A stretch of DNA of 64,000 nucleotides from Candidatus Iainarchaeum sp. (lineage in GTDB: Archaea; Iainarchaeota; Iainarchaeia; Iainarchaeales; 1-14-0-10-31-34): the NCBI GenBank assembly GCA_040755695.1, contig JBFMAK010000003.1:101879-165878 (forward strand). The letters run 5' to 3'. The notes beneath the pieces are model-generated. The model did no database searches. It was not told the origin of the DNA and was given only the letters and a program-made list of their open reading frames with translations. A program made the translations under genes and the position numbers. Positions 1 through 64,000 of the stretch are shown piece after piece; positions within the stretch are counted from its first letter, which is position 1; the number at the start of each line of letters is the position of its first letter.

Positions 1-459
1 GCAACAAGAGAAGTGGCTGAGGAAATTGGATTTAAAGTCCCTGGAAAAATAAAACAATTCCCGTGGTTTAAAGTACAGAGCGCAGCAAAAGAGATTGGAA
101 TTGCAAAAAGAAAGTTCTCTTTTTACGGAGCCAAATTTAAGACTGTTCCAAAAGAAAAAGCGCCTGCTCTTGCAATAGTAAGGGATGTTGTCAATGGAAC
201 AATTGAACCATTATATGCGATTGATATAAAAACAAAAGAGCCAGACAAGCTTTTGAAAGAAAAATTTAGTGAGCTTCCAAACGGAATGCTAAGAGTAAAA
301 GAAGCAGAAGACGCGTGGGAAATGAAGTACGCCGCCAAAATTCCAAGAAATTCAAGAAGCATAAAAGAATTCATTGAAAAAAACAAAAAGAGCCTAACCC
401 AAACAGCACTCATATGCCTTTCAATCTATGCCGAAGAACTTGAAAAAACAGGAAAATAA
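1..459 (+). CDS. Hypothetical protein, 5' end truncated by window edge
   Basis: Frame 1 is open from nt 1 with no in-frame stop upstream of the GTG at 13. The product is Lys-rich. No family recognised. Confidence 0.45.
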   Translation, partial: ATREVAEEIGFKVPGKIKQFPWFKVQSAAKEIGIAKRKFSFYGAKFKTVPKEKAPALAIVRDVVNGTIEPLYAIDIKTKEPDKLLKEKFSELPNGMLRVKEAEDAWEMKYAAKIPRNSRSIKEFIEKNKKSLTQTALICLSIYAEELEKTGK

Positions 460-461
460 AA

Positions 462-1298
462 TTAATTCTTTTCCATCCAGTTTTCCACAAGCCTTTTTTC
501 TTTTAGTATTTCTTCTTCCTTCACGTTGCTGAAGTGCTCGAGGATAATTGGAATTTTCTTTATGCGCTTTATGCTTTTTAGTTTGGACAAAAATTTTGAA
601 TTTATTGGAGCGTGAACATCCTGGCCTTTCCTGTTTGAATGCAAGTGCACTTCAAAAATCTTTTCCTGCAATTTCAAAAGCCCACTTAAGGTGCCGTCGC
701 ACTGCGCGTGGCCAGTGTCAAAAAGCAGGCCTAATTCAGGGAATTCCTTAAAGACTTTTTTGAATCCCTGAAAGCCTGAAACTAATGCCCCGTCCTGGCT
801 CTTGATGTTCTCAATCGCAATCCTTGTTCCAGATGAATTTTTCTTGAAAAAGAAATCTATTACCTCAAACAAATTTTCAAATGACTCTGCTTTGTTTAAT
901 TCCCTCAATTTTACTGCTTCAGCATAACCTTCCTTCTTCCATTCAAGGCCCATTTCATACAAAAAGCCTGGGTGAAAGCCTATTGCTTCGGCTTCAACAA
1001 TCCTTGCTGCCTTAAGCATGTCCCCTGCAATCAATTTGTTTTCTTTTGTGAGGCCCAGAGAAGGATTAAACCACACCTGCTTTGCTAGGGGAGGAAAAAG
1101 GCCATGAATAGTGAAAGCTTTTTCAGGGAACCCCTTTCTAATTTTTTTAATTACTGCAAAAGGGCTTCCTTCGCTTACAGAATACTTGTGCGCTGCACCC
1201 AATTCAATTAAACTGAAACCCAATTCAGAGCAATTGATAATTGAATCCCTCAACCCAAAGCCTTTTGTGGCAAAATAACTAGAGCTCAATCCAATCAA
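462..1298 (-). CDS. Sugar phosphate isomerase/epimerase (xylose-isomerase-like TIM barrel)
   Basis: 278 aa. The LGLLFDTGHA motif and overall pattern fit TIM-barrel AP-endonuclease-2/xylose-isomerase-like enzymes. Confidence 0.55.
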   Translation of the reverse strand: MIGLSSSYFATKGFGLRDSIINCSELGFSLIELGAAHKYSVSEGSPFAVIKKIRKGFPEKAFTIHGLFPPLAKQVWFNPSLGLTKENKLIAGDMLKAARIVEAEAIGFHPGFLYEMGLEWKKEGYAEAVKLRELNKAESFENLFEVIDFFFKKNSSGTRIAIENIKSQDGALVSGFQGFKKVFKEFPELGLLFDTGHAQCDGTLSGLLKLQEKIFEVHLHSNRKGQDVHAPINSKFLSKLKSIKRIKKIPIILEHFSNVKEEEILKEKRLVENWMEKN

Positions 1299-1369
1299 TC
1301 AAAGCACCTGAGAAAGAAATACTTCATTAAATTTAAAAATTAATGCACTCAAAATATTTATGAAAAATT

Positions 1370-2212
1370 ATGAAAAAAGAGGAAAAGGAAAGGGTCACAG
1401 TAAACATTGACTCTGCACTGCTCTTAAGAGTGGATAAAATCATAAATGGGAGAGAGATAAGGAACAGGAGCCATGCATTCGAGTCCCTCATAACAAAGGC
1501 ATTGAACCTGAATTCCATTAATACTGCCTTCGTCCTTGCCGGAGGCAAGGGCACAAGGCTTAAGCCTTTTACTGATGAAATACCCAAACCCATGATTCCA
1601 GTGAAAGGCAGGCCCATAATAGATTACCTGGTTGAACTGCTCAGAAAACATGAAGTGAGAAACATAATATTCGCTTTGGGCCACAAGACCGACTCAATAA
1701 AAGAATATTTCGGCAATGGAACAAAATTCGGCGTAAAAATTACTTACATTGAAGAAGAAAAGCCTTTAGGCACAGGAGGACCGTTAAAATTAGCAAAAGA
1801 CCTGCTTAAAGAAGAATTTCTAATGTTTAATGGAGACAACCTCACAAACATCAATCTTGGGGAAATGATTTCATTCCACAAAAAGCACAATGCTCTCGCT
1901 ACAATTGCATTAAAGGCTGTTGAAGACCCGTCAAATTTCGGTGTAATGGAACTAGAGGGAGACAAAGTAATAGAATTTTTAGAGAAGCCAAAAAACCCTA
2001 AATCCAACTTAGTGAATGCTGGGGCCTATATACTCAAGCCTGAAATAATTGACATGCTGCCAAAAGGCTTTTCCCAGATAGAGAAAGCAGTCTTCCCAAA
2101 ACTTGCAGCTCAAGGAAAGCTTTATGGCTACATCTACAAAGGCCAATGGTTCCCCACAGACACCTTCGAAAGATACGAGAAAGCACTAAAGGAATGGAAA
2201 GGAATAAATTAG
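1370..2212 (+). CDS. Sugar-1-phosphate nucleotidyltransferase with N-terminal ribbon-helix-helix domain
   Basis: LAGGKGTRLKPFT (GxGTRL) NTP_transferase signature. The N-terminal ~45 aa (RVTVNIDSALLLRVDKII...NRSHAFESLITKAL) looks like a CopG/RHH fold. Confidence 0.75.
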   Translation: MKKEEKERVTVNIDSALLLRVDKIINGREIRNRSHAFESLITKALNLNSINTAFVLAGGKGTRLKPFTDEIPKPMIPVKGRPIIDYLVELLRKHEVRNIIFALGHKTDSIKEYFGNGTKFGVKITYIEEEKPLGTGGPLKLAKDLLKEEFLMFNGDNLTNINLGEMISFHKKHNALATIALKAVEDPSNFGVMELEGDKVIEFLEKPKNPKSNLVNAGAYILKPEIIDMLPKGFSQIEKAVFPKLAAQGKLYGYIYKGQWFPTDTFERYEKALKEWKGIN

Positions 2213-2223
2213 GAGGTAAAAAA

Positions 2224-3186
2224 ATGAAAAGAATTTTAATTACCGGGGTCAATGGTTTTGTTGGAAGCCATCTAAGCGAATTTTTATTGAACAACAATTT
2301 AGGAGAAGTGAATGGAGTTTTAAGAAACAAACATGAATCACTAAAAAATTTATCCAATATAAAAGAAAAAATTAAATTAATTGAAGCAGATATTAATGAT
2401 TTAAATGCAATCTCTGAAACAATAAAAGAAGTTCAGCCAGAGGTAATATTCCATCTTGCAGCACAGGCTTTTGTGCCAAGCTCATGGAATTCTCCTTTCG
2501 AGACATTAAACACAAACATCATGGGTTCACTGAACTTGTTTGAAGCAGTAAGGAAAAGCAATTCCAACCCGGTAATCCAAATAGCAGGAAGCAGCGAAGA
2601 ATACGGCCTGGTTAAAGAGGACGAAATCCCAATAAAAGAAAGCAACCCGCTAAGACCATTAAGCCCCTACGGAGTCAGCAAAGTAGCAATGGACATGCTC
2701 GGCTATCAATACTTCAAAAGCTACGGAATGAAAATTGTCAGGACAAGAGCATTCAACCACACGGGCCCAAGAAGAGGCGAAGTATACGCCACAAGCAATT
2801 TTGCGCACCAGATAGCAGAAATCGAAGCAAAAAAGAAAGAGCCAATATTATATGTTGGAAACCTTGAAGCAAAAAGAGACTTCACTGATGTTAGAGACAT
2901 GGTGAGGGCTTACTGGCTTGCAACGCAAAAATGCAAACCAGGAGAAGTATACAATATCTGTTCAGGCAAAAGCTACGCAATAAAGGAAATCATAGACAGA
3001 TTGATCAACCTGAGCAAAAACAAAAAAATCAAAATAGAGCAAGACCCAAAAAGAATGAGACCAAGCGATGTGCTAAATCTTCTGGGAGACAGCAACAAAT
3101 TCAGAAAAGAAACAGGCTGGAAGCCTGAAATAACATTCGAGCAAACCTTGAAAGACCTGCTTGACTACTGGAGAGCAAACATTTAG
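2224..3186 (+). CDS. NAD-dependent epimerase/dehydratase (GDP-mannose 4,6-dehydratase/reductase family)
   Basis: MKRILITGVNGFVGSHL Rossmann GxxGxxG, YGVSKV catalytic YxxxK, and FNHTGPRRGE motif. GGAGGT RBS lies 8 nt upstream of the ATG at 2224. The longer track ORF from 2146 overlaps the upstream gene. Confidence 0.75.
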   Translation: MKRILITGVNGFVGSHLSEFLLNNNLGEVNGVLRNKHESLKNLSNIKEKIKLIEADINDLNAISETIKEVQPEVIFHLAAQAFVPSSWNSPFETLNTNIMGSLNLFEAVRKSNSNPVIQIAGSSEEYGLVKEDEIPIKESNPLRPLSPYGVSKVAMDMLGYQYFKSYGMKIVRTRAFNHTGPRRGEVYATSNFAHQIAEIEAKKKEPILYVGNLEAKRDFTDVRDMVRAYWLATQKCKPGEVYNICSGKSYAIKEIIDRLINLSKNKKIKIEQDPKRMRPSDVLNLLGDSNKFRKETGWKPEITFEQTLKDLLDYWRANI

Positions 3187-4010
3187 GAAAGCCTTCTTTT
3201 CCTGAATTCCCTGAATGCCTCAATTGTTCCCTCAAACAATTTTCTTTTTGTTAAATGAATCCTTTTAATTTCTTTCATTTTCTCAGTTTTAATTTTGCTT
3301 TTATCCCCTACAAAATAGAATTCATAACTTAATTTCCTTTTCCTTAAAGGCTCAATCATTCTCAAGTCAGAAGGGCTGTCCCCGAAAAGCCTGTAAAACC
3401 TTACTCTCCTTCTTTGAGGCCCAAGCATTCCGAGAGCCTGGTCTGCAGCAAAAGCCTTGCTCACAGCAAAAGGCAAAAGGTCAACGGCATAAAGGCTTCT
3501 CACTACATGAAATCCTTTGTGTTTTAAAGAAATTTCTCTCATTAATTTTTCTGTTTTCTTAAGTCCTTGTTCAACAAGCACTGGATTCTTTCTTTTGATT
3601 TCATGAATGGCCTCAATTGTCACAACAGCTTGTTTTGTTTTATCATAAAACACGCCAGGAATTAATTTCACTTGCCTTCTAACCTTTTCCATTATATTTT
3701 TTGGAACACTAATTCTTCTGTTAATTTCCCTGATTAATTTTCCGCCAGAAATTCTTGCTGTAACAAGGCCGTGCTCGCCGACAAAAGAAATGTTATTCAC
3801 CGCATTAGGAAATTTTGCTTCAAAAGAATTGATTACCGGCAGCAGGTTTTTTTGAACCCAGTCAATCGAACGCCCTGAAACAAAGAAAACCTTGTGGCCC
3901 TCATTTGCTTTTTTCATGAACTCAAGTACTGCTTTTGGCTTTACATTGGCAAAGGCCCCAGTTACAGGCCCATCAATGTCAACCAGAAAACAGTCAATTC
4001 CATTTTGCAT
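3183..4010 (-). CDS. HAD-superfamily hydrolase (sugar-phosphate phosphatase-like, HAD-IIB)
   Basis: N-terminal FLVDIDGPV (DxD motif I), 275 aa. It sits in the sugar-nucleotide gene cluster. Confidence 0.6.
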   Translation of the reverse strand: MQNGIDCFLVDIDGPVTGAFANVKPKAVLEFMKKANEGHKVFFVSGRSIDWVQKNLLPVINSFEAKFPNAVNNISFVGEHGLVTARISGGKLIREINRRISVPKNIMEKVRRQVKLIPGVFYDKTKQAVVTIEAIHEIKRKNPVLVEQGLKKTEKLMREISLKHKGFHVVRSLYAVDLLPFAVSKAFAADQALGMLGPQRRRVRFYRLFGDSPSDLRMIEPLRKRKLSYEFYFVGDKSKIKTEKMKEIKRIHLTKRKLFEGTIEAFREFRKRRLS

Positions 4011-4079
4011 AACAGAAAACTAATTTATCTGAAAAGCTTTTTAATACATTCCTGGAACAAAAAATTACTGGAGCAGAGA

Positions 4080-4616
4080 ATGAAAGAAAAATTTCTGAAA
4101 GAGAAAATAAGGGCTGTGCCGGATTTCCCGAAAAAAGGAATAATGTTCAGGGACATTACCACCCTGCTGCAGGACGCGCAGGCATTCAGGACAGTAATAA
4201 ACGAATTTAAAGAGTATTACACCAAAAAAGGGATTGCTATAGACAAGGTTGCAAGCGCTGAATCAAGGGGCTTCATATTCGGAGCAGTGCTAGCGCATGA
4301 ACTTAACGCAGGATTCGTGCCGGTGAGAAAGCCAGGGAAACTTCCATGGAAGACAATAAAGCAGGAATTCAAGACAGAATACTCAACAGACGCATTCGAA
4401 CTGCACATGGACTCAATAAAAAAAGGCGACAGGGTGCTCATAGCAGATGATCTTCTTGCAACAGGAGGAACAATAGAGGCAATAATAAAATTAGTCGAAA
4501 AATTAGGGGGAAAAGTTGCAGGCATATGCTGCCTTGTAGAATTAAGCTTTCTTAAAGGCAGAAAAAAACTGAAGGGATACGATGTATTCTCTCTTGTAGA
4601 CTATGAAAGCGAATGA
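4080..4616 (+). CDS. apt: Adenine phosphoribosyltransferase
   Basis: VPDFPKKGIMFRDITTLLQD and VLIADDLLATGGT PRPP-binding motifs. Start was chosen at the internal ATG (MKEKFLKEK) to avoid overlap with the convergent HAD gene. Confidence 0.8.
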   Translation: MKEKFLKEKIRAVPDFPKKGIMFRDITTLLQDAQAFRTVINEFKEYYTKKGIAIDKVASAESRGFIFGAVLAHELNAGFVPVRKPGKLPWKTIKQEFKTEYSTDAFELHMDSIKKGDRVLIADDLLATGGTIEAIIKLVEKLGGKVAGICCLVELSFLKGRKKLKGYDVFSLVDYESE

Positions 4617-4640
4617 TTGATAAAAATAGGAGGAAAAAAA

Positions 4641-5417
4641 ATGATTGGATTGATTGGAGGCTCAGGATTTTATGACACGGCAATGCTCAAGAAAACAGAG
4701 CAGAAAAAAGTGCACACGCCATTCGGTGCGACAAGCGATTTGGTTACAACGGGAGAATTTGAAGAAAAAAAGATTGCATTCATTCCAAGGCACGGGGCAA
4801 AACACTCAATCAACCCATCGCAAGTGAATTACAGGGCGAATATCCAGGCAATGAAAGAATTAGGCGTCCAAAGAATAATTGCAGCAAACGCTGTAGGCTC
4901 ACTAAAAGAAGAAATGAAGCCAGGCGAGCTTGTAATAGTTGACCAATTCATTGATTTAACGAAAGGCAGAAAAAACACTTTCTATGAAGGCACGCAAGTA
5001 TGCCATATTTCTACTGCAGAGCCCTTCTGCAAAGAACTGAGAAAAATACTGATTGAATCAGCACAAAAACTAAGCCTGCCATTCCACGAGAAAGGAACAT
5101 GCATTGTAATTGAAGGCCCAAGGTTCTCAACAAAAGCAGAATCCATTCTCTTCAAATCATGGGGTGCAGACATAATAAACATGACCTTGTGCCCTGAAGC
5201 AGTCCTTGCAAGAGAAGCAGAAATATGCTATGCAGCAATAGCAATGGTAACAGACTACGACTGCTGGAAGGACAGCCATGCCACAGGAGCAGAAGTAGTG
5301 AAAATAATGAAAGAGAACGTCCACAAAATGCAAATGCTTGTAAAAGAAGCAATTCCACTTATCCCAGAGCAAAGGAAATGCGAATGCAAGGACGCATTAA
5401 AAAGCGCAATACAATAA
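4641..5417 (+). CDS. mtnP: 5'-methylthioadenosine / purine nucleoside phosphorylase
   Basis: MIGLIGGSGFYD start and overall PNP/MTAP family pattern. AGGAGG RBS before the ATG at 4641. Confidence 0.8.
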   Translation: MIGLIGGSGFYDTAMLKKTEQKKVHTPFGATSDLVTTGEFEEKKIAFIPRHGAKHSINPSQVNYRANIQAMKELGVQRIIAANAVGSLKEEMKPGELVIVDQFIDLTKGRKNTFYEGTQVCHISTAEPFCKELRKILIESAQKLSLPFHEKGTCIVIEGPRFSTKAESILFKSWGADIINMTLCPEAVLAREAEICYAAIAMVTDYDCWKDSHATGAEVVKIMKENVHKMQMLVKEAIPLIPEQRKCECKDALKSAIQ

Positions 5418-5436
5418 GGCATAAGTTTATATCATG

Positions 5437-5469
5437 TTATTAACATAATTATTTGATTAACATAATTAT
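5437..5469 (+). promoter_or_regulatory. Direct repeats (attaacataattat x2) plus TATA-like tttatat upstream of the TA operon; putative operator/promoter
   Basis: Two 14-nt direct repeats at 5439-5452 and 5456-5469, with tttatat at 5425-5431, immediately upstream of the RHH gene start at 5481. Confidence 0.4.
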
Positions 5470-5480
5470 GTGGTGGTCAG

Positions 5481-5786
5481 ATGAATGTGACTATGTCTGT
5501 TAGCGGTGTTTTGGAAAAAGAGATAAGAAGGAACCCGCAAATAAAATGGACTGAAATTGCAAGAAGGGCAATGATTGAAGAGGCGACTAAAATGAGAAAA
5601 CTTGAAATAATGCAAAAGTATATGGAAAAAAAAGAAATTGCTGACGAGGACTGGAAATGGATGGACTCCATTGATTGGCACCCAGTAGATGAAATGAATT
5701 ACAAGAAATCTTTTATTGAAAGAATAAAGAAAGCACAAAAAGAAAAAGCGATAAAAGTAGGTTCTGTTGATAAATTATTCAAGTGA
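5481..5786 (+). CDS. Putative RHH (CopG-like) antitoxin
   Basis: 101 aa. The N-terminal VSGVLEKEIRRNPQIKWTEIARRAMIEEA resembles a ribbon-helix-helix. It sits directly upstream of a RelE/ParE-like gene. Confidence 0.45.
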   Translation: MNVTMSVSGVLEKEIRRNPQIKWTEIARRAMIEEATKMRKLEIMQKYMEKKEIADEDWKWMDSIDWHPVDEMNYKKSFIERIKKAQKEKAIKVGSVDKLFK

Positions 5787-5790
5787 TTCA

Positions 5791-6060
5791 ATGGCTTATT
5801 CTCTTGAATCTGAGCCTTCATGCAAGAAAGCAATAAAGAAAGCATGCAAGAAAAACAAAGAACTGGAAAAAGCCTTAAAAAACAAGATTTCAGAAATCCT
5901 TGAAAACCCGCAGAGATTCAAGCCACTAAAATATAATCTTGCAGGCCAGCACAGAGTTCACATCCTTAAAAGCTTTGTTTTAACTTATGAAATCAATGAA
6001 AATTTAAAAACAGTAAAAATGCTTATTTTTGACCATCACGACAATATATATGAAAAATAA
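5791..6060 (+). CDS. RelE/ParE-family toxin
   Basis: C-terminal pattern NLAGQHRVHILKSFVLTYEINENLKTVKMLIFDHHDNIY is typical of RelE/ParE. The gene is small and sits 4 nt after the putative antitoxin. Confidence 0.55.
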   Translation: MAYSLESEPSCKKAIKKACKKNKELEKALKNKISEILENPQRFKPLKYNLAGQHRVHILKSFVLTYEINENLKTVKMLIFDHHDNIYEK

Positions 6061-6065
6061 TTTTT

Positions 6066-6962
6066 TTACATTGCTTCCAATGCCTTGATTCTTTCCTGTA
6101 TTGGCGGGTGAGTGCTGAACAGGTTGTCAAGCCAGCCGCCGTGGGCCTTTAACGGATTGGAGATGTACAAGTGCTCTGTTGCCTTGTTCGCTGCCTCTAA
6201 CGGTTCCTTGTCTGCATTAATCTTCTTTAATGCGTCAGCAAGGCCTTGAGGGTAACGCGTCAGCAAAGCGCCGTCAGCGTCCGCAAGGAACTCCCTCTTC
6301 CTGGAGATAGCGAACTTGACTAACTGGGCAATAATTGGAGTTAAAATTGCAAGCACAATTCCAATTATTACTAGAACAAACCAGCCTTTTTCTGCCTCCC
6401 TCCTTGAGCCTCTTGAACCCCAGAACATTGACCTTAAAATCAAGTCAGAGACAAGGGCAGCAATTCCCACAAGAACAACAACTATTGTCATGAACCTGAC
6501 ATCATAATTCTTTATGTGGCTCATCTCATGGGCTATAACTCCCTCTAATTCCAGTCTCTTGAGCCTCTGCACTGCGCCCGTGGTAACTACAATAACTGAA
6601 TGTTCTGGATCCCTTCCAGAAGCAAAGGCATTGATTGCTGTATCATCAATAACATAAATTTTAGGCATTGGAATTCCTGCTGCAATTGCAAGGCCTTCAA
6701 CGCTGTTGTAAAGGAAAGGAAACTCTTTTGGGTCAGCAGGCCTTGCCTTGCTTATTGCCAGAACAATTGAATCAGAATTATAGTAGGAAATCAAAACAAA
6801 AATTATTGAAACAACAATTGCAATTCCTGCTCCTAAAAATATGTCTCCCCACACTGCCCCGAGGACAACGCCAAGAAAAGCAATTAATACAACAAAGAGA
6901 ACGAAAAGGATTACTGAATTCCTCTTGTTTGAGGAAATCCTGCCGTAAACATTTTCTGCCAT
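6066..6962 (-). CDS. htpX: Zinc metalloprotease HtpX (M48)
   Basis: HEMSH (HExxH) motif, C-terminal STHPP motif and multiple TM segments. Start was set at the third ATG (MAENVYGR); the ORF could extend to 6998. Confidence 0.85.
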   Translation of the reverse strand: MAENVYGRISSNKRNSVILFVLFVVLIAFLGVVLGAVWGDIFLGAGIAIVVSIIFVLISYYNSDSIVLAISKARPADPKEFPFLYNSVEGLAIAAGIPMPKIYVIDDTAINAFASGRDPEHSVIVVTTGAVQRLKRLELEGVIAHEMSHIKNYDVRFMTIVVVLVGIAALVSDLILRSMFWGSRGSRREAEKGWFVLVIIGIVLAILTPIIAQLVKFAISRKREFLADADGALLTRYPQGLADALKKINADKEPLEAANKATEHLYISNPLKAHGGWLDNLFSTHPPIQERIKALEAM

Positions 6963-7038
6963 AAAAAAACACTTGAACTGCATTAAACCGTAATTCAATT
7001 AATAATTAAAAAACAAAAAAAAGAAAAAGGGAGAGGAA

Positions 7039-7608
7039 TTAAAATGAAACCTTGACTGGCTCCCTTGAACCTGCTTCGACCTCAAAGAATTCCTTTTGAG
7101 TGAACTGGAACATTCCTGCAACAATGTTTGAAGGAAAAGTCTGAATAGAATTATTGTAATCCAAAACTGAATCATTGTAGAACTGCCTTGCGTAAGCAAT
7201 CTTTGACTCAATGCCATCCAACTGCTCTTGAAGAAGCTTGAAGTTCTCGTTTGCCTTCAATTGAGGATAGGCTTCAGCCACAGCAAACAAAGTCTTCAAT
7301 GCCCCAGTAAGAAAGTTCTCTGCCGCAGCCTTGTCCTTCATTCCCTGGGCGTTAGCAACCTGAGACCTTGCCTGGGTCACCTTCTCAAATACTTCCCTTT
7401 CATGCTTTGCATAGCCCTTCACTGTTTCTACAAGATTAGGCACTAAATCAAACCTTTTCTTCAATTGGACGTCAATCTGGCTCCAGGAATTGTTCACCCT
7501 GTTCCTTTTCACTATAAGGCCGTTGAAGATTGCTATTAGCACTAGAACTACAATTACTATTATGACCAGTATTACAATTGAAATCAATGAAACAAAATCA
7601 AAAGCCAT
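7039..7608 (-). CDS. lemA: LemA family protein
   Basis: N-terminal TM then LemA-like helical domain ([20 protein letters not shown]...). HtpX-LemA adjacency is a recurrent pairing. Confidence 0.8.
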
Positions 7609-7681
7609 TAAACAAAACCTCCGTTATACCTATTGCTCACGAATATAATAAAAAGCTTTTCATAACCAGAAAATAAATCCA

Positions 7682-8314
7682 ATGAGCACAATAACAGCAT
7701 TCGCAGGAATAGGAATAGGCACATTCACAGAAATAATTGCAATGGCAGGATACTGGGGGGTATTCCTTTTAATGCTTTTAGAGAGCACTGCAGCACCAGT
7801 GCCATCAGAATTGGTCATGCCCTTTGCCGGATTCCTTGTGAGCGCAGGAAGAATGGACTTACTCACAGTAATACTAATTGCCTCTGCAGGGTCAATTATT
7901 GGCTCACTTATATCTTACTGGATTGGAAGAGAATTAGGAAAGCCCTTCATCAAAAAATACGGGAAATATGTACTGCTGAATTTGCACCATCTTGAGCTCA
8001 CAGAAAAATTCTTTTCCAGGCACGGCACAAAAACAATATTCTTCAGCAGATTCATTCCAGTAATAAGGCACCTCATATCAATTCCAGCAGGAGCAGCAAA
8101 AATGAATTTACTGAAATTCAGCTTCTACACATTCCTTGGCGCCCTCGGATGGAATTCAATCCTAGTGTTTGCAGGCATCAAACTTAAAGAGAATTGGGTG
8201 CAGTTAACCAAATTCACTGAAGCAGTGGACATGATAATAATAATAATCATAATTGCAGCAGCAACCGCCTTCTTCTGGAGCGCAAAAAAACACAGGCAAA
8301 GAAAACACAAATAG
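7682..8314 (+). CDS. DedA/SNARE-associated (VTT domain) membrane protein
   Basis: ESTAAPVPSELVMPFAGFLV and FFSRFIPVIRHLISIPAG motifs typical of the DedA family. Confidence 0.75.
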   Translation: MSTITAFAGIGIGTFTEIIAMAGYWGVFLLMLLESTAAPVPSELVMPFAGFLVSAGRMDLLTVILIASAGSIIGSLISYWIGRELGKPFIKKYGKYVLLNLHHLELTEKFFSRHGTKTIFFSRFIPVIRHLISIPAGAAKMNLLKFSFYTFLGALGWNSILVFAGIKLKENWVQLTKFTEAVDMIIIIIIIAAATAFFWSAKKHRQRKHK

Positions 8315-8387
8315 CCCAAGAATTGGCAACAAATAAAAAGCTTTCTTCACCTAAAATATAACATTTAATTCTCAAGCGTGAAAAAAA

Positions 8388-10622
8388 TTGAACAAAGTCT
8401 TCCTTGCACTATGCATTCTAACACTAACCCAATTAATAGGCACTGCAAGCGCCTTAAGCGTAACAATATCAATTAATTCAGGCGCACAATACACAAACAA
8501 CAACACAGTAACTTTAACCCTAACATCAGACGATCAAAGCGTAAACTGCGATTACGCAAACGACTCAAATTCAAATTACAGCGGAAGCCCAACGCCCTTC
8601 ACTGCAACAAAAAGCTGGACATTAAGCGCAGGAGACGGCGCAAAAACTGTTTATTATAAATGCACTGATGTGAACTTAAACACAGCAGAAGCAAACAATT
8701 CAATAACACTGGACACAAGCGCTCCAACAGTGAATATTTTGCAGCCAAATGGAGCTACAACCTCAAACACTGTGTCCTTTGACTTGAACGAAACAGGAAG
8801 CGAAATAAACTTAAGCACAGTAACAGTGCTGCTCAACGGAGCAGAATCATCCTTCAATTCCTCAAACTGCACCTTAGACGGAGGGCTTAACTACCACTGC
8901 TCTTACACCGAAACAAAAATAGACAAAAACGGAAATTACACAATTGACGTTAATGCCCAAGACAACGCAGGAAATTTGGGCACTGCAACATCCACTTTCA
9001 CTTACACTGACTCAACTCCTCCAAGTGCTCCCACAAATTTTACTGCAACAGGGGGACACCTTCAAATAAGCCTTAATTGGACTGCAAACACTGAATACGA
9101 CCTAAACGGATACAATATTTATTTCAGTACAACACAAAACTTTGACACTAATGCTCAAACACTTTTGATTTTTACAACCTCAAACTCTTATCCCCACATA
9201 TACCTTCAGGCAAGCACAACATACTACTACAAAATAAAAGCAAAAGACAAGACAGGCAATGAATCAACAGCAAGCAATGCAAACGCAACAACAAATGCTC
9301 CTGATGGAACGGCCCCAACAACAGCCTATTCAGGGCCTGATGACGCATGGCATAATTCAAATGCAAGCATCACATTAACATGCAGCGACACAGGAGGAGC
9401 AGGATGCAAATTAATCAGCTACAGAATTAATTCAGGTTCATGGAATTATGTAAGCGGCCCAAGCTCGGCCTTCACCATAAGCAATGAAGCAGACAACCTG
9501 CTTGAATTCTATTCAACAGACAATTCAGACAACAATGAATCAATGCAATCAAAGCACGTGAAAATAGACAAGACAGTTCCAAAGCCTTCACTTACAGCAA
9601 CAGGCTACAGCTCAAGAATAGAATTAACCTGGAGCGCTATAACGGACTCCCTTTCAGGGTTAAAAGAATATTTCGTGAAAAAGAATGATGAGGCATGGAT
9701 AAGCAATGCCAGAAGCACAACATACAATTTTGCTGGCTTAACAAACGGCACATTGTACAACTTCAAATTAAAGGTTGTAGACAACGCAGGAAATGAAACA
9801 GAAAGCGACCCTGTCTCTGCAACGCCAACTTCATCCTCAACTTCAGGCAGTTCAGGCGGGGGCTCAAGCGATACAACTGCCCCTAATTTAAGCTGGACCT
9901 TCCCAGCAGACGCAAACTATGAATTGAAAGATTATAATATTACATTAAAAGTCAATGCATCAGACTATGACAGCGGGCTAGCAATAATAATTTTATCATA
10001 CAGGAAGACAGACCAGAACACTTACACTAGAATCACAAATATTACTGAGCCAACAAACGGAACAAACTCCTATAAATGGGAGCTTTCCTCAGACATGAAT
10101 TCAGGAACACACGAATTAAAGGCCGTAGCAAGAGACGAGGCAGGAAACATTGCAACAAAAACAATTACAATAAAAATTACTTTGCCAGCAGCAGTAAATC
10201 CAGCAAAGCCAGCAGACCAAAATAAGGTTGAAGACAAAAACAAGACAACAGGAACAGAAGACAAAAATAAAAGCAAAGAAACAGTAGGCACAGCAGTGGG
10301 AACAGAAAACCAGCTTGAAGGCACTGCAGGGAAAGGAGAAGAAACAACAAATCCCTTCACAGGCCTTGCTTCAGGATTAATGAAAAACATAATCCCAGTA
10401 ATTGGAATAATTGTAGTGCTTGTAGTAATAGCATTCGTTGCAGTAAAAGCAAAGAACAGGGTAGGGCGCCTTGGAAGGGACGACTTGGTCGGAGTCAATG
10501 CAAGAATAGAAACAGGATTTCATGGAATAAGCTCAAAGCCAAGCCCGCCAGGAAGCAAGACATTAGAAATAATCAAGAGAGAAATAGAGGCAGAGCACAC
10601 AGGAAAATTCGCAAGAAAATAA
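8388..10622 (+). CDS. Secreted cell-surface protein with FN3/Ig-like repeats, N-glycosylation sequons and a C-terminal TM anchor
   Basis: Signal peptide MNKVFLALCILTLTQLIGTASALS. The protein is Thr/Ser/Asn-rich, with repeated DNAGN-type Ig-like motifs and an FN3-like segment. A TM helix (IIPVIGIIVVLVVIAFVAV) lies near the C-terminus. Confidence 0.7.
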   Translation: MNKVFLALCILTLTQLIGTASALSVTISINSGAQYTNNNTVTLTLTSDDQSVNCDYANDSNSNYSGSPTPFTATKSWTLSAGDGAKTVYYKCTDVNLNTAEANNSITLDTSAPTVNILQPNGATTSNTVSFDLNETGSEINLSTVTVLLNGAESSFNSSNCTLDGGLNYHCSYTETKIDKNGNYTIDVNAQDNAGNLGTATSTFTYTDSTPPSAPTNFTATGGHLQISLNWTANTEYDLNGYNIYFSTTQNFDTNAQTLLIFTTSNSYPHIYLQASTTYYYKIKAKDKTGNESTASNANATTNAPDGTAPTTAYSGPDDAWHNSNASITLTCSDTGGAGCKLISYRINSGSWNYVSGPSSAFTISNEADNLLEFYSTDNSDNNESMQSKHVKIDKTVPKPSLTATGYSSRIELTWSAITDSLSGLKEYFVKKNDEAWISNARSTTYNFAGLTNGTLYNFKLKVVDNAGNETESDPVSATPTSSSTSGSSGGGSSDTTAPNLSWTFPADANYELKDYNITLKVNASDYDSGLAIIILSYRKTDQNTYTRITNITEPTNGTNSYKWELSSDMNSGTHELKAVARDEAGNIATKTITIKITLPAAVNPAKPADQNKVEDKNKTTGTEDKNKSKETVGTAVGTENQLEGTAGKGEETTNPFTGLASGLMKNIIPVIGIIVVLVVIAFVAVKAKNRVGRLGRDDLVGVNARIETGFHGISSKPSPPGSKTLEIIKREIEAEHTGKFARK

Positions 10623-10652
10623 TTTTAATTAAAGCCCCTAATTTTATAGAAA

Positions 10653-10985
10653 TTATTTTTTAATGAAAGGCCTGAAAAAAATTATGTCTACCACTTCATC
10701 CTTTTTCATTTTCCTTATTCTGACCCAATAAACAATCAAGCCAATTATAATCAGGAAAAGCAGTGTGCCAAAAACTGAAGTGAAGTCAATTGGAATTGAA
10801 AGCAGAAGGTTTTCAATTAATATAAGCAAGGGAAGAAAGGCAATCGAGAAAACCATAGAGAAAGTGAACCTTTCAATTTCGTCTATTTCATTTTTCTTTG
10901 GAAAAAAAGCCAAGGAAAGGAAATAGCCAGGAATTGTAAGAACCAAAGCCAGAGAAATCAGTGGAATAATTAAATCATAAAGCAT
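10653..10985 (-). CDS. Small hypothetical membrane protein
   Basis: 110 aa with three predicted TM helices. No recognisable family. Confidence 0.4.
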   Translation of the reverse strand: MLYDLIIPLISLALVLTIPGYFLSLAFFPKKNEIDEIERFTFSMVFSIAFLPLLILIENLLLSIPIDFTSVFGTLLFLIIIGLIVYWVRIRKMKKDEVVDIIFFRPFIKK

Positions 10986-11061
10986 ACAATATTTTTTTGA
11001 AGCAAAAAGAATATTAAAAGAAACGCTTAAATTATTAACAGGAAAAAATTAAGGTGCAGGA

Positions 11062-13833
11062 ATGGCTTTGAATGCAATAACAATTATAGGCGCAGGACCT
11101 GTTGGGTTAAAGACAGCAATAGAGTTAAAGAAGGAAGGCTGGGACCCAAAAGTAATAGAAGAACACACTGAAATTGGGGTTCCAGAAAACTGTTCAGGCC
11201 TCATAAGCGTTTCAGGAGTAAAAGAAACAAAATTAGACGTAGAAGACATTACAGTCAACAAAGTCAAAGGCGCAATAATCAAAGCGCCTAATGGAATTGA
11301 ATTAAAAATAGAGAGAAGCAGACCAGTGGCATATGTTATAGAAAGAAAGAAGTTAGACAAAAAGTTTTATGCCGAAGCCCTCAAAAAAGGAATTGAGGTA
11401 AGGACAGAGACAAGGCTCATAGACCTAAGGAAAGACACCTTATTCCTGCAGTTCAGGCAGAGAGGCGAAATGATGAAAACAGAGCTTCTCATAGGAGCAG
11501 ACGGCGTGAACTCAAAAATAAGAAAATTAATGAATTTAGGCGCGAACCCAGAGCACTTTGTCCTCACAACGCAAGTGAGAGCAAAAGGCTCATTCAACAA
11601 AGACTTCGTGGAATTAAGTTTTGGAGAACAGTACAAAGGATTCTTTGCGTGGACAATTCCAGAGAGCAGTACAACAGCAAGGATTGGGGTTGGAGTAAAG
11701 CCAGGCATGAACCCAAAAACTGCCCTTCAGAAATACATGAATGGAATGAAAGTAGAAGTATTAAGCGAAAGCTCTTCACTGATTCCAATAGGAAAGCCCC
11801 TGAGAGAAATTTCAACAGAAAAAATTCTTTTACTGGGAGACGCTGCCTTTCAAACAAAAGCAACAAGCATTGACTATGAAGAGCCAATAATAATATTAGA
11901 AAACGGTCTGATTAAGACTGTTAGGATAGGAGAATTAATAAATAATGAAATGAAAAAAAACGAGAACAATATAAAAACTATCACTGGAAGCCCTGAAATA
12001 AAGCTATTGGAACTAAAAAAAGAAATTAATTCTTTTTCTCCAATGAAAAATGGCTCAGAACCCAAATTTAGAAAAATAGCAAACATTCTAAAACATTCAA
12101 TAAAAGAAGACTTGTATGAAATTATTCTCGAAAAAGGCTATAGAATAAAAGCAACTGAATCACACAGCATAATTACTTTGGGGCAAAAACAACTTGAAGA
12201 AAAGAAGGTTTCAGAACTAAAAGCAAACAAAGACCATTTATTAATGTGCACACGCCTGCCAAACAATGAAATACTAAAAGAAATAAACATCATTGAATTT
12301 ATTTTAAGAGAAAAACCAGAATTAATCCCCTTAATTAGAGTTAAAGGGGGAAGAAAATACATTTTTTCAAAACAAAGTGAAGTACCCAAAAATTTGTTGA
12401 CAGCTTACTGGTATGAAGATTCAATTCCATTAAAAGTTTTTGTTGAAAAAGGTATAATACCAAAAGATGCAAGAATAAGTTACTTAAAATCAGGTTTAAA
12501 AATAAAAAACGGGCTTCAAATCACGCCGGAATTATGTAGGCTGTTAGGGTATTATGTTGCAGAAGGCAGTTGTAAAAAAGGAAAAAATATTAGTTTGACT
12601 TTCGGCAAACAAGATATTGAGAACGGAATAGTAGAAGACACAATTAAATGTATTCAATATGTTTTTGAATTTAAACCAACAAAATATCAGTACAAAAAAA
12701 ACCCTTTAACCAAAAAGATTTCAGCTGTAACAATAACCTTTGGTGGTTCATTACTTTCAGAACTTTTCTCTAATATTTTGAAAGGCGGAAGAAGCGCCAA
12801 AACAAAAGAAGTACCTTTCATTATTTTTAATGTGCTAGAACACCTTAAAATTGAATTCTTAAAGGGTTATCTCAACGGCGATGGAACAATAAGAATAAGA
12901 GAATCAAGTAAAAGAAAGAACTGGAATGCAGAAATTTCTTGCAAGACGGTAAGCAGAAAACTTGCAAGTGACTTAATAACCCTTTCTCTTCAGATGGGAA
13001 TGCTTCCAAGTATAGAAGAGTTTTCTGCTAAAGAAAGAAAAATCTATGGCAAAAAAATTGTTGAAAGCAATGGTTACAAAGTGGCTTTCTCAAAAAAAGA
13101 GGACTTACTGAGACTTTCAGAAGTTTTCCCAAAAAAAACAAGTGAGTTAATTGGTTTTCTTAATGAAATTAAATCAAAATCAACTTCGGGCATACCAAAA
13201 GAATATTTTGCCTTCACTTCAAACCAAAAATATGCTACAGAACTAATAGAAGAATTTGGGCCATCAATATATACAGCTTACAATAAACTTGATTCTAAAA
13301 GAGTTTCCTTTGCAATGCAAAAAATGATAACAAAAAACGAAAGAATTCAATTAATACAAAATTTAATTCAATCAAATATTGCAGTATTTAAAATAAAAGA
13401 AATAAGAAAAGTTAAACCAACCAATAACGAAGTTTTTGATGTTCACATCCCAGAAACAAACATGTTTGTTGGAGGGCTTGGAGCAATACTCCTTCATAAT
13501 ACAGGCGGGGGCATTATTACAGGAATGATGGCAGCAGAAGCAGCAGTAAAGACAATAAGCAATTACTACAAGAAAAAAAAGCCTTTAACTGAATACAGCA
13601 AACACTTAAGCCATTTAAACAAGGAATTAGAATTGCACTGGAGGATAAGAAAATACTTGAATTCACTGAACGACAAGCAATTGAACGAACTGTTCATCAA
13701 ACTAAAGAAAGCAAGAATTGAAGAATTCCTTGCAGAGCACGGCGACATGGACAGGCCCTCAAAATTCATGGGCAAAATCCTTACAACCCCAAGGCTGTGG
13801 AGCCTGGCACCATTAGCATTAAAGCTCAGGTGA
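11062..13833 (+). CDS. Geranylgeranyl reductase (FAD-dependent, archaeal lipid saturation) interrupted by an intein
   Basis: IIGAGPVG FAD dinucleotide motif and ELLIGADGVNSKIR motif. The GGR signature GDAAxxxxPxTGGGI is split as GDAAFQTKAT | intein | TGGGI. Confidence 0.85.
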   Translation: MALNAITIIGAGPVGLKTAIELKKEGWDPKVIEEHTEIGVPENCSGLISVSGVKETKLDVEDITVNKVKGAIIKAPNGIELKIERSRPVAYVIERKKLDKKFYAEALKKGIEVRTETRLIDLRKDTLFLQFRQRGEMMKTELLIGADGVNSKIRKLMNLGANPEHFVLTTQVRAKGSFNKDFVELSFGEQYKGFFAWTIPESSTTARIGVGVKPGMNPKTALQKYMNGMKVEVLSESSSLIPIGKPLREISTEKILLLGDAAFQTKATSIDYEEPIIILENGLIKTVRIGELINNEMKKNENNIKTITGSPEIKLLELKKEINSFSPMKNGSEPKFRKIANILKHSIKEDLYEIILEKGYRIKATESHSIITLGQKQLEEKKVSELKANKDHLLMCTRLPNNEILKEINIIEFILREKPELIPLIRVKGGRKYIFSKQSEVPKNLLTAYWYEDSIPLKVFVEKGIIPKDARISYLKSGLKIKNGLQITPELCRLLGYYVAEGSCKKGKNISLTFGKQDIENGIVEDTIKCIQYVFEFKPTKYQYKKNPLTKKISAVTITFGGSLLSELFSNILKGGRSAKTKEVPFIIFNVLEHLKIEFLKGYLNGDGTIRIRESSKRKNWNAEISCKTVSRKLASDLITLSLQMGMLPSIEEFSAKERKIYGKKIVESNGYKVAFSKKEDLLRLSEVFPKKTSELIGFLNEIKSKSTSGIPKEYFAFTSNQKYATELIEEFGPSIYTAYNKLDSKRVSFAMQKMITKNERIQLIQNLIQSNIAVFKIKEIRKVKPTNNEVFDVHIPETNMFVGGLGAILLHNTGGGIITGMMAAEAAVKTISNYYKKKKPLTEYSKHLSHLNKELELHWRIRKYLNSLNDKQLNELFIKLKKARIEEFLAEHGDMDRPSKFMGKILTTPRLWSLAPLALKLR
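11866..13500 (+). other. Intein (545 aa) with LAGLIDADG homing-endonuclease domain, inserted in GGR
   Basis: Starts with Ser (SIDYEE...). Block B TESHSIIT, LAGLIDADG blocks LLGYYVAEGS and LKGYLNGDGT, and terminal ...VFDVHIPETNMFVGGLGAILLHN followed by +1 Thr (TGGGI). Confidence 0.8.
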
Positions 13834-13861
13834 AAAAGGAAATTTTTTAGTTACTTACAAT

Positions 13862-13945
13862 TGAATTTGCAGAGCAAATTCCTTTTTTTCTTTTAGTTAA
13901 ATTTTTCAAGCTTTGCTTGAAAATTTTCAAAGCCCTGCTTTGAAA
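13862..13945. terminator. Three consecutive hairpins plus T-runs between convergent GGR and tRNA genes
   Basis: gaatttgc-agag-gcaaattc followed by cttttttt; ttttcaagc-ttt-gcttgaaaa; tttcaaagc-cct-gctttgaaa followed by tattttctttttt. Confidence 0.4.
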
Positions 13946-13974
13946 TATTTTCTTTTTTGTAAAAAGAAAAAGTT

Positions 13975-14070
13975 AGCCCCGAGGAAATTTGAATCTGCGG
14001 ATTCAAAAACCTCGTGTCTGATAGCCCCGAGGAAATTTGAATCTGCGGATTCAAAAACCTCGTGTCTGAT
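13975..14070. repeat. Two tandem 48-bp direct repeats, each carrying a degenerate copy of the tRNA-Gln 3' end
   Basis: agccccgaggaaatttgaatctgcggattcaaaaacctcgtgtctgat occurs at 13975-14022 and 14023-14070. Its reverse complement ends ...TTCAAATTTCCTCGGGGCT, versus ...GTTCGAATCTCCTCGGGGCT in the tRNA. Confidence 0.8.
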
Positions 14071-14142
14071 AGCCCCGAGGAGATTCGAACTCCTGTCATC
14101 TCCTCCAGAGGGAGACATCCTTGACCGCTAGACTACGGGGCT
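14070..14142 (-). tRNA. tRNA-Gln (anticodon CUG)
   Basis: Minus-strand sequence AGCCCCG-TA-GTCT-AGCGGTCAA-GGAT-G-TCTCC-CTCTGGA-GGAGA-TGAC-AGGAG-TTCGAAT-CTCCT-CGGGGCT-A folds as a cloverleaf with all four stems paired. Anticodon loop is CT-CTG-GA. A1:U72 is typical of archaeal tRNA-Gln. CCA is not encoded. Confidence 0.85.
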
Positions 14143-14217
14143 GGATTAAAACAAATTAGTGGAAATAAAATTAAAAATTGTTGTTTAAGAAACACTGAAT
14201 AAATTAGTGACTAAATG

Positions 14218-14694
14218 TTAAGTGACAACGCATATGGCTCCATTTTTTTGTTTGTCACTGAATACTTGATTAGGCGTAAAATATTTAAGGCTTGAGTGCG
14301 GAGTGTTGTTGTACTCGCGCTGGAAGCGCGAGAGTAAGCGGTTAGCGTGTTTGAGGTTTTGAACCTCGAACTCATTCAAGAATCGTTTTATTTTTTTGAT
14401 GACTGCTTCTGCTTTTCCGTTGCATTTGGGATTGTGAATGCGTGTGTGAATGTGTTTGATGCCTAATAGACTGGCATCAAAGTTTTTGTGGTATTGTCTA
14501 CCATTGTCAGATAACAAGGCTTTGAATCCCCCCGTTTCTCGGATTGCTTGTTGTAGGTTGTCTATTGTGTTTGCAAGCGTTGCATGAGAATATGCTTGCA
14601 GTGCAAACAGTTTTCTGGATGCATCATCTTCATAGAATGAGAAGCAACAGTGTACTCCATCCAAAATGCGTTTTCTGCCCCAATCCGTATGCAT
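14218..14694 (-). CDS. Transposase C-terminal part (integrase core rve domain, DDE)
   Basis: HTDWG ... LLSDNGRQY ... NPKCNGKAEAVIKK match the D, D, E regions of rve transposases. The reading frame probably continues upstream of the first Met. Confidence 0.65.
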   Translation of the reverse strand: MHTDWGRKRILDGVHCCFSFYEDDASRKLFALQAYSHATLANTIDNLQQAIRETGGFKALLSDNGRQYHKNFDASLLGIKHIHTRIHNPKCNGKAEAVIKKIKRFLNEFEVQNLKHANRLLSRFQREYNNTPHSSLKYFTPNQVFSDKQKNGAICVVT

Positions 14695-14778
14695 TAATGA
14701 TAAAGCGTGCCTGCGCTCGTAACGCTTGCATTTTGTCTTTGGTTTGGGTTTTGGAGGAAACCAACGCTTCTTATAGCG

Positions 14779-15111
14779 TTATACTGTCCTCAAGCAAACC
14801 TTTCCCAAAGCTATCCATGCAAGCGTGCTGGACTTTCCTTGCACCAGCAAGGCTCTTAACCTGTTCAAGACAGGTTGCACTGTTTTGTTCCAGATTCTTT
14901 TGGCCTTTCTCTTAAACCTGATTGGTTGACCAGACAATGTGCGGTTCAACCAACGCGAAAGAGTCTTTCGCGGAATCCGCAAGACTCTATCTAACTCTCT
15001 CTGGCTAACCTGGCCAGAAACAAGTCTGGCGACTGCTTTTTCAACAATATCATTGCTATATTTTATAGTGGGAACCTCCATTCCGTTACTCAAAAAATGG
15101 AGTTCCCACAA
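14779..15111 (-). CDS. Transposase N-terminal HTH part (orfA)
   Basis: VSQRELDRVLRIPRKTLSRWLNR is a helix-turn-helix. It is in a different frame from the rve ORF, so a frameshift, programmed or pseudogenising, is implied. Confidence 0.5.
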   Translation of the reverse strand: MWELHFLSNGMEVPTIKYSNDIVEKAVARLVSGQVSQRELDRVLRIPRKTLSRWLNRTLSGQPIRFKRKAKRIWNKTVQPVLNRLRALLVQGKSSTLAWIALGKVCLRTV

Positions 15112-15222
15112 CTTTAAAACCCGCGTCTTAAAGTGGGGGCATATCCGCTGTCATGCAACAACTAAAGAGATTTATTAATAATTTGCTATCAATATAATTT
15201 AACAAGTGTAAAAAGGCTGTTT

Positions 15223-15681
15223 ATGGATAAATCAAAAATTGATGAACTTATACGCAAGGCAGGGTATGAGATTAAAGTAGACAAAATACCAGAAGGATAT
15301 ACGCCCGGAATTATTATTAGAATTCAAAAAGGAAAAACCCATGCTTTTATTGATATTCATATTGAAAATAATAAGGCGTATTTTGGAAAACTCCACATAG
15401 GAAATGTAGAAAAAGGAGTGTGGCACAAGCCTGGGCATATATCAGCTGCAAAAGCTATTGATCTCATGCTCTATACAACAGAAAGAGAACTAAAAAAAGA
15501 ACGGGTTAAAATAATTCAAGGATGGCCTGGCCCACAGCTTGAGAGATTGTTAAGGAGAAGAGGTTACAATTTAAAAAAACAAGAGTATTATGGTTTTGAT
15601 ATAAAAAAAAGGATTGGAAGAAAAAATCCGCTTCCACTTATATTACAGAGCAAAGTTAAAAAAGCGATTAAAAAAATTTAA
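15223..15681 (+). CDS. Hypothetical basic protein
   Basis: 152 aa, Lys/Arg-rich, no recognised family. Lies immediately beside the IS. Confidence 0.4.
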   Translation: MDKSKIDELIRKAGYEIKVDKIPEGYTPGIIIRIQKGKTHAFIDIHIENNKAYFGKLHIGNVEKGVWHKPGHISAAKAIDLMLYTTERELKKERVKIIQGWPGPQLERLLRRRGYNLKKQEYYGFDIKKRIGRKNPLPLILQSKVKKAIKKI

Positions 15682-15713
15682 TAATTAATTAATTCTCCGA
15701 AAATTTAGGTTTT

Positions 15714-16418
15714 TTATTTGCCGAACCTTCTCTGCCTGTCGTTGAATTCGTTTATTGCTGTCGCCAAGTCTTCTTCCGAGAATTCAGGCCAGTATTTTTC
15801 AATGAAGTAGAGTTCAGAGTAAGAGGACTGGTATGTCAGGAAACCGCTCAATCTTTTCGTGCCTGATGTTCTTATTATGAGGTCAGGGTCAGGGAAAGCC
15901 GAATAAAGATAGTTCTTGAATTTTTTTTCTGTGAGCGAAGCCAGGCTGATTGCGTTGTGCTTGAAGTCCCAGGCAAGCCTTTTTGCTGCGTCAATTATTT
16001 CTGCCTGGCCGTTGTAGCCTAAAGCCATGTTGATTACCTTCTTCCTGTAGTTTTCAGTGAACTCTTCTGCCCTCCTCATTTTATTCTGGAGTTTCTGCGG
16101 CAAGAGATGAGTCCTTCCAATGAACTTCAATCTTAACTGGTTTGCAGTGAACTTGTTTGTGCTCCACACCTTGTCTAATTCTTTCTCGAAGATCTTGAAC
16201 AAAATTTTTAGTTCAGCTTTATTTCTCTGCAAATTCTCCAGTGAAAGCGTGTAAAAAGTGCCTGCCTTGATTTTAGGGTAAGAATTAAGCCAGTCTAATA
16301 CATGCCATGCTTTTTCTGTTCCCATCCTGTAGGATTCAAGTAATGAAACTCCGGCCTTGATTGCGTAACGCCTGTTTCCGTCAGGAATAAAAGCAATAGA
16401 CTTCAATTGCATTAGCAC
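15714..16418 (-). CDS. uppS: Undecaprenyl/polyprenyl diphosphate synthase (cis-prenyltransferase)
   Basis: IPDGNRRYA, DLIIRTSGTKRLSGFL, YSELYF and WPEF ... RRFG signatures. Confidence 0.85.
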   Translation of the reverse strand: MLMQLKSIAFIPDGNRRYAIKAGVSLLESYRMGTEKAWHVLDWLNSYPKIKAGTFYTLSLENLQRNKAELKILFKIFEKELDKVWSTNKFTANQLRLKFIGRTHLLPQKLQNKMRRAEEFTENYRKKVINMALGYNGQAEIIDAAKRLAWDFKHNAISLASLTEKKFKNYLYSAFPDPDLIIRTSGTKRLSGFLTYQSSYSELYFIEKYWPEFSEEDLATAINEFNDRQRRFGK

Positions 16419-16537
16419 ACCAATTATTGTCCTTTTTTATTTATTTTTGCAGCTAAAAATATTTAAAATCAATTATAATCATACTATTTACATTAATTTA
16501 AACCTATGCCTTTAAATGCTTTAAAAACCAATTTTTA

Positions 16538-16738
16538 ATGGTGCAGGAAATGAAGGAAGAAATCAGGTTCATTAAGGCCCAGGAACTGATTCAGGGAATG
16601 CTTGAAAGAACAGAAAAAGAAATAATTGAATTAAAGGAAACAAGAATCAGGGAAGGCCAGGCGTCAAACCCGACAGAAAAGGCAAGAGCAAAAATAGAGG
16701 AACTTCTCGTGCCATCAATTGAGTCCTTGAGAGAATAA
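16538..16738 (+). CDS. Small hypothetical coiled-coil protein
   Basis: 66 aa, Glu/Lys-rich helical. Weak call. Confidence 0.3.
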   Translation: MVQEMKEEIRFIKAQELIQGMLERTEKEIIELKETRIREGQASNPTEKARAKIEELLVPSIESLRE

Positions 16739-16747
16739 AAAAAAGGC

Positions 16748-17116
16748 TTGAAAAGAATGCTTTACAATAAAACCAGAAGAAAAGAGATAATTGGAAGAAT
16801 AAAAAAAGCTGGTTCTTTCTGGGGGAAATTCAAAGGCCTGATGCTCGAAAGAAAAGAGAAGTTCAATTACGGCCTTGTCTTTGATTTCAGGGCAGAGAAG
16901 AGGATTGAGGCAAGCATCCACATGCTCTTTGTCTTCTTCCCAATAGACTTGGTTTACTTGAACAAGGAAAAGAAGGTAATTGAATTAAAACACGGAATAA
17001 AGCCCTGGAGCCTGAACTACACCCCAAAAAGAAAGGCTCATTACCTTATAGAACTGCCTGAAGGCACAATCAAAAAGAAGAAGATTGGCCTGAAAGACGA
17101 ATTGAAATGGAATTGA
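16748..17116 (+). CDS. DUF192-family protein (COG1430-like)
   Basis: Pattern HMLFVFFPIDLVYLNKEKKVIELKHGIKPW ... AHYLIELPEG resembles DUF192. Confidence 0.5.
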   Translation: MKRMLYNKTRRKEIIGRIKKAGSFWGKFKGLMLERKEKFNYGLVFDFRAEKRIEASIHMLFVFFPIDLVYLNKEKKVIELKHGIKPWSLNYTPKRKAHYLIELPEGTIKKKKIGLKDELKWN

Positions 17117-17123
17117 AAAGAAA

Positions 17124-17711
17124 TTAAATGAGCTCTTTCTCTAATTCAATTAAATTATATAATACGCCATATTTTCTGCCTTTGATTTTTTTTCCTGTTT
17201 CCTGCCATTTAAGGTATTTTAGTGCCTTAAGTTTTCTGGGGTCTGTTATGTTCACATATGTTTTGGCTTTTTTGTGGCCTAAGTTACTAAGAATTATTTC
17301 AGCAGTCTTTAGAGCATTGTTGGCGTCAAAAGCAGTTCTATGCTCAGGAAGAATTGAAAATCCCCCTATTTCTCCTGTGCTTGGGCGAATTGAAATTGTT
17401 CCAATCTTTTCCCCTGCTTTATTTATAACAAAATACCATCTTCTACTGTCTTTGATTAATTCTTTTGGGGTTCTCGGGATAGCAAGGAAGCGATTTTTTG
17501 ATTTCTTCATTAATTCAATGGCTTGAAATGCATCTCCTAATTGAAGCTTGAAACCCTTTCTCACAGGAATAAGATTATAAAAGCCGGTAATCTTTCTTTT
17601 CATAACAAAAAAGTAAAGGTTATAATTAATAAGCTTAATCACTATCCAAACAAAAAAGGGTTTATAGTAACTAATTTCTTTCCTGCCTTTTGCGAGCCAC
17701 TTGAGGGACAT
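17124..17711 (-). CDS. Hypothetical protein (possible acyl/acetyltransferase-like)
   Basis: 195 aa. Weak GNAT-like segment GTISIRPSTGEIGGFSILPEHR. Low confidence. Confidence 0.3.
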   Translation of the reverse strand: MSLKWLAKGRKEISYYKPFFVWIVIKLINYNLYFFVMKRKITGFYNLIPVRKGFKLQLGDAFQAIELMKKSKNRFLAIPRTPKELIKDSRRWYFVINKAGEKIGTISIRPSTGEIGGFSILPEHRTAFDANNALKTAEIILSNLGHKKAKTYVNITDPRKLKALKYLKWQETGKKIKGRKYGVLYNLIELEKELI

Positions 17712-17815
17712 TTTTGGTTATTGCGGGGCATTTACTAGGAAAGCATGCATATTTGAATCGTTAACCAATCGTTTAATTTTTCATTCAATCGTTTAATTAA
17801 ATAAAAAAAGTTTTT

Positions 17816-18829
17816 TTATTGTTTTAAGAAATAGTTGGTGGCTTTGCCTTTTCCGTTTCTCGCAATAAAATTGAGTTTAATTAATTCATTTAAATCAAAA
17901 GTAGCGGTTGCCTTCGTAACATTAAACATTTTACAGAATTGACTGGAATTAATTCTATTCATTTTCTGACTCAAGAAATTCAGCGCCTTAATCTGCCTTT
18001 CATTCAATCCTAGTTCTCTTAAATCAATTATTCTGGAGTCCTTAATTAAGTCCAAAATTTTTTCTTTCGGGCCAGGAAAGGTTACTTGAAAGGAAGCTCT
18101 TCTTGCTTCAAAGACAGGTTCTTTCAGTCCATGCTCTTTCATTAATTTTTTCATTTTGTTTAATCCTGAGCCAAGTCTTTCGACTTCATTTATTTTATTG
18201 AATAATTTAAGCAATAACTTGTTTCGAGGAAAACTCTTGTTCATTACTTCTTTTAGGGTTAAACCGAATGGAATGCTTCCGGGTGAAACAACCTCAATTC
18301 TGTCGTCAAAAATGTTAACGAAAACAAGAGTTGAATTAAAGTAGTAGTTTCTGTGGCATACTGCGTTAATGATTGCTTCTCTTATGGCAGTATAAGGATA
18401 TTCTTCTTTGTCAATTCTTTGAAATCCAATAAACTTTGAAGCAATCCTTGTATTCTTTTTAACAAATGTTTCGGCTTCGTTAACCAAATACAATAAATCG
18501 CCGGACAAGTCAGCTCTATCCAAAATATTGAATTTGTCTGTTCCTTGATAGCGAACGCAAGTAATGCAGGATTGCTCAACAAATTTTTCAGGTTCTAAAG
18601 CAAAAAATAAGACGCCAGCATTATTAACTGCCAAAACATTATCGGTCAATCTTGCAACACCAAGCTTCCATAAAGCATCTTCAATATTTAACTCTTCATT
18701 TATTCCTGCTTTATGCAAAAAATCATGCAATTTGTTTCTATCTAAATCTATTTCAATAGAAAAGTTTTCGCACAATAATTCGTCAAAGCCTTCCCCGTTA
18801 CTTAATTCCTCTCTTAAACCAACCGCCAA
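17816..18829 (-). CDS. COG2865-like putative transcriptional regulator (Schlafen/HATPase_c_4-like domain plus C-terminal HTH)
   Basis: YTAIREAIINAVCHRNY motif typical of HATPase_c_4/RecG-C-terminal-like regulators. C-terminal HTH-like LNERQIKALNFLSQKMNRINSSQFCKMFNVTKATATFDL. Confidence 0.5.
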   Translation of the reverse strand: MAVGLREELSNGEGFDELLCENFSIEIDLDRNKLHDFLHKAGINEELNIEDALWKLGVARLTDNVLAVNNAGVLFFALEPEKFVEQSCITCVRYQGTDKFNILDRADLSGDLLYLVNEAETFVKKNTRIASKFIGFQRIDKEEYPYTAIREAIINAVCHRNYYFNSTLVFVNIFDDRIEVVSPGSIPFGLTLKEVMNKSFPRNKLLLKLFNKINEVERLGSGLNKMKKLMKEHGLKEPVFEARRASFQVTFPGPKEKILDLIKDSRIIDLRELGLNERQIKALNFLSQKMNRINSSQFCKMFNVTKATATFDLNELIKLNFIARNGKGKATNYFLKQ

Positions 18830-18963
18830 AAAAACAATTCATGCAACATAAAGGAGGAGGAAACGAAAACAAATAAAAATCATTCCCTTCGTTATGGTAC
18901 GTTATCATACCAAAACAGAAGATTTAAATTTTGTTCTATTCAAGCATTGTTTTGGTGAAAGAA

Positions 18964-19320
18964 ATGAGGGAAAGCGTCTTCTTGGATTTCTTGGGAAACT
19001 CGCCTACAGCGCGGGTTTTGGACTTCCTTATTACTGGAAGAGAATTTGATTACTCTCTGACTGACATAGCCGAAAAATCTGAAATAGGCTGGACGACCTT
19101 GCACAGGATTCTACCATCACTGAAGAAAATGGAAATACTTGTCCCTACAAGGGCAGTAGGGAGGGCAAGGCTGTACAAGCTCAACCAAAAAAACGAGAAC
19201 GTGAAGAAGCTGATTGAATTGTACGACAGCCTGCTCAAAAGAGAGTTGGGCAAGGCAGAAGAAGAAAGCAGAGTGAAAGCAGTTGCAATTGAAAAGACAA
19301 GAAAAAGAACTAAAAACTAA
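18964..19320 (+). CDS. Winged-helix transcriptional regulator
   Basis: VLDFLITG ... LTDIAEKSEIGWTTLHRILPSLKKMEILVPTRAVGRARLYKLN is a wHTH. Start at internal ATG (MRESVFLDFL). Confidence 0.5.
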   Translation: MRESVFLDFLGNSPTARVLDFLITGREFDYSLTDIAEKSEIGWTTLHRILPSLKKMEILVPTRAVGRARLYKLNQKNENVKKLIELYDSLLKRELGKAEEESRVKAVAIEKTRKRTKN

Positions 19321-19334
19321 TTAAACAGAATTAA

Positions 19335-19502
19335 GGGAGGTATCAGAACCTGTTGGAGGGAGGTATCGGATCCTATCGAAGGGGGGTATCGGAACCGTGG
19401 GTTCTGATAAGTACTACCAAGCGAATGCGAAGGTAGTACTGTGATGTCAACTGGCACTGGCAGTTGTTAAAAATTAGAAGAAGGAAAGCATTGCGCTTTC
19501 CT
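19335..19502. repeat. GC-rich structured region: three direct repeats gGGAGGTATCrGAwCC at 23-nt spacing plus several inverted repeats
   Basis: Direct repeats at 19335-19350, 19358-19373 and 19381-19396. Inverted repeats: tatcagaacc (19341-50) with ggttctgata (19400-09); gtactacc...ggtagtac (19411-39); ggaaagc-attgc-gctttcc (19483-19501). Confidence 0.45.
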
Positions 19503-19712
19503 CCTTTGCCTTTTGTCTTCTTTTGCAGAATTCGGGGTGATATACCCGGTGTATTATTATAGGCGTTGAATTTATTAACCTTTTGGCATCTGAAAAGCTA
19601 ACCTTTGGGCAAGAAAAATTTTGGATTATTTACTTGAATTTATTGCCTTCTTTTAATTAAATATTTAAATTTTTTCTAATGGAGATTAATTTAGCTGAAA
19701 GAGGCAGAAAAA

Positions 19713-19886
19713 ATGGACTTAAGCCATTACATCAAGAAAAACAGGGTTAAAGCAGGAGACTTTGGGGCTCCAGCCAAGAGATGCCTTCAATGCGGCAAAG
19801 AATTAGAGAGAAACGAATCCCATTTATACTACCAAAGCTTCTGCTGCGAATTCTGCAAGCAAAAATACCTAAGCCCGAAATTATAA
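19713..19886 (+). CDS. Small zinc-ribbon protein (57 aa, CxxC...CCxxC)
   Basis: Translates to MDLSHYIKKNRVKAGDFGAPAKRCLQCGKELERNESHLYYQSFCCEFCKQKYLSPKL. Below the ORF-track length cutoff, so not listed there. Confidence 0.4.
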   Translation: MDLSHYIKKNRVKAGDFGAPAKRCLQCGKELERNESHLYYQSFCCEFCKQKYLSPKL

Positions 19887-19953
19887 TTTAAAGCAGGTTT
19901 GGAAAAGTTAAAGCGAAAAGCTTTTAAATAACTTAATTCTATGTTAATTCAAC

Positions 19954-21942
19954 ATGAAAAAAACCCAATACGCCCAAGGTCTTCCACACACCACTCTGAA
20001 GATGCTAGCATTCTCTTTATTCCTGATTTCAGGACTCACATTATTGTCTACCCTTCTTTCACCTTCAGAAGGCTGGAAAGTAAAAACGCCTTACACAATA
20101 TTATTAGAAGGAGAGGAAGGAGCACCACCCTCGCCTCCACCAGAAACAATTTCTCCTCCTCCAGAACAACAAGGGCCTCCACCTGAAGGAATGCCTCCCG
20201 AAGGAGCGCCACCACAAGGAGACCAAGGGCCTCCGCCAGAGGGAATGCCTCCACAAAGAGAACAGCCTCCTCAAATGACTGCAGAGCAGATGTACCAGCA
20301 ATTGCCTGCAGAGGTAATTAATGCTGGAGTCAGCTTATCAGACATTCAATCTTTATACAGCATGGGAATAACAGACCCTGCGACAATGCATGTCCAAATA
20401 GGAAATTTAATTGCAGAAAAAATGGCTCCGCAAGGAGTAAGCGAAGGAATGCAAGGAATGGGGCCTCCGTCAGGAGAGGGAGGGCAAGCGCCTCCATGTA
20501 ATAGCCCTGAAGAATGCCAGGCTTACTGTTCTGATCCAGCTCACGCGCAAGAATGCCAGGGAATGGGCCCAGGAGGACAACAAGGAGAACCATTTGGACA
20601 AGGAATGGAGCCACAGCAAGGAGAACAAGGAGGAGAAATGAGGGAAGGCCCAGGAGGCTGCAAGAGCATGAGCGAATGCATTGCTTATTGTAAAGATCCA
20701 GCGCACAGAGAGGAATGCGGAAGAAAAGGGCCACCTGAAAAGAAAAAAGGCGGGCCACCTGAAGGAATGATTCCAGACAGAGTGCCTCAAGAAGTAGTTG
20801 ACGCAGGAGCAACACAAGAATTCCTTGAAGTAATTTGCTCTAACATGAAATGGCACATGGAATGCGATTTTTTGGGCGCAGTGGATGCAGCAAAAGAAAA
20901 CTTCTCTCAGGCAGGAACAGAAATAGGAATGACCTTTGATTTCAGCAATTTAGAAGCATTAAAGGCATTGGTTAGAACAAGAATTGACGCCATGTGCAAT
21001 TCAACTCAAGACAATTTTGGAACAAACATGAAAACATTCATGGAGTTTGTTAACAGCGGTATAATGGACTCTGCAATGGAAGGGATTGGAGGGCAGGTTG
21101 AAGATTTCATGATGCAGAAAGCCCAAATCATTGAAAGCCAAATGGGCAATCCAGAAGAGATTGGAAGGCAAATGCAGGCTTTAGGCGACCAAATGAGGCA
21201 AACACAAGATCCAGTTCAACAGCAGGCACTGCAAGCACAAATGAATGAACTGCAGCAGAAAGCACAGCAAATGCAGAGCACTGGACAGGAAATGCAGGCT
21301 TTAGGAAACAAGATGGAGCAGATTTTCGGCAACATGGAGCAGAAAATGGAGGCATCAATGCAGGCAAACAAGTTAAAACCTGAATGCCAGGAGATGGAGA
21401 AGAGGGCAGTTGAAGCCGAATTGGCTCTTAACTATAAAATGTTGGATTTTGGTTTAAAGATGGTTGAAGAACAGGAAATAGAATTAAGAAAGTATGGCAT
21501 TGAAGTAGAAGAATTAGCTGAATTAAAGGCTTGGTTAATGCAACAGCGAGAGAAAATAAAGACTGTGTTTGCTGTTGGAGCGACAGATGAAGCAAAGTTT
21601 GCTTTCGTTAAAGAAATGCAGGATGGAATGGCTAAATGGGAGAGAGAAATACCTAAAGCAATAATAAAGGAGTTAGCTGGCACTTTTGTTCCAAGAGCAA
21701 AAGAAAACATTGAGAAGTACAGGCTGGCAGCAAAATACGCTAAATCAATTGGAAAGAATAATGAAGCAAAGCTATTGAATGAATTGGCAAACGAAATTGA
21801 AGATTATGTGGTGGCAGTGCAAGAAAAACTCAAGACAGCATTCACACAAAAAGACCTTGAAGACCTGAAATTATATTTCATAAAAATATTTAATGCAGAC
21901 AAGGAAGCAAGAGAAATCTATGACGCTTTAAAAGAAGCTTAA
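19954..21942 (+). CDS. Secreted/membrane-anchored protein with Pro-rich repeats, duplicated Cys motif and Gln-rich coiled-coil region
   Basis: N-terminal hydrophobic anchor (LAFSLFLISGLTLLSTLL). PPEGMPPEGAPPQG repeats. Two copies of CxxxEC(Q/I)AYC(S/K)DPAHxxEC. MQALGDQMRQ.../MQALGNKMEQ... heptad-like Q-rich repeats. Confidence 0.6.
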   Translation: MKKTQYAQGLPHTTLKMLAFSLFLISGLTLLSTLLSPSEGWKVKTPYTILLEGEEGAPPSPPPETISPPPEQQGPPPEGMPPEGAPPQGDQGPPPEGMPPQREQPPQMTAEQMYQQLPAEVINAGVSLSDIQSLYSMGITDPATMHVQIGNLIAEKMAPQGVSEGMQGMGPPSGEGGQAPPCNSPEECQAYCSDPAHAQECQGMGPGGQQGEPFGQGMEPQQGEQGGEMREGPGGCKSMSECIAYCKDPAHREECGRKGPPEKKKGGPPEGMIPDRVPQEVVDAGATQEFLEVICSNMKWHMECDFLGAVDAAKENFSQAGTEIGMTFDFSNLEALKALVRTRIDAMCNSTQDNFGTNMKTFMEFVNSGIMDSAMEGIGGQVEDFMMQKAQIIESQMGNPEEIGRQMQALGDQMRQTQDPVQQQALQAQMNELQQKAQQMQSTGQEMQALGNKMEQIFGNMEQKMEASMQANKLKPECQEMEKRAVEAELALNYKMLDFGLKMVEEQEIELRKYGIEVEELAELKAWLMQQREKIKTVFAVGATDEAKFAFVKEMQDGMAKWEREIPKAIIKELAGTFVPRAKENIEKYRLAAKYAKSIGKNNEAKLLNELANEIEDYVVAVQEKLKTAFTQKDLEDLKLYFIKIFNADKEAREIYDALKEA

Positions 21943-21957
21943 AAGAAGTGAATTGAA

Positions 21958-22221
21958 ATGAATAAATTAAAACAAAAAATTTTGGTTTTGGGATTAATTG
22001 CACTAATTCTGCTAATGATAGGTTGCACTCAACCAAGCGCTCAGGGCGGCACAGGAAAAACAACAGGAGAAACCCTGAAAAGCGGTGCAGAATTAGAGAA
22101 CTTAAGCGACTTGCCTAACCCTGCATTAGGGGAAACTGACTACTTGGACGCAATTGGGGCAGCAGGAGACACAACAAACGCAATTCCAACAAAGCCCAAG
22201 ACCCCAACAACAGGCAAGTAA
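21958..22221 (+). CDS. Small secreted/lipoprotein-like protein
   Basis: Signal-like N-terminus LVLGLIALILLMIGC followed by a Gly/Thr-rich tail. Confidence 0.45.
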   Translation: MNKLKQKILVLGLIALILLMIGCTQPSAQGGTGKTTGETLKSGAELENLSDLPNPALGETDYLDAIGAAGDTTNAIPTKPKTPTTGK

Positions 22222-22303
22222 AAAAAAAAAATTCTTTCGTTTTCTGTCGTATGAAAAAATTTTTAATTAGTGCCCTCTATTTTTTTGGTTAGAGGGAGCT
22301 GGA

Positions 22304-23779
22304 TTGCACGCAAAGGAAAGAATTGAAGAAAGAGAGAAAAGAGAAACTGAAAGGCTTTTAGGCTTCAGGACAAGAAAAATAAAGAAAGAATTAATCCGCA
22401 AATTTCTGCTTAAAACTGATTCTATTGAATTGATTGAATTAAAAAACAGGCAGAAAATATACTTCCTCAAAGAATTCCCGGAGCTCTCGCTCGAAGAAGC
22501 AGAACTAGTGAAAGAGACAGTGGAAGAATTCCAGGCAAAAGAAGGCAGAGGAGAAGAAAAGAACTTGGCAAAAGAATTCAATTCCTACTGCAGGAGAAAC
22601 CTAATTGAATTAGACAGGGAACAAAAGAACTACCTGTACAAGCTGATAGAATCAATTGCATTCGGTTTCGGGCCATTAAACGCAATTCTTGCAGACGACA
22701 GCATAGAAGAAGTAAGCCTGGCAGGCTTAAGCGCAAGAAATCCAGTGCGCGTGTTCGAGAAAAGCCAAGGATGGATTGAAACCAACTTATATTACTCATC
22801 AGAGCAGACAGTCAAGGACTTAGTGAACAAGATGGCTAGAAAGATAGGGAGAAGGCTTTCAATGCAGACACCAAAAATAAATGCTGTCCTGCCAGACGGC
22901 TCAAGATTGAATGCAACAATAAAGCCTGTATCTTTTACCGGTCCAAGCTTTACTATAAGAAAATTCAGGGAAGAGCCTTTCACCCCATTAGACCTCATAA
23001 GAAACAATACCTTTACAGCAGAATTAATGGCCTTTACCTGGCTGGCACTGGAATCAGATGCAAGCATTGTGGTTGCAGGAAACACAGGCTCAGGAAAAAC
23101 TACCACATTGAATTCCCTCTTCAGTTTTGTTCCAAAAAACGAGAGAATAATTGCAGTAGAAGAAACCCCAGAAATAAAACTGCCTCACAGGCACTTAATC
23201 AAATTAAATACAATTGAAAGCCTTGGAATAGGAATGCAGGAACTTATAACAGACACACTGAGAATGAGGCCTGACAGGATAATTGTAGGGGAAATAAGAA
23301 GCAGGGAAGAAATAAACGCATTCATTGACACAATGCTCGCAGGACAAGGAAAGGGAAGCTATGCAACATTTCACGCGCAAAGCTCGCAGGAAGCAGTAAC
23401 AAGAATGAAAAATTACGGGATAATAGACCTAGACCTCCAATCAATTGACCTCATGCTAATACAGAAGAGATGGACTCAAGTAAACCTGAAGAAAAAACAG
23501 AGAAAGGAGACAAGGAAAATAATTGAAGCAAGCGAAATTCTATTGCAGGAGGGCAAGCTGAAGCTCAACAAATTATACGAATTCAATTACAAGAAAAACG
23601 AATTAGAGAAAAAAAGCCACGGCATTAAAGCAATGCAGAAGATAATGAACTGCTTGGGCTTAAGCAAAAGGAAAGCAGAAAAAGAAATAAAAAGAAGGGA
23701 AAAAATGCTCAAAAAAATGCTTGCAGAAAAATACAGCTTGAAGGAATTCTTTGAAAGAATAAACCAAGAAATGCAGTGA
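22304..23779 (+). CDS. Type IV pilus/Tad-like secretion ATPase (FlaI/TadA/CpaF, VirB11 superfamily)
   Basis: Walker A VVAGNTGSGKTT, Asp box and His box (RIIVGEIRS...ATFHA). TTG start preceded by AGAGGGAG RBS. Confidence 0.85.
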   Translation: MHAKERIEEREKRETERLLGFRTRKIKKELIRKFLLKTDSIELIELKNRQKIYFLKEFPELSLEEAELVKETVEEFQAKEGRGEEKNLAKEFNSYCRRNLIELDREQKNYLYKLIESIAFGFGPLNAILADDSIEEVSLAGLSARNPVRVFEKSQGWIETNLYYSSEQTVKDLVNKMARKIGRRLSMQTPKINAVLPDGSRLNATIKPVSFTGPSFTIRKFREEPFTPLDLIRNNTFTAELMAFTWLALESDASIVVAGNTGSGKTTTLNSLFSFVPKNERIIAVEETPEIKLPHRHLIKLNTIESLGIGMQELITDTLRMRPDRIIVGEIRSREEINAFIDTMLAGQGKGSYATFHAQSSQEAVTRMKNYGIIDLDLQSIDLMLIQKRWTQVNLKKKQRKETRKIIEASEILLQEGKLKLNKLYEFNYKKNELEKKSHGIKAMQKIMNCLGLSKRKAEKEIKRREKMLKKMLAEKYSLKEFFERINQEMQ

Positions 23780-23785
23780 GAAAAA

Positions 23786-24601
23786 ATGAAAATTGAAGAA
23801 GAAAAAGAAAAAATTTTGCTTGAAACACAAAAAAACCTTGAGAAAGCAAGGATAAACAAAAACGCAGAAAAATACTGGAAGGAAATTATTGCTTATTCTT
23901 CAATTGCAACAATAATTGCCTGGATTACTGCAGCGCTTTTAACACAGGAAATAATATTGAGCGCAATCCTTGCATTCACGCTTCTTGTTCTCGGAATCGC
24001 CTTGGGATACTATTATCCCTTGCACAAAAAGAATTCGATTGCAGGAGAAATAGAGAAGGAACTGCCTTTCGCCTTAATGTCAATGGCTGTAGAATTGAAC
24101 ATGAACCTGCCCTTCGAGAAGGCATTGAAGAATGCATCAAAAAGGAATTATGGAATTCTTTCAAAAGAATTGGAGAGGGCAACAAGAGAGATTTCATTGA
24201 AAGGAGCAAGCATACAGGAAGCCTTACTGCACTTGAGCGAGAGAATTGACTCAAGAAACTTGAAGAGGAGCATTGCACACTTGGTGAGCGTGAACGAACA
24301 GGGAAGCAAGAACGAGAGAGGAGAGCCAATAAAAAGGATTGCAAAAGAGCTTCTCTCAAAGCAGAGGGCAGAAGCAAAAGAATTTTCTGGAAAATTGATA
24401 ATCCTCTCACTGCTCTTCATTGCAGTCTCAGCAATAATCCCTGCAATGTTCCTGGCATTTGTCTCAATAGGCTCAATGTTCCTTGCAATAGAATTCACTC
24501 CAATCCAGGTAATAATAATTTCAGTAGTAGTCTTCCCTGCAATAGACTTGGCAATACTCTACCTAGTAAAACTCAAGACTCCAGTCTTTCTGAGGGAATA
24601 A
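23786..24601 (+). CDS. T2SS-F domain membrane protein (TadB-like half of FlaJ)
   Basis: Polytopic membrane protein. The cytoplasmic helical domain ELPFALMSMAVELNMNLPFEKALKNA resembles T2SSF. Confidence 0.7.
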   Translation: MKIEEEKEKILLETQKNLEKARINKNAEKYWKEIIAYSSIATIIAWITAALLTQEIILSAILAFTLLVLGIALGYYYPLHKKNSIAGEIEKELPFALMSMAVELNMNLPFEKALKNASKRNYGILSKELERATREISLKGASIQEALLHLSERIDSRNLKRSIAHLVSVNEQGSKNERGEPIKRIAKELLSKQRAEAKEFSGKLIILSLLFIAVSAIIPAMFLAFVSIGSMFLAIEFTPIQVIIISVVVFPAIDLAILYLVKLKTPVFLRE

Positions 24602-24604
24602 AAA

Positions 24605-25540
24605 ATGAAAATCATTCCTTCATTCAATTCAATAATAGAATATTTTTTTGGGAAAAAAAGCAGGATAGAATTCGAGGAAATGCTGAAAGAGAATGAGTGC
24701 AAGAAAAATTTGGAAGGAATAATAAAAGAAAGCCTCTTGCACGGCGCAGTTGCAGCGACAATTCTTTTCTCAATTCTTATATTCCTTGAATTCCCTTTTT
24801 TTTACTCAATAATTTTCTCATTAACTGCATTCTTCGCGCCTTTAATCCTCCAATACTCTTTTCAACTGCTATTGTTTGAGAAAAGAAAAAGAGAAAAAGA
24901 AAGAATGGTTCCTGACCTGCTACTGCAGGCAAGCCTTTTTCCGAGAGGTACAGCAACAACAAAAATAATAAGCTACATGGCCAAAACAGAATTCGGCCTG
25001 CTCAGCAAGGAATTCAAAAAAGTCAATTCAGAGATAAGGAAAGGAGCATCAATAGAAAAAGCGCTTTCAAGGATGCAGCAGAGATGCAAGAGCAAGATCG
25101 TAGAGAGGGCAGCAGACCTTTTAATTCAAGGCCACTCAAGCGGGGCAGAAATGCACTCTGTGTTCAAGGAGACAGCAGAAGACGTCCTTGAAACGCAATC
25201 AATTATAAGGGAAAGGAATGCAACAACAACAATAGAAAAATACACTGTACTAATGGCAGCCGCAATAATAGTACCATTAATTTTAGGGTTGATTGTAGGG
25301 CTGATAGAAGGACTGAATTTCCAGGGCATTGCAGAGCTGAGCCTTGGATTGAGTTCAAAAGAGAGAAAGGCACTGCTTGAAGCAGCACTCACAGCAAACT
25401 TCTCATACATAATTGAATATTCCTTGATTGCCTCCATCTTCATTTCACACCATGAAGGCAACAAAAAGAAAGCAATAATTTACTCCCTTATACTAATCCC
25501 TGCAAGCATAATCACTTACACGATTGCAAGGGCATTGTGA
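24605..25540 (+). CDS. T2SS-F domain membrane protein (TadC-like half of FlaJ)
   Basis: Second T2SSF-like protein. It follows the first after a 4-nt gap, consistent with a split platform protein. Confidence 0.7.
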   Translation: MKIIPSFNSIIEYFFGKKSRIEFEEMLKENECKKNLEGIIKESLLHGAVAATILFSILIFLEFPFFYSIIFSLTAFFAPLILQYSFQLLLFEKRKREKERMVPDLLLQASLFPRGTATTKIISYMAKTEFGLLSKEFKKVNSEIRKGASIEKALSRMQQRCKSKIVERAADLLIQGHSSGAEMHSVFKETAEDVLETQSIIRERNATTTIEKYTVLMAAAIIVPLILGLIVGLIEGLNFQGIAELSLGLSSKERKALLEAALTANFSYIIEYSLIASIFISHHEGNKKKAIIYSLILIPASIITYTIARAL

Positions 25541-25595
25541 GAATAAAAGCAAAAAAATTTATTTTGTTCTATTATAAATATAAATGTGATAAAAA

Positions 25596-25760
25596 ATGAG
25601 CATGAAATGCATTCACTGCAATACGCCGACAAAAAAAGTTTCAGCAAAAAGGAAATACTTCAACAGATGCTTAATTGAAAATGTGCAGATACTAAAATGC
25701 ACTAAATGCGGAGAAAAATATTTAGATGAAAACGAATACGAAAAAATAAAAATAATTTGA
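25596..25760 (+). CDS. Small zinc-ribbon protein (54 aa, CxxC...CxxC; YgiT/MqsA-type zinc finger-like)
   Basis: MSMKCIHCNTPTKKVSAKRKYFNRCLIENVQILKCTKCGEKYLDENEYEKIKII. Unlisted in the ORF track because it is under 60 aa. Confidence 0.4.
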   Translation: MSMKCIHCNTPTKKVSAKRKYFNRCLIENVQILKCTKCGEKYLDENEYEKIKII

Positions 25761-25774
25761 GAGGTGGTAAAAAA

Positions 25775-26056
25775 ATGAACTGGCGGAAGGCATTGCTTGG
25801 GGATTCAACCAAATACAGCTGGTACAATAAAGACGAATTGGAGGACAACAGGTTCACGTATTACCTGATTGTAGCAAATTATTTCCTTGTATGGGTTTTT
25901 TTCGGCGCATTGTTCCTGATGAAATTTGAGTTCAAGTACTGGATGAGCTTCCTAATACTGGGCCATTTATACATAATTGCCTTGTTGTTGATGAAGCTGA
26001 ACAACTTCGCTTTCATTTACCTGAATTCCCAGCTCAAAAAAGAGAAAAGGAAATAA
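25775..26056 (+). CDS. Hypothetical membrane protein
   Basis: Start at internal ATG after GAGGTGG RBS. Two TM helices. Confidence 0.4.
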   Translation: MNWRKALLGDSTKYSWYNKDELEDNRFTYYLIVANYFLVWVFFGALFLMKFEFKYWMSFLILGHLYIIALLLMKLNNFAFIYLNSQLKKEKRK

Positions 26057-26134
26057 ATAAGGAAAAATAGCGCAAGAGTTTTAAATATTAAGGACATAAT
26101 GTTAATAGAAAAAATAAAAGGGGCGCAATAAAAA

Positions 26135-26884
26135 ATGCCTGAAGAAATAAAAGTGAATTTTATTGAATATGAAAAAATGGATTTCTCTGACTACACACTG
26201 ATCGAAGGATTCCCGGGAATGGGCCTTGTAGGCACAATAGGAGCAAAATACCTGGCTGAAAGAATGAACTTCAGGGAAATAGGCTACATTGATGCTAATG
26301 TATTCATCCCAATAATAAGAATTCATCAAGGCATTCCAGTAAACCCCTCAAGGATTTATGCAAACGATAAATTGAAGCTGGCAATAATAATCTCCGAGCA
26401 AATAATCCCAAGATATTATACGGACAAACTGGCAAAAGCCGTAGTTGAATGGATCAAAGAAAAGAAGTTCAAAAGGCTCATATCGCTTGAAGGAATTAAC
26501 GCCGACCCAACGCAAAGCAAGGAAACCATTTACGGCATTGCAGCAAACGAGAAATCAAAGAAACTCTTGGACCAGTACGGCATAAAAATTGTAAGCGAAG
26601 GAATAACAACAGGCATAACCTCCCTCATGCTGTTAGAACTAAAGAAAACCAACATGGAGGCATTCAGCATTCTGGGGAATGTCAATATCCAGGCAGACTA
26701 CAAGGCAGCAGCAGCTCTCCTGGAAAAACTAAACCTGATATTAGGCTTGAACATAAGCATTGAGCCTTTAATGAAAGAAGCAAAAGAAACAGAGAAAGAA
26801 TTATTGAAGCATTTGGAGAACATAAAGAGAACCCACGGCGCAGTACAGAAACTCGAAGAAGACCAACCTCCAATGTACACGTGA
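26135..26884 (+). CDS. PAC2-family proteasome assembly chaperone
   Basis: LIEGFPGMGLVGTIGAKYL is the hallmark N-terminal motif of the PAC2 family (archaeal PbaA/B-like). Confidence 0.7.
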   Translation: MPEEIKVNFIEYEKMDFSDYTLIEGFPGMGLVGTIGAKYLAERMNFREIGYIDANVFIPIIRIHQGIPVNPSRIYANDKLKLAIIISEQIIPRYYTDKLAKAVVEWIKEKKFKRLISLEGINADPTQSKETIYGIAANEKSKKLLDQYGIKIVSEGITTGITSLMLLELKKTNMEAFSILGNVNIQADYKAAAALLEKLNLILGLNISIEPLMKEAKETEKELLKHLENIKRTHGAVQKLEEDQPPMYT

Positions 26885-26958
26885 TTGCATCTTCGCGCAA
26901 AATTTATATACTGCCTTACACCTAATTCTATTAAAGAAAAAAACGGAGGTAAAAAATC

Positions 26959-27135
26959 ATGCCAGCAAAAAGACCGGCTCCAAAAATCAAAAAAAAGAAG
27001 CCAGCAAGTTGTAGGATAGTAAGAAGAAAAAGTGGCGCTAGAGACGTATATCCAAAAGGCGGTAAAAGAAGAACAATATTTCACGGGGCAGATGAAGAGA
27101 TTTCCTACAGAGAAGGCAAAGTCAGAGCAGTATAA
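26959..27135 (+). CDS. Small basic protein (58 aa), hypothetical
   Basis: Strong GGAGGT RBS 8 nt upstream. Product MPAKRPAPKIKKKKPASCRIVRRKSGARDVYPKGGKRRTIFHGADEEISYREGKVRAV. Unlisted in the ORF track. Confidence 0.4.
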   Translation: MPAKRPAPKIKKKKPASCRIVRRKSGARDVYPKGGKRRTIFHGADEEISYREGKVRAV

Positions 27136-27185
27136 TTTTTTAAGCAAAATTTATTGTTTGATTCACAAGTAATAGATTTAATTAA

Positions 27186-27800
27186 ATGAAAGCAGGTTTT
27201 TTGATGAGGCCAGGGCACCACCGCATTGGAAAAAAAAGCTGTAGAATAAAAAAGAGTAAAGACGGAAGAACAGTTACTGTAACCCCTATCCCCTCAAAAA
27301 GGAAAATAATATTCAAAGAAAGAGACCTTGATATAAGTGTTGAAAGAGGCAAAACAAAAACTGAAAAAGAAAAAAGGAGAGAAAATGAGAAAACCCCTGC
27401 CGAGTCTTTTGAGAAAGCAAGAGAAGAAGAAATAAAGAAAAGAACAGAAGAGCTTAAGAGGGCTTTGGAGGAGGCTGAAAAGACCTACGTAATCTTGTGG
27501 GTGCACAAGCAGAAGTACAGCCAAAAAAAGCTTTTGGAAATACAGAGAATGGATGTTAACTCAAGAGAATTCAAATATTTGCTTGGGCAGGTGAATGCAA
27601 GCCGGGAAATACACGGCAGAAAAGCAAAAGCAGAAGAAGACTTTAACAAAGAAGTTTTAGGCTTCTACAAAAACATTTCAGGTATTGTCACAATGTTTAA
27701 GAGGAGAGGAATGCCAAAATTCAAGCCTTATAACTATGAGCAAGTAATTAAAATAATACAGGACAAAATAAATAAATTAGAAGATAAAAAGAAAAAATAA
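27186..27800 (+). CDS. Hypothetical basic/charged protein
   Basis: 204 aa, Lys/Glu-rich. No family recognised. Confidence 0.4.
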   Translation: MKAGFLMRPGHHRIGKKSCRIKKSKDGRTVTVTPIPSKRKIIFKERDLDISVERGKTKTEKEKRRENEKTPAESFEKAREEEIKKRTEELKRALEEAEKTYVILWVHKQKYSQKKLLEIQRMDVNSREFKYLLGQVNASREIHGRKAKAEEDFNKEVLGFYKNISGIVTMFKRRGMPKFKPYNYEQVIKIIQDKINKLEDKKKK

Positions 27801-27802
27801 TT

Positions 27803-30800
27803 CTATTTCCTTTTTCTGTTTTTCCTGTAATGGCCATTAGAGAACTTCGATTGAATTAAAGAGAAAGAGAACAGTAAAAGGGAAATGAACAAAATTAACA
27901 TGATTGGGTTTTCTGGAAGCGAGGGCAGAGAGAAAGGCTGGTTCTGGCCTGTGCCAATGTTTACATTCATGTAATTTCCTCCTGCAGTGGATTTGACTTC
28001 CCCGTCAGGGCCAACCATTGTCTGTATGCCTTTCTGCCTGAATTCGTCGCTTAAAGGAAGCAGTTGAGCGTTCTCTGCATAATACAGTCCTTTTGTGGGG
28101 TCATACCAGAAAGCCCCATTCGCTCCCTGCATGCTGTTGAGCTGTTCTTTAGAGCCATTATATTCTAGGTAAGGCCTGCCATTCTCTGCACCGAAAGCAA
28201 AGTCGTGTGTTTTCCCGTCACTTGTTGCGACCTGGAATCCGTTAGGCGTAGACTTTATTGCATCAATTGGTTGGTCGTAAACCTTTCCTGTCTCCTTGTC
28301 AATTATTCTCATGTGTGGTATGCAGTCAGGAGGCAAGGCATAGAAAATATAACGCCTTTTGTCTGTGTCGAAAACCTGGTAAGGCCCGAATTTGGCCAGA
28401 GATTTATTGAATTGGGCTGCATCAAACTGCAGGGCAGGAGAATTAGGGTCTCCTAAAATATTTAGGTCAAATGCTGGCTCATCGCAGTCAGTCACAGGAT
28501 TCTTGTATGTTGTGGGCGTAACCTTTATTCCTTGAACGTCATTCTGGCTTAAAATGCCTTTCTCGTTGTGCTTGAGCCAGAAAATCAATTCATTTGTCTC
28601 AAGCTTGAATACTATTACCCCGTTCTTTAATTGAATGGATTCAAGCTTTCCTACATCAGGGTCGTTGTCAGCAGAGCCCAAAAGAAGAACCTGCCTGTTC
28701 GCGTAAATTTCAATTTTTGGGGCATTTTCTGAAACTTTTCTCGGAAGGCCGTCTGCAATAATTTTGTTTCCTGAAATAAAAATGTCCGGGTGAGAGTTAG
28801 TTATAACAGAAAGAACTGGTCCAAAAGCATCGCTCAAATTCTCTCCTGTCAATTCAATTCCTGTCTGCTCTTTTACTCCTTCCTTAATACAGTCTAATAC
28901 CTCATTGTTCTTTGCAATCAATTCGCTGTCCAATCCAATGCCAAAAATCAGAATGTTTGAATCATAAGGCAGCCCAAGCCTTGTGAGCGTGTTAGGAATT
29001 TCAATTGCAGGAATATTAGTGTTAATGGAAGAAAGCCTCACGTTATCCTCTGAGGTAATAACTGGCTGGCCGTTAGCTGAAAGCACTCCTGTTTCTTTAT
29101 TTAATTCAACTGAAAGATTCTTGTCCTTAACTACAGTCTTGCCTGAGGTAATATAGCTTGCAACAGAACTGTCTCCAGGGGCAATCCATAAATAGAAAAG
29201 CTTTGAGCCCGCAACAGCCCCATCATTATTTCCTGAAACATCCAATGTCGCCTGCACTAAATCATTATCTGCTGCACTCTTAGTTAATTGTCCGATTTGG
29301 TCTTTCACATTATTCATTGCATCCTGTGTTATGCCCCCAGCCCCATTAAAGAGAGCTTCAGCCTTGTCTTTAGCGCCTGCAACAAAGTCTGAAACCTTTT
29401 CAGTTGAAAGCTTCTGCACATCCTTGTCTGAAGCCTTCTGCTCTTCTTTGGGGGGAATAGAAAATTGGACGTAATAGCCTTCCTCTGTATCAATGCAGTC
29501 CTGAAGCCTTGAAGCAACCACAATCTGCTGCACTGCACTGGTGAAAATCCCTGTCATTCCAAATATAGCATAACTCAAGTTCTCAGTAATGCCTAATGCA
29601 GCGGCAGCGCCTGAAGGACCCAATTTTTTTGCCAAGCCAATACCAAAGAATGCTTCTTCTAATTTGTCAGTGCAGGTCGTCTTCTCTTTTATTGCTTTCT
29701 CCAAATCTACTGGCTCGGTTGTTGTGCTGTCCTCAGTCTTTCCATCCAAATTCATGTGATGGGCATAGCTTATAAGCATTGAGCCTTTCTTTTTTTCTTT
29801 TTCCGGGGTGTCCTCTAAAATGATTGATTTTTGGTCTCCAATAGACCTGAAGTTTGCATTAAAGAAGCCAGTCTTTGAGGTTACAGTTATACTGCAGGAG
29901 GCCCCGCAATCATCTTTTCCGTAAGAATAGAACGCAATGCTTCCAACTTTTGTCCTTAAACCTGCTTCTGGTTTTGTTAATTTATCGTAAGTTTCTTTTG
30001 CAGGATTGAATTTATCTGAAACAGTATTCAAAACCCATTTCCAGGGAAGACTGTTAATTATTCTGACAAACATGTCTCCTGTGTCTGATCCTTCATTGGC
30101 AAAAAAGTCAATGAAAGCGTCATCAAAGATTTTTCCTTCTTTTGTGCTGAACAGAACATAACGCCAGCTTGAAGGAAGCTGGTAAGCACTCAATTCCTTG
30201 AAGCCTGCTCCTTTTTTAGCCCACCAGTAAAGATAAGGATAGGCAGTCCATTTTAATGCCCCGCCCTTTGTAGAAAAATATGCCTTGAAGAGCTTTTCCT
30301 CTTCTTTCTGGAATTTGTCCAAAACAGAATAATATTTTTTGTTAGCCCAGTTATGCTCTATAAAGTCCTCGTAAAGCCAGTTAGTCATCTTGCTTGTCTT
30401 CTTTATCCTGTCCTGGATGTAGTCGCCTGAAATTTCCCCCATTCTCTTTGGCGTAAGGACGTCTTCAACCTCTCTCCCTGTTTCATCAAGATAGGTTGCA
30501 GGGCCCCATGTGCCGGACTTGTAAATCTTAATGTTTGCTGGATTCCTTGAAACAATGTAATCCACAGTGCTTTTGTCTACAGGAATGTACTTGTTGGGTT
30601 CAATTTCTGCTACAACCTGCCTTGAAAACTTTCCTTTCATCACAGACTCTTTTAACCCTGCACCATCCATTGTAACTTCAAGCGGACCAACATCTTTTAT
30701 CTGGTATAATTGAATGCCGTCTCCTTTCATCCTGTATCTCTTCCATCCCTGGAAACTTCCTGCAAAATCTTTTCCAAGACCACCATATTTTGGGTCTCCT

Positions 30801-32296
30801 TTAAAAGTGTACATTATGTTGTTGTAAACGCTTGGGTCTGAAGAAATCGGAATAAATGTTTTTGTTTCTTCATTGAAGACAGCCTTGTAAGTCATTCCTG
30901 TTCTCTCCTGGTTGGCTAAATAAACAGGAAAGTCAGAGCCTATAATGTCATCGTAATTCACTGCAAGCTTTGTAAGGCCTGTTCCCCTTTCAGCATAAGC
31001 CTGGGCAACCAGCTTTTCCTTCAATGCCCTCTGCTCTGCAGTGAGAGCTCCAGGAAATTGGTCGTCAATTTGCTTTAATGCATGCTTGAAGTCATCATCT
31101 ATTTGTTTTGCAGCGAACTCTTCGGCATTATTGAATCTTTTCAAGTACTTGAAGGTATTCATTGCGTGCTTTCTTTCTTCTAAGGTTTTCATTCTTTCAA
31201 ATAATCCTCCTGGAGCCCAGGCCTTGTTCCTGAAGTCAAAGGACCTGCTAGTGGAATACATTGACATGTCTCCTGTAGCCCACTTCCATTCTATTTCTCC
31301 TAAATCCCATCTCCTTATCTCTTTGGCAAAGGTGTATGCGTTTGCCTTGCCAAACCATTGCTCTGGGTCATAAAGCTTTCCCCTAATCTTTTTTGTTACA
31401 GCCCAGTTGTCCCAGTTGCCTCCTTCAGAGAGGAATGGAATCATGCCCCTTCTTCCGGCCATCCCAAAGAGTTTGAATGCCCTTCCAAGCAGGACAGGGC
31501 CTACATTGGAAATTACAATGTCCAAGGAAAACCAGGTGTTGAAGTGCTTGTCAAACATGGAGTAAACTGAAATGACGCAGGAAGAATTATTGCAGGTTGT
31601 GCCCATTGAAGCCTTTAAGGAATCAGTGGAAATATAATTGCTGATGAAGTTTCCTGGAATCCTTGAGGCAGTGACGAACTCAATTCCGTTCTGGTCTGCT
31701 TCAGGCGATTCAATGTAGTCCTTTAGCATCTGCTTTTTCTCTGCGTCCATGTTCAATTGCTGGTCGCCCTTGTTTGAAAACAATTCCTTCAGGTCATTCC
31801 AGGCGCTTTTTGTAGCGCCCTTAATGCCTTCGCCTGAATTCCTTAAGGAAAGCTTGTTTCCATTAAGGGCGCAGGAATTGGTGTCCTTGCATCTTGCAGC
31901 TCGCAGGGTGTCATCCAATAAAATTCCAATAGAAAATCCTCCGGTGTACCTGTAATCCATCAAATACTTTAATTCGGGTACATCCATTTTCTGGTTCGGC
32001 AATTCAATTTTTGCTGCCTGGTTAGAGTCAAGGTCTGTGAGCACAGCAGTATTATTATCCAGTTTATCCCTGTCAGCGATTGGAGGCATGCCAGAGCTTA
32101 ATTCTTGTCCTTGGAAGCCCTCCTTTAAAATCTTGTCCTTGAATAAGGCGACCTCCTCTGGAGTCAAAGAAGAGGTATTACAGGAAAAGCCTGTCATTCC
32201 CTCTTCAGGCGCAGCTGCCTCCTGCGCGTAAGAATAATAAGAGAACTGGGTTGAAAGCAGGAGAATTACAACCATCAAAACAAATTCTTTTTTCAT
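27803..32296 (-). CDS. Large secreted surface protein (1497 aa) with C-terminal TM anchor and basic tail
   Basis: Signal peptide MKKEFVLMVVILLLSTQFSYYSYA|QE. C-terminus ...PSLPENPIMLILFISLLLFSFSLIQSKFSNGHYRKNRKRK (motif, TM, then basic tail). Confidence 0.7.
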   Translation of the reverse strand: MKKEFVLMVVILLLSTQFSYYSYAQEAAAPEEGMTGFSCNTSSLTPEEVALFKDKILKEGFQGQELSSGMPPIADRDKLDNNTAVLTDLDSNQAAKIELPNQKMDVPELKYLMDYRYTGGFSIGILLDDTLRAARCKDTNSCALNGNKLSLRNSGEGIKGATKSAWNDLKELFSNKGDQQLNMDAEKKQMLKDYIESPEADQNGIEFVTASRIPGNFISNYISTDSLKASMGTTCNNSSCVISVYSMFDKHFNTWFSLDIVISNVGPVLLGRAFKLFGMAGRRGMIPFLSEGGNWDNWAVTKKIRGKLYDPEQWFGKANAYTFAKEIRRWDLGEIEWKWATGDMSMYSTSRSFDFRNKAWAPGGLFERMKTLEERKHAMNTFKYLKRFNNAEEFAAKQIDDDFKHALKQIDDQFPGALTAEQRALKEKLVAQAYAERGTGLTKLAVNYDDIIGSDFPVYLANQERTGMTYKAVFNEETKTFIPISSDPSVYNNIMYTFKGDPKYGGLGKDFAGSFQGWKRYRMKGDGIQLYQIKDVGPLEVTMDGAGLKESVMKGKFSRQVVAEIEPNKYIPVDKSTVDYIVSRNPANIKIYKSGTWGPATYLDETGREVEDVLTPKRMGEISGDYIQDRIKKTSKMTNWLYEDFIEHNWANKKYYSVLDKFQKEEEKLFKAYFSTKGGALKWTAYPYLYWWAKKGAGFKELSAYQLPSSWRYVLFSTKEGKIFDDAFIDFFANEGSDTGDMFVRIINSLPWKWVLNTVSDKFNPAKETYDKLTKPEAGLRTKVGSIAFYSYGKDDCGASCSITVTSKTGFFNANFRSIGDQKSIILEDTPEKEKKKGSMLISYAHHMNLDGKTEDSTTTEPVDLEKAIKEKTTCTDKLEEAFFGIGLAKKLGPSGAAAALGITENLSYAIFGMTGIFTSAVQQIVVASRLQDCIDTEEGYYVQFSIPPKEEQKASDKDVQKLSTEKVSDFVAGAKDKAEALFNGAGGITQDAMNNVKDQIGQLTKSAADNDLVQATLDVSGNNDGAVAGSKLFYLWIAPGDSSVASYITSGKTVVKDKNLSVELNKETGVLSANGQPVITSEDNVRLSSINTNIPAIEIPNTLTRLGLPYDSNILIFGIGLDSELIAKNNEVLDCIKEGVKEQTGIELTGENLSDAFGPVLSVITNSHPDIFISGNKIIADGLPRKVSENAPKIEIYANRQVLLLGSADNDPDVGKLESIQLKNGVIVFKLETNELIFWLKHNEKGILSQNDVQGIKVTPTTYKNPVTDCDEPAFDLNILGDPNSPALQFDAAQFNKSLAKFGPYQVFDTDKRRYIFYALPPDCIPHMRIIDKETGKVYDQPIDAIKSTPNGFQVATSDGKTHDFAFGAENGRPYLEYNGSKEQLNSMQGANGAFWYDPTKGLYYAENAQLLPLSDEFRQKGIQTMVGPDGEVKSTAGGNYMNVNIGTGQNQPFSLPSLPENPIMLILFISLLLFSFSLIQSKFSNGHYRKNRKRK

Positions 32297-32305
32297 TCAA
32301 TCATC

Positions 32306-32839
32306 TCATGCAAAATAAATCAAGTAAATCAATCCAGTCAAGGTCCAAGGAAAGAGGAACAATAACACAATCACTGCAACCAGTGAAGCTGAAAAAACCC
32401 CTAAAAACAATTCAGCGAAATAATTAAACTTGTATTTTTTTTGAATCCATTCAAAAACATACAATCCAACAAATTCCAGCGGAATTAAAAGCACTGCAAT
32501 CACAAAAGCCGAAAAAACTACCTTAACAACAGACCAGAAGAAAGCAATAATTGAGTCTGCCAGAGTAGGATTCAGCTCTTCAGGAACTCCTGCAGTATCA
32601 ACCTCCCCCAAAGCGCTCATCAAAGGAAACACATACAAGAAGGCAACAATTATAAGGCAAAAAACATAAGTCACAATAAAAGAATTCCTGAGCCAGGAGC
32701 CCTTGAATTTTTCTTCCAGCATTTCCTTTAATTTCTTTCCGAGAATTACTGCAATAAAAGCTGGAATGCTTGCAAAGAAAGCTATCTTAATTAAGTCAAT
32801 AACTGAAAGAAAGGCATTGGAAGCCAAATCTAAAACCAT
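32306..32839 (-). CDS. Hypothetical polytopic membrane protein
   Basis: Start placed at internal Met (MVLDLASN) to leave a divergent promoter region. Four or more TM helices. Confidence 0.4.
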   Translation of the reverse strand: MVLDLASNAFLSVIDLIKIAFFASIPAFIAVILGKKLKEMLEEKFKGSWLRNSFIVTYVFCLIIVAFLYVFPLMSALGEVDTAGVPEELNPTLADSIIAFFWSVVKVVFSAFVIAVLLIPLEFVGLYVFEWIQKKYKFNYFAELFLGVFSASLVAVIVLLFLFPWTLTGLIYLIYFA

Positions 32840-32917
32840 GCAAAAAATAAGAGGGCAACTAATATAAATAACTTTATGGAACAAATATATGGTAATACAA
32901 TAAAACGGCGAAAAAAA

Positions 32918-33643
32918 ATGGGAGAAGAAATCCCGAGGAGAATGAGAAGGTTCCACAGGGAAAAAAAAGGGGAGAAGAAGATTTCAGGCACTGGAAGCGC
33001 AGAAATAGAAAAAGAGAAAAGAAAGTTAATGGAAAGCGCAAAAAAACTGACTGAAGAAATCAAGGAAGACGAAACAGAAGCATTAGTCGAAGCAGCGCCA
33101 AAAGAAGAAACAGAAGAAAAAGGGGAAAGGCCAAGGCAGATACCTGAAAAAAGAGAAGAGGGGAAAGAGCCTCACATGACGCTTTACAGGAGAATGAGGG
33201 AAGAAAAAACAGAAGAGAAGAAAGAGGAACCAGAAAAAAGCAGACTGGAATTAAGAAGGGAAAAAGCTGGAATCCCAAAAGAAGAATTCAAAGAAGAAAA
33301 AAAAGGCCTTGACGTAAAAGAAGAACTAAAGAAGGCTTTCCTTGAAGAAGAAAAAGAAAAGAAGACAGAAGAAGAATTAGACTTAAGCAAGGAATTCAGC
33401 CTTGAAGAAGAAACCGAAGGCAAAGAAGAAGGGAAAGAAGCTGAACCTGAATTGGAAGAAGAATTAGGTGAAGAAGAAATTGAAGAAGAAAAATGCCCTA
33501 ACTGCAAAAAAGAGGCAACACAAATAATCTTCTGCCCTGAATGCGGCAATGCTTACTGCCAGAAATGCGCTAGGTCAGTCAAAACATTTGAGGGCAAAAA
33601 GAAAACAGTCTGCCCTAAATGCGGAAAAGAAAATACCATATAA
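32918..33643 (+). CDS. Glu/Lys-rich protein with C-terminal double zinc ribbon
   Basis: Highly charged KEE repeats. C-terminal CPNCKKE...CPECGNAYCQKCA...CPKCGKE. Confidence 0.45.
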   Translation: MGEEIPRRMRRFHREKKGEKKISGTGSAEIEKEKRKLMESAKKLTEEIKEDETEALVEAAPKEETEEKGERPRQIPEKREEGKEPHMTLYRRMREEKTEEKKEEPEKSRLELRREKAGIPKEEFKEEKKGLDVKEELKKAFLEEEKEKKTEEELDLSKEFSLEEETEGKEEGKEAEPELEEELGEEEIEEEKCPNCKKEATQIIFCPECGNAYCQKCARSVKTFEGKKKTVCPKCGKENTI

Positions 33644-34309
33644 TTAAGCACAATTCAAATATTCCTGGCTGGCCAGAAAGCTTTTGTAGTCTGGGCTCGG
33701 CGTCCACATTATCAAGCCGACGACTGCCTCCACTGTTTCTAACGAGTCATCTTCCTTGATTTTAATTAATTTTATTTTAGAAAAAGAATTTGCGTTGGCG
33801 GAAACAGCCAGGGCAAAATCATTTATTCTACCCCTTGACTCAGGGCTGCAGGAATACTGAATTTTTTTCTTTTGGTCGAAATCAGTTGCATAAACAAAAA
33901 CAAAAGGAACTGAGGTAAGACCTTCCTCTTCAGGGGAAATAAAAAACAAGTAATCATAAGATTTTTCGACAGGCTTCATTGCAAACAATATATTCTTCTC
34001 TAACTGCTCTCTAGTGAAATCAAACTCCATGTCATCGGCATAATCCTCTTTCACTTCAGCCATAAGGAAATCAACCTCCTTTGAGGTAGAAAGGTCCTCT
34101 GCAGGATTTCTTGGAATGCTGCTGAAGAGGATTGACTTCATTGCAGCAGAAGCATAATCTGAAGTATAAGCAGAAGCAGCATAAGCGCTCACAGTCCTGC
34201 CGTACTGGCCTGAAAAATAGAATAGAAAAGTAACCAGCCCAGTCACAATAAGCAGGAAATACAATGCATCAGTAATTGCGGCCTGGCCTTTCCTGTTTCT
34301 TAACTCCAT
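33644..34309 (-). CDS. Pilin-like protein with class III signal peptide
   Basis: N-terminus MELRNRKGQ|AAITDALYFLLIVTGLVTFLFYF: a charged head, KGQ cleavage-like motif, then a hydrophobic helix. Confidence 0.55.
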   Translation of the reverse strand: MELRNRKGQAAITDALYFLLIVTGLVTFLFYFSGQYGRTVSAYAASAYTSDYASAAMKSILFSSIPRNPAEDLSTSKEVDFLMAEVKEDYADDMEFDFTREQLEKNILFAMKPVEKSYDYLFFISPEEEGLTSVPFVFVYATDFDQKKKIQYSCSPESRGRINDFALAVSANANSFSKIKLIKIKEDDSLETVEAVVGLIMWTPSPDYKSFLASQEYLNCA

Positions 34310-34821
34310 GCAATCACCACAAGAAACTTTTGCTCAATGACAGAGTCCTTGTCCAATGCAATGGGAAAAACCCTTGAAACAATCCTTGCAGAAGGGCTCT
34401 CTGACTCTTTTTTTAATTCAGAAATGCTCTCGCTCAAGCTCTTTGAAGTATTAGAGCACTCGAACTTGTTTGAAGGACCGGAAGAATTTTCTTCTGATTC
34501 AATGCTTGGTTCCAGTTCACCCAAATCAAGGTTGGCGTCCTTTATTATCAATGCAATATATTTAGGCGTCTTTACGTTAAGTGAAGCGCATAATTCCCTG
34601 AGAGAGGAATGACCTGACACAAGGCCTGTGCCCCTCAATGCATTGCTTATCTGCACTACAGCAACATCATTGTCGAAAGAGTCTGCCTTATTTGTGAATT
34701 CAGTCAAGGCAAAATAGAATACAGAAAAGAAGATTGTGAGGGCGAAAAGCAGTGGGATCAATGAAGGAAGGTCGTCCCCTATTGGCCCAAGAAAGCCTTT
34801 CTGCATTCTGTTTTTTTTCAT
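34300..34821 (-). CDS. Pilin-like protein (atypical class III signal)
   Basis: MKKNRMQKGF|LGPIGDDLPSLIPLLFALTIFFSVFYF. Confidence 0.4.
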   Translation of the reverse strand: MKKNRMQKGFLGPIGDDLPSLIPLLFALTIFFSVFYFALTEFTNKADSFDNDVAVVQISNALRGTGLVSGHSSLRELCASLNVKTPKYIALIIKDANLDLGELEPSIESEENSSGPSNKFECSNTSKSLSESISELKKESESPSARIVSRVFPIALDKDSVIEQKFLVVIAWS

Positions 34822-34828
34822 TTCAACA

Positions 34829-35437
34829 TCAGCTCACGGAATATAATTCGCAGTTAAAAGGCCCTGCCTTTCCGAAATTTGCAAGGCAGACTTTTCCTTG
34901 TGTACTGCAAGGAATAAAGTAAAGGATTTTCTTTCCTCCCACAACCTCTTTCACTAAAACAAAAGCATTAATGCGATGATTTTCTGAATCAATGTCTTGG
35001 GGGTCCAGTTTAATTTGGCTTGCCTCTGAGCAAGTGCCTGTAGTGCAGTCAAAAAATCTTATTTCTGCATTAACATCAAAAGAGTCCGCTGCAATCAAGT
35101 GAGTTAAATCAGTTCGAGGAAAGATCTGGAATATAATCCTGTTCAATCCAGAATCCAGGGGAAGGCTTTTGATTACCATTGCATAATACAGGCCCCTGCT
35201 GAATGCATTGGAGGGATTGGTTTCAATTGAATTCTGCAAGTAAAAAGTGTTTGTTTCGCATAAAGACTGGCTTACTACGGCAATATTGTATACGTCCTTT
35301 TCCTTCTGCTTGATGTAGCTTGAGGCAACGCTTTCAAGCATTACATTGCTCAAGCTTATCATGAAGAAAGATATAATTACGAATACAGCCGAAACAAGAA
35401 TCAATAAATTCATTTTGCTTAAAGTAAAGCCCAACAT
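34829..35437 (-). CDS. Putative pilin-like/membrane-anchored protein
   Basis: N-terminal hydrophobic anchor MNLLILVSAVFVIISFFMI. Located inside the pilin gene array. Confidence 0.35.
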   Translation of the reverse strand: MLGFTLSKMNLLILVSAVFVIISFFMISLSNVMLESVASSYIKQKEKDVYNIAVVSQSLCETNTFYLQNSIETNPSNAFSRGLYYAMVIKSLPLDSGLNRIIFQIFPRTDLTHLIAADSFDVNAEIRFFDCTTGTCSEASQIKLDPQDIDSENHRINAFVLVKEVVGGKKILYFIPCSTQGKVCLANFGKAGPFNCELYSVS

Positions 35438-35446
35438 TAAAAAAAC

Positions 35447-35986
35447 TCACCCTTTCTTGTAGTAAGCGCAAATTACCGGAAAGTTTTCTGTCGACTTCTG
35501 GTTGAATTCCAATTTATACAGGCCTCTCTCAATCTCATTCTCCGGATTCAAGTCAACCAAATCATAATCGCCAATTTTTGCAGGGCAGCCTTTATCCCCT
35601 GAATCAAAATATGTTGCCTGGCTTATGTTCAAGCACTTGTTTTCAATGTATCCTGCATCGCTCCTGTAATTCAATAGCAAGCATGACTTTAATGAGCCAG
35701 GGCAGACCCTGCATTGTATGGCCTCAATTGAACTGATGATTTTGATTTCTTCATTTTTTCCGCACTGGGACGCAATAAAAGAGAGTGGAGCAGCAGCAAT
35801 GGTTTCATTGTTTGCTACCTCCTGGATTTTCGCTGCAAGGTTGTCCAAGTCCTTGTTTTTCTCTTGCAGGCACTTCCTGTTTGATGCTTCAGTCATTGCA
35901 TACAATCCAATCAATATAACAAAAGTCATGAGGATTACTGCAACAAGAAGTTCAAAAGGGGCTTCCTCCTGCCCACTGCAATTCAT
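35447..35986 (-). CDS. Pilin-like protein with class III signal peptide
   Basis: MNCSGQ|EEAPFELLVAVILMTFVILIGL. The ATG overlaps the stop of the upstream small ORF as ATGA. Confidence 0.55.
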   Translation of the reverse strand: MNCSGQEEAPFELLVAVILMTFVILIGLYAMTEASNRKCLQEKNKDLDNLAAKIQEVANNETIAAAPLSFIASQCGKNEEIKIISSIEAIQCRVCPGSLKSCLLLNYRSDAGYIENKCLNISQATYFDSGDKGCPAKIGDYDLVDLNPENEIERGLYKLEFNQKSTENFPVICAYYKKG

Positions 35987-35988
35987 TT

Positions 35989-36150
35989 CACGTTCCCCCA
36001 AGAGTCTTCCTTGAAGTATTCATTGCGTTCTGGAACATTGGCTTAATTACTGCGATCAGCAAAAGGGCAGCAATAATAAGGATTACAAGCATGTAAACAG
36101 AATTCCACTCGCTCTGCGCTCTCTCCTCAGAAAAAAATTTTGATTCCATT
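35989..36150 (-). CDS. Small membrane protein (53 aa), possible minor pilin
   Basis: MESKFFSEERAQSEWNSVYMLVILIIAALLLIAVIKPMFQNAMNTSRKTLGGT. Stop/start ATGA overlap with the next pilin gene. Not in the ORF track because it is under 60 aa. Confidence 0.35.
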
Positions 36151-36227
36151 CAAAACATCACTAAAATAAGAACAGAAGAAATATATAAAACATTAGGCAA
36201 AAAAAGAGAAAAAGAGAGGGAAAGAAA

Positions 36228-36752
36228 TTATTTAACTAATCCCACAATGCAGCAGGTATCAGTATTATCTGGAGTAGCGCAATTGCAACCTGATACATCA
36301 ACGTCTTTTAGGAATGAGGTGTCTTCAAGGGAAGTTGATAATGCGTTGCCTTTGTCACAGTATGCTGCAAGGTATGCCTGCTTCTGGCCGCCGCCTGTAT
36401 ACATTATTGATTTTGCTGTTATAGTCCAATTAGGGGGCCCAAATGAACTTTCCCCAACCATACATAATTGGTCGGCAGTAATTAAACCTGATGCCTCTGC
36501 AGTTGCTTTTACATTTATTTGATCATTATTTGAAAACGTTACAGCCTTTGTCCTGTAATCATTATACCTGTTATTGTAAGCCTGCTTTAGTATTTCAACT
36601 GACTCCTTTTTCGGGTCGCCCTGACCTATAGGGCCAATCAATCCAAGGATGTTTAAAAGCAGGGTGAGAATTACGACTGCAATTACTGCAGAAATCAATA
36701 ACTTAAATACAGAGAATTCCTGCCCTTTAGAATTCATTTTTGATTTCACCAT
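36228..36752 (-). CDS. Pilin-like protein with class III signal peptide
   Basis: MNSKGQ|EFSVFKLLISAVIAVVILTLLLNILG. Confidence 0.6.
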   Translation of the reverse strand: MVKSKMNSKGQEFSVFKLLISAVIAVVILTLLLNILGLIGPIGQGDPKKESVEILKQAYNNRYNDYRTKAVTFSNNDQINVKATAEASGLITADQLCMVGESSFGPPNWTITAKSIMYTGGGQKQAYLAAYCDKGNALSTSLEDTSFLKDVDVSGCNCATPDNTDTCCIVGLVK

Positions 36753-36789
36753 TAATTAGAATGCTGTTATAATATTTAAATATATAAGT

Positions 36790-37239
36790 TTAGTCCTTGG
36801 GGAAGTCCATGCCGTACAATGCAATGCAGCAGAATTCAGGGCAGGCACTGCTCTCGCAGGAGACAGAGCCCTGGGAGTAGGCGCTGTAAGAGAAACTGAT
36901 TGCACTAATTATGTCTGGGTCATCGCATTTCACGAAGACATTTGTTTTGATTGCCTGGTTTATTTGAATTGACGAAACTTCACTGGAATTGCTTACAGTG
37001 AATGCACTGCTTTTAGAGGAATTGAATTTAATGCATTTCTCGTCAATGTTTGCTTTTGAGCCTAACTGCTTTGAATTGAAAGAACCTTTAGGAATTGAAA
37101 TTCCTGCGATTGCTTTTGTTGTGCCGTCAGGGCTCTTTGATGCGTGCCCTATTCCTTCAGTGATCCTCTGAAGGCTTATATCATAGTTCACTTGTTCGAG
37201 GTAATTAATGATTCCGACAATAATGAAGAGCACAGCCAA
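36790..37239 (-). CDS. Pilin-like protein; the class III signal peptide is encoded upstream of the annotated TTG start with no canonical start codon
   Basis: The in-frame upstream extension (to 37311) reads FRIKINSSGQ|EFEVFKVLIWGIIALAVLFIIVG, which sits immediately after the TGA stop of the platform gene in the same frame. Confidence 0.5.
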   Translation of the reverse strand: MAVLFIIVGIINYLEQVNYDISLQRITEGIGHASKSPDGTTKAIAGISIPKGSFNSKQLGSKANIDEKCIKFNSSKSSAFTVSNSSEVSSIQINQAIKTNVFVKCDDPDIISAISFSYSAYSQGSVSCESSACPEFCCIALYGMDFPKD

Positions 37240-37311
37240 AGCTATAATACCCCAAATAAGGACTTTGAAGACCTCGAATTCCTGGCCACTTGAATTAATC
37301 TTAATTCTAAA

Positions 37312-39687
37312 TCACCCTGTGAAAGTTCCTACAACGCTGTTCGCAACAATGATTGAGACAACAAAGATTACTGTGGCAATAGGCAGGGCTTTTCCAATAT
37401 TAATTTTTGCCAGAAGCCAGTTGTCCTCCTCGATTTTTGTGGTATAATAAGTCAAAATAATTACAATTTCAATGATGTATACTGCAACAATCAAGGTGAA
37501 CTGCGCTGGAGTTACAAGCTGGGCGAAAGACTCTGCAGTGAACTTCAAGGAAGAAAGCCCTGCAGTGAAATTGCCTACGCCTGAAGCAGTAACACCCGGA
37601 GAGGTAACAGAAGGCATTTCAGAAAACCTCTCGAAAGTGCCTTGCGAAATAATTGACCCTAAAGTCATTATCACAATCTTCTGGAGTGCAGTGGTAATCC
37701 CCAAAACAATTGGCGCAACAAATACAGCCATTGTCTTCATTGTTGAGGTTATCTCCTGCACTAAAATTGAAAGCATCTTGCTGACCTTCTCTGAATTATT
37801 CAATTGAAGGGAAAGGGAGATCAAAGTCCGAGCAGAAACCTCTGCGCCTAATTGAACAGAATCAACCAACAGCCTCATGGAAGAACGAATTATGGCAGAA
37901 GGATTATTCTTGAGTGAACCGTAATTCGGGTCAAATACAGCTAATTCCAAAGGCATTCCAAGCATGTTAATATTATCTATCGTCCTCCCAAACAAGGTGT
38001 TGGAAATCTTGTATGAAGGAAGGAATTCCTTTGCATGCCTCAAGGCTTCCTCTACAGGCTTGTTTTCTCCAAGCCTTGAAGCAAGAACATACAATGAGTC
38101 CTTGAACTCTGACTCCATTTGAATTGCATCCAACTGCACCTTCCTCTTATAGATATTGCTGTAATACAAGAAAACAAAACAGAGCAAACTGAAAGTAATC
38201 AATGAACCGAAAATTAAATTGTAGGGTGTAACATCATTCTTGGGCTCGCTGAAAAACTGTGTTCTCTCCAATGCAACCCTTGCAGAAGCCTTTTCACTGG
38301 ACTCACCTGAATTAATTAATTGCTGGTATAAAACCCCATTTTCGCCATAGTAATTGTTTTCCTTTCCTGCCTCTAAGTAAACGCACTCTTCGGTCTTGTC
38401 CAGGGCAAGGAAAACCATTATCCCCTCAGATTTAATATTTACAGTCTTGCAGTCATAGGAAATGACAGGGCCCCAGAAGCCTGTGCCGGCATTCTTCTGA
38501 ATTACAATCCCGTTCAAGTGAAGAAAGAAACTTGTTCCAGCGCCTAATAAAAGAACCAAAAACAGTACTGCCCTTACGTCCAAAAAAGAATTACCTAATT
38601 TCATCTTCCATTTAGGTGGCACAAGAGGGCTTCCTTCAGGAATAATTGGAGGCTCATAAGTAGGGGGCCTGCTCTTCAACACATTCCTGGCGAAAATGAA
38701 TGCAGCAGCAGGAATTATGATATTGTAAATCAAAATAATTATCTCAGGCCTTGCAAGGGCCTGCCCAGAAAAAGCACTTCCAACAGGAAGAATAATAATT
38801 AAAGTTAAAGGGAGAAGGACGCCCAAATAGAACAACATTACAGTAGGCTGGCTTAATTCGCGGGCATACTGCTCCATCTTGTTCCTGATTGATTCAAGAG
38901 TATTATCCATTGTCTTGTCAAGCAACTGATACCTTTTTGCCTCTGTGTCCTCTAACACTGAAGCCCTAATCATCATCAAAGATGTCTTGAATTCCTCGCT
39001 GAACTTACCCCACTTGTAAGCCATGTCATCCAATGCCTCGCTCAAGGTATTAAAGATGCCTAACTGGACATCCCAGATGATCTTCTTAAAGTCTTCTGCT
39101 ATTTTCCCCCTTCCGTGCTCTGCAGCAAACTCAACGCTCTTCTCCAGGTTGGGGACAAGCTTCATTGACATTATCATGTAGCCCATTATTTCAGGCACAT
39201 AAGTCAAAGCCTTCACCTGTTCTGTCTTTGCTACATTCAAAGCATACTTCTGCATGAAATTCACTATAGCGTAAACCATGAGAATTATTGGAATGAAAAT
39301 ATAAGCAATAGCCAGCTCCTGCATTCCAGTGAAAGAAGCAACATAAGAAGGCAAAGGAGACATCAATGCAACCACAATTAAAATGAAGCCAAAAATTATT
39401 GCTGCAAGTAATGTGAGCTTGAATGCAGCAGCCAGTTCCTCTGCACTCAAATTCCATCCCAAAAAATCGATTGCCTCCTTGTACTTCTGAGAGAATTTAG
39501 CTCCCTTTCCAAGAGAAGGAAAACTCTTATGGCAGGACTTGCAGAACCTCACATATCCAGGGTCAACCTTCCTTACAAGCCTTGTCTCCCCTCTTTCGCC
39601 GAACTCCTTTGAATAAGTTATGCCCTTATACAATTCCCCTGGAGAGACATCCTTTCCTTGCGCCTCATAAACAAATTTTCTTGGCAT
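37312..39687 (-). CDS. Type IV pilus/archaellum-like platform membrane protein (FlaJ/TadC/PilC family, two T2SSF-like repeats) with N-terminal zinc ribbon
   Basis: 791 aa, many TM helices, two T2SSF-like cytoplasmic domains and an N-terminal CKSCHKSF Cys cluster. Confidence 0.7.
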   Translation of the reverse strand: MPRKFVYEAQGKDVSPGELYKGITYSKEFGERGETRLVRKVDPGYVRFCKSCHKSFPSLGKGAKFSQKYKEAIDFLGWNLSAEELAAAFKLTLLAAIIFGFILIVVALMSPLPSYVASFTGMQELAIAYIFIPIILMVYAIVNFMQKYALNVAKTEQVKALTYVPEIMGYMIMSMKLVPNLEKSVEFAAEHGRGKIAEDFKKIIWDVQLGIFNTLSEALDDMAYKWGKFSEEFKTSLMMIRASVLEDTEAKRYQLLDKTMDNTLESIRNKMEQYARELSQPTVMLFYLGVLLPLTLIIILPVGSAFSGQALARPEIIILIYNIIIPAAAFIFARNVLKSRPPTYEPPIIPEGSPLVPPKWKMKLGNSFLDVRAVLFLVLLLGAGTSFFLHLNGIVIQKNAGTGFWGPVISYDCKTVNIKSEGIMVFLALDKTEECVYLEAGKENNYYGENGVLYQQLINSGESSEKASARVALERTQFFSEPKNDVTPYNLIFGSLITFSLLCFVFLYYSNIYKRKVQLDAIQMESEFKDSLYVLASRLGENKPVEEALRHAKEFLPSYKISNTLFGRTIDNINMLGMPLELAVFDPNYGSLKNNPSAIIRSSMRLLVDSVQLGAEVSARTLISLSLQLNNSEKVSKMLSILVQEITSTMKTMAVFVAPIVLGITTALQKIVIMTLGSIISQGTFERFSEMPSVTSPGVTASGVGNFTAGLSSLKFTAESFAQLVTPAQFTLIVAVYIIEIVIILTYYTTKIEEDNWLLAKINIGKALPIATVIFVVSIIVANSVVGTFTG

Positions 39688-39732
39688 GCAATTACCGTTC
39701 CCAAACTTTTTACAATTACCCCAAAATTCAAA

Positions 39733-42018
39733 TTATTTCTTTTTTCTTGCAAGCAGTCTCTTCAGGAAGTCGTTCTGCATCCAGTACTTCCATTTCCCTA
39801 AAACCTCATTATAGTCAACGCTTCCATGTTCTTCCAATTGCTCTTCCTTGAGCAGTAAGAGTTTATTGTTTGCTGCAACAGAATTCTCTGCCTCAAGCAA
39901 TTCCTTCAAGCCCAATTTATTTTTTGCTTCAACAAGGAAGGCTTTGGCGTTAGCATTCATTTTAATGTTATCCCAAATAGAATTCATTGACATTCCAGTA
40001 TTCCTTTGAATCCTGTCAAAGAGCTCTGAGTCCTTCAAGTTGTCTTCAAGCAATTCCATTTTATCCTTTTTTGCGTCAAACACCATTAAATCCAGGAGGC
40101 CTCCTTCCCTTTCAGGGTCTTCAACCCAATGCTTTTTCACTTCAGTTATCTGGGTAACCCTCCTGTGCTTTTGGAGCGAGCCGCCAAACCTTATGGGCCT
40201 AGCAACCACAATAATGTCTGTTGCCTTGAACGAGGTAGTAGGAACCTGCAGGTCATTCACCACCCTGTCCCAGACACTGTAAGCTGAGTCCCCATGAATT
40301 GTTCCAATAACAATGTTTCCTGCTGCACCAACCCTCATTGCCTCATACAATGTTTTGGCTTCCAATGATCTAACCTCCCCTATCACTAAAGCGCTGTCAC
40401 CCAACCTCAATGCAGTCCTCAAGGACTCTTCTGGGGCAACCTCTGTTTCAGTCTTGCTCACGCTGATTGGAGACCTTGTTTTCAGCCTTTGAATATTGAA
40501 GCCTATCTCCTTCATGTAAGGCACAGGGATTTCCAATGTATCTTCCTGCACTATAATCCTAATGTTCTGGAGGATTTCCAGCATTAAAGCTCCAATAAGG
40601 GAAGTCTTGCCTGAACCCCTTGAGCCTGTAACAAGCATTGTTGATTGAGTGTCAATAAAAAAAGAAAGCATGCCTGCTGCGAGAGGATTCAAGAATTTCA
40701 CGTCAATGAATTGAGCCAGAGTCCAAGGAGTAACCTTATGCAGCCTGAAAGCAAAGGCTGTACCGTCTGCAGCCAAAGGCTTTCCGATTACAGCAACCCT
40801 TGTCTCCAATTCCTCCAAGTCAAAGTCCAGCACAGGATGCATTTCATCGAATGGACGGCCTGACATTGCCCTCATCTTTGAAACTAGGGCTGAAGCCTCC
40901 TCTTCAGTGTAAATAATGTTTGTCTGGCATTGACCATAATCCGAATGAACAACATATAATGCCTTCATTCCGATTGGCGAGTCAAGAAAAATGTCTGTGA
41001 GCTTCCTGTCATTCAATAAAATTTCTAGGATGCCATATCCGACTGTGTATCTTGCAACAATTTCAGCTAATTCCTTTACCTCATCTTTATCCAATTTAAT
41101 GTTGTTGTGCTGTGCTATCTCCATTATAGTGCTCTCATAGACTCTCTCAAAGTATTTCCTTGACTTTGCAATTGTTGTGAGGGATGTTCTACCCGGCTTG
41201 TAGGAGGCAACAATCTCTTTTGTCTTAGACAAAACAAAATATTTTTCTGGAGGCAGGGAATATTCCGGTGGATTAATGAAGTACAATTTTTCTGCCTTGC
41301 TAGGGTGCTTGAATATCTGCACATTGGACTTAAGGACATTGTATTCATCCAATAACTCCAGTGCCTCGGGCCTCTCGAACATTAGCCTTGAGGCAATGAA
41401 TGAAGGCTTTACTTCAGCCTCAAAGAAGGCATGATATAATTCCAGGGTGTCAGGCACTTTGTCCAATTTTACTACAATGTCCCTGACCTTTGAAATCAAT
41501 TGAGTTGAATCAAATATTTCTTTTATTTTCAGGAGGGTTCCCAAATAAACTTTTGTTGATTCTGCTGTCTTTGCTTCAAGGCCTGGAACCAAATTTTTTA
41601 TTCTGTTGATTTCCTGTATTAATTCTAAGTACGCTGCAATAGGGTCAAAGGAAATGCCTTCTCTTGTAACCCTGAGGACAAGGTCATGCCTTACCCCGAA
41701 ATCCTTTTCATCTAATGCCCCAGGCTTTCCCAAATGGCTGTAACCCCAAATGTTCTCCAGCTCAAATTTTGGAATTAAGGCAGCAATCTCTGCAAGCATT
41801 TTAGTCTGCGCTTCATTGTAGACCCTTTCATATATTTCCCCGCAGACAATAATTTGCGCTTCAAGCTCTTGAAGCAGAGAAATGGCGTGGAACCTGCAGT
41901 GCAGGTCATCAGACATGGATGCTCCATACACACAATTCCTGCAGTCAAAGATGAGGTGCCTTTTGCCTCCCTCCTCTTTTACTACGTAATCCCCAACCTC
42001 AAAATTCCCTATCTTCAA
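39733..42018 (-). CDS. Type II/IV secretion-family ATPase (FlaI/PilB/GspE-like) with extended N-terminal domain
   Basis: Walker A MLVTGSRGSGKTS, Asp/His boxes (ALVIGEVRS...IGTIHGDSA) and an N-terminal Cys cluster (CRNCVYG...HCRFH). Confidence 0.85.
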   Translation of the reverse strand: MKIGNFEVGDYVVKEEGGKRHLIFDCRNCVYGASMSDDLHCRFHAISLLQELEAQIIVCGEIYERVYNEAQTKMLAEIAALIPKFELENIWGYSHLGKPGALDEKDFGVRHDLVLRVTREGISFDPIAAYLELIQEINRIKNLVPGLEAKTAESTKVYLGTLLKIKEIFDSTQLISKVRDIVVKLDKVPDTLELYHAFFEAEVKPSFIASRLMFERPEALELLDEYNVLKSNVQIFKHPSKAEKLYFINPPEYSLPPEKYFVLSKTKEIVASYKPGRTSLTTIAKSRKYFERVYESTIMEIAQHNNIKLDKDEVKELAEIVARYTVGYGILEILLNDRKLTDIFLDSPIGMKALYVVHSDYGQCQTNIIYTEEEASALVSKMRAMSGRPFDEMHPVLDFDLEELETRVAVIGKPLAADGTAFAFRLHKVTPWTLAQFIDVKFLNPLAAGMLSFFIDTQSTMLVTGSRGSGKTSLIGALMLEILQNIRIIVQEDTLEIPVPYMKEIGFNIQRLKTRSPISVSKTETEVAPEESLRTALRLGDSALVIGEVRSLEAKTLYEAMRVGAAGNIVIGTIHGDSAYSVWDRVVNDLQVPTTSFKATDIIVVARPIRFGGSLQKHRRVTQITEVKKHWVEDPEREGGLLDLMVFDAKKDKMELLEDNLKDSELFDRIQRNTGMSMNSIWDNIKMNANAKAFLVEAKNKLGLKELLEAENSVAANNKLLLLKEEQLEEHGSVDYNEVLGKWKYWMQNDFLKRLLARKKK

Positions 42019-42109
42019 TTAAACGCCACCTTTCTGGAATTCTATAGAAAAAGAATAAAACTTCTTAATAATGTTTATCTTTTTTAGAATAAGTTTTCAA
42101 AGAATAACA

Positions 42110-42631
42110 TCACATAATGTAATGTCTTCTTTTCAATTCCGACTTAATTATTCTATATTTATCCGATGCTTTCTCAAGTCTTGCCTCCAATCTGTATTCT
42201 GACAGTCCGCTGACATGAGAAGGGTCCTCTCGAAACTTGCTAATATTACGGAAAGCATGTCTCAAATAATCGTCTGCAAATAACAATAATTCTTTTAGTT
42301 CAGTGCCTTTCATTTTCTTAACCTTTTCAGCTAAACGCTCTTCAGGCAAACTAAGTATCCTTGATTTAGGCATTTCTTCGGGCTCAACTTTCTCCCTCAC
42401 TATTTTTTTAATTTCCTTGGATATGGCTTCATCCATCATCTTTTTTTGTTTTTCTCTGGGCAAATTCAAATAGGCAGGGTCATACGCAAATCTATCTAAT
42501 AATTTATTTCTTATATTGCTTAACACAAAGTCATCTATTCCATGCATTTTCATCAAAGCAAAAAATTTTCTACTCTTACGTTGGTTTACCCTTCTTGCTC
42601 TTACCCTTACTGATTTTAGTGGCATAATCAA
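42110..42631 (-). CDS. Hypothetical basic protein
   Basis: 173 aa. N-terminus MPLKSVRVRARRVNQRKSRK. Confidence 0.4.
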   Translation of the reverse strand: MIMPLKSVRVRARRVNQRKSRKFFALMKMHGIDDFVLSNIRNKLLDRFAYDPAYLNLPREKQKKMMDEAISKEIKKIVREKVEPEEMPKSRILSLPEERLAEKVKKMKGTELKELLLFADDYLRHAFRNISKFREDPSHVSGLSEYRLEARLEKASDKYRIIKSELKRRHYIM

Positions 42632-42657
42632 ACAATTAGGGTAAGTTATTATTAATT

Positions 42658-43218
42658 TTACTTGTTAGAGGAAGTTCTGCTGAAAGCTTTTGGAAGAATA
42701 TATATCCTTTTTTGTTTCAGGGCTTCCCTTCTCTTGGCGAGCTCCCCCTCAAAGAAAAAGCGCTCAAGCAGCAAGTGCTCTATTATTGTATTCTTTTCTG
42801 CATTAAATTTAGCCATAAGCCTTTTGGCTTCCTTGTTTGAGATAGCGCCTTTAGTCTGCTTGCCCCACAAAATTTTTTCTGCAGTCCTCTTTTCTTTTTC
42901 TGCATTGCGGATGCCTAAATTAATTTTCTTTATTGCAGAAAAAAGCGGCGGGGTAGGCATAGAAGAAATTTTTGAGTAAAAATACTCCGGCTCTTTAAGT
43001 TTTCCCCTGCGCTCCTTCAAAACCTCTTTTTCTGTGAGGCCTGCAATCAATTTATGCTTTAATTCTTTTTTCAATTCAGGAAGTAAAGCATCAACCAATT
43101 CAGCGCTTGACTCAAAAATCCTGTTTGTTTTATTAAAGGACAGTTCAGGCAAGAGCTTACTTTTTTGTTTTGCCCTTCTTGCCCTTGGAGTGCTCATTTT
43201 TCTTTTCGCAAAAGGCAT
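42658..43218 (-). CDS. Hypothetical basic protein (possible paralogue of 42110..42631)
   Basis: 186 aa. N-terminus MPFAKRKMSTPRARRAKQKSK, with similar architecture to its neighbour. Confidence 0.4.
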   Translation of the reverse strand: MPFAKRKMSTPRARRAKQKSKLLPELSFNKTNRIFESSAELVDALLPELKKELKHKLIAGLTEKEVLKERRGKLKEPEYFYSKISSMPTPPLFSAIKKINLGIRNAEKEKRTAEKILWGKQTKGAISNKEAKRLMAKFNAEKNTIIEHLLLERFFFEGELAKRREALKQKRIYILPKAFSRTSSNK

Positions 43219-43223
43219 AAAAA

Positions 43224-44219
43224 CTATTTTCTGGCTTTAGGCCTTGCCTTTCTTTTCACTGGCTTTTTTGCAGGCTTTAAGGCAGGCTTTTTTGCGCTTG
43301 AATCAAAGGCATAGACATTCAAAAAGAACAGGCTTCCATAGCCTTGGGCCCAGACGCCGAATAATACATTTATTATGAACCTGATGATGGCAGCGATGGC
43401 AACTGCCAGTAAAAAGAACGAGAAAACAAAAGAAACCAAATTCAGGATGCCCCCCACTATTAAGAGAACAATTACTGCAGCAAGGCTGAAGATGAAATAA
43501 GCTACTGCAAAAAAGTAATTCTTGAAGTAATTCTTTCTTCCAAGCCAGTAAGCCCTCTTGAAGGAATCAATTATTCCAATGTCCTCAAAGTACGGAACAG
43601 CATTCAGTACGATGAGGAAAGGAAGCAGAACAAGATAAATTACCCCGAAAATTATTGCCCCAAGCAAGAGCCAGGCAAAAACCTTAAGGAAGAGAAGCAA
43701 AAATGCAGGGAAAAGAACCGAGAGAGCAAAAGCAGTCTGGGCAGAAGTGAATGGGAGAGCAGAAAACAAAAAAGAGAATTCCTTTATTGCATTAAGGAAG
43801 TATATTGCAACAGGAATCAGCCATAAGATAACTGCAATTGCAACAACAAGGTTCACAACCAATTTTACGCCGAAGGCAGTTACAAGCCTTGGCTTCAATG
43901 CCTTCCATGCGCTTCCCAATTCAATTTTTTTTCCTGAGGCAAGGGCCCTAGAAAAATTCAGCTTGAAGCCCAAGAAAAGGGCTTCAGCGAAAGCCATTAT
44001 CACAATGAAAACAAAGAAAAGCAGGAGATAAATCCAGAGGGCTGCAACCGAAAACTTAAAGGAAAGAAAGGTTGCCACCGCAGGAAGCACAACAAAAACC
44101 GCAATCAAAAAAATTGAAAGGACAGAAACAATAATTCCTGCCAGGAAATTATAGCCAAGGAACCTTGGACTAAAAGAGCGCCTGAAATTGTTCAATGCAT
44201 AATCAATATAGAAGCCCAT
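43224..44219 (-). CDS. Polytopic membrane protein with Lys/Pro-rich C-terminal tail
   Basis: Eight or more TM helices. C-terminus KKPALKPAKKPVKRKARPKARK. Confidence 0.5.
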   Translation of the reverse strand: MGFYIDYALNNFRRSFSPRFLGYNFLAGIIVSVLSIFLIAVFVVLPAVATFLSFKFSVAALWIYLLLFFVFIVIMAFAEALFLGFKLNFSRALASGKKIELGSAWKALKPRLVTAFGVKLVVNLVVAIAVILWLIPVAIYFLNAIKEFSFLFSALPFTSAQTAFALSVLFPAFLLLFLKVFAWLLLGAIIFGVIYLVLLPFLIVLNAVPYFEDIGIIDSFKRAYWLGRKNYFKNYFFAVAYFIFSLAAVIVLLIVGGILNLVSFVFSFFLLAVAIAAIIRFIINVLFGVWAQGYGSLFFLNVYAFDSSAKKPALKPAKKPVKRKARPKARK

Positions 44220-44283
44220 TGCCCCTCACAAAATAAAGAGAGTGTAAAGTAATATAAAAGCCTTTGCATTAATTCTCTTTTAT

Positions 44284-44853
44284 ATGCCCAAAAAAATCAA
44301 AATTAAAAAGGAAAAAAAAAGGGGAAAAAAGAAAGGTTTTTTCAGCATTGAAAGAGAGGACGCACTCAAGGGCGGAAAATTTGTTTTACGAATCCTGCTC
44401 TTTTATTTGATACTGCTCGCGCTCTCATATTTTCTTGTTCCATTAGGTTTACTGGAAGAAACAATTGCTTCTCACACTAATTATTTTTTGGGCCTTGCAG
44501 GAATCAAAGGCGAAGTAATAAAAGCAGTGAATGAAAGCCCTGCTGGAATTGAATTCCAGAAATTCAATGTAGAAATAAATTACCTGTGCACTGGCCTCCT
44601 CGAGCTCACAGTGCTCTTGGCTGCAATAATTGCAACGCCTTACATAAGTTCAAGGAAAAAAATTTTTGGTGTGATGGGAGCCATAATTGTCTCCTATATA
44701 TTCAATTTAGCCAGAATTGTCTTCACGATAACTGCAATAAGCTCTTACAGCATAAAGACAGCAGAACTGACCCATGACGTGCTTTTCAGGATTTCGCTCT
44801 TCATTATAGTGGCAGGCTACTATTTCGTTTGGCTCAAAATTGTCTCACATTGA
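44284..44853 (+). CDS. Small polytopic membrane protein, possibly exosortase/archaeosortase-family
   Basis: Conserved Cys in YLCTG and Arg residues in NLARIV and FRISLF at a spacing reminiscent of exosortase/archaeosortase catalytic residues. Weak. Confidence 0.3.
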   Translation: MPKKIKIKKEKKRGKKKGFFSIEREDALKGGKFVLRILLFYLILLALSYFLVPLGLLEETIASHTNYFLGLAGIKGEVIKAVNESPAGIEFQKFNVEINYLCTGLLELTVLLAAIIATPYISSRKKIFGVMGAIIVSYIFNLARIVFTITAISSYSIKTAELTHDVLFRISLFIIVAGYYFVWLKIVSH

Positions 44854-44858
44854 AAAGA

Positions 44859-45467
44859 TTATTTCTGCAGCAACAGGAAGGCCTTGGCATTGTATAAAAT
44901 AATCCTTTCCTTTTGAACTTGCACAGCAAAAGAGGCGGCTTTAATTAATTGCCTTTTGAATTCGTTTTCTTCGATAATTAAAGGGGTTGCCTCCCTTCCA
45001 ATATTCAAGCTGATTGTCTGAAACAACCTGATTATTCTGTTTTTTTGGGTTGAATCTGCTTTTTTGACAATAAATAAAATATCAATGTCCGATGCTCTGG
45101 TTAAATGCCCTCTCGCAATTGACCCAAACAAAACAATTGAAACAAGATTGCTTCCAAAAATTTTTTTGAAGGAGTCAATTCTATCAATCAATTCTTTAAC
45201 TACTGCAAACTTTGAGGTAGCAGATAATTTTTCCTGCTCTTCAACCAACTCAAAAGCAGATATACTCAAAGGATTGTCTAGCACTGGAAAAAGCTGCCTA
45301 ATGTTCCCAACCTGCTTTGAATAAATAAGGTTTGCTTCCTCCAATTCATTCAAGATGCCTTTAATATCTCTAAGTGAACCAACCAATTTCATTAAAGCGT
45401 TAACGTGAATTTCGGGGTTCCTGGCAACCTCCGCAAGAATTCTTTGCCTTGACTTTAAAATCAACAT
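44859..45467 (-). CDS. Minimal nucleotidyltransferase (MNT) with N-terminal wHTH, HEPN-MNT module component
   Basis: LFGSIARGHLTRASDIDILFIV is a pol-beta-type NTase motif (GS...DxD). Confidence 0.7.
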   Translation of the reverse strand: MLILKSRQRILAEVARNPEIHVNALMKLVGSLRDIKGILNELEEANLIYSKQVGNIRQLFPVLDNPLSISAFELVEEQEKLSATSKFAVVKELIDRIDSFKKIFGSNLVSIVLFGSIARGHLTRASDIDILFIVKKADSTQKNRIIRLFQTISLNIGREATPLIIEENEFKRQLIKAASFAVQVQKERIILYNAKAFLLLQK

Positions 45468-45473
45468 ATTTAA

Positions 45474-46055
45474 TCACTTCAACAATTCATCAATTTCTTT
45501 AACGAAATTAAAAGCATTTCTCCCAATTGTTCTGACATCATCTTCCTTGACCTTAGTCACAGTATACAAAACACTGTTCCTGAACTGCCTGACTTTTCCA
45601 AGCAGATCTATTTCTTCATCAAAACTTTTTCTTGCGCTGCCAAACCCTTTAACAAACCTTTCGCCATGCAGTATCTCAAGCATCAAGGCAATAGTACAGA
45701 CGTGGTCCTTGGCGGCTTGACCCAAAAAATGAGAAGTAAAAGCCTTGGCTGCCATGTACATGCCAGCATAATAAGCGATAATTGCCCAATCAAGAAAATT
45801 GTCTGATTCAAAAGATTCTGCAGTCTGCAAATGATAATGCGCTTTAGCCAAAAAGGTTTTAGCGTCTTCCTTGGTGAATCTCTGAATTCTCTTTCTTTTA
45901 AAACATTCACTCAAAACCCTTTTCACTGCCCTTAAAGATTTAGGAATCTTTGAGTCCACGTCAACAAAACCCATAAAAACAACACCGCCTGCAAAAATAC
46001 ATATAATCATATGCAAAAATACATATAAAAGATTTTCGGGTGCCTTAAAAAGCAT
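45474..46055 (-). CDS. HEPN-domain protein (partner of MNT)
   Basis: All-helical protein next to the MNT gene, with a C-terminal RQFRNSVLYT-type segment. The pairing is typical of HEPN/MNT toxin-antitoxin-like modules. Confidence 0.55.
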   Translation of the reverse strand: MLFKAPENLLYVFLHMIICIFAGGVVFMGFVDVDSKIPKSLRAVKRVLSECFKRKRIQRFTKEDAKTFLAKAHYHLQTAESFESDNFLDWAIIAYYAGMYMAAKAFTSHFLGQAAKDHVCTIALMLEILHGERFVKGFGSARKSFDEEIDLLGKVRQFRNSVLYTVTKVKEDDVRTIGRNAFNFVKEIDELLK

Positions 46056-46154
46056 AAACCGGCTTAGTGTACTACGGGAAAAACAAAAACAGTGAAAACC
46101 TTTAAATAAACGTAAAACAATTATTTAATTGAAATTTGAATTTTTCGGGGTTGA

Positions 46155-49100
46155 ATGCAATTGATTGCAGAAAAGCTTGGGGCAATCTACGGTAAAGTAG
46201 AGAATGCCTTTTACGGGGTATTAGACTTCCTTGACTCAAAAGGCATTCCAGTTTACGCACTCGTAGACCCGCTGGAAGAGAGGGGCATTCCGTTCTTCCC
46301 GCTCTTTATTGCATTAATTGTAATTCTGATTGGAGGATTTGCTGCATTCACATTAATTGGAACAGGCATTGAGACAACCCTCCAGTTAAGCATTCACGAC
46401 ATACAAAACAAGCCATTGAATGAAGTGAACCTTACAGTGTATGACGACCAAGGGAACACGCTCTTAAGCCAGCCTAACGCAGAAGACAGCACTTCAATAA
46501 AACTTCCAAAAGTAAAGCCTGGAGCAAAGATAAGCCTTTCTGCCTCAAAGCAAGGCTATGAGACAGTGCAGCAGGAGCTTGAAGTGAAAGGCAACCTAAT
46601 TGACGTTTCAATTGCAATGCAGGAAGCGGCTTCAACTATAACCCCAAAAATAAGGTTCATTGATGCCCAAACAAAAACTGCTGTGCCTTATGTTCAGGCT
46701 CACTGGAGCTTCAATGACAACTCACAGGAGGGAAGCTCGGACGAAAATGGTCTAATAGAATTAACAGGAATTCCATTGAATGAAGACATCCTCCTTGAAG
46801 CAATAGCAGACGGATACGAGGATTACTCTGATACAATACAATTCACTTCAGATACAACAAAAGTAATTGAATTAATTCCAGTTGAAGGCTCGCTCACAGG
46901 CCAAAGCACACTAATAGTAAAAGTGATTGACGCAGAAACAAAACAGCCTTTGGACAAAGCAATAGTGCAGGTGTTCGACGAAGACAGTGGCTCCAAGTTA
47001 TATGAAATAATAACAGAACAAGGCGTATTCTCGGAGAAAATAGACAAAGGAACAGTTGTGAGGGTGACAGCAGAAAAAGACGGGTATGTTAAATATGATT
47101 CAAGCGAGGAAAAAAAATTCCTTACCCTGAGAAATGACACAGAAGACTTTGGAACCATAGAATTAGAGAAAGGGGGCAGCAGGATTCAAGTGAATGTATA
47201 CGACAAAGACTCAAAAATGCTTGTAATTGACGCTCAGGTAGCATTATTCAATGACAAAGGAGAAATCATTGACTTCAATGCAACAGAATTCGGGGGCTTT
47301 GTAGAATTCAAGAACCTGGACCCGAATTCCACTTACTACATTGGAACAAGCGCAGAAAACTATCTGACAGACAGAACCAAGCTCATACCAAAAGCACTGC
47401 AGTCAATAAACATTGAATTAGAGAAGATTACAGCAGACAATTCAGGCAAACTGAATGTGTACGTAAACAATTCCCTTGGAAAGCCTGCGGGAAACGCAAT
47501 CCTGAACTTCTATGAAGAAAAAGAAGGAGAAATGCTTTTATTGGGAATTCCAGCACAAAAAACAAGCTCTGATGGAGCCTACAGCACGACAGTAAAAATG
47601 AACCAAAACATTACAGTGAGAGCAACAAAAGAAGGAGAGGAAGGCCAAGCCCAAATAACAATAGAAAAGAAATCAAACGATGTCCTCATAGAAATGCAGA
47701 AAGCAAAGACAGCAAAGACAATAAAATTCTTTGACGAAAAAGGAATTCCAATAATTGAAGGATTGCTTACAATAAAAAGCCAGGCTGGCGAAGTTCTGTA
47801 TGACGGAAATTTGAATGCAGAAGTAATATTTGACACAGCAGGAAATGATTTTGTTTTAGTTCAAGCGCAAACCCCGGACGGAAAAACATTTGAGGAATTG
47901 GTTGACACAAGAAACAAGGATGAACTGTCAATAGAATTCAATAAGGCCCCAATGAACGAATTAGCTCCAAAAATAGAATTCTTGGGCATATTCGACTTAG
48001 AGGAGAATGAAATTGAAGGCCTGACAAAAGGAGAAGAAGCAATACTGAAATTTGAAACCCAATGGATTAAAGGAAACTATTCAGGCGGAGTGCACATTAG
48101 GGTAGGGCCAGACAACATCAAATACATTGACTCGCAGTATGCAGGAATAACAGGCTTTGAGGCCCCAACACAAAAATACTTTTTGGGCAGAACCTACAGC
48201 CCAACCCCTGCTCCAGGAGCAGAAGGCCTAGATTACAGCAACAGAGGCCAAACAGGAGCAATGAACAAATTCTTGGAGTTATATTTCAACAACCCTGAAG
48301 GAACAAAAATAATCAAAGTGAAAGTCCAGGCAAGAGAAACAATAAAAGAAGACAAAATTAATTTAAGTTACAGGGCATGGAGCAAAATTAATGGGCAATA
48401 CAACAGGAATCCAGCTGACACAATATTAAACGAAGAGGAATTCAATGAATCAAAGCAAGGCTTATACGCAGAAACAACAAGCAAAGAAATAAAAGTATTC
48501 ACCACAAAACCTTCATGCTCTGAAGACCTCTGCGCAAACTACTTATTTTACGACGCAAGCGGCAGGTCCTACAGCACAAAAGAATTCATTGCACTCAAAG
48601 ACAATGCTTATGCACTGGAAATAGAATTGAATGCAAGAAAAACAGTCAATGCAATAATCAAGGCTTCAACCAATCCTTCAGCGCCAAAGATTGCATTCAC
48701 AGGAAAAGAGGAAGGAGAATTCACTGAAATAGCAGACAACAATAACTCAGACACCTCAATTGAAACAACAGAAAATGTCACGAGAGCAGAAGCAAAAAAG
48801 ATAAGATTCTACTTTAAGGCAAAAGAGTTAGGAACTTCTTCTATAAAAGTCCAAGCAATAGCAGGAAGCTCTTCAACTGAAGAAGACTTATACTTCAAGG
48901 TGTTCCAAGAAAAAGAAATGAGCCTGACAACAATCCCCTCAGAGCTCAGCTTCGGGAAAGACTTTGAAATACAATTAAAAGGAAAGAATGAAAACGAGCC
49001 CGTAAAGGACGCAGAAATAAAAATCTTTAATTCAGAAGAAAAATTGGTTGAACACATAGTTGGAGACGGAAAAAATGGAACGGGAGCAAACGGAAGATAT

Positions 49101-52100
49101 AAAGTAAATAATAATTTGGGATTAGGAAGCTACAGGATTGAAGCAACTTCCCCTTATTATACCCCAATAAGCTCTGAAATCACAATAGGAAAAGAAGACG
49201 CATTCACTTTAGCAGAAAAAATTTCCTTGTTTATTCCAGCGCAGGAGACAAGCACTGCAGCAACAGAATCTTTGAGTAATAATTCAGGCGAAGACATAGA
49301 TAATATCTCAATTGAAATCATTAAAGAAAAGAATTTCCCTTCAACGCTTGAGGTTACAGCAGAAACAAACCCTTTCATGAATAAGGGAGAGAAAGCAGGC
49401 ATTGAATTGAAAGCAGACTATTCAGGCGACCCAGCAGTAACCGTGCACGGGGAAGCAGACTTAATAATAACAGGAGAAATTAAAGGAAAATTTACTGCAA
49501 AGGCAAAATCCAAAATCATAATAGAATACAACAAGAAATTAGATGGAAGCTGCCTGCAATTAGACAAAACAGAATTAAAGGAATACCTGATAGGCCAAGA
49601 AGGAAACTCAAAAGACTTAGAGCTCACAATAAAAAACAACTGCGGAATGCCCTTAACACTAAAAAGCGAAATAACACCAAAAACAACAAGAGAAGAAAGC
49701 ATTGAATTCATCCTGCCTGAAGTAAGGCTGAAAAAAGATGAAACACAAACAATAAAGATTGGAGTACAGAACAGGATAAGAAGGACATTTGACGCGCAGG
49801 AAAACAAGGACTACACCTTCTTCCTGAAATCCTTCCAGATAACCAAAAGCCTCCCACTCACAATAATTTTATGGGACGAAAAATTCTCTTTAAGCGCCCC
49901 AGCACAGTTAGTATTCTTCCTCACTCAATCAAAAGCAAACCAGAAAGCAGTAAGCTTCCCGCAATTTGTCTATGTAAGAAACACAGGCTTTGCAGACATA
50001 AAAAATTTAACATTAGGAATTGACAGGGTTGACTGGCAGAATGTAGGCATAAGAATCCTGCCAGAACAGGCAGTGCCCTTACTGGCAAAAAGCCAAAACC
50101 TAAACCCCCCTTACATCTTAGTGGCAGAAGGGGACTCAGCAAAAAACAAGTTCGTGAAAGGAAGGCTGCTCTTAAACGGATTCATTGAAGGAAAAAGCTA
50201 TTTGCTCAGAACAATCGATGTATTCGTTTACGTGAGCGCAGGAATGAGCTGCCTTGAAGCATGGAGCGATGAGGACTTACTCTTTATTTCAAGCGAAACA
50301 GGCCCTGTAGTAATACAGAAGCCAATAAAAATATTCAATCATTGTCTTGAGCCAGTGCAGATAACAGGCTTAATGGCTCCAGGGGGAAGCATCCCGAACA
50401 CAGGGAACAATCAATTGTACACTAATGCAAGCAATACAACCTTAATGCCTGACACCCTGGGCGAATTCACTCTCACTTTATCTGCTGACAGGGACTGGCA
50501 GGGAGAATCAACAGTAATACTTAAAGGATTCGGGGTTAACAGCCTGCAGGAGATTGACTCCAGCCCATTAAAGATTTCAATAAAGAAAGGAGAGAATGTA
50601 AGCACGTGCAATGCAGGAGCTGATCAGCCGTGCCTTTCATCTGACTCACAGACCATAGACGTGTGCGGTGAAGGCGAAGGCTCAAAAACAATATTCTGGC
50701 CTAAAATATCACAGAACAACGACTGCACCCAAGGCTACTGCGACGCAAAACAATTATCTGTATTCCTTGCAGAAAAACTGCAGCAGAAAATAAAAGAAGC
50801 AAAATCAAGAATCCTCACTCTAAGCAGTTCATCCCTCAATTTAGGAGGGAAATGCATTGAAGGATACTGCACTTTCGGAGCCTTAGGAGTAAAGCCTGAA
50901 TCATTTGAATTCTACTTCCAGGGAGACAGGCTTGGCACAGGAATATTCGAGAACGAGATAAGGCAAGGGAAATACGATGAATTATTGAATCCTTACATAA
51001 GGGAAAGCGACGAAGACATTACAGACATTGCAAGGTCAGGCTTTACTGGAAGAACAATAATAATTCCAATGCAATTGAAAGGCTGTGGAAGATATACAAC
51101 AAAAATTCTTGGGGCAGTGCAGGAATACAATACAGAATTAAAGCCAGAGAACATTGCAATCCAAGTAAAATTGGACGGGAGAAGGGAGACAACACCAGAA
51201 TGCAATAACAGGATACAGAATGTAATGAACTTCCTTCCAGTAGACAAAGGCTATGATGCAGGAACAAAAGATGCAAGCTGGGCTGCCCTCATAAGAAGCA
51301 ATTCAGACCTGAAAGACATAGCAGAAGACTTCGGGAAAGCATTGTTTGAAACAGAAAAAGGAAGGGTTGTAAGCAGTCCATCAGACAACTACATTGAATT
51401 CGCAGTTGCAGACTTAGGGCAATACATACTCAAAATAGAAATTGAAAGGAAAGGCGCAGCAGACGAGCCAAAAAAAGTTTTAGTAACAATTAATTCAAAT
51501 TACAATGAAGCAAGCGATGAAGTCACAAGAAAAAGCATTGCAACAGAAGCAGGAAACATTATAAGAAGGTTAAAGAACAACAAGATAGACAAGGGCTGCA
51601 TCTCAAAAAACGAAGACTACTTCCTCATAAGCTCAGTGAAAGACTTCAAGGAAGAGGCTGCATTGAAATTAGAAGGACCAAAGGAACTGAAATTATACAT
51701 CAACAAGGAAAGCTGCATTGACCTGAATATTACAACAAAAATTAAGACTGCATTAGACATTGCATTCAATTCCTCTGACTTCAAAAGCAAGGCAGGCATT
51801 ACAAGCATTGGCCTCAAAAAAGAAAAAAAGGATTCAATTGAAGAAAAAATAAGCTTTGAGGCAGGGCAATTGAAATTAAAAGGAAAAGACGAGAAGAATA
51901 AAATTTATTCTGCTTCCTTCCAGTTGTGCGCCACAGCAGACAATGAAGTGCAATACGCAGACTTAAGCGAGGTAACAGTGAACATAGAAGGAATAGACAT
52001 TGAAGACCACAAAATTACACTAAAAATCTGCGGCATAACACCGCAAGACTTGTACGCAGAAGTAAGAAACAACATCAATAACAATGCCTTCAAAGTCGGA

Positions 52101-54050
52101 GAAAAACCTTATTTTGCCACAGTAGGCTGGAACGACAATGGAGATACTTTGAGTCTGGCTGACATAGAGAAAGACTACTACGACAAGCACAAAGACCAAG
52201 ACCCGCAGAATGTGCTAAAGAAAGAAATCAAAACAAAGAGATTAACTGGGATAGGCGCTTATACGGCGGGTTGTGTTGCTGGCGTTTTTGCAACCAATGC
52301 TGCATATACAGTAGTTGGGTTAGGATTTGGAAAAATTTTTTGGGATCTTATATTTGATTGCGGATTGCCCGCAGGAGTGGGAGCGGCAAATGAGTTTGGC
52401 GCATTTGAAGGCAACAGCCCATTAAAGCCTCTGAAAGGAATAATAAACTTTATTGGAGGCGGCATGAACATTGCAGGAAAAGTTGCAGGGGTTGGAGGCA
52501 CAGAAACACCCCCAACCTCTTCAGGGTATAACTTGGAAAACCAGAAATTGGATGACGGCACAGGAACAGAAAACTTAAGTGAACAAGATTTAAGCCTAAT
52601 ATATGGAACAACAGCTATAGATCTATTAGGGAGAGGAATAGCCGGTGGAGCAAAGAAATTAGTAACAAAAGCAGAAGTACCCCAGGCTCCAGCACCAGCA
52701 GTACAAGATTTTGCTAGTCTGGAGAAAAAAATAAACGACTTAGGTTTCTCTATACAAAAGCACAACAATGCAGTAATAAGTGCAAGAAAAGATTATGGAA
52801 AAACTTTATCCAGTAGTCTCCGCCCAGAAGAAGCTGTTGAAATAAGAAAAGCATCTAATCATTTCATAGAAGGAATTTTGAAAGAAGGGCAGGAAATTGA
52901 CGGCATGTTCAGCAAGATGGATAGAACAACGCTTGCAGCACATCAAAACGATTTATTAAAGTTTAAGAAAATGCTGGCTAACATAGAAATTGAGGAAGCA
53001 AAAGGTGGCTCAATAAGAATAATAAGCAAAAGTTCAATAACCAGAGTTCAGACAAGTGTATTAAGTGACCCTGCAGTCGTATCAGACATAGAAAATATAA
53101 TTAAAGCAGGGGGAAAACCCAAAGTCACAGCACTCAAAGAAGTATTATCTGTAATTAAAAGCCCTATTACAAGAGGGATCCTAAAATTTTTAGGTGGGCA
53201 GTTAGGAGGAAAGATTGTGTGGAACTGGTACTGGAAATCGCAAGGCCCAGTTTCTCCTTATGAAGTTACATCTGGAATAGTGAAGACTGAAAGAGGGGTA
53301 ACCTCAAATGTGGATGGAGGCGTTTTCGAGAAAAACCAGACATACAAAGTGTCTTTAAAGAAAGACGAGAAAACAGGCAAACCATTAATGCAATTCGAGA
53401 AAGTGGTAGACTTAAAAGATGTTGACAATGAAAGAAGGCTTGATGACTGCGACGGAAAGTTCCTGGAGCAAAAGCCCCCTGAAGCTAAGACTGCTTTATC
53501 ACAGGCATGTAATATCACAAAAGAAAGTGTAACACCCCAAAGCCTGAGCAGATGCGAGCCATTAAAGACGCCAATAGAAACATTTTCCAGTTCATTCACT
53601 GTTGACCCGCTAATGATGACATCAATTTACTGGCAGGAATCAAAATGCAATCCAAATGAAGCAGACGGAGGGCTATGCCAGCTTACATCAGAAAACAGGC
53701 AAGGGATTACAACAACAGAACAGCAAATACGGCAGTGCACTAAACTTTATTCTGATTGCCTGCAGAATGCCCGAGGCAAGGGCCTTTCAGGGGAAGAAGC
53801 AACGCAATACGCTTTATTCTGCTTCAACAGAGGCCAGGGAACACAGAATCTGGCACTTGACCTGAAATACAATCAAGGGAAAGACAATTATACTGCAATG
53901 GCTGAAGCGTGTTATACTTATTTCAAGAATGGCTGCGGCAAGCTATCAGCAAAAGACTGCTGTGAAGGGGAAGGATTTGGCGCAAGATATCCTGAAAAAG
54001 TTTTAGGAATTTATAATAAGGCGTGCAGCGAGATTGGAACTCCTGCATAA
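46155..54050 (+). CDS. Giant membrane-anchored surface protein (2631 aa) with repeated prealbumin/Ig-like domains, a Gly-rich hydrophobic segment and a C-terminal lytic-transglycosylase (SLT)-like domain
   Basis: N-terminal conserved motif plus TM (…GIPVYALVDPLEERGIPFFPLFIALIVILIGGFAAF). Repeated CarbopepD_reg-like units (VKVIDAETKQPLDKAIVQVFDEDSG...). C-terminal YWQESKCNPNEADGGLCQLT resembles the ES..NP.A...G.GLMQ motif of family-23 lytic transglycosylases. Confidence 0.8.
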   Translation: MQLIAEKLGAIYGKVENAFYGVLDFLDSKGIPVYALVDPLEERGIPFFPLFIALIVILIGGFAAFTLIGTGIETTLQLSIHDIQNKPLNEVNLTVYDDQGNTLLSQPNAEDSTSIKLPKVKPGAKISLSASKQGYETVQQELEVKGNLIDVSIAMQEAASTITPKIRFIDAQTKTAVPYVQAHWSFNDNSQEGSSDENGLIELTGIPLNEDILLEAIADGYEDYSDTIQFTSDTTKVIELIPVEGSLTGQSTLIVKVIDAETKQPLDKAIVQVFDEDSGSKLYEIITEQGVFSEKIDKGTVVRVTAEKDGYVKYDSSEEKKFLTLRNDTEDFGTIELEKGGSRIQVNVYDKDSKMLVIDAQVALFNDKGEIIDFNATEFGGFVEFKNLDPNSTYYIGTSAENYLTDRTKLIPKALQSINIELEKITADNSGKLNVYVNNSLGKPAGNAILNFYEEKEGEMLLLGIPAQKTSSDGAYSTTVKMNQNITVRATKEGEEGQAQITIEKKSNDVLIEMQKAKTAKTIKFFDEKGIPIIEGLLTIKSQAGEVLYDGNLNAEVIFDTAGNDFVLVQAQTPDGKTFEELVDTRNKDELSIEFNKAPMNELAPKIEFLGIFDLEENEIEGLTKGEEAILKFETQWIKGNYSGGVHIRVGPDNIKYIDSQYAGITGFEAPTQKYFLGRTYSPTPAPGAEGLDYSNRGQTGAMNKFLELYFNNPEGTKIIKVKVQARETIKEDKINLSYRAWSKINGQYNRNPADTILNEEEFNESKQGLYAETTSKEIKVFTTKPSCSEDLCANYLFYDASGRSYSTKEFIALKDNAYALEIELNARKTVNAIIKASTNPSAPKIAFTGKEEGEFTEIADNNNSDTSIETTENVTRAEAKKIRFYFKAKELGTSSIKVQAIAGSSSTEEDLYFKVFQEKEMSLTTIPSELSFGKDFEIQLKGKNENEPVKDAEIKIFNSEEKLVEHIVGDGKNGTGANGRYKVNNNLGLGSYRIEATSPYYTPISSEITIGKEDAFTLAEKISLFIPAQETSTAATESLSNNSGEDIDNISIEIIKEKNFPSTLEVTAETNPFMNKGEKAGIELKADYSGDPAVTVHGEADLIITGEIKGKFTAKAKSKIIIEYNKKLDGSCLQLDKTELKEYLIGQEGNSKDLELTIKNNCGMPLTLKSEITPKTTREESIEFILPEVRLKKDETQTIKIGVQNRIRRTFDAQENKDYTFFLKSFQITKSLPLTIILWDEKFSLSAPAQLVFFLTQSKANQKAVSFPQFVYVRNTGFADIKNLTLGIDRVDWQNVGIRILPEQAVPLLAKSQNLNPPYILVAEGDSAKNKFVKGRLLLNGFIEGKSYLLRTIDVFVYVSAGMSCLEAWSDEDLLFISSETGPVVIQKPIKIFNHCLEPVQITGLMAPGGSIPNTGNNQLYTNASNTTLMPDTLGEFTLTLSADRDWQGESTVILKGFGVNSLQEIDSSPLKISIKKGENVSTCNAGADQPCLSSDSQTIDVCGEGEGSKTIFWPKISQNNDCTQGYCDAKQLSVFLAEKLQQKIKEAKSRILTLSSSSLNLGGKCIEGYCTFGALGVKPESFEFYFQGDRLGTGIFENEIRQGKYDELLNPYIRESDEDITDIARSGFTGRTIIIPMQLKGCGRYTTKILGAVQEYNTELKPENIAIQVKLDGRRETTPECNNRIQNVMNFLPVDKGYDAGTKDASWAALIRSNSDLKDIAEDFGKALFETEKGRVVSSPSDNYIEFAVADLGQYILKIEIERKGAADEPKKVLVTINSNYNEASDEVTRKSIATEAGNIIRRLKNNKIDKGCISKNEDYFLISSVKDFKEEAALKLEGPKELKLYINKESCIDLNITTKIKTALDIAFNSSDFKSKAGITSIGLKKEKKDSIEEKISFEAGQLKLKGKDEKNKIYSASFQLCATADNEVQYADLSEVTVNIEGIDIEDHKITLKICGITPQDLYAEVRNNINNNAFKVGEKPYFATVGWNDNGDTLSLADIEKDYYDKHKDQDPQNVLKKEIKTKRLTGIGAYTAGCVAGVFATNAAYTVVGLGFGKIFWDLIFDCGLPAGVGAANEFGAFEGNSPLKPLKGIINFIGGGMNIAGKVAGVGGTETPPTSSGYNLENQKLDDGTGTENLSEQDLSLIYGTTAIDLLGRGIAGGAKKLVTKAEVPQAPAPAVQDFASLEKKINDLGFSIQKHNNAVISARKDYGKTLSSSLRPEEAVEIRKASNHFIEGILKEGQEIDGMFSKMDRTTLAAHQNDLLKFKKMLANIEIEEAKGGSIRIISKSSITRVQTSVLSDPAVVSDIENIIKAGGKPKVTALKEVLSVIKSPITRGILKFLGGQLGGKIVWNWYWKSQGPVSPYEVTSGIVKTERGVTSNVDGGVFEKNQTYKVSLKKDEKTGKPLMQFEKVVDLKDVDNERRLDDCDGKFLEQKPPEAKTALSQACNITKESVTPQSLSRCEPLKTPIETFSSSFTVDPLMMTSIYWQESKCNPNEADGGLCQLTSENRQGITTTEQQIRQCTKLYSDCLQNARGKGLSGEEATQYALFCFNRGQGTQNLALDLKYNQGKDNYTAMAEACYTYFKNGCGKLSAKDCCEGEGFGARYPEKVLGIYNKACSEIGTPA

Positions 54051-54071
54051 ATTTTGTTTTGGTGTTATTCA

Positions 54072-55721
54072 ATGAAAAGCAAAGGCTTTACATTATTCAC
54101 TGCTCTGGTTTCTTTTGTGCTGATTGTGCTAAGCATTCTTTTAGTGCAGGGAATGATTAATGCAGAGAGGGCGAGAATTGACACTATAACTGCAATAGAA
54201 GAGCAGGCTAAAATGCAGGAGATCGCAGACCATGAAAGAAACGATGCGCTGCAATTGCTTGTGTACGACATCAGGTTTGAGCTGGAGGACTACTTCAACA
54301 GGGAAGACAAGATAGGCCCTTTATGCTATAATTGCAGCTTTGATGAATTAGTCCAGCAGTTTGCTGAAAGCAAGTTCGGCGCCTGCTCCAGAGAAATGCC
54401 TGCAGAAGAATGCAACAGGACAGGGGGGGAACAATTAGCGAATTTTGTTGCAGCAACCTTGTACGGGCAATTAAGCTCGACAAAAACAATAGGCTCTTAT
54501 TACATTAAAACTGACCTGGGAGATGAAACAGAGCTCAAGTCAAGCCTGAAAAACTTGATTAATAAAAGTGCAGGGCAAGGATCTTTTTTTAAAGTAATTG
54601 AATGCGAGAACGGAGACCCTAAAAACTGCACTGGAACATTCTATCTTTCCTTGAGGGTAGGAGACCTTTCAAACGAAGAATACGAGAAGCTGCCCAGAAT
54701 TTCAGTCACAAACACGCAGACAGGCAGAGTGCTTCAAGTTGCAGTCCTTCCAAGAAGCAACTTCCAGATTTATGTGCCTTTAAGATTCTTCAAGGCAGTG
54801 GCAGAAGCAAGGGCACTAGTAATGGAGTACGATAAAGAGGATTCTGGAAGCTGGAGCAGTAACATGGGGTTATTCAGCCCGAGAATACACAACGAATTAG
54901 AAGAATTGAAATTAGGAATGTGCGACAAAGACATTTGCAATTATAGAACAAATCCCTATAAGCCCCCAGACAGTGAAACAATGAGCACGGCATGGTGCCC
55001 TAATGAATTGGCCCCCCCGCCACTAGATCAAAGCATAAATTGCGATAGTCTATTATTTTCTTTAGGGTTTTGCGATGGCAGAATTACAAAATATAACCCA
55101 TCGAAAAAGAAAGACATAGAAGATGCAGTAATAGAATTGACAAAAAAGAGGTTGTATAATTTAATTGACAATAAACTTAACATTTACCTAAATAATGACC
55201 CTAATTTTAAATATGTTGGTAGCGAAATTACCCCTGCTGTCGAAGTAAAAAATTCAAAGATTATTTTTTCGAGCGGAAGCTTAGCATCAGTATCTGGAAA
55301 TAAAGATTGGTCTTACAGGGACCCTTGCTCTTACACTAATACTGGAGTTTGGCTTGAAAATAATAAAATAAAAGGAGAAAAAATTTCTGGTGAATGCGAA
55401 GGAGATCAATCAGGCACTTTAGGTCACGGTTTTTGCGGGGAACTCTCATCAATTGATGTTGTATTTAAGTTCAATGAATTAAATCCGCTTTATGCAGTAA
55501 ACAAAAAAAAACCTGAACACAAATATTCAATCTGGTTTGAAGACAATCTTTATTCATCTTTTACAGCAAAATATGAAAGAAAAGCAACAAACAGTGACTG
55601 TGCACTTAATGGAGAACCTCAGCCTATTTCAGGCGGATGCAATTATGTTGCTGGGTGGAGTTGTTTTGTTGAAATTCCAATGAGTGGCTCATACGAAGGA
55701 TGCCAACCAAAAGCCCCTTAA
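54072..55721 (+). CDS. Cys-rich pilin-like secreted protein (550 aa) with class III/type IV-pilin-type signal peptide
   Basis: MKSKG|FTLFTALVSFVLIVLSILL (a G|FTL-type prepilin motif). Many Cys residues. GGTG RBS upstream of the ATG at 54072. Confidence 0.6.
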   Translation: MKSKGFTLFTALVSFVLIVLSILLVQGMINAERARIDTITAIEEQAKMQEIADHERNDALQLLVYDIRFELEDYFNREDKIGPLCYNCSFDELVQQFAESKFGACSREMPAEECNRTGGEQLANFVAATLYGQLSSTKTIGSYYIKTDLGDETELKSSLKNLINKSAGQGSFFKVIECENGDPKNCTGTFYLSLRVGDLSNEEYEKLPRISVTNTQTGRVLQVAVLPRSNFQIYVPLRFFKAVAEARALVMEYDKEDSGSWSSNMGLFSPRIHNELEELKLGMCDKDICNYRTNPYKPPDSETMSTAWCPNELAPPPLDQSINCDSLLFSLGFCDGRITKYNPSKKKDIEDAVIELTKKRLYNLIDNKLNIYLNNDPNFKYVGSEITPAVEVKNSKIIFSSGSLASVSGNKDWSYRDPCSYTNTGVWLENNKIKGEKISGECEGDQSGTLGHGFCGELSSIDVVFKFNELNPLYAVNKKKPEHKYSIWFEDNLYSSFTAKYERKATNSDCALNGEPQPISGGCNYVAGWSCFVEIPMSGSYEGCQPKAP

Positions 55722-55817
55722 AAATAAATTAAACTAAAATTTATGCAATTGCCTTTGTTCTTTTGCTAATTGACTTTTTTTGGTTGTTTTTAAGGTTTTT
55801 GCGCCTGGACTGGAGTT

Positions 55818-55828
55818 AATTATATAAA
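55818..55828 (+). promoter_or_regulatory. TATA-box-like element upstream of giant gene 2
   Basis: aattatataaa lies ~80 nt upstream of the ATG at 55907. A similar ctttaaataaac lies upstream of giant gene 1 (around 46095). Confidence 0.3.
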
Positions 55829-55906
55829 GAAATAAATACATTATTTCAATTGGAAATTAATTTATTCAGGAATTAATGCAGTTTTCGGGAATGTGAGGAA
55901 TAAGCA

Positions 55907-58900
55907 ATGGGGTTGAAGGAATTCTACCACAGCATTGAAGACGCTTACTATGGGTTAATGGACCAACTGGACAGGGCGGGAATTCCAGTATACAAAATAA
56001 TTGACGCAATCGAAGCAAAAAACATTCCGTCATTTCCGTTCTTCTTATTGTTTGTAATAATAGTGCTGTGCGGCCTCTACTTCTTTGTTGCAGTCCCAAT
56101 GCTTGGGCCTTCAATGAATTCTTTTTCCTTGGTTGTGGCAAGCGACAAAGGCCCAATAGAAAATGCTGTAGTGAAACTCCAGGTTGACGACAACATTACA
56201 ACCTATGTTACTGACGACAAAGGAAAGGTCTCCCTCACAATAACCAAAGGCAAAGGATTCCAGCTGACAATATCAAAAGAAGGATTTGAAGAAAAAACGC
56301 AGACCTTCAGCGCAAACGAATCAGGAGCAACAATCACATTAAAGGGCCAGACAAAAACAGTTACTGTAAGGCTGCTCAAGGCAGGGACAAGCGAAATAAT
56401 AAGCCAGGACGTAAGCGTTTCATTCTATTGTTCAGGCAACTCCGATTATTATAAAACTGAAACATCAAGCGACGGAGTAATAGAATTAGCTGATGTTCCA
56501 TATGACTGCGGGACAATCACAGCAGACTCAAGGGAGTTAAGCTGTACAGACTGCAGTTTTGACTCAAGTGACAGCAGTTCCTCAATCTACTTGCAAGAGG
56601 AAGAGCAAGGAAAAGGCACTGTAACATTAAGCGTGCAGGACGAAAACCTGGAGCCAATAGCAGGAATTATTGCAAGGATTATTCCAAACAATGGGAGCAC
56701 AACAGAGGAAACGAGGTGTACAACAACAGGAACAGGCGCGTGCACTGCAAGCAATGTGCCTTTCGGGGAATACTATTTCACTCTGACAGACAGCAGCGAA
56801 AAATATGAGTTCTATGATTCTTCTCTGAAAAACAATTTCATTACAGTCAATTCTTCAAACACTAACGCTTACTTAAGCACCATAACATTAGGCGAAAAGG
56901 TTGTAGGCCAAATAAAAGTAAAAATAATTGATGATTCAACAAAAGAAGCAGTTAATGGAGCTGAAGTGAAATTATTCAAGGACGGAAAAGAGCTGTACAC
57001 AAAAAATTCAGGTGAAGACGGGATTGTAGTATTTAATGTAAGCGAAAATGTTTCCTACTTCCTTACAGTGAATCATGTTGATTACTTGATTCCTGGCCCG
57101 TTGGCAGGAATAAAGCCGAGCGATGAAACAAGAGAAATAGAATTAAGCAGGGCTGACTCAACAAACAGCCAGCGGATTGAAGTTCAAGTATTGGACGAAA
57201 AAGAAGAGCCAGTAGAGAACGCAAAAGTATTCCTGAAGGACGCTGACAGGCCTTCAGTGATAATAGGCCAAATGCTTGTAACAGGGGTAGATGGAAGAAC
57301 CCAATTCGAGAGAGTGAAAGAAGGAAGGTATTTAGTTTACGCGGAAAAAACAGGGTTCAAAGGAAAAAATTCCGATGAAATAGTTACAGTAAAACCAAGG
57401 CAGCCTGCCTCTACAATAGTTAACTTGACAATAGGCCAGGGCACAATAGAATTAAAGGTATTGAACGAAGAACAGCAGGGCATTCAGGGGGCAACAATCA
57501 AAGTAATGGACTACTTTACAGGCACAGAAATTGCAACAGAGCTTACAGACACGCAGGGAGAAAAAACATTGACTTTAAGGGCAGACAAGAAAGTTTACTT
57601 GATTGCAAGCGAAAGCACCAAAGCAGATTATACTACAACCCCAATCCAGTTATTCCAGGGCGCCCAAAGCAATACGATAACCATGGTGGACCAAAGCAAT
57701 GCAAAAAACTTCAAGGTATTATTGAACGGAATTTATGGTATGGATGAACAGGCAGTAAGCGAAGGACAGGGAGAAACAGCAACAGTGCTTGACTCAGGCC
57801 AAAGCTTTAAAGTGAAATTGCAATTAATCCTGCCTAATGCATCCTACTCAAGCGCTGGAATACATTTAAGGACTGGAGCAGACACAGAAAACCAGGATAA
57901 CATAATGGAGCAGGACGACTTATACTTAAAGGATATTACTGCACCAAATGCAAGGATAATTAAAGGAACTTCCTTCAATCCTTCAAACGGTTACTCGATA
58001 GACTCGCAGCATTTAACTTCAGGGAACTCTAAATGGGCTAATGTAATTTTTTCTAATCCGAGAGCAGGCGTAATTGAAGCAGAAGGCGTAATTCAATTAA
58101 GGGGAAGCCCTGCAAGCACTCAAATGAATCTGGCTTACAGGGGCTGGGCAGTATCAGGCGGAACATACTTAAGGGACCCTTACGATTCAGAACTAAAAGA
58201 ATCTGAAAGCACTGCAACAAAACAGTCCTTGTACGCAAAAGCAAAATACGAGCCAATAAGAACTGGAAGCTCTTCACTCTGCACTGAGAAGTTCTGCTAC
58301 TGGTTCAGGATAACAGACCAGAGCACTGGAGTGCAGACAACTGTATCGGACAGCATGCCTGCAGAAATGTCCAATTCCTATCAACTTGAATTCAATTTAA
58401 TAAGCTTGAGCGAACAGAAATTCTATGAAGTCTCATTAAGCATTGCAAATGACAGCCAAGGAATTGAGTTTAAGAATTTTAATATCGCGGGAGAAAACAA
58501 GAATTTAAAGGCATCAAAGATTTTGAAGCCTTTGGGTGAAATAAGCAAAGGAGAAAAGATTTCAGGGACAATAGAATTCACTACAAAAAAAGAAGGGGTA
58601 AACAAGATAGACTTCGGCTTGAGCGCCAAAACCTCTCTTGGAACAGAAAAAGCATTCTTTAAGTCAATCAAAATTGACGTGCAGGCAGCAGGGGAATTCG
58701 AATTACAGGTTGTGCCTGCAGTACTAGTTTCATTAATACAGAATGATATAATAGTGAAGGCAGTTGATTTGTTAGACGGAAGCCCTGTAAGCGATGCCAC
58801 CATAAAAGTAATGAAAAACAATAATAATTTGTTTTCAGGGACAACAAATTCGGATGGAATTTACTCTTTCTCTCTTGAGCCAATGAGCACGGGAACAAAG

Positions 58901-61900
58901 GTTTCAATAACTGGAAACAAGATAGGATTCAAGGAAGCGGAAAAAGAGCTTACGACAACAGAACAGGTCCTGCTTGTAAGCCCTGAAAGCATTAGCGAGA
59001 GCTTCAATGCAGCAAAAGATGTAACCATAAAAAGAGACCTTATATTAAGGAACACAACTGAAGTGCCTTTGACTGTAAGGGCAATTGAATTCAGCGACGA
59101 CTTCAGGAAAATGGTGAACTTAAATTTAAGCGACGGAATAATAGGCCAGGAAATGACAAGCAGCGTGGATTACAACACATTGCTCTCAATGAGGATGACC
59201 CCTGCAGGAAGAAATATTGAAGAATTAACTGAATTGAACGGAAAAATAATTATCACGCTGGAAAGCATCCAGATTGGAAGGCAGTGGGCGCAGGAAATCC
59301 CATTAAACATTACAATAGGATTAGGGAATGAAGTAGATGACCCTTCATGTTTAAGCATAAGCCCTAATGAATGGAGCATTTCAATTGAAGGAGGAAAAAT
59401 TAAAACAAAATCTTTTGCCCTGGCAAACAACTGCAAGGTTGAAGGAAAACCCCTTGAATTAAAGAGGCTGCAGGCAAGGATTGCATGGGAGAACGGCAAT
59501 GAGACAGGAACATTCACTTCAAAGCTTGAGGGAAGCTCACTGCAGTTAGGCACAAGCTGGAAACAAATTTCAGGAACATTAAAGCCTTCAAGAGGGGACG
59601 GAACAGGAATAGAAATCCAGTTCAAGGCAGACGACATAAGCTCTGGAACTGGAGAACCAAAAATTGAATTCAAGGCAGAGAACAGGACACAGCAAGGCAT
59701 TGAAGAATTAAGCACTTCAATTAAAACAAGCCTTAACGTAAGCAAATTAACAGAATGCGTGCAGGTAATTCCCACAGGGCAGCTGAGAGTAGAATTAGGG
59801 CCATACAATTTAGGTTACGGCCTTTACCCGCAGCAATTCGGGTACAATCCTTATCAGCAAGCACCATACTATTACCAGCAATACAATTCATTTTATCCGG
59901 GCACATCATACGGAGGATACGGAAACAACCCTAATGTAGTAATGTACCCAGAGCAATTAAACCAAAGATATCCTTACTCTTATTTCTCAGAGCCATTAAC
60001 CAATTCATTCTATTACGACAACCAGTACAATTATGCTTTCCTGCCGCCGAATTCTGGAAGAAACAATTTCAGAGTGCAGAACAACTGCTCTAATACAGTG
60101 CAGGTAAGCATTGAGCCAGACCAGGCACTAGGAGTATCAAAGAATACCTTGACATTAGAGCCAGGCAAAGACGAGCAAATAAATGTTTACTCGACATTAT
60201 ACGCAGGAAATTACGGCATAATAGTAAGAGCGCAATTAAAGGATTCAACAGAAGGCAAAGCAGACATCACAAGAATTCCAGTACTGGTGGAATCAGAATA
60301 CTTCAGGGATTACAGGGATTGCATCTTCCTCAACAAAAGAACATTCCAATTCAATGACTTCATAGCAAAGCCCGACACAGGAATAATATTCAACAAATGC
60401 TATGACGTGGGAGTAAGGCTGAATTATGACTCAATTGGAATCACTTGGGGCTGGAACTACAGCAATACTCCAGGCAACACTGGCAGCAACCAGCCATCGC
60501 AGCAATCAATATCTGTAACGCCAGGAATAATAAAAGACATAAGAGTGCTTGAACTCCTTGAAAAGCCAGGGCCAGACAACAAGATAATACAGCAATTAGA
60601 ATTCGAAATGATTAAAGACATAGAAAAAAGCTACAGGAATGACATACTGGAAAAATTCAAGGCAATAGATGCAACAAAAACGCCTATTACAGAAATAGGA
60701 ATATACAGGGCAAAAATAACAGCAGGATACTATGAGGTTGAAGCACCTGCCAATCTCTCAGTGAAATTCATCAACAGGGTAGGCGCAAGCGATTCATTAA
60801 ATTTTAACATAACAATAGAAGACAAGTGGGCTGCCCTTCCATTGATATCAGAAGAAATTAATTTCGGTGACCCAGCCATAACAAAATTCCAGAGCTGCAT
60901 TAACGGCGATGCCTTAAATGTAAAAAATTACTGGGCGGGAAGAGGAAACGAAGGCTGCCTTGAAGAAAACCAATTCATTAATGATATTTACGAGCACGAA
61001 TCGGACACTAAAGTAATGAAAATTGCCAAGCAAGGAGGCTGCGGGAGCGTTGACAGTTTAAGCCAGATAAGCCCGCAGACCTACACCGACTCTGCAAGCG
61101 GGCTAAAATTAACATTCCAGACAGTAGACGGAGGCCACAACATAAAGCTTAGAGTGGACAAAAGCAATATGACAACACAAGAAGCAACAATTAACACTAC
61201 AATCTACGCAAACCTTACAAGAATGACCCCTTCAGGAAACCAGAAAGTATATATTCCAGTCAACGTGTGCGTGAAATTGAAGGAAGCCCCTCCAATTGCC
61301 TTGACGCCTGAAGAAAAGATATGCAAGGCAAAAATAGTGAGCCCGGAAGGGCTTTCATTGGAAGAATTGAAAAAGAAGATAGAGGAATTGTGCGCCAGCC
61401 TTCCGGCAGAAGGAAAGCAGAAAGTGGAGGACGCATTGAAAGCACTCTTATCCAAAGAAGAGAAATGCGATGAAGGCACTACAGGAAAAGGCGCTTCAAT
61501 AAAATACGGTTTCGACAAATTAAGCTTTACGTGGAATCCGGAAAAGATAGACGGGCAGTTCTGTTACGGCAGCTTCTGCGATGCAGCGCAGAACTCCATT
61601 GCCTCAGTGAAGAAACTAGAGGAAATCAAGAAATTCATTTCAGGAAAAGAAACAGAATTAACTGCAGCATGCGAAAAAGAAAAAACGTTCTTGCCAATTG
61701 GGGGAACTATTCATATTGAAAGCACGGCATGCAATAATAAGGATGCAGCCAATCTTTACAGGTTCGCAGTAAGCCAGGCAAGAGTTGTTGATAAAATCAC
61801 GGCAAACGAATTGGTGTTCTTTACAGGAGAAGACGGAATAATTGAGGGAAGCAAAATTGATTCCTCCGACGAGTACATCAAGACAATGGCAAGCAATGTA

Positions 61901-63544
61901 CTTAAATTTGACACTATGGCAAATGTCATTGAATCAACGCAGAATATCCTGAACGTCCTAAAAGATAAAACTGGCGGAAAAACGGACAGCATTGTAATGG
62001 AAATAAATTATAACGATGCAACAAAGCAGTACTACGCCAGCCACTTCGTGCCATTGGGAATAGAAGACCTGCAAGGGTTCACGCAAAAGAAGTATGTGAT
62101 GACATTCAATGAATTCTCTGCATTCCACAAGGCATTAAAGGCAGTAATTGACGGAAAAATAGCGTGCAACAGCACAACAACCACAAACTGCTACAGTCCA
62201 GACAAAAAGAATTATTATATTTCAGGTCTGACAGCGCCAGTAACAGCAGAATTCCTGAGGTCATTGTACAACAACCTTTCATTCAAGAACGGAATAAGGA
62301 ATGCGCCTGAATTAAGCAGTGAAGAAATACAGACAATACTGAAGGAAGGAAAATTGAAGGTCACAACAAGCGAAATTAATTCAATTGACAAGTTTGAAAA
62401 AATGTACAAAGAAAACATTGACTCAAATGTCCTGCTGATGAAGGACTCTTACACCAATGACTTCAAGGAAGACTTCTTGATTTCTTACTCAAAAATTGGG
62501 ACAGAAAAATTAGACCAGTTCGACAGCGATTGGAGCTTTATTTTAGGGAACAACATGCAGGCAAGCGTTGAAGCAGGAAGATACGAGCAGGTGATAAATT
62601 ATAATTGGGAGACAAAGAAAGTGAGTGTAAAACTTACTCAGCAAGAAAATCTTGAACAGATGGATAAGAGGACAGGAAACAGCTACAAAGACAATTACTT
62701 CTTCTCATTGCCATTCGACGGAAAACTTGGGTTAGTAAACACCACTTACTCAAGAGACGGCTACGGAGTAGGCTATGGCACATTGAATGCCTCATTCTAT
62801 GTAAACAAAGATGAGGGCAATGTGAACACCTACAATGTAACAGCAGAAAAAACAACAGGAAGCAGCAATGGATTAATGAAGTTTAATGCGGATTTAAGGC
62901 AGAAATTCGAGCAGACAAGAAATGGAACAGTGCTTTCAGTTGACGGCACTGCAGGCAAATTTGAATTCACTCCCTCTACTCCAATCATTGTTTCAGCAGA
63001 ATTAAATGCTTCAACAGCAGAAAAGAGGGGAATGCTGTATGAATTGGAAATGAATTCAAAGGAATTAGGCATAGCAGACGAAACTAATCTGACAAACATT
63101 TTCAGCTGGACTTCATGCTCCGGAAGTCCAAAGAATGACTCAAAAACAAAAATGAATGCACTGGAATCAAAAGCAGGCACTGTAGAGCATTACGGCTTGA
63201 TTGAAAACCCGGGCAGTGCAATAACTTATGCTTCTTTATCATTCATGCCTTCAAGCTCGAATTACTTCATGGTGTACCAGTTGTTCAAGAACGTGAAGAA
63301 CTTCACTGTATTCCACTCCTATAATGAAAGCACTGGGAAATTCACTGAATCTGTTTTAAGCGAGTCAAGCAAGAGGGTTGGAAAAAGCGATGTAACAGGC
63401 GCTACAATCCAGGGAGAAAACATAAAAGAATGGGTTAACAGAATAGAAAAAAGCCATGTGTGCGTCAAGCCTTTGAGCCAAGGAATTGAATTAAGCTGGA
63501 ATAAAGCAAAACTGCTGGAGGAAGCAGGAACACAGTGCAAGTGA
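55907..63544 (+). CDS. Giant membrane-anchored surface protein (2545 aa), paralogue of 46155..54050
   Basis: N-terminus MGLKEFYHSIEDAYYGLMDQLDRAGIPVYKIIDAIEAKNIPSFPFFLLFVIIVLCGLYFFVA matches the N-termini of the other two giants. Repeated prealbumin-like domains. Internal Q/Y/N-rich low-complexity segment. Confidence 0.8.
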   Translation: MGLKEFYHSIEDAYYGLMDQLDRAGIPVYKIIDAIEAKNIPSFPFFLLFVIIVLCGLYFFVAVPMLGPSMNSFSLVVASDKGPIENAVVKLQVDDNITTYVTDDKGKVSLTITKGKGFQLTISKEGFEEKTQTFSANESGATITLKGQTKTVTVRLLKAGTSEIISQDVSVSFYCSGNSDYYKTETSSDGVIELADVPYDCGTITADSRELSCTDCSFDSSDSSSSIYLQEEEQGKGTVTLSVQDENLEPIAGIIARIIPNNGSTTEETRCTTTGTGACTASNVPFGEYYFTLTDSSEKYEFYDSSLKNNFITVNSSNTNAYLSTITLGEKVVGQIKVKIIDDSTKEAVNGAEVKLFKDGKELYTKNSGEDGIVVFNVSENVSYFLTVNHVDYLIPGPLAGIKPSDETREIELSRADSTNSQRIEVQVLDEKEEPVENAKVFLKDADRPSVIIGQMLVTGVDGRTQFERVKEGRYLVYAEKTGFKGKNSDEIVTVKPRQPASTIVNLTIGQGTIELKVLNEEQQGIQGATIKVMDYFTGTEIATELTDTQGEKTLTLRADKKVYLIASESTKADYTTTPIQLFQGAQSNTITMVDQSNAKNFKVLLNGIYGMDEQAVSEGQGETATVLDSGQSFKVKLQLILPNASYSSAGIHLRTGADTENQDNIMEQDDLYLKDITAPNARIIKGTSFNPSNGYSIDSQHLTSGNSKWANVIFSNPRAGVIEAEGVIQLRGSPASTQMNLAYRGWAVSGGTYLRDPYDSELKESESTATKQSLYAKAKYEPIRTGSSSLCTEKFCYWFRITDQSTGVQTTVSDSMPAEMSNSYQLEFNLISLSEQKFYEVSLSIANDSQGIEFKNFNIAGENKNLKASKILKPLGEISKGEKISGTIEFTTKKEGVNKIDFGLSAKTSLGTEKAFFKSIKIDVQAAGEFELQVVPAVLVSLIQNDIIVKAVDLLDGSPVSDATIKVMKNNNNLFSGTTNSDGIYSFSLEPMSTGTKVSITGNKIGFKEAEKELTTTEQVLLVSPESISESFNAAKDVTIKRDLILRNTTEVPLTVRAIEFSDDFRKMVNLNLSDGIIGQEMTSSVDYNTLLSMRMTPAGRNIEELTELNGKIIITLESIQIGRQWAQEIPLNITIGLGNEVDDPSCLSISPNEWSISIEGGKIKTKSFALANNCKVEGKPLELKRLQARIAWENGNETGTFTSKLEGSSLQLGTSWKQISGTLKPSRGDGTGIEIQFKADDISSGTGEPKIEFKAENRTQQGIEELSTSIKTSLNVSKLTECVQVIPTGQLRVELGPYNLGYGLYPQQFGYNPYQQAPYYYQQYNSFYPGTSYGGYGNNPNVVMYPEQLNQRYPYSYFSEPLTNSFYYDNQYNYAFLPPNSGRNNFRVQNNCSNTVQVSIEPDQALGVSKNTLTLEPGKDEQINVYSTLYAGNYGIIVRAQLKDSTEGKADITRIPVLVESEYFRDYRDCIFLNKRTFQFNDFIAKPDTGIIFNKCYDVGVRLNYDSIGITWGWNYSNTPGNTGSNQPSQQSISVTPGIIKDIRVLELLEKPGPDNKIIQQLEFEMIKDIEKSYRNDILEKFKAIDATKTPITEIGIYRAKITAGYYEVEAPANLSVKFINRVGASDSLNFNITIEDKWAALPLISEEINFGDPAITKFQSCINGDALNVKNYWAGRGNEGCLEENQFINDIYEHESDTKVMKIAKQGGCGSVDSLSQISPQTYTDSASGLKLTFQTVDGGHNIKLRVDKSNMTTQEATINTTIYANLTRMTPSGNQKVYIPVNVCVKLKEAPPIALTPEEKICKAKIVSPEGLSLEELKKKIEELCASLPAEGKQKVEDALKALLSKEEKCDEGTTGKGASIKYGFDKLSFTWNPEKIDGQFCYGSFCDAAQNSIASVKKLEEIKKFISGKETELTAACEKEKTFLPIGGTIHIESTACNNKDAANLYRFAVSQARVVDKITANELVFFTGEDGIIEGSKIDSSDEYIKTMASNVLKFDTMANVIESTQNILNVLKDKTGGKTDSIVMEINYNDATKQYYASHFVPLGIEDLQGFTQKKYVMTFNEFSAFHKALKAVIDGKIACNSTTTTNCYSPDKKNYYISGLTAPVTAEFLRSLYNNLSFKNGIRNAPELSSEEIQTILKEGKLKVTTSEINSIDKFEKMYKENIDSNVLLMKDSYTNDFKEDFLISYSKIGTEKLDQFDSDWSFILGNNMQASVEAGRYEQVINYNWETKKVSVKLTQQENLEQMDKRTGNSYKDNYFFSLPFDGKLGLVNTTYSRDGYGVGYGTLNASFYVNKDEGNVNTYNVTAEKTTGSSNGLMKFNADLRQKFEQTRNGTVLSVDGTAGKFEFTPSTPIIVSAELNASTAEKRGMLYELEMNSKELGIADETNLTNIFSWTSCSGSPKNDSKTKMNALESKAGTVEHYGLIENPGSAITYASLSFMPSSSNYFMVYQLFKNVKNFTVFHSYNESTGKFTESVLSESSKRVGKSDVTGATIQGENIKEWVNRIEKSHVCVKPLSQGIELSWNKAKLLEEAGTQCK

Positions 63545-63558
63545 ACGGTGAAAGAAAA

Positions 63559-64000
63559 TGGGAGTAACAGACTTTTATTACGCGCTCGAAGACAAATACT
63601 ATGATTTAATGGACAGGATTGACCGGGTCATCCCAATACACAAGATAATTGAGCCAATAGACAAGGTCTTCCCCTCATTCATTCTGTTCATTATAATTAT
63701 CCTGCTTCTCATAGGCTCAGGGATTTACTTGGCATTAGGAGGACTGCCAGGAAAAGACGTGCAATTAACATTCCATGTAACAGACCAGAGCAGAAGCAGC
63801 CTGAACGCAATAAGCATTAGCGCAACACATGATTCAAAAACCGAAAGCCTTACAACAGACATGACAGGAAAAACAATGCCCTTGACAGTGAAAGCAGACA
63901 CAATTGTTTCATACGAGATAGATGAAAGCTCCTACGAAAAATTAAGCGATTCAATTAAAGTCGAAGAAAACAAGACATTAACGCTCACCCTTTCGCCGAA
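63559..64000 (+). CDS. Third giant-protein paralogue, 3' truncated by window edge
   Basis: MGVTDFYYALEDKYYDLMDRIDRVIPIHKIIEPIDKVFPSFILFIIIILLLIGSGIYLALGG has the same N-terminal motif plus TM. A prealbumin-like domain starts (LTFHVTDQSRSS...). Confidence 0.6.

Follow-up and report, generated by a model that had tools for sequence, protein, structure and literature searches.

The window, by which we mean the whole stretch of 64,000 nt that was analysed, contains a gene for a flavoprotein of the geranylgeranyl reductase (GGR) family that is interrupted in frame by an intein. Its parts are:

11062..13833, + strand: precursor ORF, 923 aa plus stop, GGR-family flavoprotein with in-frame intein, a single open frame
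11062..11865, + strand: N-extein, 268 aa, with GxGxxG (IIGAGPVG), Cys44, R95xxxD99, the cavity motif FFAWTIP and a FAD_binding_3 match
11866..13500, + strand: intein, 545 aa, ~62 kDa, with a Hint splicing domain, a LAGLIDADG endonuclease and accessory regions (Pfam, NCBIfam and AF2)
13501..13833, + strand: C-extein, 110 aa plus stop, beginning TGGGIITGMMAAEAAV…, aligned without gaps to the proteins P0017 and 3oz2

The N-extein ends in LLLGDAAFQTKAT, followed by the intein (SIDYEE…ILLHN, residues 269-813 of the 923-aa ORF) and then by TGGGIITG…; the 545-aa insert thus lies exactly where the earlier note had placed it, in an uninterrupted ORF. The precursor is identical to P0001, which is named 'MAG: geranylgeranyl reductase family protein [Candidatus Diapherotrites archaeon]' at NCBI. 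The GC content is 40.5% in the N-extein, 30.1% in the intein and 41.1% in the C-extein. When the window was searched with extein and intein queries, only ORF 11062..13833 was matched, with neither a second GGR paralogue nor a second intein.

The spliced product of 378 aa (~42 kDa) was assigned to the family with TIGR02032 (GG-red-SF; 190.5 bits, cut-off 158.8, residues 8-287), and it missed both equivalog models for digeranylgeranylglycerophospholipid reductase, the membrane-lipid-saturating enzyme, with 79.8 bits for NF041080 (cut-off 580) and 77 bits for NF041160 (cut-off 780). The earlier identification as a membrane-lipid-saturating GGR is therefore retained at the family level, and the membrane-lipid substrate is unproven, as equivalog scores of ~80 bits lie far under the cut-offs. 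Given a cis-prenyltransferase gene 1.9 kb downstream, and PMT_2 and GtrA genes between the GGR gene and the cis-prenyltransferase in a relative (contig L001), a polyprenol or dolichol substrate is equally possible. The three other intein-containing loci differ in their surroundings, and no conserved gene neighbourhood indicating the substrate was found among them. The GGR motifs GAGPVG, Cys44, R95KKLD99, FFAW197TIP200 and LLGD260 are all present, most of them invariant among 133 sequences. In the GGR literature, PxxYxWxFP is the catalytic-cavity motif and LxGD the FAD-interaction motif (PMC10821996); in FFAW197TIP200, the Tyr of the former is replaced by Phe and the Phe by Ile.

For the GGR fold, the intein-free protein P0017 (93% identical) was modelled in place of the spliced extein (pLDDT 95.7). 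The top matches of this model were Ta0516 of T. acidophilum (3oz2, TM 0.85) and the S. acidocaldarius GGR (3atq, TM 0.84), with other flavoproteins at TM <= 0.72. Both solved GGRs have the fold of the spliced host protein at ~20% identity and share with it GxGxxG, the conserved Cys, RxxxD, an aromatic-W-x-x-P cavity motif and LxGD; neither contains an intein. The insertion site, 8 residues past the LxGD Asp, lies in a loop that connects the LxGD strand to a helix initiated by GGG (273-293 in the P0017 model). Of the earlier description of this site as a catalytic and FAD motif, the FAD part is borne out by the LxGD…GGG loop, whereas 'catalytic' is loose, the catalytic-cavity motif being PxxYxWxFP.

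The splicing blocks A, B, F and G and the two LAGLIDADG motifs, which had been read from the sequence before, were all located in the insert:

11866..11940, + strand: block A, SIDYEEPIIILENGLIKTVRIGELI, with Ser1 as nucleophile, aligning to the TFIIB mini-intein 5o9j from residue 5
12136..12177, + strand: block B, GYRIKATESHSIIT, with Thr97-Glu-Ser-His100 (TxxH)
12526..12570, + strand: LAGLIDADG motif 1, PELCRLLGYYVAEGS, with predicted catalytic Glu233 (…GYYVAE233GS), model helix 221-233 followed by strands
12844..12888, + strand: LAGLIDADG motif 2, LKIEFLKGYLNGDGT, with predicted catalytic Asp339 (…GYLNGD339GT), model helix 325-339 followed by strands
13426..13476, + strand: block F, NEVFDVHIPETNMFVGG, with Asp525, aligning to the C-terminal half of TFIIB mini-inteins
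13477..13500, + strand: block G, LGAILLHN, with His544-Asn545 (to 13503 with the +1 Thr, the first C-extein codon)

Among profiles, Pfam Intein_splicing (PF14890) covers the entire insert with 69.5 bits (E 3.7e-19, cut-off 35.8), TIGR01445 (N-terminal splicing region) reaches 36.9 bits (cut-off 24.5), TIGR01443 (C-terminal splicing region, residues 522-545) 17.7 bits (cut-off 15.6) and Pfam LAGLIDADG_3 (residues 328-405 of the intein) 33.2 bits (cut-off 22.5). With splicing and LAGLIDADG profiles both matched above their cut-offs, the intein call is far past chance. A phmmer search of the intein against solved structures yielded the TFIIB mini-inteins 5o9j and 5o9i (E 2e-21) and also PI-PkoII, and the AF2 model (pLDDT 87, pTM 0.88) aligns to TFIIB, RadA, VMA and CDC21 intein structures with the Hint fold. 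Profiles, phmmer and predicted fold thus agree with the earlier reading of the insert as a LAGLIDADG intein. Among the 13 inteins found at the same site, Ser1, Asp3 and Glu6 (block A), Thr97 and His100 (block B), Val523, Asp525, Thr531, Phe534, Gly536 and Gly537 (block F), and His544 and Asn545 (block G) are invariant; at the +1 position, 12 have Thr and one has Ser. Ser1, TxxH, His-Asn|Thr, the Hint fold and profile and the in-frame removable insertion place the element in class 1.

The joined exteins align to 3oz2 with no gap at the junction, and to P0017 gap-free over the 378 aa of both proteins. The extein halves are hence contiguous with intein-free GGRs, a point on which the earlier note had made its reading depend. 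The contig that encodes P0017 (L001) is syntenic with the window at 82-92% nt identity; its DNA alignment to the window ends at 11861 and restarts at 13501, the intein borders, so that L001 represents a seamless empty allele, with the site at about position 10804 of that contig. As the window stems from a metagenome-assembled genome, a disrupted pseudogene, an assembly chimera or a domain insertion that does not splice had to be considered, all of which would deny a functional intein. We hold these scarcely credible and dropped them, given that all 923 codons are open, the borders coincide exactly with the nucleophile and the HN|T signature, 13 other protein clusters from records of NCBI, JGI, ENA and Logan are built in the same way, the splicing residues are all invariant, and the flanks are collinear with the relative's contig.

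In the model of the intein, the helices of both LAGLIDADG motifs are each followed by β-hairpins, as in the two-motif LAGLIDADG core fold (α-β-β-α-β-β-α), and the model also matches I-Tsp061I, I-OnuI and I-AniI. The acidic residue of motif 1 is present in all 13 same-site inteins (Glu in 12, Asp in P0012) and the Asp of motif 2 in 12, with Asn in P0012, so that the acidic pair of the endonuclease is intact in 12 of 13. The Asn of P0012 is the kind of decay that would be expected in a homing cycle. The predicted target of this endonuclease spans the junction:

11836..11865, unstranded: left half of the putative homing site (right half 13501-13530), the presumed endonuclease target

In the joined exteins this site reads …AAAGCAACA|ACAGGCGGGGGC…. 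Between the window and the empty allele of L001, 9 of the 30 nt at 11836-11865 differ, as against 3.4 in an average 30-nt stretch of the gene (permutation P ~0.002), with a stronger substitution cluster of the gene lying elsewhere (a stretch at about nt 454-485, 11 differences). The segment 11836-11865 may be read as part of the endonuclease target.

The intein was found in 14 protein clusters of Diapherotrites and Micrarchaeota, the window's own and 13 other public ones (drawn from NCBI, JGI, ENA and Logan records), and in all of them at one common site; at least 726 related proteins were found at E <= 1e-10. The distribution is patchy: in simple neighbour-joining trees, calculated without support values, the intein-bearing clusters are scattered over a tree with 120 intein-free orthologues, and eight of them (P0001-P0008) are each paired with a close sister that lacks the intein. 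The base composition is foreign to the gene, with a GC3 of 0.229 in the intein and 0.414 in the extein, the former 3.7 SD under that of 22 long ORFs of the window. Over four loci, intein and extein GC3 are 0.23/0.41 (window), 0.40/0.59, 0.285/0.29 and 0.46/0.75; the intein is thus below the extein in three and equal to it in one (L003). The AT-rich, Lys- and Ile-rich make-up of the intein could in part stem from weak selection, not recent arrival. The nearest intein relatives are only ~50% identical, so that synonymous sites are saturated.

We consider it probable that the insert is a class 1 intein able to splice, whose LAGLIDADG homing endonuclease is active now or was so until recently, and which resides in a GGR-family gene of a Diapherotrites (DPANN) archaeon; both that it splices and that its endonuclease still cuts, we infer. 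Unlikely, although with several points in its favour, is a splicing intein with a dead endonuclease, which would be a vertically inherited passenger, lost occasionally when recombining with an empty allele and staying intact only because the host enzyme would be ruined if splicing failed. The main clades of the intein tree recur in the extein tree, and as the two are broadly congruent at clade level, much of the pattern could reflect vertical descent and repeated precise loss, not frequent transfer. In at least one of the inteins, that of P0012, the motif 2 Asp is gone, and the empty allele P0017 persists uninvaded in a sister lineage. However, selection for splicing alone leaves the invariants of the endonuclease core unexplained, that is, both LAGLIDADG helices and the pair Glu233/Asp339 in 12 of 13 inteins. 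Dead endonuclease domains also tend to decay or to be deleted, but a mini-intein (~520-560 aa total length) was absent from the best 120 extein matches and from the top intein matches, and in three of four loci the intein's GC3 departs from that of the host gene, which speaks against long residence. Mobility is further favoured by the most divergent host pairs, for which the intein distance is about half the extein distance, and the patchy distribution, the GC3 offset and the substitution cluster beside the site are indirect signs of site-specific cleavage.

For the preferred reading, a splicing intein with an active endonuclease, the following course can be proposed from intein chemistry and the residues present. 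The 923-aa precursor would be translated first; Ser1 would undergo an N-O acyl shift at the Thr268-Ser269 bond, aided by Thr97 and His100 of block B, and the +1 Thr would attack the resulting ester. Cyclisation of Asn545, with the help of His544, would free the ~62 kDa intein, and an O-N shift would form the native peptide bond of the 378-aa enzyme, with the loop …GDAAFQTKAT-TGGGI… restored. As the FAD-interaction loop is split before splicing, the precursor should be inactive until spliced. The free intein or the precursor would cut intein-less alleles at the joined extein codons, and repair off the intein-containing copy would spread the element (homing).

The expected inactivity of a precursor with a split FAD-interaction loop also bears on a co-option of the intein as a post-translational switch, in which temperature, pH, FAD or substrate would time FAD binding by the prenyl reductase. 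With a mean pairwise identity of 46%, compared to 39% for the host protein, the intein is no less conserved than the latter, and conditional splicing is reported for other archaeal inteins, such as that of P. horikoshii RadA (PMC5790916). We nevertheless judge such a switch very improbable: with 14 intein-containing clusters against the 726 or more related proteins, and an intein-free closest relative, the host evidently does not need the intein. Moreover, selfish inteins typically insert at conserved cofactor motifs according to the 2015 intein survey (PMC4760082), and with Ser and Thr as nucleophiles, there is no catalytic Cys for a redox switch.

Among solved structures, the inteins of TFIIB (M. 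jannaschii and M. vulcanius; 5o9j, 5o9i) gave the best sequence match, which spans both halves of the Hint domain. Like the GGR intein, TFIIB inteins (full-length examples are P0015 and P0163) have Ser1, Thr+1, no catalytic cysteine, a C-terminal LHN, the block A pattern S-[IV]-D-x-x-E-P-[IL] and a LAGLIDADG endonuclease nested at the equivalent place, with ~27-32% identity over the full intein. They differ in the host gene and in the site, …PxTY|T[IR]xD… in TFIIB and …QTKAT|TGGGI… in GGR, and the MjaTFIIB intein has 335 aa (PMC8966425), whereas the GGR intein, at 545 aa, has large extra regions. The best full-length structural neighbour of the intein model is PI-PkoII, the DNA polymerase intein of Thermococcus kodakarensis (2cw7; E 1.7e-28, TM 0.64), with TliVMA (7qss) and PI-PfuI (1dq3) as further full-length neighbours in the PDB. 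PI-PkoII is of similar size (537 aa) and has the same plan of Hint domain, LAGLIDADG core and accessory DNA-binding regions, but only 20% sequence identity and a DNA polymerase as host. For all three neighbours the endonuclease activity is experimentally shown, whereas that of the GGR intein is predicted.

The best NCBIfam match of the intein is the model for intein-containing tetraether lipid synthase (Tes, NF045703; 84 bits, E 4.9e-24). Tes inteins (P0148, P0151) are 32-33% identical to the GGR intein over the full length, have Ser1 and Thr+1, precede a C-extein that also starts with TGG (…LAHN|TGGEP), and likewise split an enzyme of archaeal isoprenoid lipids at a cofactor motif. In contrast to GGR, Tes belongs to the radical SAM enzymes, not to the flavoproteins, and the N-extein flanks are unrelated. 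While it was fair to call an intein in a lipid enzyme uncommon, as the earlier note did, the curated Tes model means that this is not the sole case in a lipid pathway. That the Tes and GGR insertion sites have a common origin through the TGG flank is speculation. We give a slim chance to the GGR intein either gating FAD binding, and thereby isoprenoid saturation, through conditional splicing in these DPANN cells of reduced make-up, and so being more than a parasite, or having arisen in a jump of the Ser1/Thr+1 lineage between Tes and GGR via |TGG. Such a jump, if true, would be a natural example of homing endonucleases gaining new target genes.

In open-access full text, which constitutes weak evidence on this point, no intein was found described for geranylgeranyl or digeranylgeranylglycerophospholipid reductase, Diapherotrites or DPANN; the sole co-occurrence there, in a Nodularia genome paper, is unrelated. 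In the 2015 survey (PMC4760082), the hosts are mostly ATP- and DNA-binding proteins of replication and repair, and its main text does not mention the enzyme. The element is an intein of the classical type, residing in a gene for which we found none described, and the general understanding of inteins is unchanged by it. An isoprenoid-metabolism flavoprotein hereby joins the intein host genes, with another cofactor-binding loop hit. The 14 clusters with a single site, together with hundreds of empty alleles, one of them syntenic and 93% identical, offer a natural system for the homing cycle in uncultured DPANN. A Ser1/Thr+1 intein that lacks a catalytic cysteine could be of interest to protein engineers, and the predicted endonuclease would offer a new rare-cutting specificity. 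For annotation, 'GGR family proteins' of 870-930 aa are to be read as precursors of enzymes of ~380 aa.

A single open frame of 923 aa encodes a geranylgeranyl reductase (GGR) family precursor interrupted by an intein whose tested features are all those of a canonical class 1 LAGLIDADG intein. The feature is real and the interpretation of the earlier note is correct: the 545-aa insert was recovered with exactly the coordinates and length claimed there, and it contains, as was also claimed, two LAGLIDADG motifs together with splicing blocks A, B, F and G.

11062..13833, + strand: precursor open reading frame, 923 aa
+ strand: N-terminal extein, 268 aa, ending …LLLGDAAFQTKAT
11866..13500, + strand: intein SIDYEE…ILLHN, 545 aa, precursor residues 269-813
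+ strand: C-terminal extein, 110 aa, beginning TGGGIITG…
11866-11940, + strand: block A
12136-12177, + strand: block B
12526-12570, + strand: LAGLIDADG motif 1
12844-12888, + strand: LAGLIDADG motif 2
13426-13476, + strand: block F
13477-13500, + strand: block G

Checked against intein HMMs, as the earlier note had proposed, the insert is covered end to end by the Pfam model Intein_splicing (69.5 bits, E 3.7e-19, cut-off 35.8), contains a LAGLIDADG_3 match (33.2 bits, cut-off 22.5) and exceeds the cut-offs of both the N-terminal and the C-terminal NCBIfam splicing-region models; its resemblance to inteins is no chance similarity. An AlphaFold model of the intein (pLDDT 87, pTM 0.88) was matched over its full length by the archaeal intein endonucleases PI-PkoII (E 1.7e-28, TM 0.64), TliVMA and PI-PfuI, and its halves by mini-inteins and free LAGLIDADG enzymes. 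NCBI holds an identical protein as 'MAG: geranylgeranyl reductase family protein [Candidatus Diapherotrites archaeon]'.

Joining the flanks yields a 378-aa protein that scores 190.5 bits with TIGR02032 (GGR family, cut-off 158.8) and aligns across the junction without gaps to Thermoplasma acidophilum 3oz2 (lllgdaafqtkattgggi / MLVGDAARLIDPITGGGI). A database search with the joined exteins returned hundreds of intein-free proteins of ~380 aa, the top match being P0017 (378 aa, 93% identity, zero gaps). L001, the contig on which P0017 is encoded, shows synteny with the window (82-92% nucleotide identity) and carries a seamless empty allele, the DNA alignment breaking off at 11861 and restarting at 13501. 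Given these gap-free alignments and the break at the insert borders, the extein halves clearly align contiguously with intein-free GGRs, the opposite of what the earlier note had named as a refutation. In the AlphaFold model of P0017 (pLDDT 95.7), the best structural neighbours are two solved archaeal GGRs (TM 0.85 and 0.84), well separated from other flavoproteins. The intein would enter this structure at 268/269, within the loop that connects the LxGD strand/turn (255-262) to the long helix (273-293) beginning at Gly-Gly-Gly. As LxGD serves FAD interaction and PxxYxWxFP forms the catalytic cavity (PMC10821996), the intein sits in the FAD motif, as had been claimed, but not in the catalytic-cavity motif; the cavity motif of the host protein is FFAWTIP, residues 194-200.

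The same architecture was found in 13 further protein clusters of 857-927 aa and in one 686-aa fragment, with carriers, where labelled, assigned to Diapherotrites or Micrarchaeota. Recurrence at a single site is established, the insert position being identical in all aligned carriers (…K-A-T / S-[IV]-D…L-H-N / [TS]-G-G-G), and both catalytic residue sets are conserved. All 13 full same-site inteins share Ser1, Thr97, His100, Asp525, His544 and Asn545 without exception; position +1 holds Thr in 12 of them and Ser in the other, and 12 retain the endonuclease acidic residues Glu233 and Asp339. The shorter intein of the carrier P0012 (517 aa, Ser at +1) has Asp and Asn at the two acidic positions, Asn replacing the catalytic Asp of motif 2; judged by these residues, its endonuclease is likely dead. 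P0012 is a candidate case of an endonuclease decaying as part of the homing cycle.

By established intein chemistry, Ser1 would undergo an N-O acyl shift, helped by Thr97 and His100, Thr+1 would perform the transesterification, and Asn545 would cyclise with the help of His544; an O-N shift would then form the peptide bond, releasing an enzyme of ~42 kDa and an intein of ~62 kDa (computed masses). As the split loop follows the LxGD motif, the precursor should bind FAD correctly only once spliced. The endonuclease would cut the joined-extein sequence of empty alleles and spread the intein through repair.

An exhaustive HMMER search with the intein against 1.84 billion representatives placed the GGR inteins of this site close together at the top (365-472 bits), followed after a drop in score by inteins of XPD-like helicase, topoisomerase VI subunit A, the radical-SAM tetraether lipid synthase Tes, DEAD-box helicase, DegT aminotransferase and TFIIB, with 29-38% identity to the GGR intein. 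The nearest solved structures by sequence are the TFIIB mini-inteins 5o9j and 5o9i (E 2e-21). Since Ser1 and Ser/Thr at +1 occur in all four other-host inteins examined (P0148, P0152, P0153 and P0163, from Tes, topoisomerase VI A, DEAD-box helicase and TFIIB), this looks like an intein lineage without a catalytic cysteine. The Tes C-extein also starts with TGG (LAHN/TGGEP, compared with LLHN/TGGGI in GGR), and the best NCBIfam match of the GGR intein is the curated model of intein-containing Tes. An intein in a lipid-metabolism enzyme, considered uncommon in the earlier note, is therefore not the sole case. We found no description of an intein in geranylgeranyl reductase in the open-access literature; automatic domain annotations already flag the same-site proteins. 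New are the host gene and site and the occurrence of the intein as a small family in DPANN archaea.

In a neighbour-joining tree of 13 spliced exteins and 120 intein-free orthologues, intein-containing alleles are scattered, and each of eight carriers (P0001-P0008) is paired with a closely related intein-free sister; such pairs include the window gene and P0017, P0006 and P0105, and P0008 and P0124. The composition of the intein is foreign, with 30.1% GC against 40.5% and 41.1% in the exteins and third-codon-position GC of 0.229 against 0.414; the mean over the 22 long ORFs in the window is 0.398 (SD 0.045), none except the intein-containing precursor itself falling below 0.31. Two other loci show the same third-position offset between intein and extein (0.40 vs 0.59; 0.46 vs 0.75), which is absent from a fourth (0.285 vs 0.29), where the genome is already AT-rich. 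Intein and extein trees are concordant within clades; where hosts are most divergent, their inteins are only about half as distant from each other as their exteins. Transfer seems to take place chiefly between related hosts and now and then over a wider range; the alternative is vertical descent with many precise losses. The 30 nt upstream of the insertion (11836..11865, against L001 10775..10804) hold 9 differences where the gene average is 3.4 (permutation P ~0.002 for that window). Seven of the 9 are synonymous; the amino-acid changes A262G and T268S both lie on the empty-allele side (GDAGFQTKAS in L001, family consensus GDAAFQTKAT). This cluster is compatible with co-conversion in the course of homing or with an empty site that resists the endonuclease; it is no more than suggestive, since the gene diverges from the empty allele even more strongly elsewhere.

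Other features near the gene include:

8388..10622, + strand: secreted or surface protein, 744 aa, upstream of the GGR gene
14218..15111, - strand: transposase in two ORFs (HTH part 14779..15111; rve/rve_3 integrase core 14218..14694)
15714..16418, - strand: UppS-type cis-prenyltransferase (PF01255, 213.9 bits), 1.9 kb downstream of the GGR-family gene

The host protein is a GGR-family member, as the earlier note had it, but its description as a membrane-lipid enzyme was not borne out: it scores ~80 bits with the two membrane-lipid reductase equivalog models, whose cut-offs are 580 and 780. Given these low scores, the cis-prenyltransferase and the PMT_2 and GtrA genes lying between the GGR and cis-prenyltransferase genes in L001, membrane lipids and a polyprenol or dolichol are equally plausible substrates. 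The cis-prenyltransferase nearby is a hint that polyprenols or dolichol may be reduced by this enzyme, either instead of membrane lipids or besides them.

Between the GGR and cis-prenyltransferase genes, L001 (11150..15407) has a 4.2-kb block with a 106-aa ORF, a PMT_2 glycosyltransferase, a GtrA-like protein and an amino-oxidase-type flavoprotein. In its place the window (13845..15720) holds tRNA repeats, an IS remnant and a 152-aa ORF (15223..15681) without a Pfam match. A tRNA-Gln(CTG) gene (14142->14070, - strand) is directly followed by two 48-nt tandem units (region 13974..14142), the last ~20 nt of each mimicking the tRNA-Gln 3' end (ttcaaatttcctcggggcta vs ttcgaatctcctcggggcta); the units have the look of att-type remnants, stacked one behind the other, from elements that integrated into tRNA-Gln. 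Immediately adjoining these repeats, the split transposase probably represents an IS element that has decayed or suffered a frameshift. The window also lacks an S8 peptidase gene present in L001 (16226-19699). The 744-aa protein has a Ser/Gly-rich linker and a C-terminal transmembrane anchor, and its L001 counterpart repeated fn3/Big-type domains; the position of the gene is kept in L001 and its middle is divergent, the DNA alignment being lost from ~8472 to ~9575.

Follow-up and report, generated by a model that had tools for sequence, protein, structure and literature searches.

Hairpin-forming copies of a tRNA 3' end in tandem behind a tRNA-Gln gene of Candidatus Iainarchaeum

The window, i.e., the whole 64,000-nt stretch of Candidatus Iainarchaeum DNA analyzed here, includes a tRNA-Gln(CTG) gene flanked by the conserved genes GGR and UPPS, and this housekeeping GGR-tRNA-UPPS synteny is unbroken at the locus. 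The tRNA gene has neither an intron nor an encoded CCA. Two 48-bp units follow it in tandem, directly on its 3' side, and an insertion sequence (IS) sits 74 bp upstream, on its 5' side. In window coordinates, the features are:

13961-13973, minus strand: T-rich tract ACTTTTTCTTTTT after the last tRNA-end copy (from the sequence and the flanks of relatives)
13974-14021, minus strand: distal 48-bp unit, a perfect copy of the proximal one (100% identity, exact repeat), with arms at 14000-14019 (inverted) and 13975-13995 (direct), the loop at 13996-13999 and a final A at 13974
14022-14069, minus strand: proximal 48-bp unit (exact repeat), with a TC linker, arms at 14048-14067 (inverted) and 14023-14043 (direct), the loop CGCA at 14044-14047 and a final A at 14022
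14070-14089, minus strand: O1, the last 20 nt of tRNA-Gln from T-loop to discriminator, TTCGAATCTCCTCGGGGCTA (repeat search and sequence reading)
14070-14142, minus strand: intact tRNA-Gln(CTG) (ARAGORN; Rfam tRNA model, 63.2 bits, full length 1-71)
14143-14209, minus strand: AT-rich spacer from the tRNA 5' end to the IS target duplication (from the sequence)
14210-14215: left copy of the target-site duplication ACTAAA, an identical hexamer at both IS ends
14216-15160, minus strand: IS481-like IS, 945 bp
14216-14245 and 15131-15160: imperfect terminal inverted repeats (TIRs) starting TGTT, 22/30 matching
14218-15081, minus strand: DDE (rve) transposase pseudogene in a single reading frame
15161-15166: right copy of the target-site duplication ACTAAA

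The preliminary description had recognized the IS as an rve-type DDE transposase element ending at 15160, and both points were confirmed: the transposase matches Pfam rve and rve_3, and blastn aligned five independent copies (L001-L005) at 80% nucleotide identity over exactly this span, with the end alignments agreeing. Its TIRs, given there as matching at 13 of 16 positions, match at 11 of 16 when counted. The transposase reading frame is interrupted by an in-frame TAA at 14779-14781, which leaves ORFs 14779-15111 and 14218-14694 in the same frame; homologues of 282 aa are 82-83% identical, and the intact ones have Gln at the stop position. The best NCBIfam match was NF033577 (IS481; 112.6 bits, aligned 6-284/284, E 2e-32), a score below the cutoff of 224. 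Members of IS481 are ~0.95-1.3 kb long, have TIRs that start TGT, and duplicate 4-15 bp of their target. The element shares with this family a DDE (rve) transposase in a single ORF that has an HTH at its N terminus, a length of 945 bp, TGTT ends, and a 6-bp target duplication, but represents a distant archaeal (DPANN) branch with a sub-cutoff score and an in-frame stop. All related copies are likewise flanked by NNTANN. The IS had also been called GC-rich and compositionally foreign: its GC content of 0.433 does lie above the window mean (0.394, sd 0.028), but 5% of all 945-bp windows are at least as GC-rich, and the case for a foreign character is weak. Overall, the IS is an independent simple transposition, unrelated to the 48-bp units and now decaying. 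The tRNA promoter presumably still lies within the spacer at 14143-14209, where a TATA-like TTTTTAATTTTATTT occurs ~25-40 nt upstream of the gene.

On the 3' side, the two perfect tandem repeats reported earlier were recovered right after the tRNA gene. TRF assigned the array a period of 48, 2.4 copies, and a score of 218, and a pattern search for the unit returned 2 exact matches vs 0 in 100 shuffles. Each unit ends, at 14022 and 13974, in TTCAAATTTCCTCGGGGCTA, a copy of the tRNA's last 20 nt on the same strand as the tRNA, and the degenerate tRNA-end copy previously seen there is upheld at 18/20 matches with the last 12 nt identical. This exact 12-nt repeat, at the tRNA end and at the end of each of the identical head-to-tail units, makes 3 copies in the window vs 0.17 expected. 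The template found copied in the units is O1, TTCGAATCTCCTCGGGGCTA, and the duplication extends from the T-loop as far as the discriminator base. Beyond the last copy, the tract ACTTTTTCTTTTT resembles those directly 3' of tRNA-Gln in unit-less relatives (~20 orthologous or paralogous tRNA-Gln flanks compared), and is presumed to be the native terminator of tRNA-Gln.

The 28-nt "spacer" between successive tRNA-end copies is made up of the tRNA 3' end in inverted orientation and a 4-nt loop, and the locus is thus a direct-inverted-direct triplication that folds into a hairpin of ~40 nt. There is no foreign DNA in the units, and at each of its two junctions the inverted segment forms a short-loop palindrome. 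The hairpin is imperfect: a basal helix of 10 bp and an apical helix of 8 bp are separated by a T-rich internal loop, and a tetraloop caps the latter helix; by hand count, 16 of 21 positions agree when the left arm AGACACGAGGTTTTTGAATC is set against the reverse complement of the right arm AGCCCCGAGGAAATTTGAATC. Its minimum free energy (MFE) is -15.8 kcal/mol, corresponding to z-scores of -3.3 as RNA and -5.1 as DNA. A T5 run at 14053-14057 lies inside the inverted arm of the proximal unit. Apart from tRNA, no Rfam family passed its threshold at the locus, including in a permissive scan, which returned only spurious hairpin or miRNA matches (at best mir-9080, a generic hairpin match with 33 bits vs a threshold of 100). 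Several other identities were considered and rejected. A split-tRNA half or tRNA minihelix is contradicted on inspection by the lack of a T-stem 5' strand in the copy and by a shifted pairing register. The known hairpin features of integron attC sites and IS200/IS605 elements are a poor fit, since an R'/R'' box match and dispersed copies are lacking and no gene is associated with the unit. Finally, the hairpin is not a bidirectional terminator for the convergent GGR gene, as the strand read in the GGR sense shows A-runs past the hairpin and two separate hairpin+T sites belong to GGR itself.

The same unit architecture was found directly after tRNA-Gln in 4 other genomes of Iainarchaeia (DPANN; L042, L033, L058, and L061) among ~34 loci examined. 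All five genomes share the order O1, 2-7-nt linker, reverse complement of O, 4-5-nt loop, O2, with hairpin MFE z-scores from -3.3 to -7.3, and three of them also share the 28-nt spacer length. The only 100% hits came from the source MAG, and the nearest relative has 71% UPPS identity, so that occupied and empty sites were compared above the strain level. The module type is old or recurrent in Iainarchaeia. In most orthologues with GGR-tRNA-UPPS synteny, a T-rich run directly follows the tRNA, i.e., these are "empty" orthologous sites. Within the window, no further copy of the unit was found at ≤3 mismatches, and an nhmmer profile of the unit run against 540 kb matched only units beside tRNA-Gln, with no sign of a dispersed REP/MITE-like repeat in that sequence. 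A metagenome scan for 12-mer pairs 15-45 nt apart returned 10 loci, all unrelated tandem repeats without a tRNA. At non-Gln tRNAs, a downstream 3'-end copy was seen for 0 of the ~39 ARAGORN calls in the examined loci, a sample too small to establish Gln specificity; calls of "Leu" and "Asn" with downstream copies in L042 and L058 were misread intron-bearing tRNA-Gln genes.

These homologous units bear on whether the array is real, since the source is a MAG contig and both repeats and IS elements are classic sites of mis-assembly. An artefactual tandem copy number or IS placement is nonetheless hardly conceivable: the 96-bp array is shorter than typical reads, single or multiple units recur in four independent assemblies, and the 6-bp target duplication of the IS is perfect, as a real insertion would give.

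Sequence changes among the units follow both the tRNA and the fold. In L058, the tRNA 3' end differs (CTCTCCGGGGCTA), and the unit's direct copy (TTCTCCGGGGCTA) changes along with it, as does the inverted arm (CGGAG/CTCCG vs CGAGG/CCTCG). Across alignment A4, 86% of cells pair and 10 of 18 pairs show double changes, a count made on 7 sequences and in which a common origin of the palindrome would inflate pairing. This pairing level was reached in 0 of 500 shuffles, and slid controls attained at most 58%. Compensatory changes thus preserve hairpin pairing across the unit-bearing genomes. In every well-formed unit, a run of 4-6 T's occupies the same position of the ascending arm, where pairing would need A's. 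Taken together, the covariation, this conserved internal T-run, and the presence of the module in five divergent genomes hint at selection.

On a UPPS tree, the unit-bearing genomes are scattered, and the module occurs at both the CTG and the TTG isoacceptor genes (L033 vs L054, within one MAG). To explain this distribution, one would need many losses, gene conversion between paralogues, a repeated origin, or mobility. All units carry the derived T-loop state TTCAA instead of TTCGAA, which favors common descent or a mobile origin over recurrent local origin. L061 has an array of progressively degenerate units, in which the newest and best-matching copy is the one proximal to the tRNA, and this array shows unit turnover in situ. 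At exactly a unit boundary of the same array, a different module of ~100 nt is inserted, with its own tRNA-end copy at its end, an arrangement suggestive of site-specific insertion; modules of ~100 nt are also present in L025, L038, and L050. Extra copies of the tRNA 3' end also lie 60-340 nt downstream of tRNA-Gln in L041, L025, and L051; together with those of L061, they identify the tRNA-Gln 3' end as a recombination-prone site in Iainarchaeia.

One way to account for this pattern would be a miniature non-autonomous cassette (the hairpin unit, possibly along with the larger GC-rich modules of relatives) that a trans-acting recombinase inserts specifically at the tRNA-Gln 3' end by recognizing hairpins of folded DNA, much as for integron attC sites or CIMEs. 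CIMEs are bacterial accretions of att-flanked remnants at tRNA genes, and the resemblance lies in arrays of small non-autonomous segments bounded by tRNA 3' core copies, clearest in L061 and L041; they are, however, kilobase remnants with recognizable element genes, while the segments here are non-coding and 45-190 nt long. The patchy distribution, the occupation of both Gln isoacceptor genes, the restriction of modules to tRNA-Gln in 540 kb, and a structure conserved more than its sequence would suit such a cassette, as would the tRNA-proximal position of the newest L061 copy and the second cassette type interleaved exactly at a core boundary. Conversely, no recombinase gene is associated with the units, no free or dispersed copies were found in the 540 kb, 48-bp cassettes have no known precedent, and L061 units U1-U3 have a common genome-specific linker, indicating in-situ duplication and not repeated invasion. 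We thus regard cassette insertion as improbable.

The preliminary description had read the repeats as a scar of site-specific integration. Under this scenario, a tyrosine-integrase element would have entered an att core of tRNA-Gln that extends from the T-loop to the 3' end, and the units would be decayed attL/attR with fused arm remnants, formed twice. Displaced tRNA 3' fragments are known to mark integrated islands and proviruses (Islander principle, PMC4383910), and PYG1 at tRNA-Gln(TTG) of Pyrococcus yayanosii is an archaeal example of a tRNA-Gln island (PMC9897764). As in these cases, an intact tRNA is followed by a co-oriented 3'-end copy from the T-arm region to the gene end, the T-arm being the usual sublocation of att cores in tRNA genes, and the distal copy borders a native-looking flank, in line with the Islander logic of a regenerated target and a displaced fragment (PMC4383910). 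The empty orthologous sites and the extra tRNA-end copies of L041, L025, and L051 are also in its favor. In addition, the unit copies have a left half of "element-type" (TTCAAATTT) and a right half of host type, which in L058 follows the host tRNA; a crossover within the core would yield exactly such hybrids.

What sets the locus apart from Islander and PYG1 is that its copies are 28 nt apart, that the gap is entirely an inverted core copy plus a 4-nt loop, and that integrase, cargo, and attP partner are missing; because the GGR-tRNA-UPPS synteny is intact, no integrase or element resides at the locus. Searches for attP gave 0 matches to unit-type cores in IMG/VR, a phage tRNA array as the sole match to the tRNA-type core, and no relevant attP-like match in phage and plasmid collections. 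Moreover, an insert of 48-54 bp is far too small for a recombining circle, and the same 28-nt spacer and architecture in three genomes are unlike the outcome of independent random deletions. The T-arm sublocation and the empty sites of relatives thus stand in support of an integration/excision scar, but integrase, foreign DNA, and attP were not found. Repeated integration and excision, as specifically proposed, is not supported, since the 100% identical units reflect one recent duplication and not two events, and precise excision is scarless. Wide dispersal of the unit away from tRNA genes, which the preliminary description had named as a refutation, was not seen in 540 kb, and this check therefore leaves the scar reading standing. 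On balance, we consider this origin unlikely.

An RNA-level explanation can also be drawn, in which a bulge-helix-bulge (BHB) motif directs removal of the units, as a 3' intron of non-canonical kind or an alternative 3' exon, and the mature tRNA uses a distal 3'-end copy. An archaeal BHB intron has two 3-nt bulges set apart by a 4-bp helix, with helices on either side, and its excision leaves a functional tRNA. A relaxed hBHBh'-like motif whose excised length equals the repeat period can indeed be placed between successive tRNA-end copies in five genomes, and tRNA-Gln genes of relatives do have introns. Yet this motif, with its G-U pairs and 2-bp flanks, follows trivially from the quasi-self-complementary TCGG/CCGG of the core, and the same relaxed scan gives 5-17 motifs per 150-200 nt. 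The required conformation is ~35 kcal/mol worse than cloverleaf plus hairpin (-4.5 vs -39.7), the tRNA is complete without splicing, and a putative T5 terminator lies 12 nt past it. Splicing of this kind is therefore most improbable.

For the origin of the units, we give about an even chance to a locally generated palindromic trailer module that was amplified by slippage and possibly acts in tRNA termination. The ~20-bp end of tRNA-Gln (T-loop, T-stem 3' strand, acceptor 3' strand, and discriminator) would have been copied downstream once inverted and once direct, and the structure suggests that both copies arose when replication switched templates or snapped back at short palindromes. Template switching at quasipalindromes is a close known counterpart. 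Subsequently, the 48-bp module (linker, inverted arm, loop, and direct arm) would have been duplicated once, recently, probably via slipped-strand mispairing or unequal crossing-over between 12-20-bp direct repeats; such a recent duplication would explain why the copies are 100% identical. The internal T-run may now provide the tRNA gene with its oligo-T terminator. The hairpin itself may be either weakly functional, as a 3'-trailer or terminator structure, or held palindromic by intrastrand templated repair. Counting against this reading are the scattered distribution of the units over both isoacceptor genes, the TTCAA state common to all units, and the second module inserted at a unit boundary in L061.

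Known systems come close to this local origin. Repeats distal to E. coli tyrT reportedly comprise a 178-bp unit present ~3 times, each with the last ~19 nt of tRNA-Tyr. They resemble the units here as tandem repeats right after a tRNA gene, each with a tRNA 3'-end copy and ascribed to unequal recombination, but are bacterial, longer, not tRNA-end hairpins, and encode a small protein. In ODIRA and related models, inverted triplications or tandem inversion duplications arise when templates are switched at short inverted repeats (PMC4689423). The direct-inverted-direct order, the short interrupted palindromes at both inversion junctions, and the later tandem expansion correspond to these models, whereas the ~20-bp copies (vs kilobases), the lack of an included replication origin, and the persistence over long evolutionary time in several genomes do not.

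A broader proposal is that tRNA-Gln of Iainarchaeia forms an accretion platform for hairpin cassettes, which would comprise 45-54-nt units (tRNA 3' end plus complement) and larger GC-rich modules of 100-190 nt ending in a tRNA-end copy. These would be either inserted by a structure-recognizing site-specific process or maintained as a cis element for tRNA 3'-end formation. We hold this to be a long shot; if true, it would define a previously undescribed class of tRNA-linked element.

Overall, the units are best read as a small curiosity common to a few related archaea and not as the scar of a virus or plasmid integration. The IS is one more example of an IS481-like family that is widespread in DPANN. 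If the units are a mere product of replication error, they would offer a clean, small-scale natural case of direct-inverted-direct triplication followed by slippage. They would then also warn against taking tRNA 3'-end copies next to a tRNA gene, on their own, as a sign of integration, a point of relevance to island-finding pipelines that use tRNA fragments. To our knowledge, transcription termination and tRNA processing in DPANN archaea are almost unexplored, and if the units are instead kept by selection, they would point to a cis element of this group, so far unstudied, that acts in termination or in forming the tRNA 3' end.

Read on the minus strand, a 48-nt unit (TCAGACACGAGGTTTTTGAATCCGCAGATTCAAATTTCCTCGGGGCTA) stands twice, directly beyond the discriminator A of the window's only tRNA gene, tRNA-Gln(CTG); the sequence then continues as ACTTTTTCTTTTT.

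Features of the tRNA-Gln locus (window coordinates)
11062-13833, plus strand: geranylgeranyl-reductase (GGR)-like FAD oxidoreductase gene adjoining the tRNA, with an intein at roughly 11890-13500
13863-13881 and 13925-13945, plus strand: two terminator-like sites (hairpin plus T-run) after the GGR gene
13899-13952: tandem 21-22-bp repeat
14069-14022 and 14021-13974, minus strand: the two unit copies (sequence reading)
14070-14142, minus strand: tRNA-Gln(CTG) (ARAGORN; Rfam tRNA 63.2 bits, full length)
14210-14215 and 15161-15166: perfect 6-bp target duplication ACTAAA on both sides of the insertion sequence (IS)
14216-15160: IS, 945 bp, ends set by end alignments
15223-15681, plus strand: 152-aa ORF between the IS and UPPS, the other flanking gene

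The preliminary description of perfect tandem 48-bp repeats immediately after the tRNA and ending in copies of its 3' end proved correct: TRF returned a period of 48 with 2.4 copies (score 218), an exact search gave two matches to the unit in the window and 0 in 100 shuffles, and the last 20 nt of unit and tRNA agree at 18/20, with the last 12 nt identical (three copies in all vs 0.17 expected). Nor is the unit a generic dispersed repeat unrelated to tRNA genes: no copy was found elsewhere in the window, and an nhmmer unit profile run against 540 kb of loci matched only units adjoining tRNA-Gln.

The 28-nt stretches between one tRNA-end copy and the next are not foreign. Each unit opens with a 2-nt linker (TC) and a 20-nt arm (AGACACGAGGTTTTTGAATC), turns through a CGCA loop into a 21-nt arm (GATTCAAATTTCCTCGGGGCT) and closes with a final A; the first arm, compared with the second in reverse complement, agrees at 16/21 (hand count from the arm sequences). 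The fold of the unit has a basal helix CGAGG/CCTCG that can extend to 10 positions; above this come a T-rich internal loop and an 8-bp apical helix, capped by a tetraloop (MFE -15.8 kcal/mol; z = -3.3 with RNA and -5.1 with DNA parameters). The order at the locus is tRNA end (direct), inverted, direct, inverted, direct, i.e., an inverted copy fills the space between tRNA-end copies, so that the locus is a direct-inverted-direct triplication with its 48-bp inverted-plus-direct module doubled; each inverted segment has short-loop palindromes at both junctions (ATC and CGCA). The modules show no difference from each other (100% identity) but two from the tRNA's own copy, which indicates that the doubling was a single recent event between 12-20-bp direct repeats and rules out two independent insertions as the source of the paired units.

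These repeats had been read as the scar of repeated integration and excision of an element at a tRNA-Gln att site. The copied block does run from T-loop to discriminator, the classic sublocation of att cores; the logic of a regenerated target and a displaced fragment holds (PMC4383910), and an archaeal island at tRNA-Gln provides an example (PMC9897764). In relatives, additional copies of the tRNA end lie downstream of tRNA-Gln at a distance of 60-340 nt (loci L041, L025 and L051 of other genomes), and L061 has a ~100-nt GC-rich module exactly at a unit boundary with its own terminal tRNA-end copy. However, the locus lacks integrase or element DNA, the defining test of an integrated island. 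There is neither integrase nor cargo, foreign DNA is absent between the tRNA-end copies, the 48-54-bp insert is too small for recombination as a circle, precise excision does not leave a scar, and no attP-like partner was found in IMG/VR, phages or plasmids. We consider an integration scar unlikely.

The IS sits across the tRNA from the repeats, 74 bp upstream of the gene's 5' end; it is an ordinary element that arrived by simple transposition and is unconnected with the repeats. Five independent copies resemble it at 80% DNA identity and a sixth at 70%, over ~14210-15165, and the TGTT... terminal inverted repeats match at 22/30 and, over the first 16 positions, at 11/16 on recount instead of the 13/16 first reported. 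NNTANN stands on both sides of every related copy (L001-L006), which suggests that the target duplication of this DPANN IS481-like element is 6 bp centred on TA; most of the copies are on contigs of ~1 kb, as would be expected if multi-copy elements break the assemblies. Pfam finds rve and rve_3 in the single reading frame; among family profiles IS481 fits it best (NF033577, aligned over the full length, with 112.6 bits, short of the cutoff of 224), and homologues of the transposase (282 aa) occur across Diapherotrites, Nanoarchaeota and Micrarchaeota. An in-frame TAA (14779-14781) replaces a conserved Gln, making the window copy a pseudogene. A DDE (rve) IS is present beside the tRNA as described, but calling it GC-rich overstates a GC of 0.433, only 1.4 sd above the window mean. 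A 12-nt near-repeat upstream of the tRNA (AACAAATTAGTG / AATAAATTAGTG, 14150-14161 and 14198-14209), also spaced by 48 nt, is probably chance in AT-rich DNA. The 152-aa ORF has no Pfam domain, matches only its own GenBank entry among 5.8 billion proteins, and is not present at relatives' syntenic loci.

Scanning GTDB species genomes with the 20-mer core yielded 40 loci, 27 from DPANN archaea (mostly Iainarchaeum), and further orthologous loci added via UPPS homologues gave ~34 distinct tRNA-Gln loci in all; the nearest relative in the protein database shares only 71% UPPS identity. The conserved order GGR, tRNA-Gln(CTG), UPPS (tblastn) identifies many scanned loci as orthologous. Units of the window type directly follow tRNA-Gln in 5 of the ~34 loci.

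Loci with units
Window: two units after tRNA-Gln(CTG)
L042: one unit, orthologous CTG gene
L058: one unit after tRNA-Gln
L061: one good unit and three progressively degenerate units
L033: one unit, at the TTG isoacceptor; none at L054, the CTG locus of that MAG

Genomes with units are scattered across the UPPS neighbour-joining tree. In ~18 of the remaining loci a T-rich tract lies within a few nt of the tRNA end, and the sequence beyond the last tRNA-end copy at unit-bearing loci resembles these tracts, so that the module is an insertion into an ancestrally "empty" site. That it is a miniature mobile cassette seems to us improbable. Relatives' tRNA-Gln genes can carry introns (L042 ~3490-3560, L061 4798-4822, L044/L052, L058 ~5100-5135), in several at the canonical site after the anticodon, in L058 in the D-arm region, and such genes were missed or mislabelled by ARAGORN in bacterial mode; the window's tRNA-Gln has no intron.

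All well-formed units form the same two-helix hairpin (z between -3.3 and -7.3). In a MAFFT alignment of only seven sequences (A4), the structure pairs 86% of cells against ≤58% for slid controls, and both sides have changed in 10 of 18 pairs, which 0 of 500 shuffles reached; part of this pairing arises by construction, since the arms share a palindromic origin. Covariation is clearest in L058, where the tRNA has CTCTCCGGGGCTA in place of CTCCTCGGGGCTA, the unit's direct copy tracks it (TTCTCCGGGGCTA), with a compensating change in the opposing arm (CGGAG/CTCCG vs CGAGG/CCTCG). Every well-formed unit has a T4-T6 run in its ascending arm (GGTTTTTGAA, GCTTTTTTGAA, GCGTTTTGGG, AGTTTTTGGA and again GGTTTTTGAA), at a site where pairing would require A's. 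Oligo-T is the archaeal terminator signal, and we take the kept run to reflect selection for such a tract at a distance of 12-20 nt past the tRNA, where it may function as a terminator.

No Rfam family was found for the units or for relatives' modules. A split tRNA or minihelix is ruled out, since the T-stem lacks its 5' strand. All five genomes allow a relaxed bulge-helix-bulge motif whose excised length equals the repeat period, but a splicing role is very improbable: the motif uses G-U pairs, each locus has 5-17 of the kind, the quasi-self-complementary TCGG/CCGG of the core produces it trivially, and its conformation is ~35 kcal/mol worse than cloverleaf plus hairpin.

The surroundings of tRNA-Gln look like a recurrent home for homing endonucleases, the window intein included (~537 aa, LAGLIDADG homing-endonuclease domain; Pfam Intein_splicing aa 277-813; ending ...LLHN|TGGG); intein-free colinear GGR orthologues occur in at least 8 related genomes. 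The two terminator-like sites, lying between GGR and the tRNA-end repeats, are related palindromes in a short tandem. Directly after tRNA-Gln of both isoacceptors, relatives also carry GC-rich, hairpin-dense, non-coding modules of 100-340 nt, some terminated by a degenerate tRNA 3'-end copy, with common motifs (CTGTCAGCTTGACACCAGTG, GTGCCAGCTAACGTTTCAGCTG, TCTGCGATAGAGCATTAATATT) seen nowhere else in the 540 kb of loci; they may represent an unknown ncRNA or else small cassettes flanked by att sites.

Features beside tRNA-Gln in relatives
L058 4124-5155 (overlapping the tRNA 5' region), L062 2114-3052, L063 2079-3017: free-standing LAGLIDADG_3 genes immediately beside tRNA-Gln
L017 ~4665-4815, L022 1-250, L025 2300-2714, L038 6038-6175, L041 243-601, L050 ~3160-3264: GC-rich modules
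L051 4130-4370, L056 180-360, L061 4909-5028, L062 3180-3400, L064 4806-4990: further GC-rich modules

The window locus resembles displaced tRNA fragments, in the direct repeat of the 3' end, and the distal repeats of E. coli tyrT. It also resembles, at miniature scale, inverted triplications (PMC4689423). As far as we found, no description exists of a hairpin module that derives from the tRNA end and is conserved after tRNA-Gln in several DPANN genomes. Its anatomy, distribution and covariation are observed; we infer its origin, duplication mechanism and function, and give the whole account about an even chance. A replication error of template-switch or snap-back type would have copied the tRNA 3' end in inverted plus direct form, and slippage or unequal crossing-over between direct repeats would have altered copy number, leaving two identical copies in the window and, in L061, an array that is old and decaying. 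Pairing, for which intrastrand templated repair of the quasi-palindrome offers an alternative, and the internal oligo-T are maintained, most simply because the module may now be the tRNA's terminator or 3'-trailer region.

Follow-up and report, generated by a model that had tools for sequence, protein, structure and literature searches.

A wHTH gene (18964–19320, + strand) of the window, by which we mean the whole 64-kb stretch of DNA analysed here, is followed by a block of repeats and hairpins within 19321–19560, with the stop codon 14 nt before the first repeat unit. The ORF is a weak HTH match (HTH_IclR, E 0.003; DUF7342, E 4e-4; both under the Pfam cut-off), an identical protein has been annotated in a Candidatus Diapherotrites MAG, and 163 homologues were found across DPANN archaea. 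Because the gene order around it (66-aa ORF, DUF192, wHTH, 650-aa protein, FlaI-like ATPase) is syntenic in relatives, wHTH is a conserved host gene of DPANN archaea. In the window, its neighbourhood also includes genes for a HATPase_c_4 regulator, a DUF192 protein and a Zn-ribbon protein. An ORF of 923 aa farther upstream (11062–13833) has FAD-binding and geranylgeranyl-reductase-like domains and also contains an intein and a LAGLIDADG endonuclease.

The three 16-nt direct repeats (GGGRGGTATCRGAWCC) reported in the first-pass annotation are present at 19335–19350 (GGGAGGTATCAGAACC), 19358–19373 (GGGAGGTATCGGATCC) and 19381–19396 (GGGGGGTATCGGAACC), and the exact 23-nt periodicity ascribed to them holds, with start-to-start distances of 23 and 23 nt. 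The 23-nt units together cover 19334–19402. The degenerate 16-mer occurs three times in 64 kb against 0.04 expected, a count reached in 0 of 100 shuffles, and each repeat contains GGAGGT or GGGGGT, in agreement with the SD-like GGAGGT described earlier. A claimed long-range inverted repeat was likewise found, TATCAGAACC (19341–19350) and GGTTCTGATA (19400–19409) pairing perfectly over 10 nt. This right arm pairs with the third repeat as well, across a 3-nt loop and with one G.U.

The block is made of two modules. The first of these, which we call E, is defined by an RGGAGG tail, TATCGGAACC, a loop of 2–5 nt and GGTTCTGATA, with a G.U at stem position 5. The complete copy at 19379–19411 (+ strand) consists of a GGGGGG tail, TATCGGAACC (19387–19396), the loop gtg and GGTTCTGATA (19400–19409), and belongs to the E family with GGGGGG in place of GGGAGG. 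It is the sole full E of the window (48.9 bits, E 5e-12) under covariance model R1, which was built from 43 other E copies and the window copy itself and which returned very few degenerate extras elsewhere. Upstream of it, repeat unit 1 (19334–19356, + strand, AGGGAGGTATCAGAACCTGTTGG) is an extra E tail and left-arm copy, the TATCAGAACC of which is the perfect complement of the right arm, and repeat unit 2 (19357–19379, + strand, AGGGAGGTATCGGATCCTATCGA) is an extra left-arm copy with one deviation (GGATCC). Left-arm duplications at 23–24 nt were also found at six other loci (L015, L169, L164, L163, L140 and L138); the 23-nt phased copies are duplicated left arms.

The second module, H2-H3, begins right after E on the + strand with hairpin H2 (19410–19440), in which AGTACTACC and GGTAGTACT form a 9-bp stem (19410–19418/19432–19440) around a 13-nt loop, AAGCGAATGCGAA. 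Hairpin H3 (19448–19466, + strand) has the form CAACTG..CAGTTG, with its stem at 19448–19456/19458–19466. Downstream lies what we call the T-block (19476–19549), composed of a hairpin AGAAGAAGGAAAGC/GCTTTCCTCCTT at 19478–19506, a T-rich tract and a small hairpin GGGGTGATATACCC at 19532–19549. Beside the inverted repeat, the hairpins found were thus H2, H3 and the two of the T-block, where two had been claimed. On the + strand no T-run follows the E, H2 or H3 hairpins, and the 19478–19506 hairpin has a T-run on both strands. Folding of 19321–19530 compared to shuffles gave z = -3.5 for the + strand and z = -4.7 for the - strand.

The earlier description of the region as 'far more GC-rich than its surroundings' was too strong: the peak is 0.51, nearby values are 0.22–0.45 and neighbouring coding DNA reaches 0.45–0.6, so that the GC excess of the block is modest. 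The suggested small structured RNA finds partial support, since the hairpins are conserved elsewhere and H2-H3 carries compensatory changes, but no known RNA family matches. More specifically, no Rfam 15 family was found in 19200–19720 at either gathering or E-value thresholds (the best match, sraA over the T-block on the minus strand, scored 24 bits where 56 are required), and ARAGORN called no tRNA at the repeat block.

Syntenic wHTH loci and the stretch downstream

The repeats follow the wHTH gene solely in the two closest relatives. The locus with the 86% identical wHTH (L169) has two arms, H2-H3 and the T-block, and the one with the 76% identical wHTH (L164) has two arms, a variant E'' (see below), H2-H3 and the T-block. 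In L164 an extra gene of 147 aa, unrelated to the 195-aa gene of the window, stands between wHTH and the array. Three loci with a 68% identical wHTH (L166-168) have the T-block alone at a clean empty site, other genes abut wHTH in L170-173, and the repeats are absent after both the 68% and the 63–69% homologues. The presence of the cassette in the window, L169 and L164 and the empty site in L166-168 therefore identify it as an indel with an unstable number of arms; arm number and spacing differ among the three loci that carry it. Cassette identity between the window and L164, at 77%, equals that of the wHTH gene and thus reflects the background rate of divergence; this comparison gives no sign of special constraint.

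The T-block behaves differently from the cassette. It starts 9 nt after the window cassette, outside the inserted unit and inside the interval originally annotated, and is kept even in relatives that have neither E nor H2-H3. Its sequence is nearly invariant in the window, L164 and L166-168 save for the hairpin loop, and it is terminator-like on both strands. On the minus strand a 13-bp hairpin and a T5 terminator are preceded by a TATA-like sequence, and the T-block may be a small minus-strand RNA.

The 246-nt 'intergenic' stretch after H3 (19467 on) is 95.9% identical to L164, and a 57-aa CxxC..CxxC Zn-ribbon ORF (19713–19886) is 94.2% identical, while the flanking genes reach just 76–85%. 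Phased repeats also occur after H3, namely TAACCTTTKGGCA (19576, 19599) and TTGAATTTATT (19566, 19634). These identities suggest that 19467–19886 encodes an RNA missing from the annotation, has a regulatory role under strong constraint, or was transferred recently.

Distribution and settings of the two modules

A first pattern applied to species genomes was loose, returning 95 stretches against about 86 estimated by chance, and the only real relative among the matches inspected was a Woesearchaeota contig (L015) with two phased copies at a period of 23 and the same inverted arm. A metagenome scan with the palindrome gave 67 loci, of which about 50 carry a full E and about a dozen tail-less matches look like chance. 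In these roughly 50 metagenomic and MAG loci of DPANN archaea E is nearly unchanged, and the positions left free by the pattern (the GGAGG tail, the G of the left arm and the T of the right arm) are kept in all 49 of 49 copies. Since a match needed 20 exact bases, the scan sampled no degenerate relics, and this conservation is partly a matter of ascertainment. Two variants change the apical stem with pairing kept: E' (GATAAGAACC / GGTTCTTAT) has ATAAGAACC/GGTTCTTAT at this position, and E'' (TATCGGAAAAAC gta GTTTTTCTGATA) has AAAAAC/GTTTTT. Because both preserve pairing, the hairpin is conserved and not the duplex sequence alone. Neither E nor H2-H3 has an Rfam entry, and no description of either was found in the literature by sequence or topic.

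Several readings of E were tried and set aside. A coding motif, GGIGTxGSD, does not account for the conservation: copies whose loop has 2, 4 or 5 nt, or reads TAA, lose the frame, and even synonymous positions show no variation. A viral origin was considered, and an IMG/VR scan gave one chance match, inside a phage ORF. E bears what we take to be a resemblance to hix/gix half-sites, and no serine-recombinase motif was found in any locus or in the window, which speaks against a serine invertase site. C/D-box, H/ACA and K-turn readings of the hairpins were set aside on inspection, as the copies do not share the candidate boxes.

Copies of E also lie against stable-RNA genes. Wherever an annotated RNA gene comes within 5 nt of E (10 of 10 cases), it is the GATA end that faces the gene, irrespective of the strand: in nine cases the neighbour is the 3' end of an opposite-strand tRNA or 5S gene, and in one it is a tRNA 5' end on the same strand. 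E lies 0–1 nt before a tRNA 5' end and a 16S 5' end (the latter in L128), and in L140 an E'' lies 3 nt beyond the 16S 3' end. Where E is read in reverse after tRNAs, CCTCCC and T-rich sequence follow.

Within tRNAs, E forms the last 28 nt of canonical-position tRNA-Ile(GAU) introns in three lineages and ends exactly at the predicted 3' splice site. These introns, of about 50 to 190 nt at position 37/38, were seen in L097 (~1130–1420), L098 and L099 (2175–2299), and also in L124 and L137; the CTGATA of E repeats the tRNA-Ile(GAU) anticodon loop, and a bulge-helix-bulge built by hand for the E-ended introns has a U.U in the central helix. On the strand opposite to E, five loci (L109, L110, L115, L139 and L154) have what look like tRNA genes whose T-loop is interrupted by an intron of about 44 nt, and by inspection only this intron is a reverse-orientation E between TATCAG and CTGATA; Rfam and ARAGORN called none of these five candidates. 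Both orientations of E thus seem to occur inside tRNA introns and the + orientation has no U tract, which makes a terminator unlikely as its general role.

Elsewhere E separates housekeeping genes that run in one direction, in many cases with a TATA-like box 7 nt further on, or it stands in frame at the end of a gene. Copies at the ends of unrelated genes occupy all three reading frames. E is mostly co-oriented with the flanking protein genes. In L131/L144 (~1020–1060) it stands in frame directly after an Elp3-like start codon (MPK-GGIGTAGSD-IADYSKQ..), with a diverged copy of a nearby coding segment 382 nt upstream. In L163 (2100–2540, minus strand) an acylphosphatase-like gene lies between direct-orientation E-type elements, with an E' having its own 23-nt arm duplication and a degenerate E on one side and a canonical E on the other.

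The reverse complement of E resembles the 16S 3' terminus (GAACCTGCGG-ACGGATCACCTCC against GAACCTGCGGTTCCGAT-ACCTCC), a likeness matched in 0 of 2000 shuffles. A tandem E/E'' array in L138, when reversed, aligns with the 16S 3' end and trailer of L140 (score 73); the array (8140–8410) alternates E and E'' before a tRNA, and its counterpart (L140, 9530–9610) is from the same metagenome on another contig. In L140 (7243–9572) the Rfam SSU match ends at 8610 and the canonical 16S 3' end (..GGATCACCTCCT) is at 9572, so that this 16S gene may carry an insertion or intron of about 0.8–0.9 kb near its 3' end. A small ORF separates its 16S-tRNA-Ala from the 23S gene.

The second module was defined as two hairpins of about 58 nt in all with conserved stems and compensatory changes, a family to which the window copy belongs (nhmmer E 3e-16). 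Eight copies were found by nhmmer and synteny. Three are 0–4 nt upstream of tRNAs (one in L100 and two in L138), one is upstream of the E array that precedes a further tRNA in L138, one is 19 nt upstream of the 23S gene in L140, and three come after E at the wHTH loci of the window, L169 and L164. The junction GATA|AG(T/C)ACTAC between E and H2 is shared by the window, L169, L164 and L100 and is present in a degenerate form in L138, where the leader modules have no Rfam match. Across the stems 97.3% of cells are paired and three pairs are changed on both sides. The covariation score was exceeded in 0 of 500 shuffles and controls with slid pairing collapse, a result supportive of a conserved structure among eight related sequences and short of proof. 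Within about 20 nt 3' of the window H2-H3 no stable-RNA gene is recognisable, the T-block taking this place, and the only tRNA in the window has neither an H2-H3 nor an E leader.

E also has a link to mobile elements that carry integrases. L106 has a complete 8.6-kb integrative element (355–8994) in the 3' end of a 5S rRNA gene. Its limits are marked by 30-nt direct att repeats that match the 3' end of this gene, and it contains a tyrosine integrase, a PLD-like nuclease, many unknown ORFs and a CcdA-like RHH ORF that runs into E. E is located at the inner edge of the repeat adjoining the intact 5S gene. When the two junctions are joined, one stop-free ORF of 361 aa results, in the order RHH, GGIGTVGSDK (E), WLPAFPASR (core) and integrase, which is the architecture of integrases split by integration. 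A decayed homologue (L156), with a 29-nt repeat of the 5S 3' end, is the other of the only two complete elements bounded by direct repeats that were observed; it measures 2.8 kb and carries a TIR-domain protein. CcdA-like RHH ORFs run into E in at least nine loci, including L101/L145, L117, L122, L135, L158 and L162, and in L124 a complete tyrosine recombinase ORF follows E and the tRNA-Ile 3' exon in frame.

Target-site duplications across about 49 E loci were found solely in L121, where a complete tRNA-Pro is followed after 58 nt by E, behind which the 3' part of the tRNA is repeated as an identical copy of 24 nt, and in L119, where a gene end and E are followed by a synonymously diverged second copy of the same gene end. 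In the window, a search of everything to the left of E for a repeat of the 70 nt on its right found none, and no homologue of the CcdA-like RHH protein or the tyrosine integrase was found. The sole recombinase candidate of the window is a truncated DDE (rve) transposase ORF (14218–14694, minus strand), 75 nt from a tRNA-Gln gene (14070–14142, minus strand).

Origin of the window cassette and rival explanations

We tentatively favour, with somewhat less than even confidence, the explanation that 19334–19466 represents an orphaned or vestigial end of an element of this family, joined to a stable-RNA-leader module in the 3' region of the wHTH gene. The analysis shows that the copy belongs to the family, in which settings the family occurs, the split-integrase architecture and the indel status of the cassette. 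In a family of split (SSV-type) integrase elements E sits inside the integrase gene, between the N-terminal RHH domain and the att core, and therefore integration puts E against the target gene with its GATA end outward. H2-H3, which elsewhere stands as the immediate 5' leader of tRNA and 23S rRNA genes, is joined to E in the window at a site just after the wHTH stop codon and just before the conserved terminator-like block. The window copy would then be a relic or a non-autonomous copy of an element end, and the cassette is probably carried passively in the wHTH 3' UTR. On active elements, E and the arm repeats are predicted to form a DNA or folded-hairpin site for the integrase's own RHH domain, and we infer that E with its phased arm copies is the site this domain binds. 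As the window holds no integrase, RHH ORF or flank repeat, the derivation of its copy from an integration is inferred by homology. Other observations weigh against this explanation as well: only two complete elements bounded by direct repeats were observed; E and H2-H3 are gained and lost together at the wHTH locus, which speaks for a composite unit more than for integration into an H2-H3 already in place; the pairing-preserving apical changes and the 2–5 nt loop point to selection on a hairpin and not on a fixed double-stranded site; and many E copies lie between housekeeping genes or in tRNA introns with no element genes nearby.

The main rival, which we hold to be somewhat unlikely, is that E, H2 and H3 form a functional RNA module, transcribed and serving as signals that guide processing, protect ends or direct folding where stable RNAs and introns terminate, with integrative elements merely copying a host signal. 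In the window the cassette would then lead a small RNA missing from the annotation (the T-block) or form a structure that stabilises the 3' UTR. This reading would account for the covariation of H2-H3 and its place 0–19 nt upstream of four tRNAs and 23S, for E at 0–1 nt from 16S and tRNA 5' ends and at the 3' splice site of tRNA-Ile introns, for the G.U kept on the + strand, the co-orientation with protein genes, the compensated stem variants and the relative-conserved block 9 nt after the window cassette. However, the same blunt GATA end faces the RNA gene on either strand, which a DNA junction predicts, and which is awkward for a single RNA function because two RNA sequences would have to fill one role. 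The T-block also stands without the cassette in L166-168, E lies within an integrase ORF and in mobile DNA bounded by direct repeats, the sole tRNA of the window lacks such a leader, and the cassette evolves no slower than neighbouring coding DNA. Presence and absence at syntenic sites would also suit a self-standing miniature palindromic mobile element (REP-/MITE-like, or a hairpin recognised by an HUH or other enzyme). Such an element would insert by itself into tRNA loops and close to the ends of genes, and its association with the integrase elements would be incidental. Copies in all three reading frames at unrelated gene ends, both orientations in tRNA introns and the tandem arrays of L138 agree with this, and the junctions of the window, L164 and L169 can be read as flanked by TTAA with a single TTAA at the empty site, but TTAA is frequent by chance in the AT-rich DNA here and these flanks are indistinguishable from chance. 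With a single copy in 64 kb, flanking duplications in 2 of about 49 copies, an empty serine-recombinase motif scan, and no consistently nearby transposase (no RAYT- or TnpA-like gene was seen), we regard such an element as quite unlikely.

An array of operator sites for the adjacent wHTH protein had been proposed in the first-pass annotation. Such an operator, or an iteron array, through which the protein would control its own gene or the one downstream, now seems very improbable. Direct repeats spaced by two helical turns, with an inverted copy, beside the gene of a DNA-binding protein would suit an operator, and in L135 a distant wHTH homologue lies about 160 nt upstream of E. This weak match is nevertheless the only wHTH near other E copies by tblastn and phmmer; the motif does not accompany wHTH beyond the closest relatives, some 50 other copies lie beside unrelated genes with no wHTH, the wHTH promoter and upstream region contain no copy, and arm number, spacing and loop length vary. 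On the window alone, the repeats are no evidence of a wHTH regulon. A replication origin (ORB/iteron) was rejected, as no initiator gene (Rep, Orc1/Cdc6) is adjacent and the motif is dispersed beside RNA genes elsewhere.

Returning to the element-end explanation, a wider hypothesis, which we consider unlikely and offer as speculation, would make E the tag of split-integrase elements that seed DPANN tRNA introns, with the hairpin recognised by the integrase RHH domain. Integration would occur at anticodon-loop, T-loop or 3'-end positions, the element would decay, and the E-bearing stub would be spliced as a bulge-helix-bulge intron or kept as a leader or trailer; copies like that of the window would be fossils, and the likeness between reversed E and 16S would reflect an ancestral rRNA-targeting att core. 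If true, one 30-nt tag would join att sites, tRNA/rRNA gene flanks and non-self-splicing tRNA introns, three subjects mostly treated separately in archaea, in the little-known DPANN lineages, and the element origin of archaeal tRNA introns and split tRNAs would become directly testable. It would also mean a new integrase architecture (RHH, hairpin, core, catalytic domain), and annotators would gain two covariance models for unexplained 'structured intergenic regions'.

Comparison with known systems

In SSV1/SSV2 of Sulfolobus and their kin, the integrase ORF contains the att core and is split into Int(N) and Int(C) upon integration; such elements target the 3' portion of a stable-RNA gene, copies of which stand as direct repeats on either side of the element. 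L106 resembles them in its att core within the integrase ORF and in the repeats of the 5S 3' part that flank the element. The DPANN elements differ in that their N-terminal part is a CcdA-like RHH domain, in the nearly invariant 28–31-nt hairpin E between RHH and core, and in having 5S rRNA among their targets and DPANN archaea as hosts. The flank repeat and the RHH Int(N) running into E with an integrase, which mark an SSV-type att junction, are found in L106 and not in the window, where the copy stands without any element genes.

Direct repeats with an inverted copy, accompanied by a small beta-sheet DNA-binding domain, are also known from lambda-like arm-type sites and from the operators of RHH proteins (omega, CopG, Arc). 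By analogy, E may be comparable to both, given direct repeats and an inverted copy beside a recombination core and an RHH domain encoded with the recombinase. In the hairpin formed by the arms of E, the apical stem and the loop both vary in a compensated manner, for which double-stranded operators have no need.

The short imperfect palindrome, with a conserved 5' tail and mismatch, in intergenic DNA near gene ends and sometimes in tandem, is reminiscent of REP/BIME and MITE sequences; unlike these, E is low in copy number (one in 64 kb), conserved across phyla and found inside an integrase ORF. As a hairpin leader before rRNA, and also before tRNAs, H2-H3 might be likened to the bacterial rRNA leader boxB-boxA-boxC, from which it differs in having no sequence similarity, an archaeal host and, for the window copy, no recognisable stable RNA behind it.

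For intron gain, the closest precedent is a recombinase-bearing mobile element that has been linked to new archaeal tRNA introns and tRNA fragments (Sugahara et al., 2012, PMC3293823). The likeness is that an element-end sequence, E, forms the 3' ends of tRNA-Ile(GAU) introns as well as putative T-loop introns. Here the phylum is another one, and a specific conserved tag ties element ends to intron ends across many lineages.

Follow-up and report, generated by a model that had tools for sequence, protein, structure and literature searches.

A modular exported protein of a Diapherotrites archaeon combines two undescribed domains and is paired with a small downstream lipoprotein

A large share of microbial diversity consists of DPANN archaea and CPR bacteria, which live attached to other cells, and to our knowledge almost nothing is known of the surface molecules through which they make this contact. 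The closest counterparts of the protein analysed here are multi-repeat, Cys-rich secreted proteins of CPR bacteria that belong to no curated family (HYW97_01385 of Wildermuthbacteria, HYT01_00765 of Giovannonibacteria and HYS45_02955 of Parcubacteria), which share with it a four-cysteine (Cys4) signature, GPGG-C-x5-C-xxYC-xDPx(H/N)xEEC, as well as Sec signal peptides and PPEG-type Pro-rich segments. In the CPR proteins there are 3-10 modules of a long form, each with two extra helices, FAxxxG(F/L)xxxEEAxxAKK, at a period of 48-54 aa, whereas the archaeal protein has two short-form modules; the CPR proteins also end in a hydrophobic tail, have a small membrane protein with NPF repeats encoded upstream of them, and lack both the C-terminal helical domain and the downstream lipoprotein of the archaeal protein. 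Among characterised folds, CHCH domains (twin Cx9C) and plant alpha-hairpinins (CxxxC...CxxxC) are disulfide-stapled helical hairpins, and the Cys4 module resembles them as a very small helix-turn-helix unit whose stability would be expected to come from two disulfides. The C-terminal domain can be likened to elongated three- and four-helix-bundle proteins such as the trypanosome haptoglobin-haemoglobin receptor, PvRBP2b, the Fap1 alpha-subdomain, talin, vinculin and alpha-catenin. In genomic position the gene recalls upsX of the Sulfolobus ups operon, a gene of unknown role upstream of the ATPase in an archaeal type IV pilus operon. UpsX-type genes occupy the same place before FlaI/TadA-family ATPase and FlaJ/TadC-like platform genes; no sequence relationship to them was detected, and the adjacency seen here is limited to one lineage.

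The gene lies in a 64,000-nucleotide stretch of archaeal DNA, hereafter the window (Table 1). Its product is 100% identical to the NCBI entry 'MAG: hypothetical protein AB1467_05820 [Candidatus Diapherotrites archaeon]', and comparison with the sister genome gives a dN/dS of 0.22, which therefore identifies a real gene under purifying selection. From N to C terminus the protein comprises a Pro-rich spacer, a helical mini-domain, two Cys4 mini-domains and an all-helical domain of ~385 residues. A preliminary description of the sequence had pointed to two Cys motifs, PPEG Pro repeats and a Gln/Met-rich stretch, all of which are present; PPEG itself occurs four times (aa 76, 81, 94 and 268). That description had also recognised no known family, and our searches bear this out. 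Pfam-A and NCBIfam returned 0 matches at E <=0.1, and the PDB gave no significant match (best phmmer E = 0.51); flagellin and geranyl-diphosphate-synthase structures at E 0.5-0.9 were discounted as composition-driven. A limited full-text literature search likewise found no description of the Cys4 module or of the C-terminal helical domain. These two domains are described in no database. The helical mini-domain that precedes the Cys4 modules is common only to the window protein and P0002, P0049 and P0050, and is 88% identical in the sister genome; the idea that it might be a Cys-less copy of a CPR 2-Cys module (PPEVxxCL...CFEKF) was rejected at an hhalign probability of 1.9%.

Table 1. Positions of the gene, its encoded domains and its neighbours in the window.
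Feature	Position	Strand	Basis
TATA-box-like element GCTTTTAAATAAC, 34 nt 5' of ATG	19920..19932	+	direct sequence reading
Gene for exported modular protein	19954..21942, stop codon counted	+	ORF list; 662 aa, ATG start
N-terminal signal peptide or signal anchor, aa 1-40	19954..20073	+	basic n-region, hydrophobic core MLAFSLFLISGLTLLSTLL
Pro-rich PPEG/PPE spacer, aa 56-107, predicted disordered	20119..20274	+	33% Pro (also over aa 41-110); pLDDT <50 over aa 30-105
Small helical mini-domain, aa 110-157	20281..20424	+	pLDDT ~90; conserved in alignment A9
Cys4 module 1, aa 182-201, short form, CNSPEECQAYCSDPAHAQEC	20497..20556	+	C-x5-C-x3-C-x8-C
Cys4 module 2, aa 236-255, CKSMSECIAYCKDPAHREEC, GPGG signature before	20659..20718	+	C-x5-C-x3-C-x8-C
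C-terminal all-helical domain, aa 277-662	20782..21939	+	phmmer family; alignments A4 and A5; pLDDT 84-97
Gln/Met-rich variable helical segment, aa 400-475, inside C-terminal domain	21151..21378	+	composition
87-aa acidic lipobox lipoprotein, partner gene	21958..22221	+	LLMIGC, then ELENLSDLP and IPTKP-type tail
AT-rich 82-nt spacer, inverted repeat CCCTCTA/TAGAGGG at 22273-22296	22222..22303	+	sequence
Type IV pilus-like ATPase (context)	22304-23779	+	T2SSE 1.7e-37; best NCBIfam FlaI, below cutoff
Two half-size platform proteins (context)	23786-24601, 24605-25540	+	T2SSF 4e-8 and 3e-11

The features of the N-terminus agree with the earlier suggestion that the protein is secreted. Its sole hydrophobic segment spans aa 17-35, where the Kyte-Doolittle average over a 19-residue window reaches 2.11 (at aa 17) against a maximum of 0.92 after aa 60, and the remainder is acidic (pI 4.6) with no internal transmembrane segment. 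A class III (prepilin) signal peptide was considered and, on the sequence, rejected: the hydrophobic core follows ...HTTLK|M, position -1 being none of G/A/S, and the signal peptides of the relatives are of the classical Sec kind, ending in AxA|Q, an SPase I site. As the window protein itself lacks an AxA site, its cleavage is uncertain, and it may anchor itself in the membrane and need no tether.

The Cys4 modules link the protein to others outside the archaea. Their signature can be written C-x(4,5)-C-x3-C-x(6,8)-C, with GPGG before C1, E-E before C2, Y/F before C3, D-P-x-H/N after C3 and E-E before C4, and both window modules fit it (module 1, APPCNSPEECQAYCSDPAHAQEC; module 2, EGPGGCKSMSECIAYCKDPAHREEC). 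The spacing C-x5-C-x3-C-x8-C has these two biologically plausible occurrences, and no more, in the six frames of the window, and at least one such motif arose in only 1 of 20,000 shuffles of the protein. The Cys4 region alone matches CPR proteins at phmmer E-values down to 2.5e-29, and a single phmmer search, on which the size of the family rests, yielded ~300 copies in 48 matches, the majority of the copies lying in Patescibacteria/CPR proteins; all 84 module fragments from these matches align to the module 2 region. Word-indexed profile searches with alignments A5 and A3 produced almost no matches. The preliminary description had proposed a small Cys domain that was duplicated; the module did not arise locally, however, but is a member of a large, uncurated repeat family. 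Both window modules lack the long-form extension FAxxxG(F/L)(M/I)xxEEAxxAKK that follows C4; they stop at C4 and continue into Gly/Pro linkers (QGMGPGG and GRKGPPE), and resemble the short modules found at the C terminus of CPR proteins, P0005 for example. The Pfam models AtDEF-like, ADAM10_Cys-rich, SEP and Tfb2_C each hit one CPR protein, at or below cutoffs, and leave the repeat unexplained.

AlphaFold models the Cys4 module as two short helices at pLDDT 86-94, which makes it a true folded unit of small size, in keeping with the small Cys domain first suspected. The helices span residues 185-192 and 195-201 in module 1, which is 95% identical in the sister genome, and residues 239-247 and 249-258 in module 2 (pLDDT ~90). 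One alternative reading makes the protein an extracellular metal- or redox-active factor in which each Cys4 module would coordinate an ion of Zn or Fe, and the helices rich in Met and Gln would take up Cu(I) or some other soft metal. Such a role would fit the invariance of the four cysteines (302 of 302 modules), the modelled placement of C2 and C3 at i/i+4 on one helix, where they could not bond to each other, the His or Asn that follows, a Met content of 6-11% with MxxxxxxM-type motifs, and the largely anoxic habitats of these organisms. Against it, the 'DPAH' His is kept in 62% of modules and replaced by Asn in 34%, the C3-C4 spacing is either 6 or 8, and two modules of one protein, P0055, lack both C3 and C4 while retaining C1, C2 and the rest of the signature. 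The signal peptides, as read from sequence, are of Sec type with no twin arginine, a point against an exported Fe-S cofactor; the family does not conserve the abundance of Met, Ile/Leu occupying those positions in P0052-P0058; and no metal-binding family was matched, the spacing fitting no known metal-site signature among those compared (CxxC knuckles, CxxCxxCxxxCP). A profile of the module searched against the PDB reached a best E of 0.88. We regard a metal- or redox-active protein as quite unlikely, and the evidence tilts towards disulfides; the invariance of the four cysteines, the variable His, the Sec-type signals and the paired loss of C3 and C4 in P0055 are counted for the disulfide reading, as is the fact that CPR bacteria encode MdbA-like oxidoreductases with VKOR (10.1101/335083). 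Each module would then most likely be stapled by two disulfides, forming rigid beads of an N-terminal stalk; modules of this type also make up surface proteins of CPR bacteria.

The C-terminal domain belongs to a rare family, with 17 representatives among 1.84 billion (1.84e9) proteins; those members that could be assigned taxonomically are all archaeal. P0002 (1.7e-144) and P0049 (2e-65) give the best phmmer E-values over aa 277-662, and the weakest is 1.5e-4. Alignments A4 and A5 reveal a signal peptide followed by the motifs IPxE(I/V)xxAGAxxEF...C, RIxAxC(N/S)(A/S)T, GxExxAxGxKxExxFGxxExKM, KQxxLFxK, ELExxGxDxSxxDExxAW and AKxxGxDTxxLE, to which the window protein conforms. The cysteines C295 and C348 are conserved as a pair and are lost jointly, to A and G, in P0055 alone. 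No curated family is common to the 18 C-terminal-domain members, NCBIfam finds nothing for the relatives, and the domain gave no specific fold match. A long Gln-rich coiled coil had been described within this region. The Gln/Met-rich helical stretch is indeed there, with 26% Gln and 11% Met over residues 400-480 and MQALGxxMxQ occurring twice (MQALGDQMRQ at aa 407, MQALGNKMEQ at aa 447), but it is a variable internal segment, differing widely in length among family members, of a conserved all-helical domain that AlphaFold models at pLDDT 84-97 over aa 279-661.

Immediately 3' of the large gene, a lipobox ORF of 71-111 aa with a common [DE]LxxLP motif was found at 10 of 10 loci, a small sample covering ~8 lineages; scans for related loci returned one locus from genomes and one from metagenomes. 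The conserved partner of the large gene is this small downstream lipoprotein and not the pilus ATPase. The lipobox consensus at the end of the signal peptide is [L/V/I]-3 [A/S/T/V/I]-2 [G/A/S]-1 C+1, and lipobox lipoproteins are prevalent in DPANN (PMC12462473). The window partner carries M-I-G-C, a near-canonical variant with Met at -3, and is predicted to be lipidated; the other loci have FSGC, LFGC, LMGC, LAGC, IAGC, LSGC and IFGC. The brevity of the motifs shared by the partners, and the low complexity of the proteins, count against a tethering role.

The large gene and the lipoprotein gene diverge several times faster than their neighbours. Identity between the window and the sister genome is 68% for the large protein and 60% for the lipoprotein, against 87-98% for neighbouring proteins, and dN is 0.24-0.29 in the C-terminal domain and 0.25 in the lipoprotein, against 0.007-0.066 in the neighbours. 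DNA identity falls across 19930-22200 only. Omega lies at 0.12-0.35 throughout, and dS is elevated, up to 2.1 in the C-terminal domain, which suggests allelic replacement or recombination besides fast evolution. This local divergence hot spot is the pattern expected for a host- or virus-facing molecule. It could also be read as the mark of an arms race, in which the large protein would be a secreted effector or toxin directed at host or competitor cells and the small lipoprotein would confer immunity or aid release, an arrangement like that of bacteriocin-type gene pairs; the strict pairing of a large secreted helical protein with a small lipoprotein, the signs of allelic replacement and the host dependence of DPANN archaea would all suit such a system, which we nonetheless hold to be very doubtful.

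Export, fast evolution, undescribed domains and a constant lipoprotein neighbour therefore point to a cell-surface pair rather than to part of a pilus. Our tentative reading, to which we give slightly less than even confidence, is that the large protein is the major subunit of a two-gene cell-surface unit of this Diapherotrites (DPANN) archaeon, tethered by the lipoprotein and bearing Cys4 beads. The large protein, with its Sec-type N-terminal signal and otherwise soluble, acidic sequence, would be exported as an elongated helical protein, and the lipid-anchored partner is predicted to grip it at the membrane through its [DE]LxxLP and NP[FI]P motifs. A complex exposed in this way would meet the environment, a host cell or viruses. 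A more ambitious version, which we consider unlikely, holds that in the Cys4 module we see an extracellular mini-fold without structural precedent, which CPR bacteria and DPANN archaea, the two radiations of ultra-small episymbionts, share and have exchanged across domains of life, and that the helical protein and lipoprotein form a DPANN-specific surface recognition system, diversified by recombination, for host attachment or virus evasion. The Cys4 mini-domain is confidently modelled, has neither a curated family nor a solved analogue, and occurs in large numbers in surface proteins of CPR bacteria as well as, reused, in proteins of DPANN; the rare helical family with its strictly conserved lipoprotein partner constitutes a testable two-component surface unit. 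Should the pair prove to be a host-recognition device, it would offer a marker of, and an experimental entry point to, DPANN-host specificity; should it not, two domain families worth curating would still be gained.

The position of the pair beside pilus genes calls for separate consideration. The gene had been described as sitting just upstream of a pilus ATPase; the two are close, but the lipoprotein ORF intervenes. The large, lipoprotein, ATPase and two platform genes share one strand and are separated by gaps <=82 nt, pilin-like ORFs occur ~10 kb away, and the order of large gene, small gene and T2SSE gene is kept in the sister genome and at L009, where the large protein is 37% identical. 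These observations would be compatible with co-production of an accessory or structural part of the adjacent type IV pilus-like machine, acting in anchoring, at the tip or in assembly. A T2SSE neighbour was found in the window, the sister genome, L001/L002/L008 and L009; the L009 ATPase is, however, a 58% identical ortholog, and the shared gene order was thus inherited within one lineage. Six other lineages have the pair with no T2SSE gene nearby (L007, L010, L011, L013, L014 and L015), so that the synteny with a Tad-like locus proposed for checking turns out to be lineage-specific, and a core role in an archaeal type IV pilus or Tad-like locus was rejected because the co-occurrence with T2SSE/T2SSF is not kept across lineages. 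The N-terminus, with no class III signal in the window protein and SPase I sites in its relatives, the AT-rich spacer with its inverted repeat between the pair and the ATPase gene, and divergence of the pair that is much faster than that of the ATPase and platform genes also argue against a pilus part, which we judge improbable. In the preferred reading of a two-gene surface unit, the pilus genes are probably a lineage-specific neighbour outside the unit. The large genes upstream at L009 and L011 are mutually unrelated. The spacer may mark a boundary between transcription units, and the TATA-box-like element GCTTTTAAATAAC may be the large gene's own archaeal promoter.

What accompanies the large gene consistently is a gene for a small predicted lipoprotein; the pilus ATPase is not its conserved partner. 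At all 10 loci compared (the window, the sister-genome locus L001, L007, and L009 to L015) an ORF of 71-111 aa starts only a few bases from the stop of the large gene, and each such ORF carries a lipobox (MIGC, FSGC, LFGC, LMGC, LAGC, IAGC, LSGC or IFGC) ahead of an acidic low-complexity chain; a [DE]LxxLP motif is common to these chains, and many have NP[FI]P close to their end. DPANN archaea commonly encode lipobox lipoproteins (PMC12462473). The large gene had been placed just upstream of the pilus ATPase; this needs one correction, as the 87-aa lipoprotein ORF intervenes. In the window, 82 nt of AT-rich sequence containing an inverted repeat lie between the lipoprotein and ATPase genes, and a TATA-like TTTTAAATAA stands 34 nt before the ATG of the large gene; these features suggest that the pair forms a separate two-gene transcription unit. 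The neighbour is a FlaI/TadA-superfamily ATPase (T2SSE 1.7e-37; best NCBIfam match FlaI, below cutoff), followed by two half-size FlaJ/TadC-like T2SSF proteins. The proposed synteny with a Tad-like pilus locus extends only so far: T2SSE follows the pair in the window, the sister genome (L001, L002, L008) and L009, and no T2SSE gene lies near the pair in six other lineages. The L009 ATPase is 58% identical to that of the window and therefore an ortholog, and thus the common gene order was inherited within one lineage. This gene order could also be read as marking the large protein as a pilus accessory factor, which we regard as unlikely. Separately, the L009 ATPase is extended at its N-terminus by ~110 aa that give weak 4Fe-4S ferredoxin (Fer4) matches and that the window ATPase lacks. 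Candidate pilins to go with the ATPase and platform genes are encoded ~10 kb off by four consecutive small window ORFs, whose products have pilin-like N-termini (e.g. MELRNRKGQ|AAITDALYFLLIV) and match nothing in Pfam.

Coordinates of the features discussed, with amino-acid identity and dN against the sister genome (L001)
Feature	Position (strand)	Size	aa identity	dN
fn3/Ig-like surface protein	8388-10622 (+)	744 aa
Intein-split reductase-like protein	11062-13833 (+)
Transposase-like ORFs	14218-15111 (-)	two ORFs
Zn-ribbon ORF	19713-19886 (+)	57 aa	98%	0.007
Large protein (whole)	19954-21942 (+)	662 aa	68%	0.19
First Cys motif, aa 182-201	20497-20556
Second Cys motif, aa 236-255	20659-20718
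Lipoprotein	21958-22221 (+)	87 aa	60%	0.25
Pilus ATPase	22304-23779 (+)		91%	0.054
Platform (T2SSF) genes		two genes	93% and 88%	0.036 and 0.066
PAC2			96%	0.029
Predicted giant surface protein	27803-32296 (-)	1,497 aa
Pilin-like ORFs	33644-36001 (-)	four ORFs, 173-221 aa
ATPase with Fer4-like extension	L009 5156-6964
Partner lipoprotein of P0058	L007 11605-11940
NPF-repeat proteins (CPR)	L003 7736-7987; L004 7730-7987; L005 7778-8008; L006 7716-7994	76-92 aa

The large protein has an identical counterpart, annotated "hypothetical protein", in a Candidatus Diapherotrites (DPANN) MAG, and its dN/dS of 0.22 against the sister genome indicates that the gene is real and under constraint. It is acidic (pI 4.6), and its sole hydrophobic segment is aa 17-35. 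The modules listed in the preliminary description were all recovered: two Cys motifs spaced C-x5-C-x3-C-x8-C (C1 to C4, here the Cys4 module), a spacing that even in single copy arose in only 1 of 20,000 shuffles of the protein; four PPEG repeats, with Pro making up 33% of aa 41-110; and a Gln-rich region (aa 400-480; 26% Gln, 11% Met) with MQALGxxMxQ at aa 407 and 447, which proves to be the variable middle of a conserved C-terminal domain. Its judgement that no known family applies agrees with Pfam and NCBIfam, which gave nothing at E <= 0.1, and phmmer against PDB sequences reached E 0.5 or worse. Pfam and NCBIfam have no model covering the Cys4 module, 67 modules combined into a profile found no match among PDB sequences, C-terminal domain members have no Pfam family in common, Foldseek of that domain's AlphaFold model (aa 279-661) against the PDB gave nothing below E = 0.3, and a full-text literature search found neither described. 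Both domains are uncurated and undescribed; secreted surface proteins of modular build that bear Cys-rich repeats and are paired with a lipoprotein are, as an overall kind, familiar.

The C-terminal 385 residues constitute a second, rare family, represented by 17 proteins in an exhaustive HMMER search (query aa 275-662) of 1.84 billion representatives. Every complete member begins with a signal peptide, in most cases with an AxA|Q site, and the family is united by several conserved motifs and by a near-invariant Cys pair (C295/C348 in window numbering), both residues of which are gone only from P0055, a member from another Diapherotrites MAG. The domain directly follows the signal peptide in half of the members, the others adding N-terminal Pro-rich and Cys-module extensions. 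Placeable members are archaeal; L007 comes from "uncultured archaeon LFW-252_1", and gene contexts include archaeal RNA polymerase, diphthamide synthase and archaeosine TGT genes. The AlphaFold model of aa 279-661 has eleven helices (pLDDT 84-97), which indicates an elongated bundle of helices as the architecture and does not point to any specific relationship.

The Cys motif, in turn, belongs to a large uncurated repeat family. Among 48 matches to the large protein in a 5.8-billion-protein search, only P0002 aligned at full length (67% identity); another 46 aligned solely via the Cys region, and the 48 together hold ~300 modules. Source-named matches come from Wildermuthbacteria, Giovannonibacteria, Parcubacteria and "Patescibacteria group", and four loci of Cys-repeat proteins have ordinary bacterial neighbour genes. 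These CPR proteins carry a Sec signal peptide and repeat the module in tandem 3-10 times, once every 48-54 aa; their tails are proline-rich, of PPEG type, and they end in a short hydrophobic stretch. The module consensus reads GPGG-C-[KR]-[GS]-K-E-E-C-x-A-Y-C-x-D-P-x-[H/N]-x-E-E-C-[ILV]-x-F-A-x-x-x-G-[LF]-[MI]-x-x-E-E-A-x-x-A-K-K, and a scan with Cys columns masked found all four Cys preserved in 302/302 modules, with C1-C2 spacing of x4 in 36. Both window modules are of the short form, stopping at C4, as are the C-terminal modules of several CPR proteins. The module recurs in C-terminal-domain family members P0050 (three copies), P0055, P0059, P0061 and P0063, and as a fragment in a MAG labelled Nanoarchaeota. 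In P0060 (aa 141-250) and P0062 (aa 123-225), 2-Cys repeats of the form PEEC-x7-C-xxIMxE occur in tandem, Met or Phe occupying the C3 position; they may be a reduced relative of the Cys4 module. In the L007 lineage the motif lies on the small subunit, the partner lipoprotein of P0058, which has a partial module (GDCQSYCQDQPHIQC) and further Cys; the large subunit has none. Most of the CPR proteins P0003-P0047 have at their C-terminus a short tail, hydrophobic or amphipathic, followed by a basic residue (e.g. ...SLFQAIIQFFTNIFR, ...NLLRIIQNFLKNFFK); it is of no known family and may be a C-terminal anchor or sorting signal. At 4/4 CPR loci a small protein that has a single TM helix at its N-terminus and NPF repeats at its C-terminus (e.g. 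ANPFKNIKTNPFE) directly precedes the multi-repeat Cys protein, a conserved two-gene cassette; its repeats loosely recall the NP[FI]P near the end of DPANN lipoproteins.

AlphaFold, run on the full-length protein, gives each window module two short helices (185-192/195-201 and 239-247/249-258; pLDDT 86-94), and in a three-module CPR fragment (pLDDT 92.7, 36-row alignment) the long form is a three-helix unit, α1 bearing C2 and C3, α2 bearing C4, and α3 being the EEAxxAKK helix. A C2-C3 bond is impossible because both lie at i/i+4 on one helix. We lean to disulfides over metal because the "DPAH" His position holds His in 62% of modules and Asn in 34%, C3-C4 spacing is 8 or 6, signal peptides are Sec-type without twin arginine, two P0055 modules have lost C3 and C4 together while retaining C1, C2 and the signature, and CPR bacteria encode MdbA-like thiol-disulfide oxidoreductases, often adjoining VKOR (10.1101/335083). 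The four invariant Cys could also be taken to mean that the large protein binds metal or has a redox function, an improbable reading.

The pair is a divergence hot spot: DNA identity to L001 drops to 56-83% solely over 19930-22200. Within the large protein, the Cys modules are 95% and the mini-domain (aa 110-157) 88% identical, dN over aa 41-276 is 0.08, and the C-terminal domain is 60-67% identical (dN 0.24-0.29, dS up to 2.1), with omega 0.12-0.35 throughout. The C-terminal domain and lipoprotein therefore diverge together, possibly via allelic replacement, as one would expect of surface molecules that are exposed and interact. What is shown comprises export, the domain architecture, the pairing and the co-divergence. 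Our tentative best explanation is that the large protein, Sec-exported, elongated and helical, would join its lipid-anchored partner in a surface unit, with the Pro-rich spacer and disulfide-stapled Cys4 beads serving as an N-terminal stalk; binding, tethering and exposure we infer. The same pairing could suit a secreted effector with the lipoprotein as immunity or release factor, to which we give little credence. That a mini-fold common across domains of life has been combined with a hypervariable DPANN host-recognition pair is likewise doubtful. Just upstream of the large gene, the 57-aa ORF with two CxxC-like pairs (CLQCGK...CCEFCK) has omega 0.02 in surrounding DNA of ~87% identity; it matches nothing in Pfam and is likely a real, strongly constrained zinc-ribbon mini-protein.

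Elsewhere in the window, a geranylgeranyl-reductase-like FAD protein is split by an intein that contains a LAGLIDADG homing endonuclease (Intein_splicing 9e-18, LAGLIDADG_3 2e-7), and two overlapping ORFs, judged by eye, resemble an insertion-sequence transposase, combining a helix-turn-helix region with an rve-type integrase core (...DNGRQYH...NGKAEA...). The 744-aa surface protein has fn3 domains, bacterial Ig-like domains and a C-terminal TM anchor. The 1,497-aa protein has a signal peptide, a C-terminal TM segment and no Pfam match; conserved in the sister genome at 1,498 aa, it is a putative giant surface protein of no recognised type.
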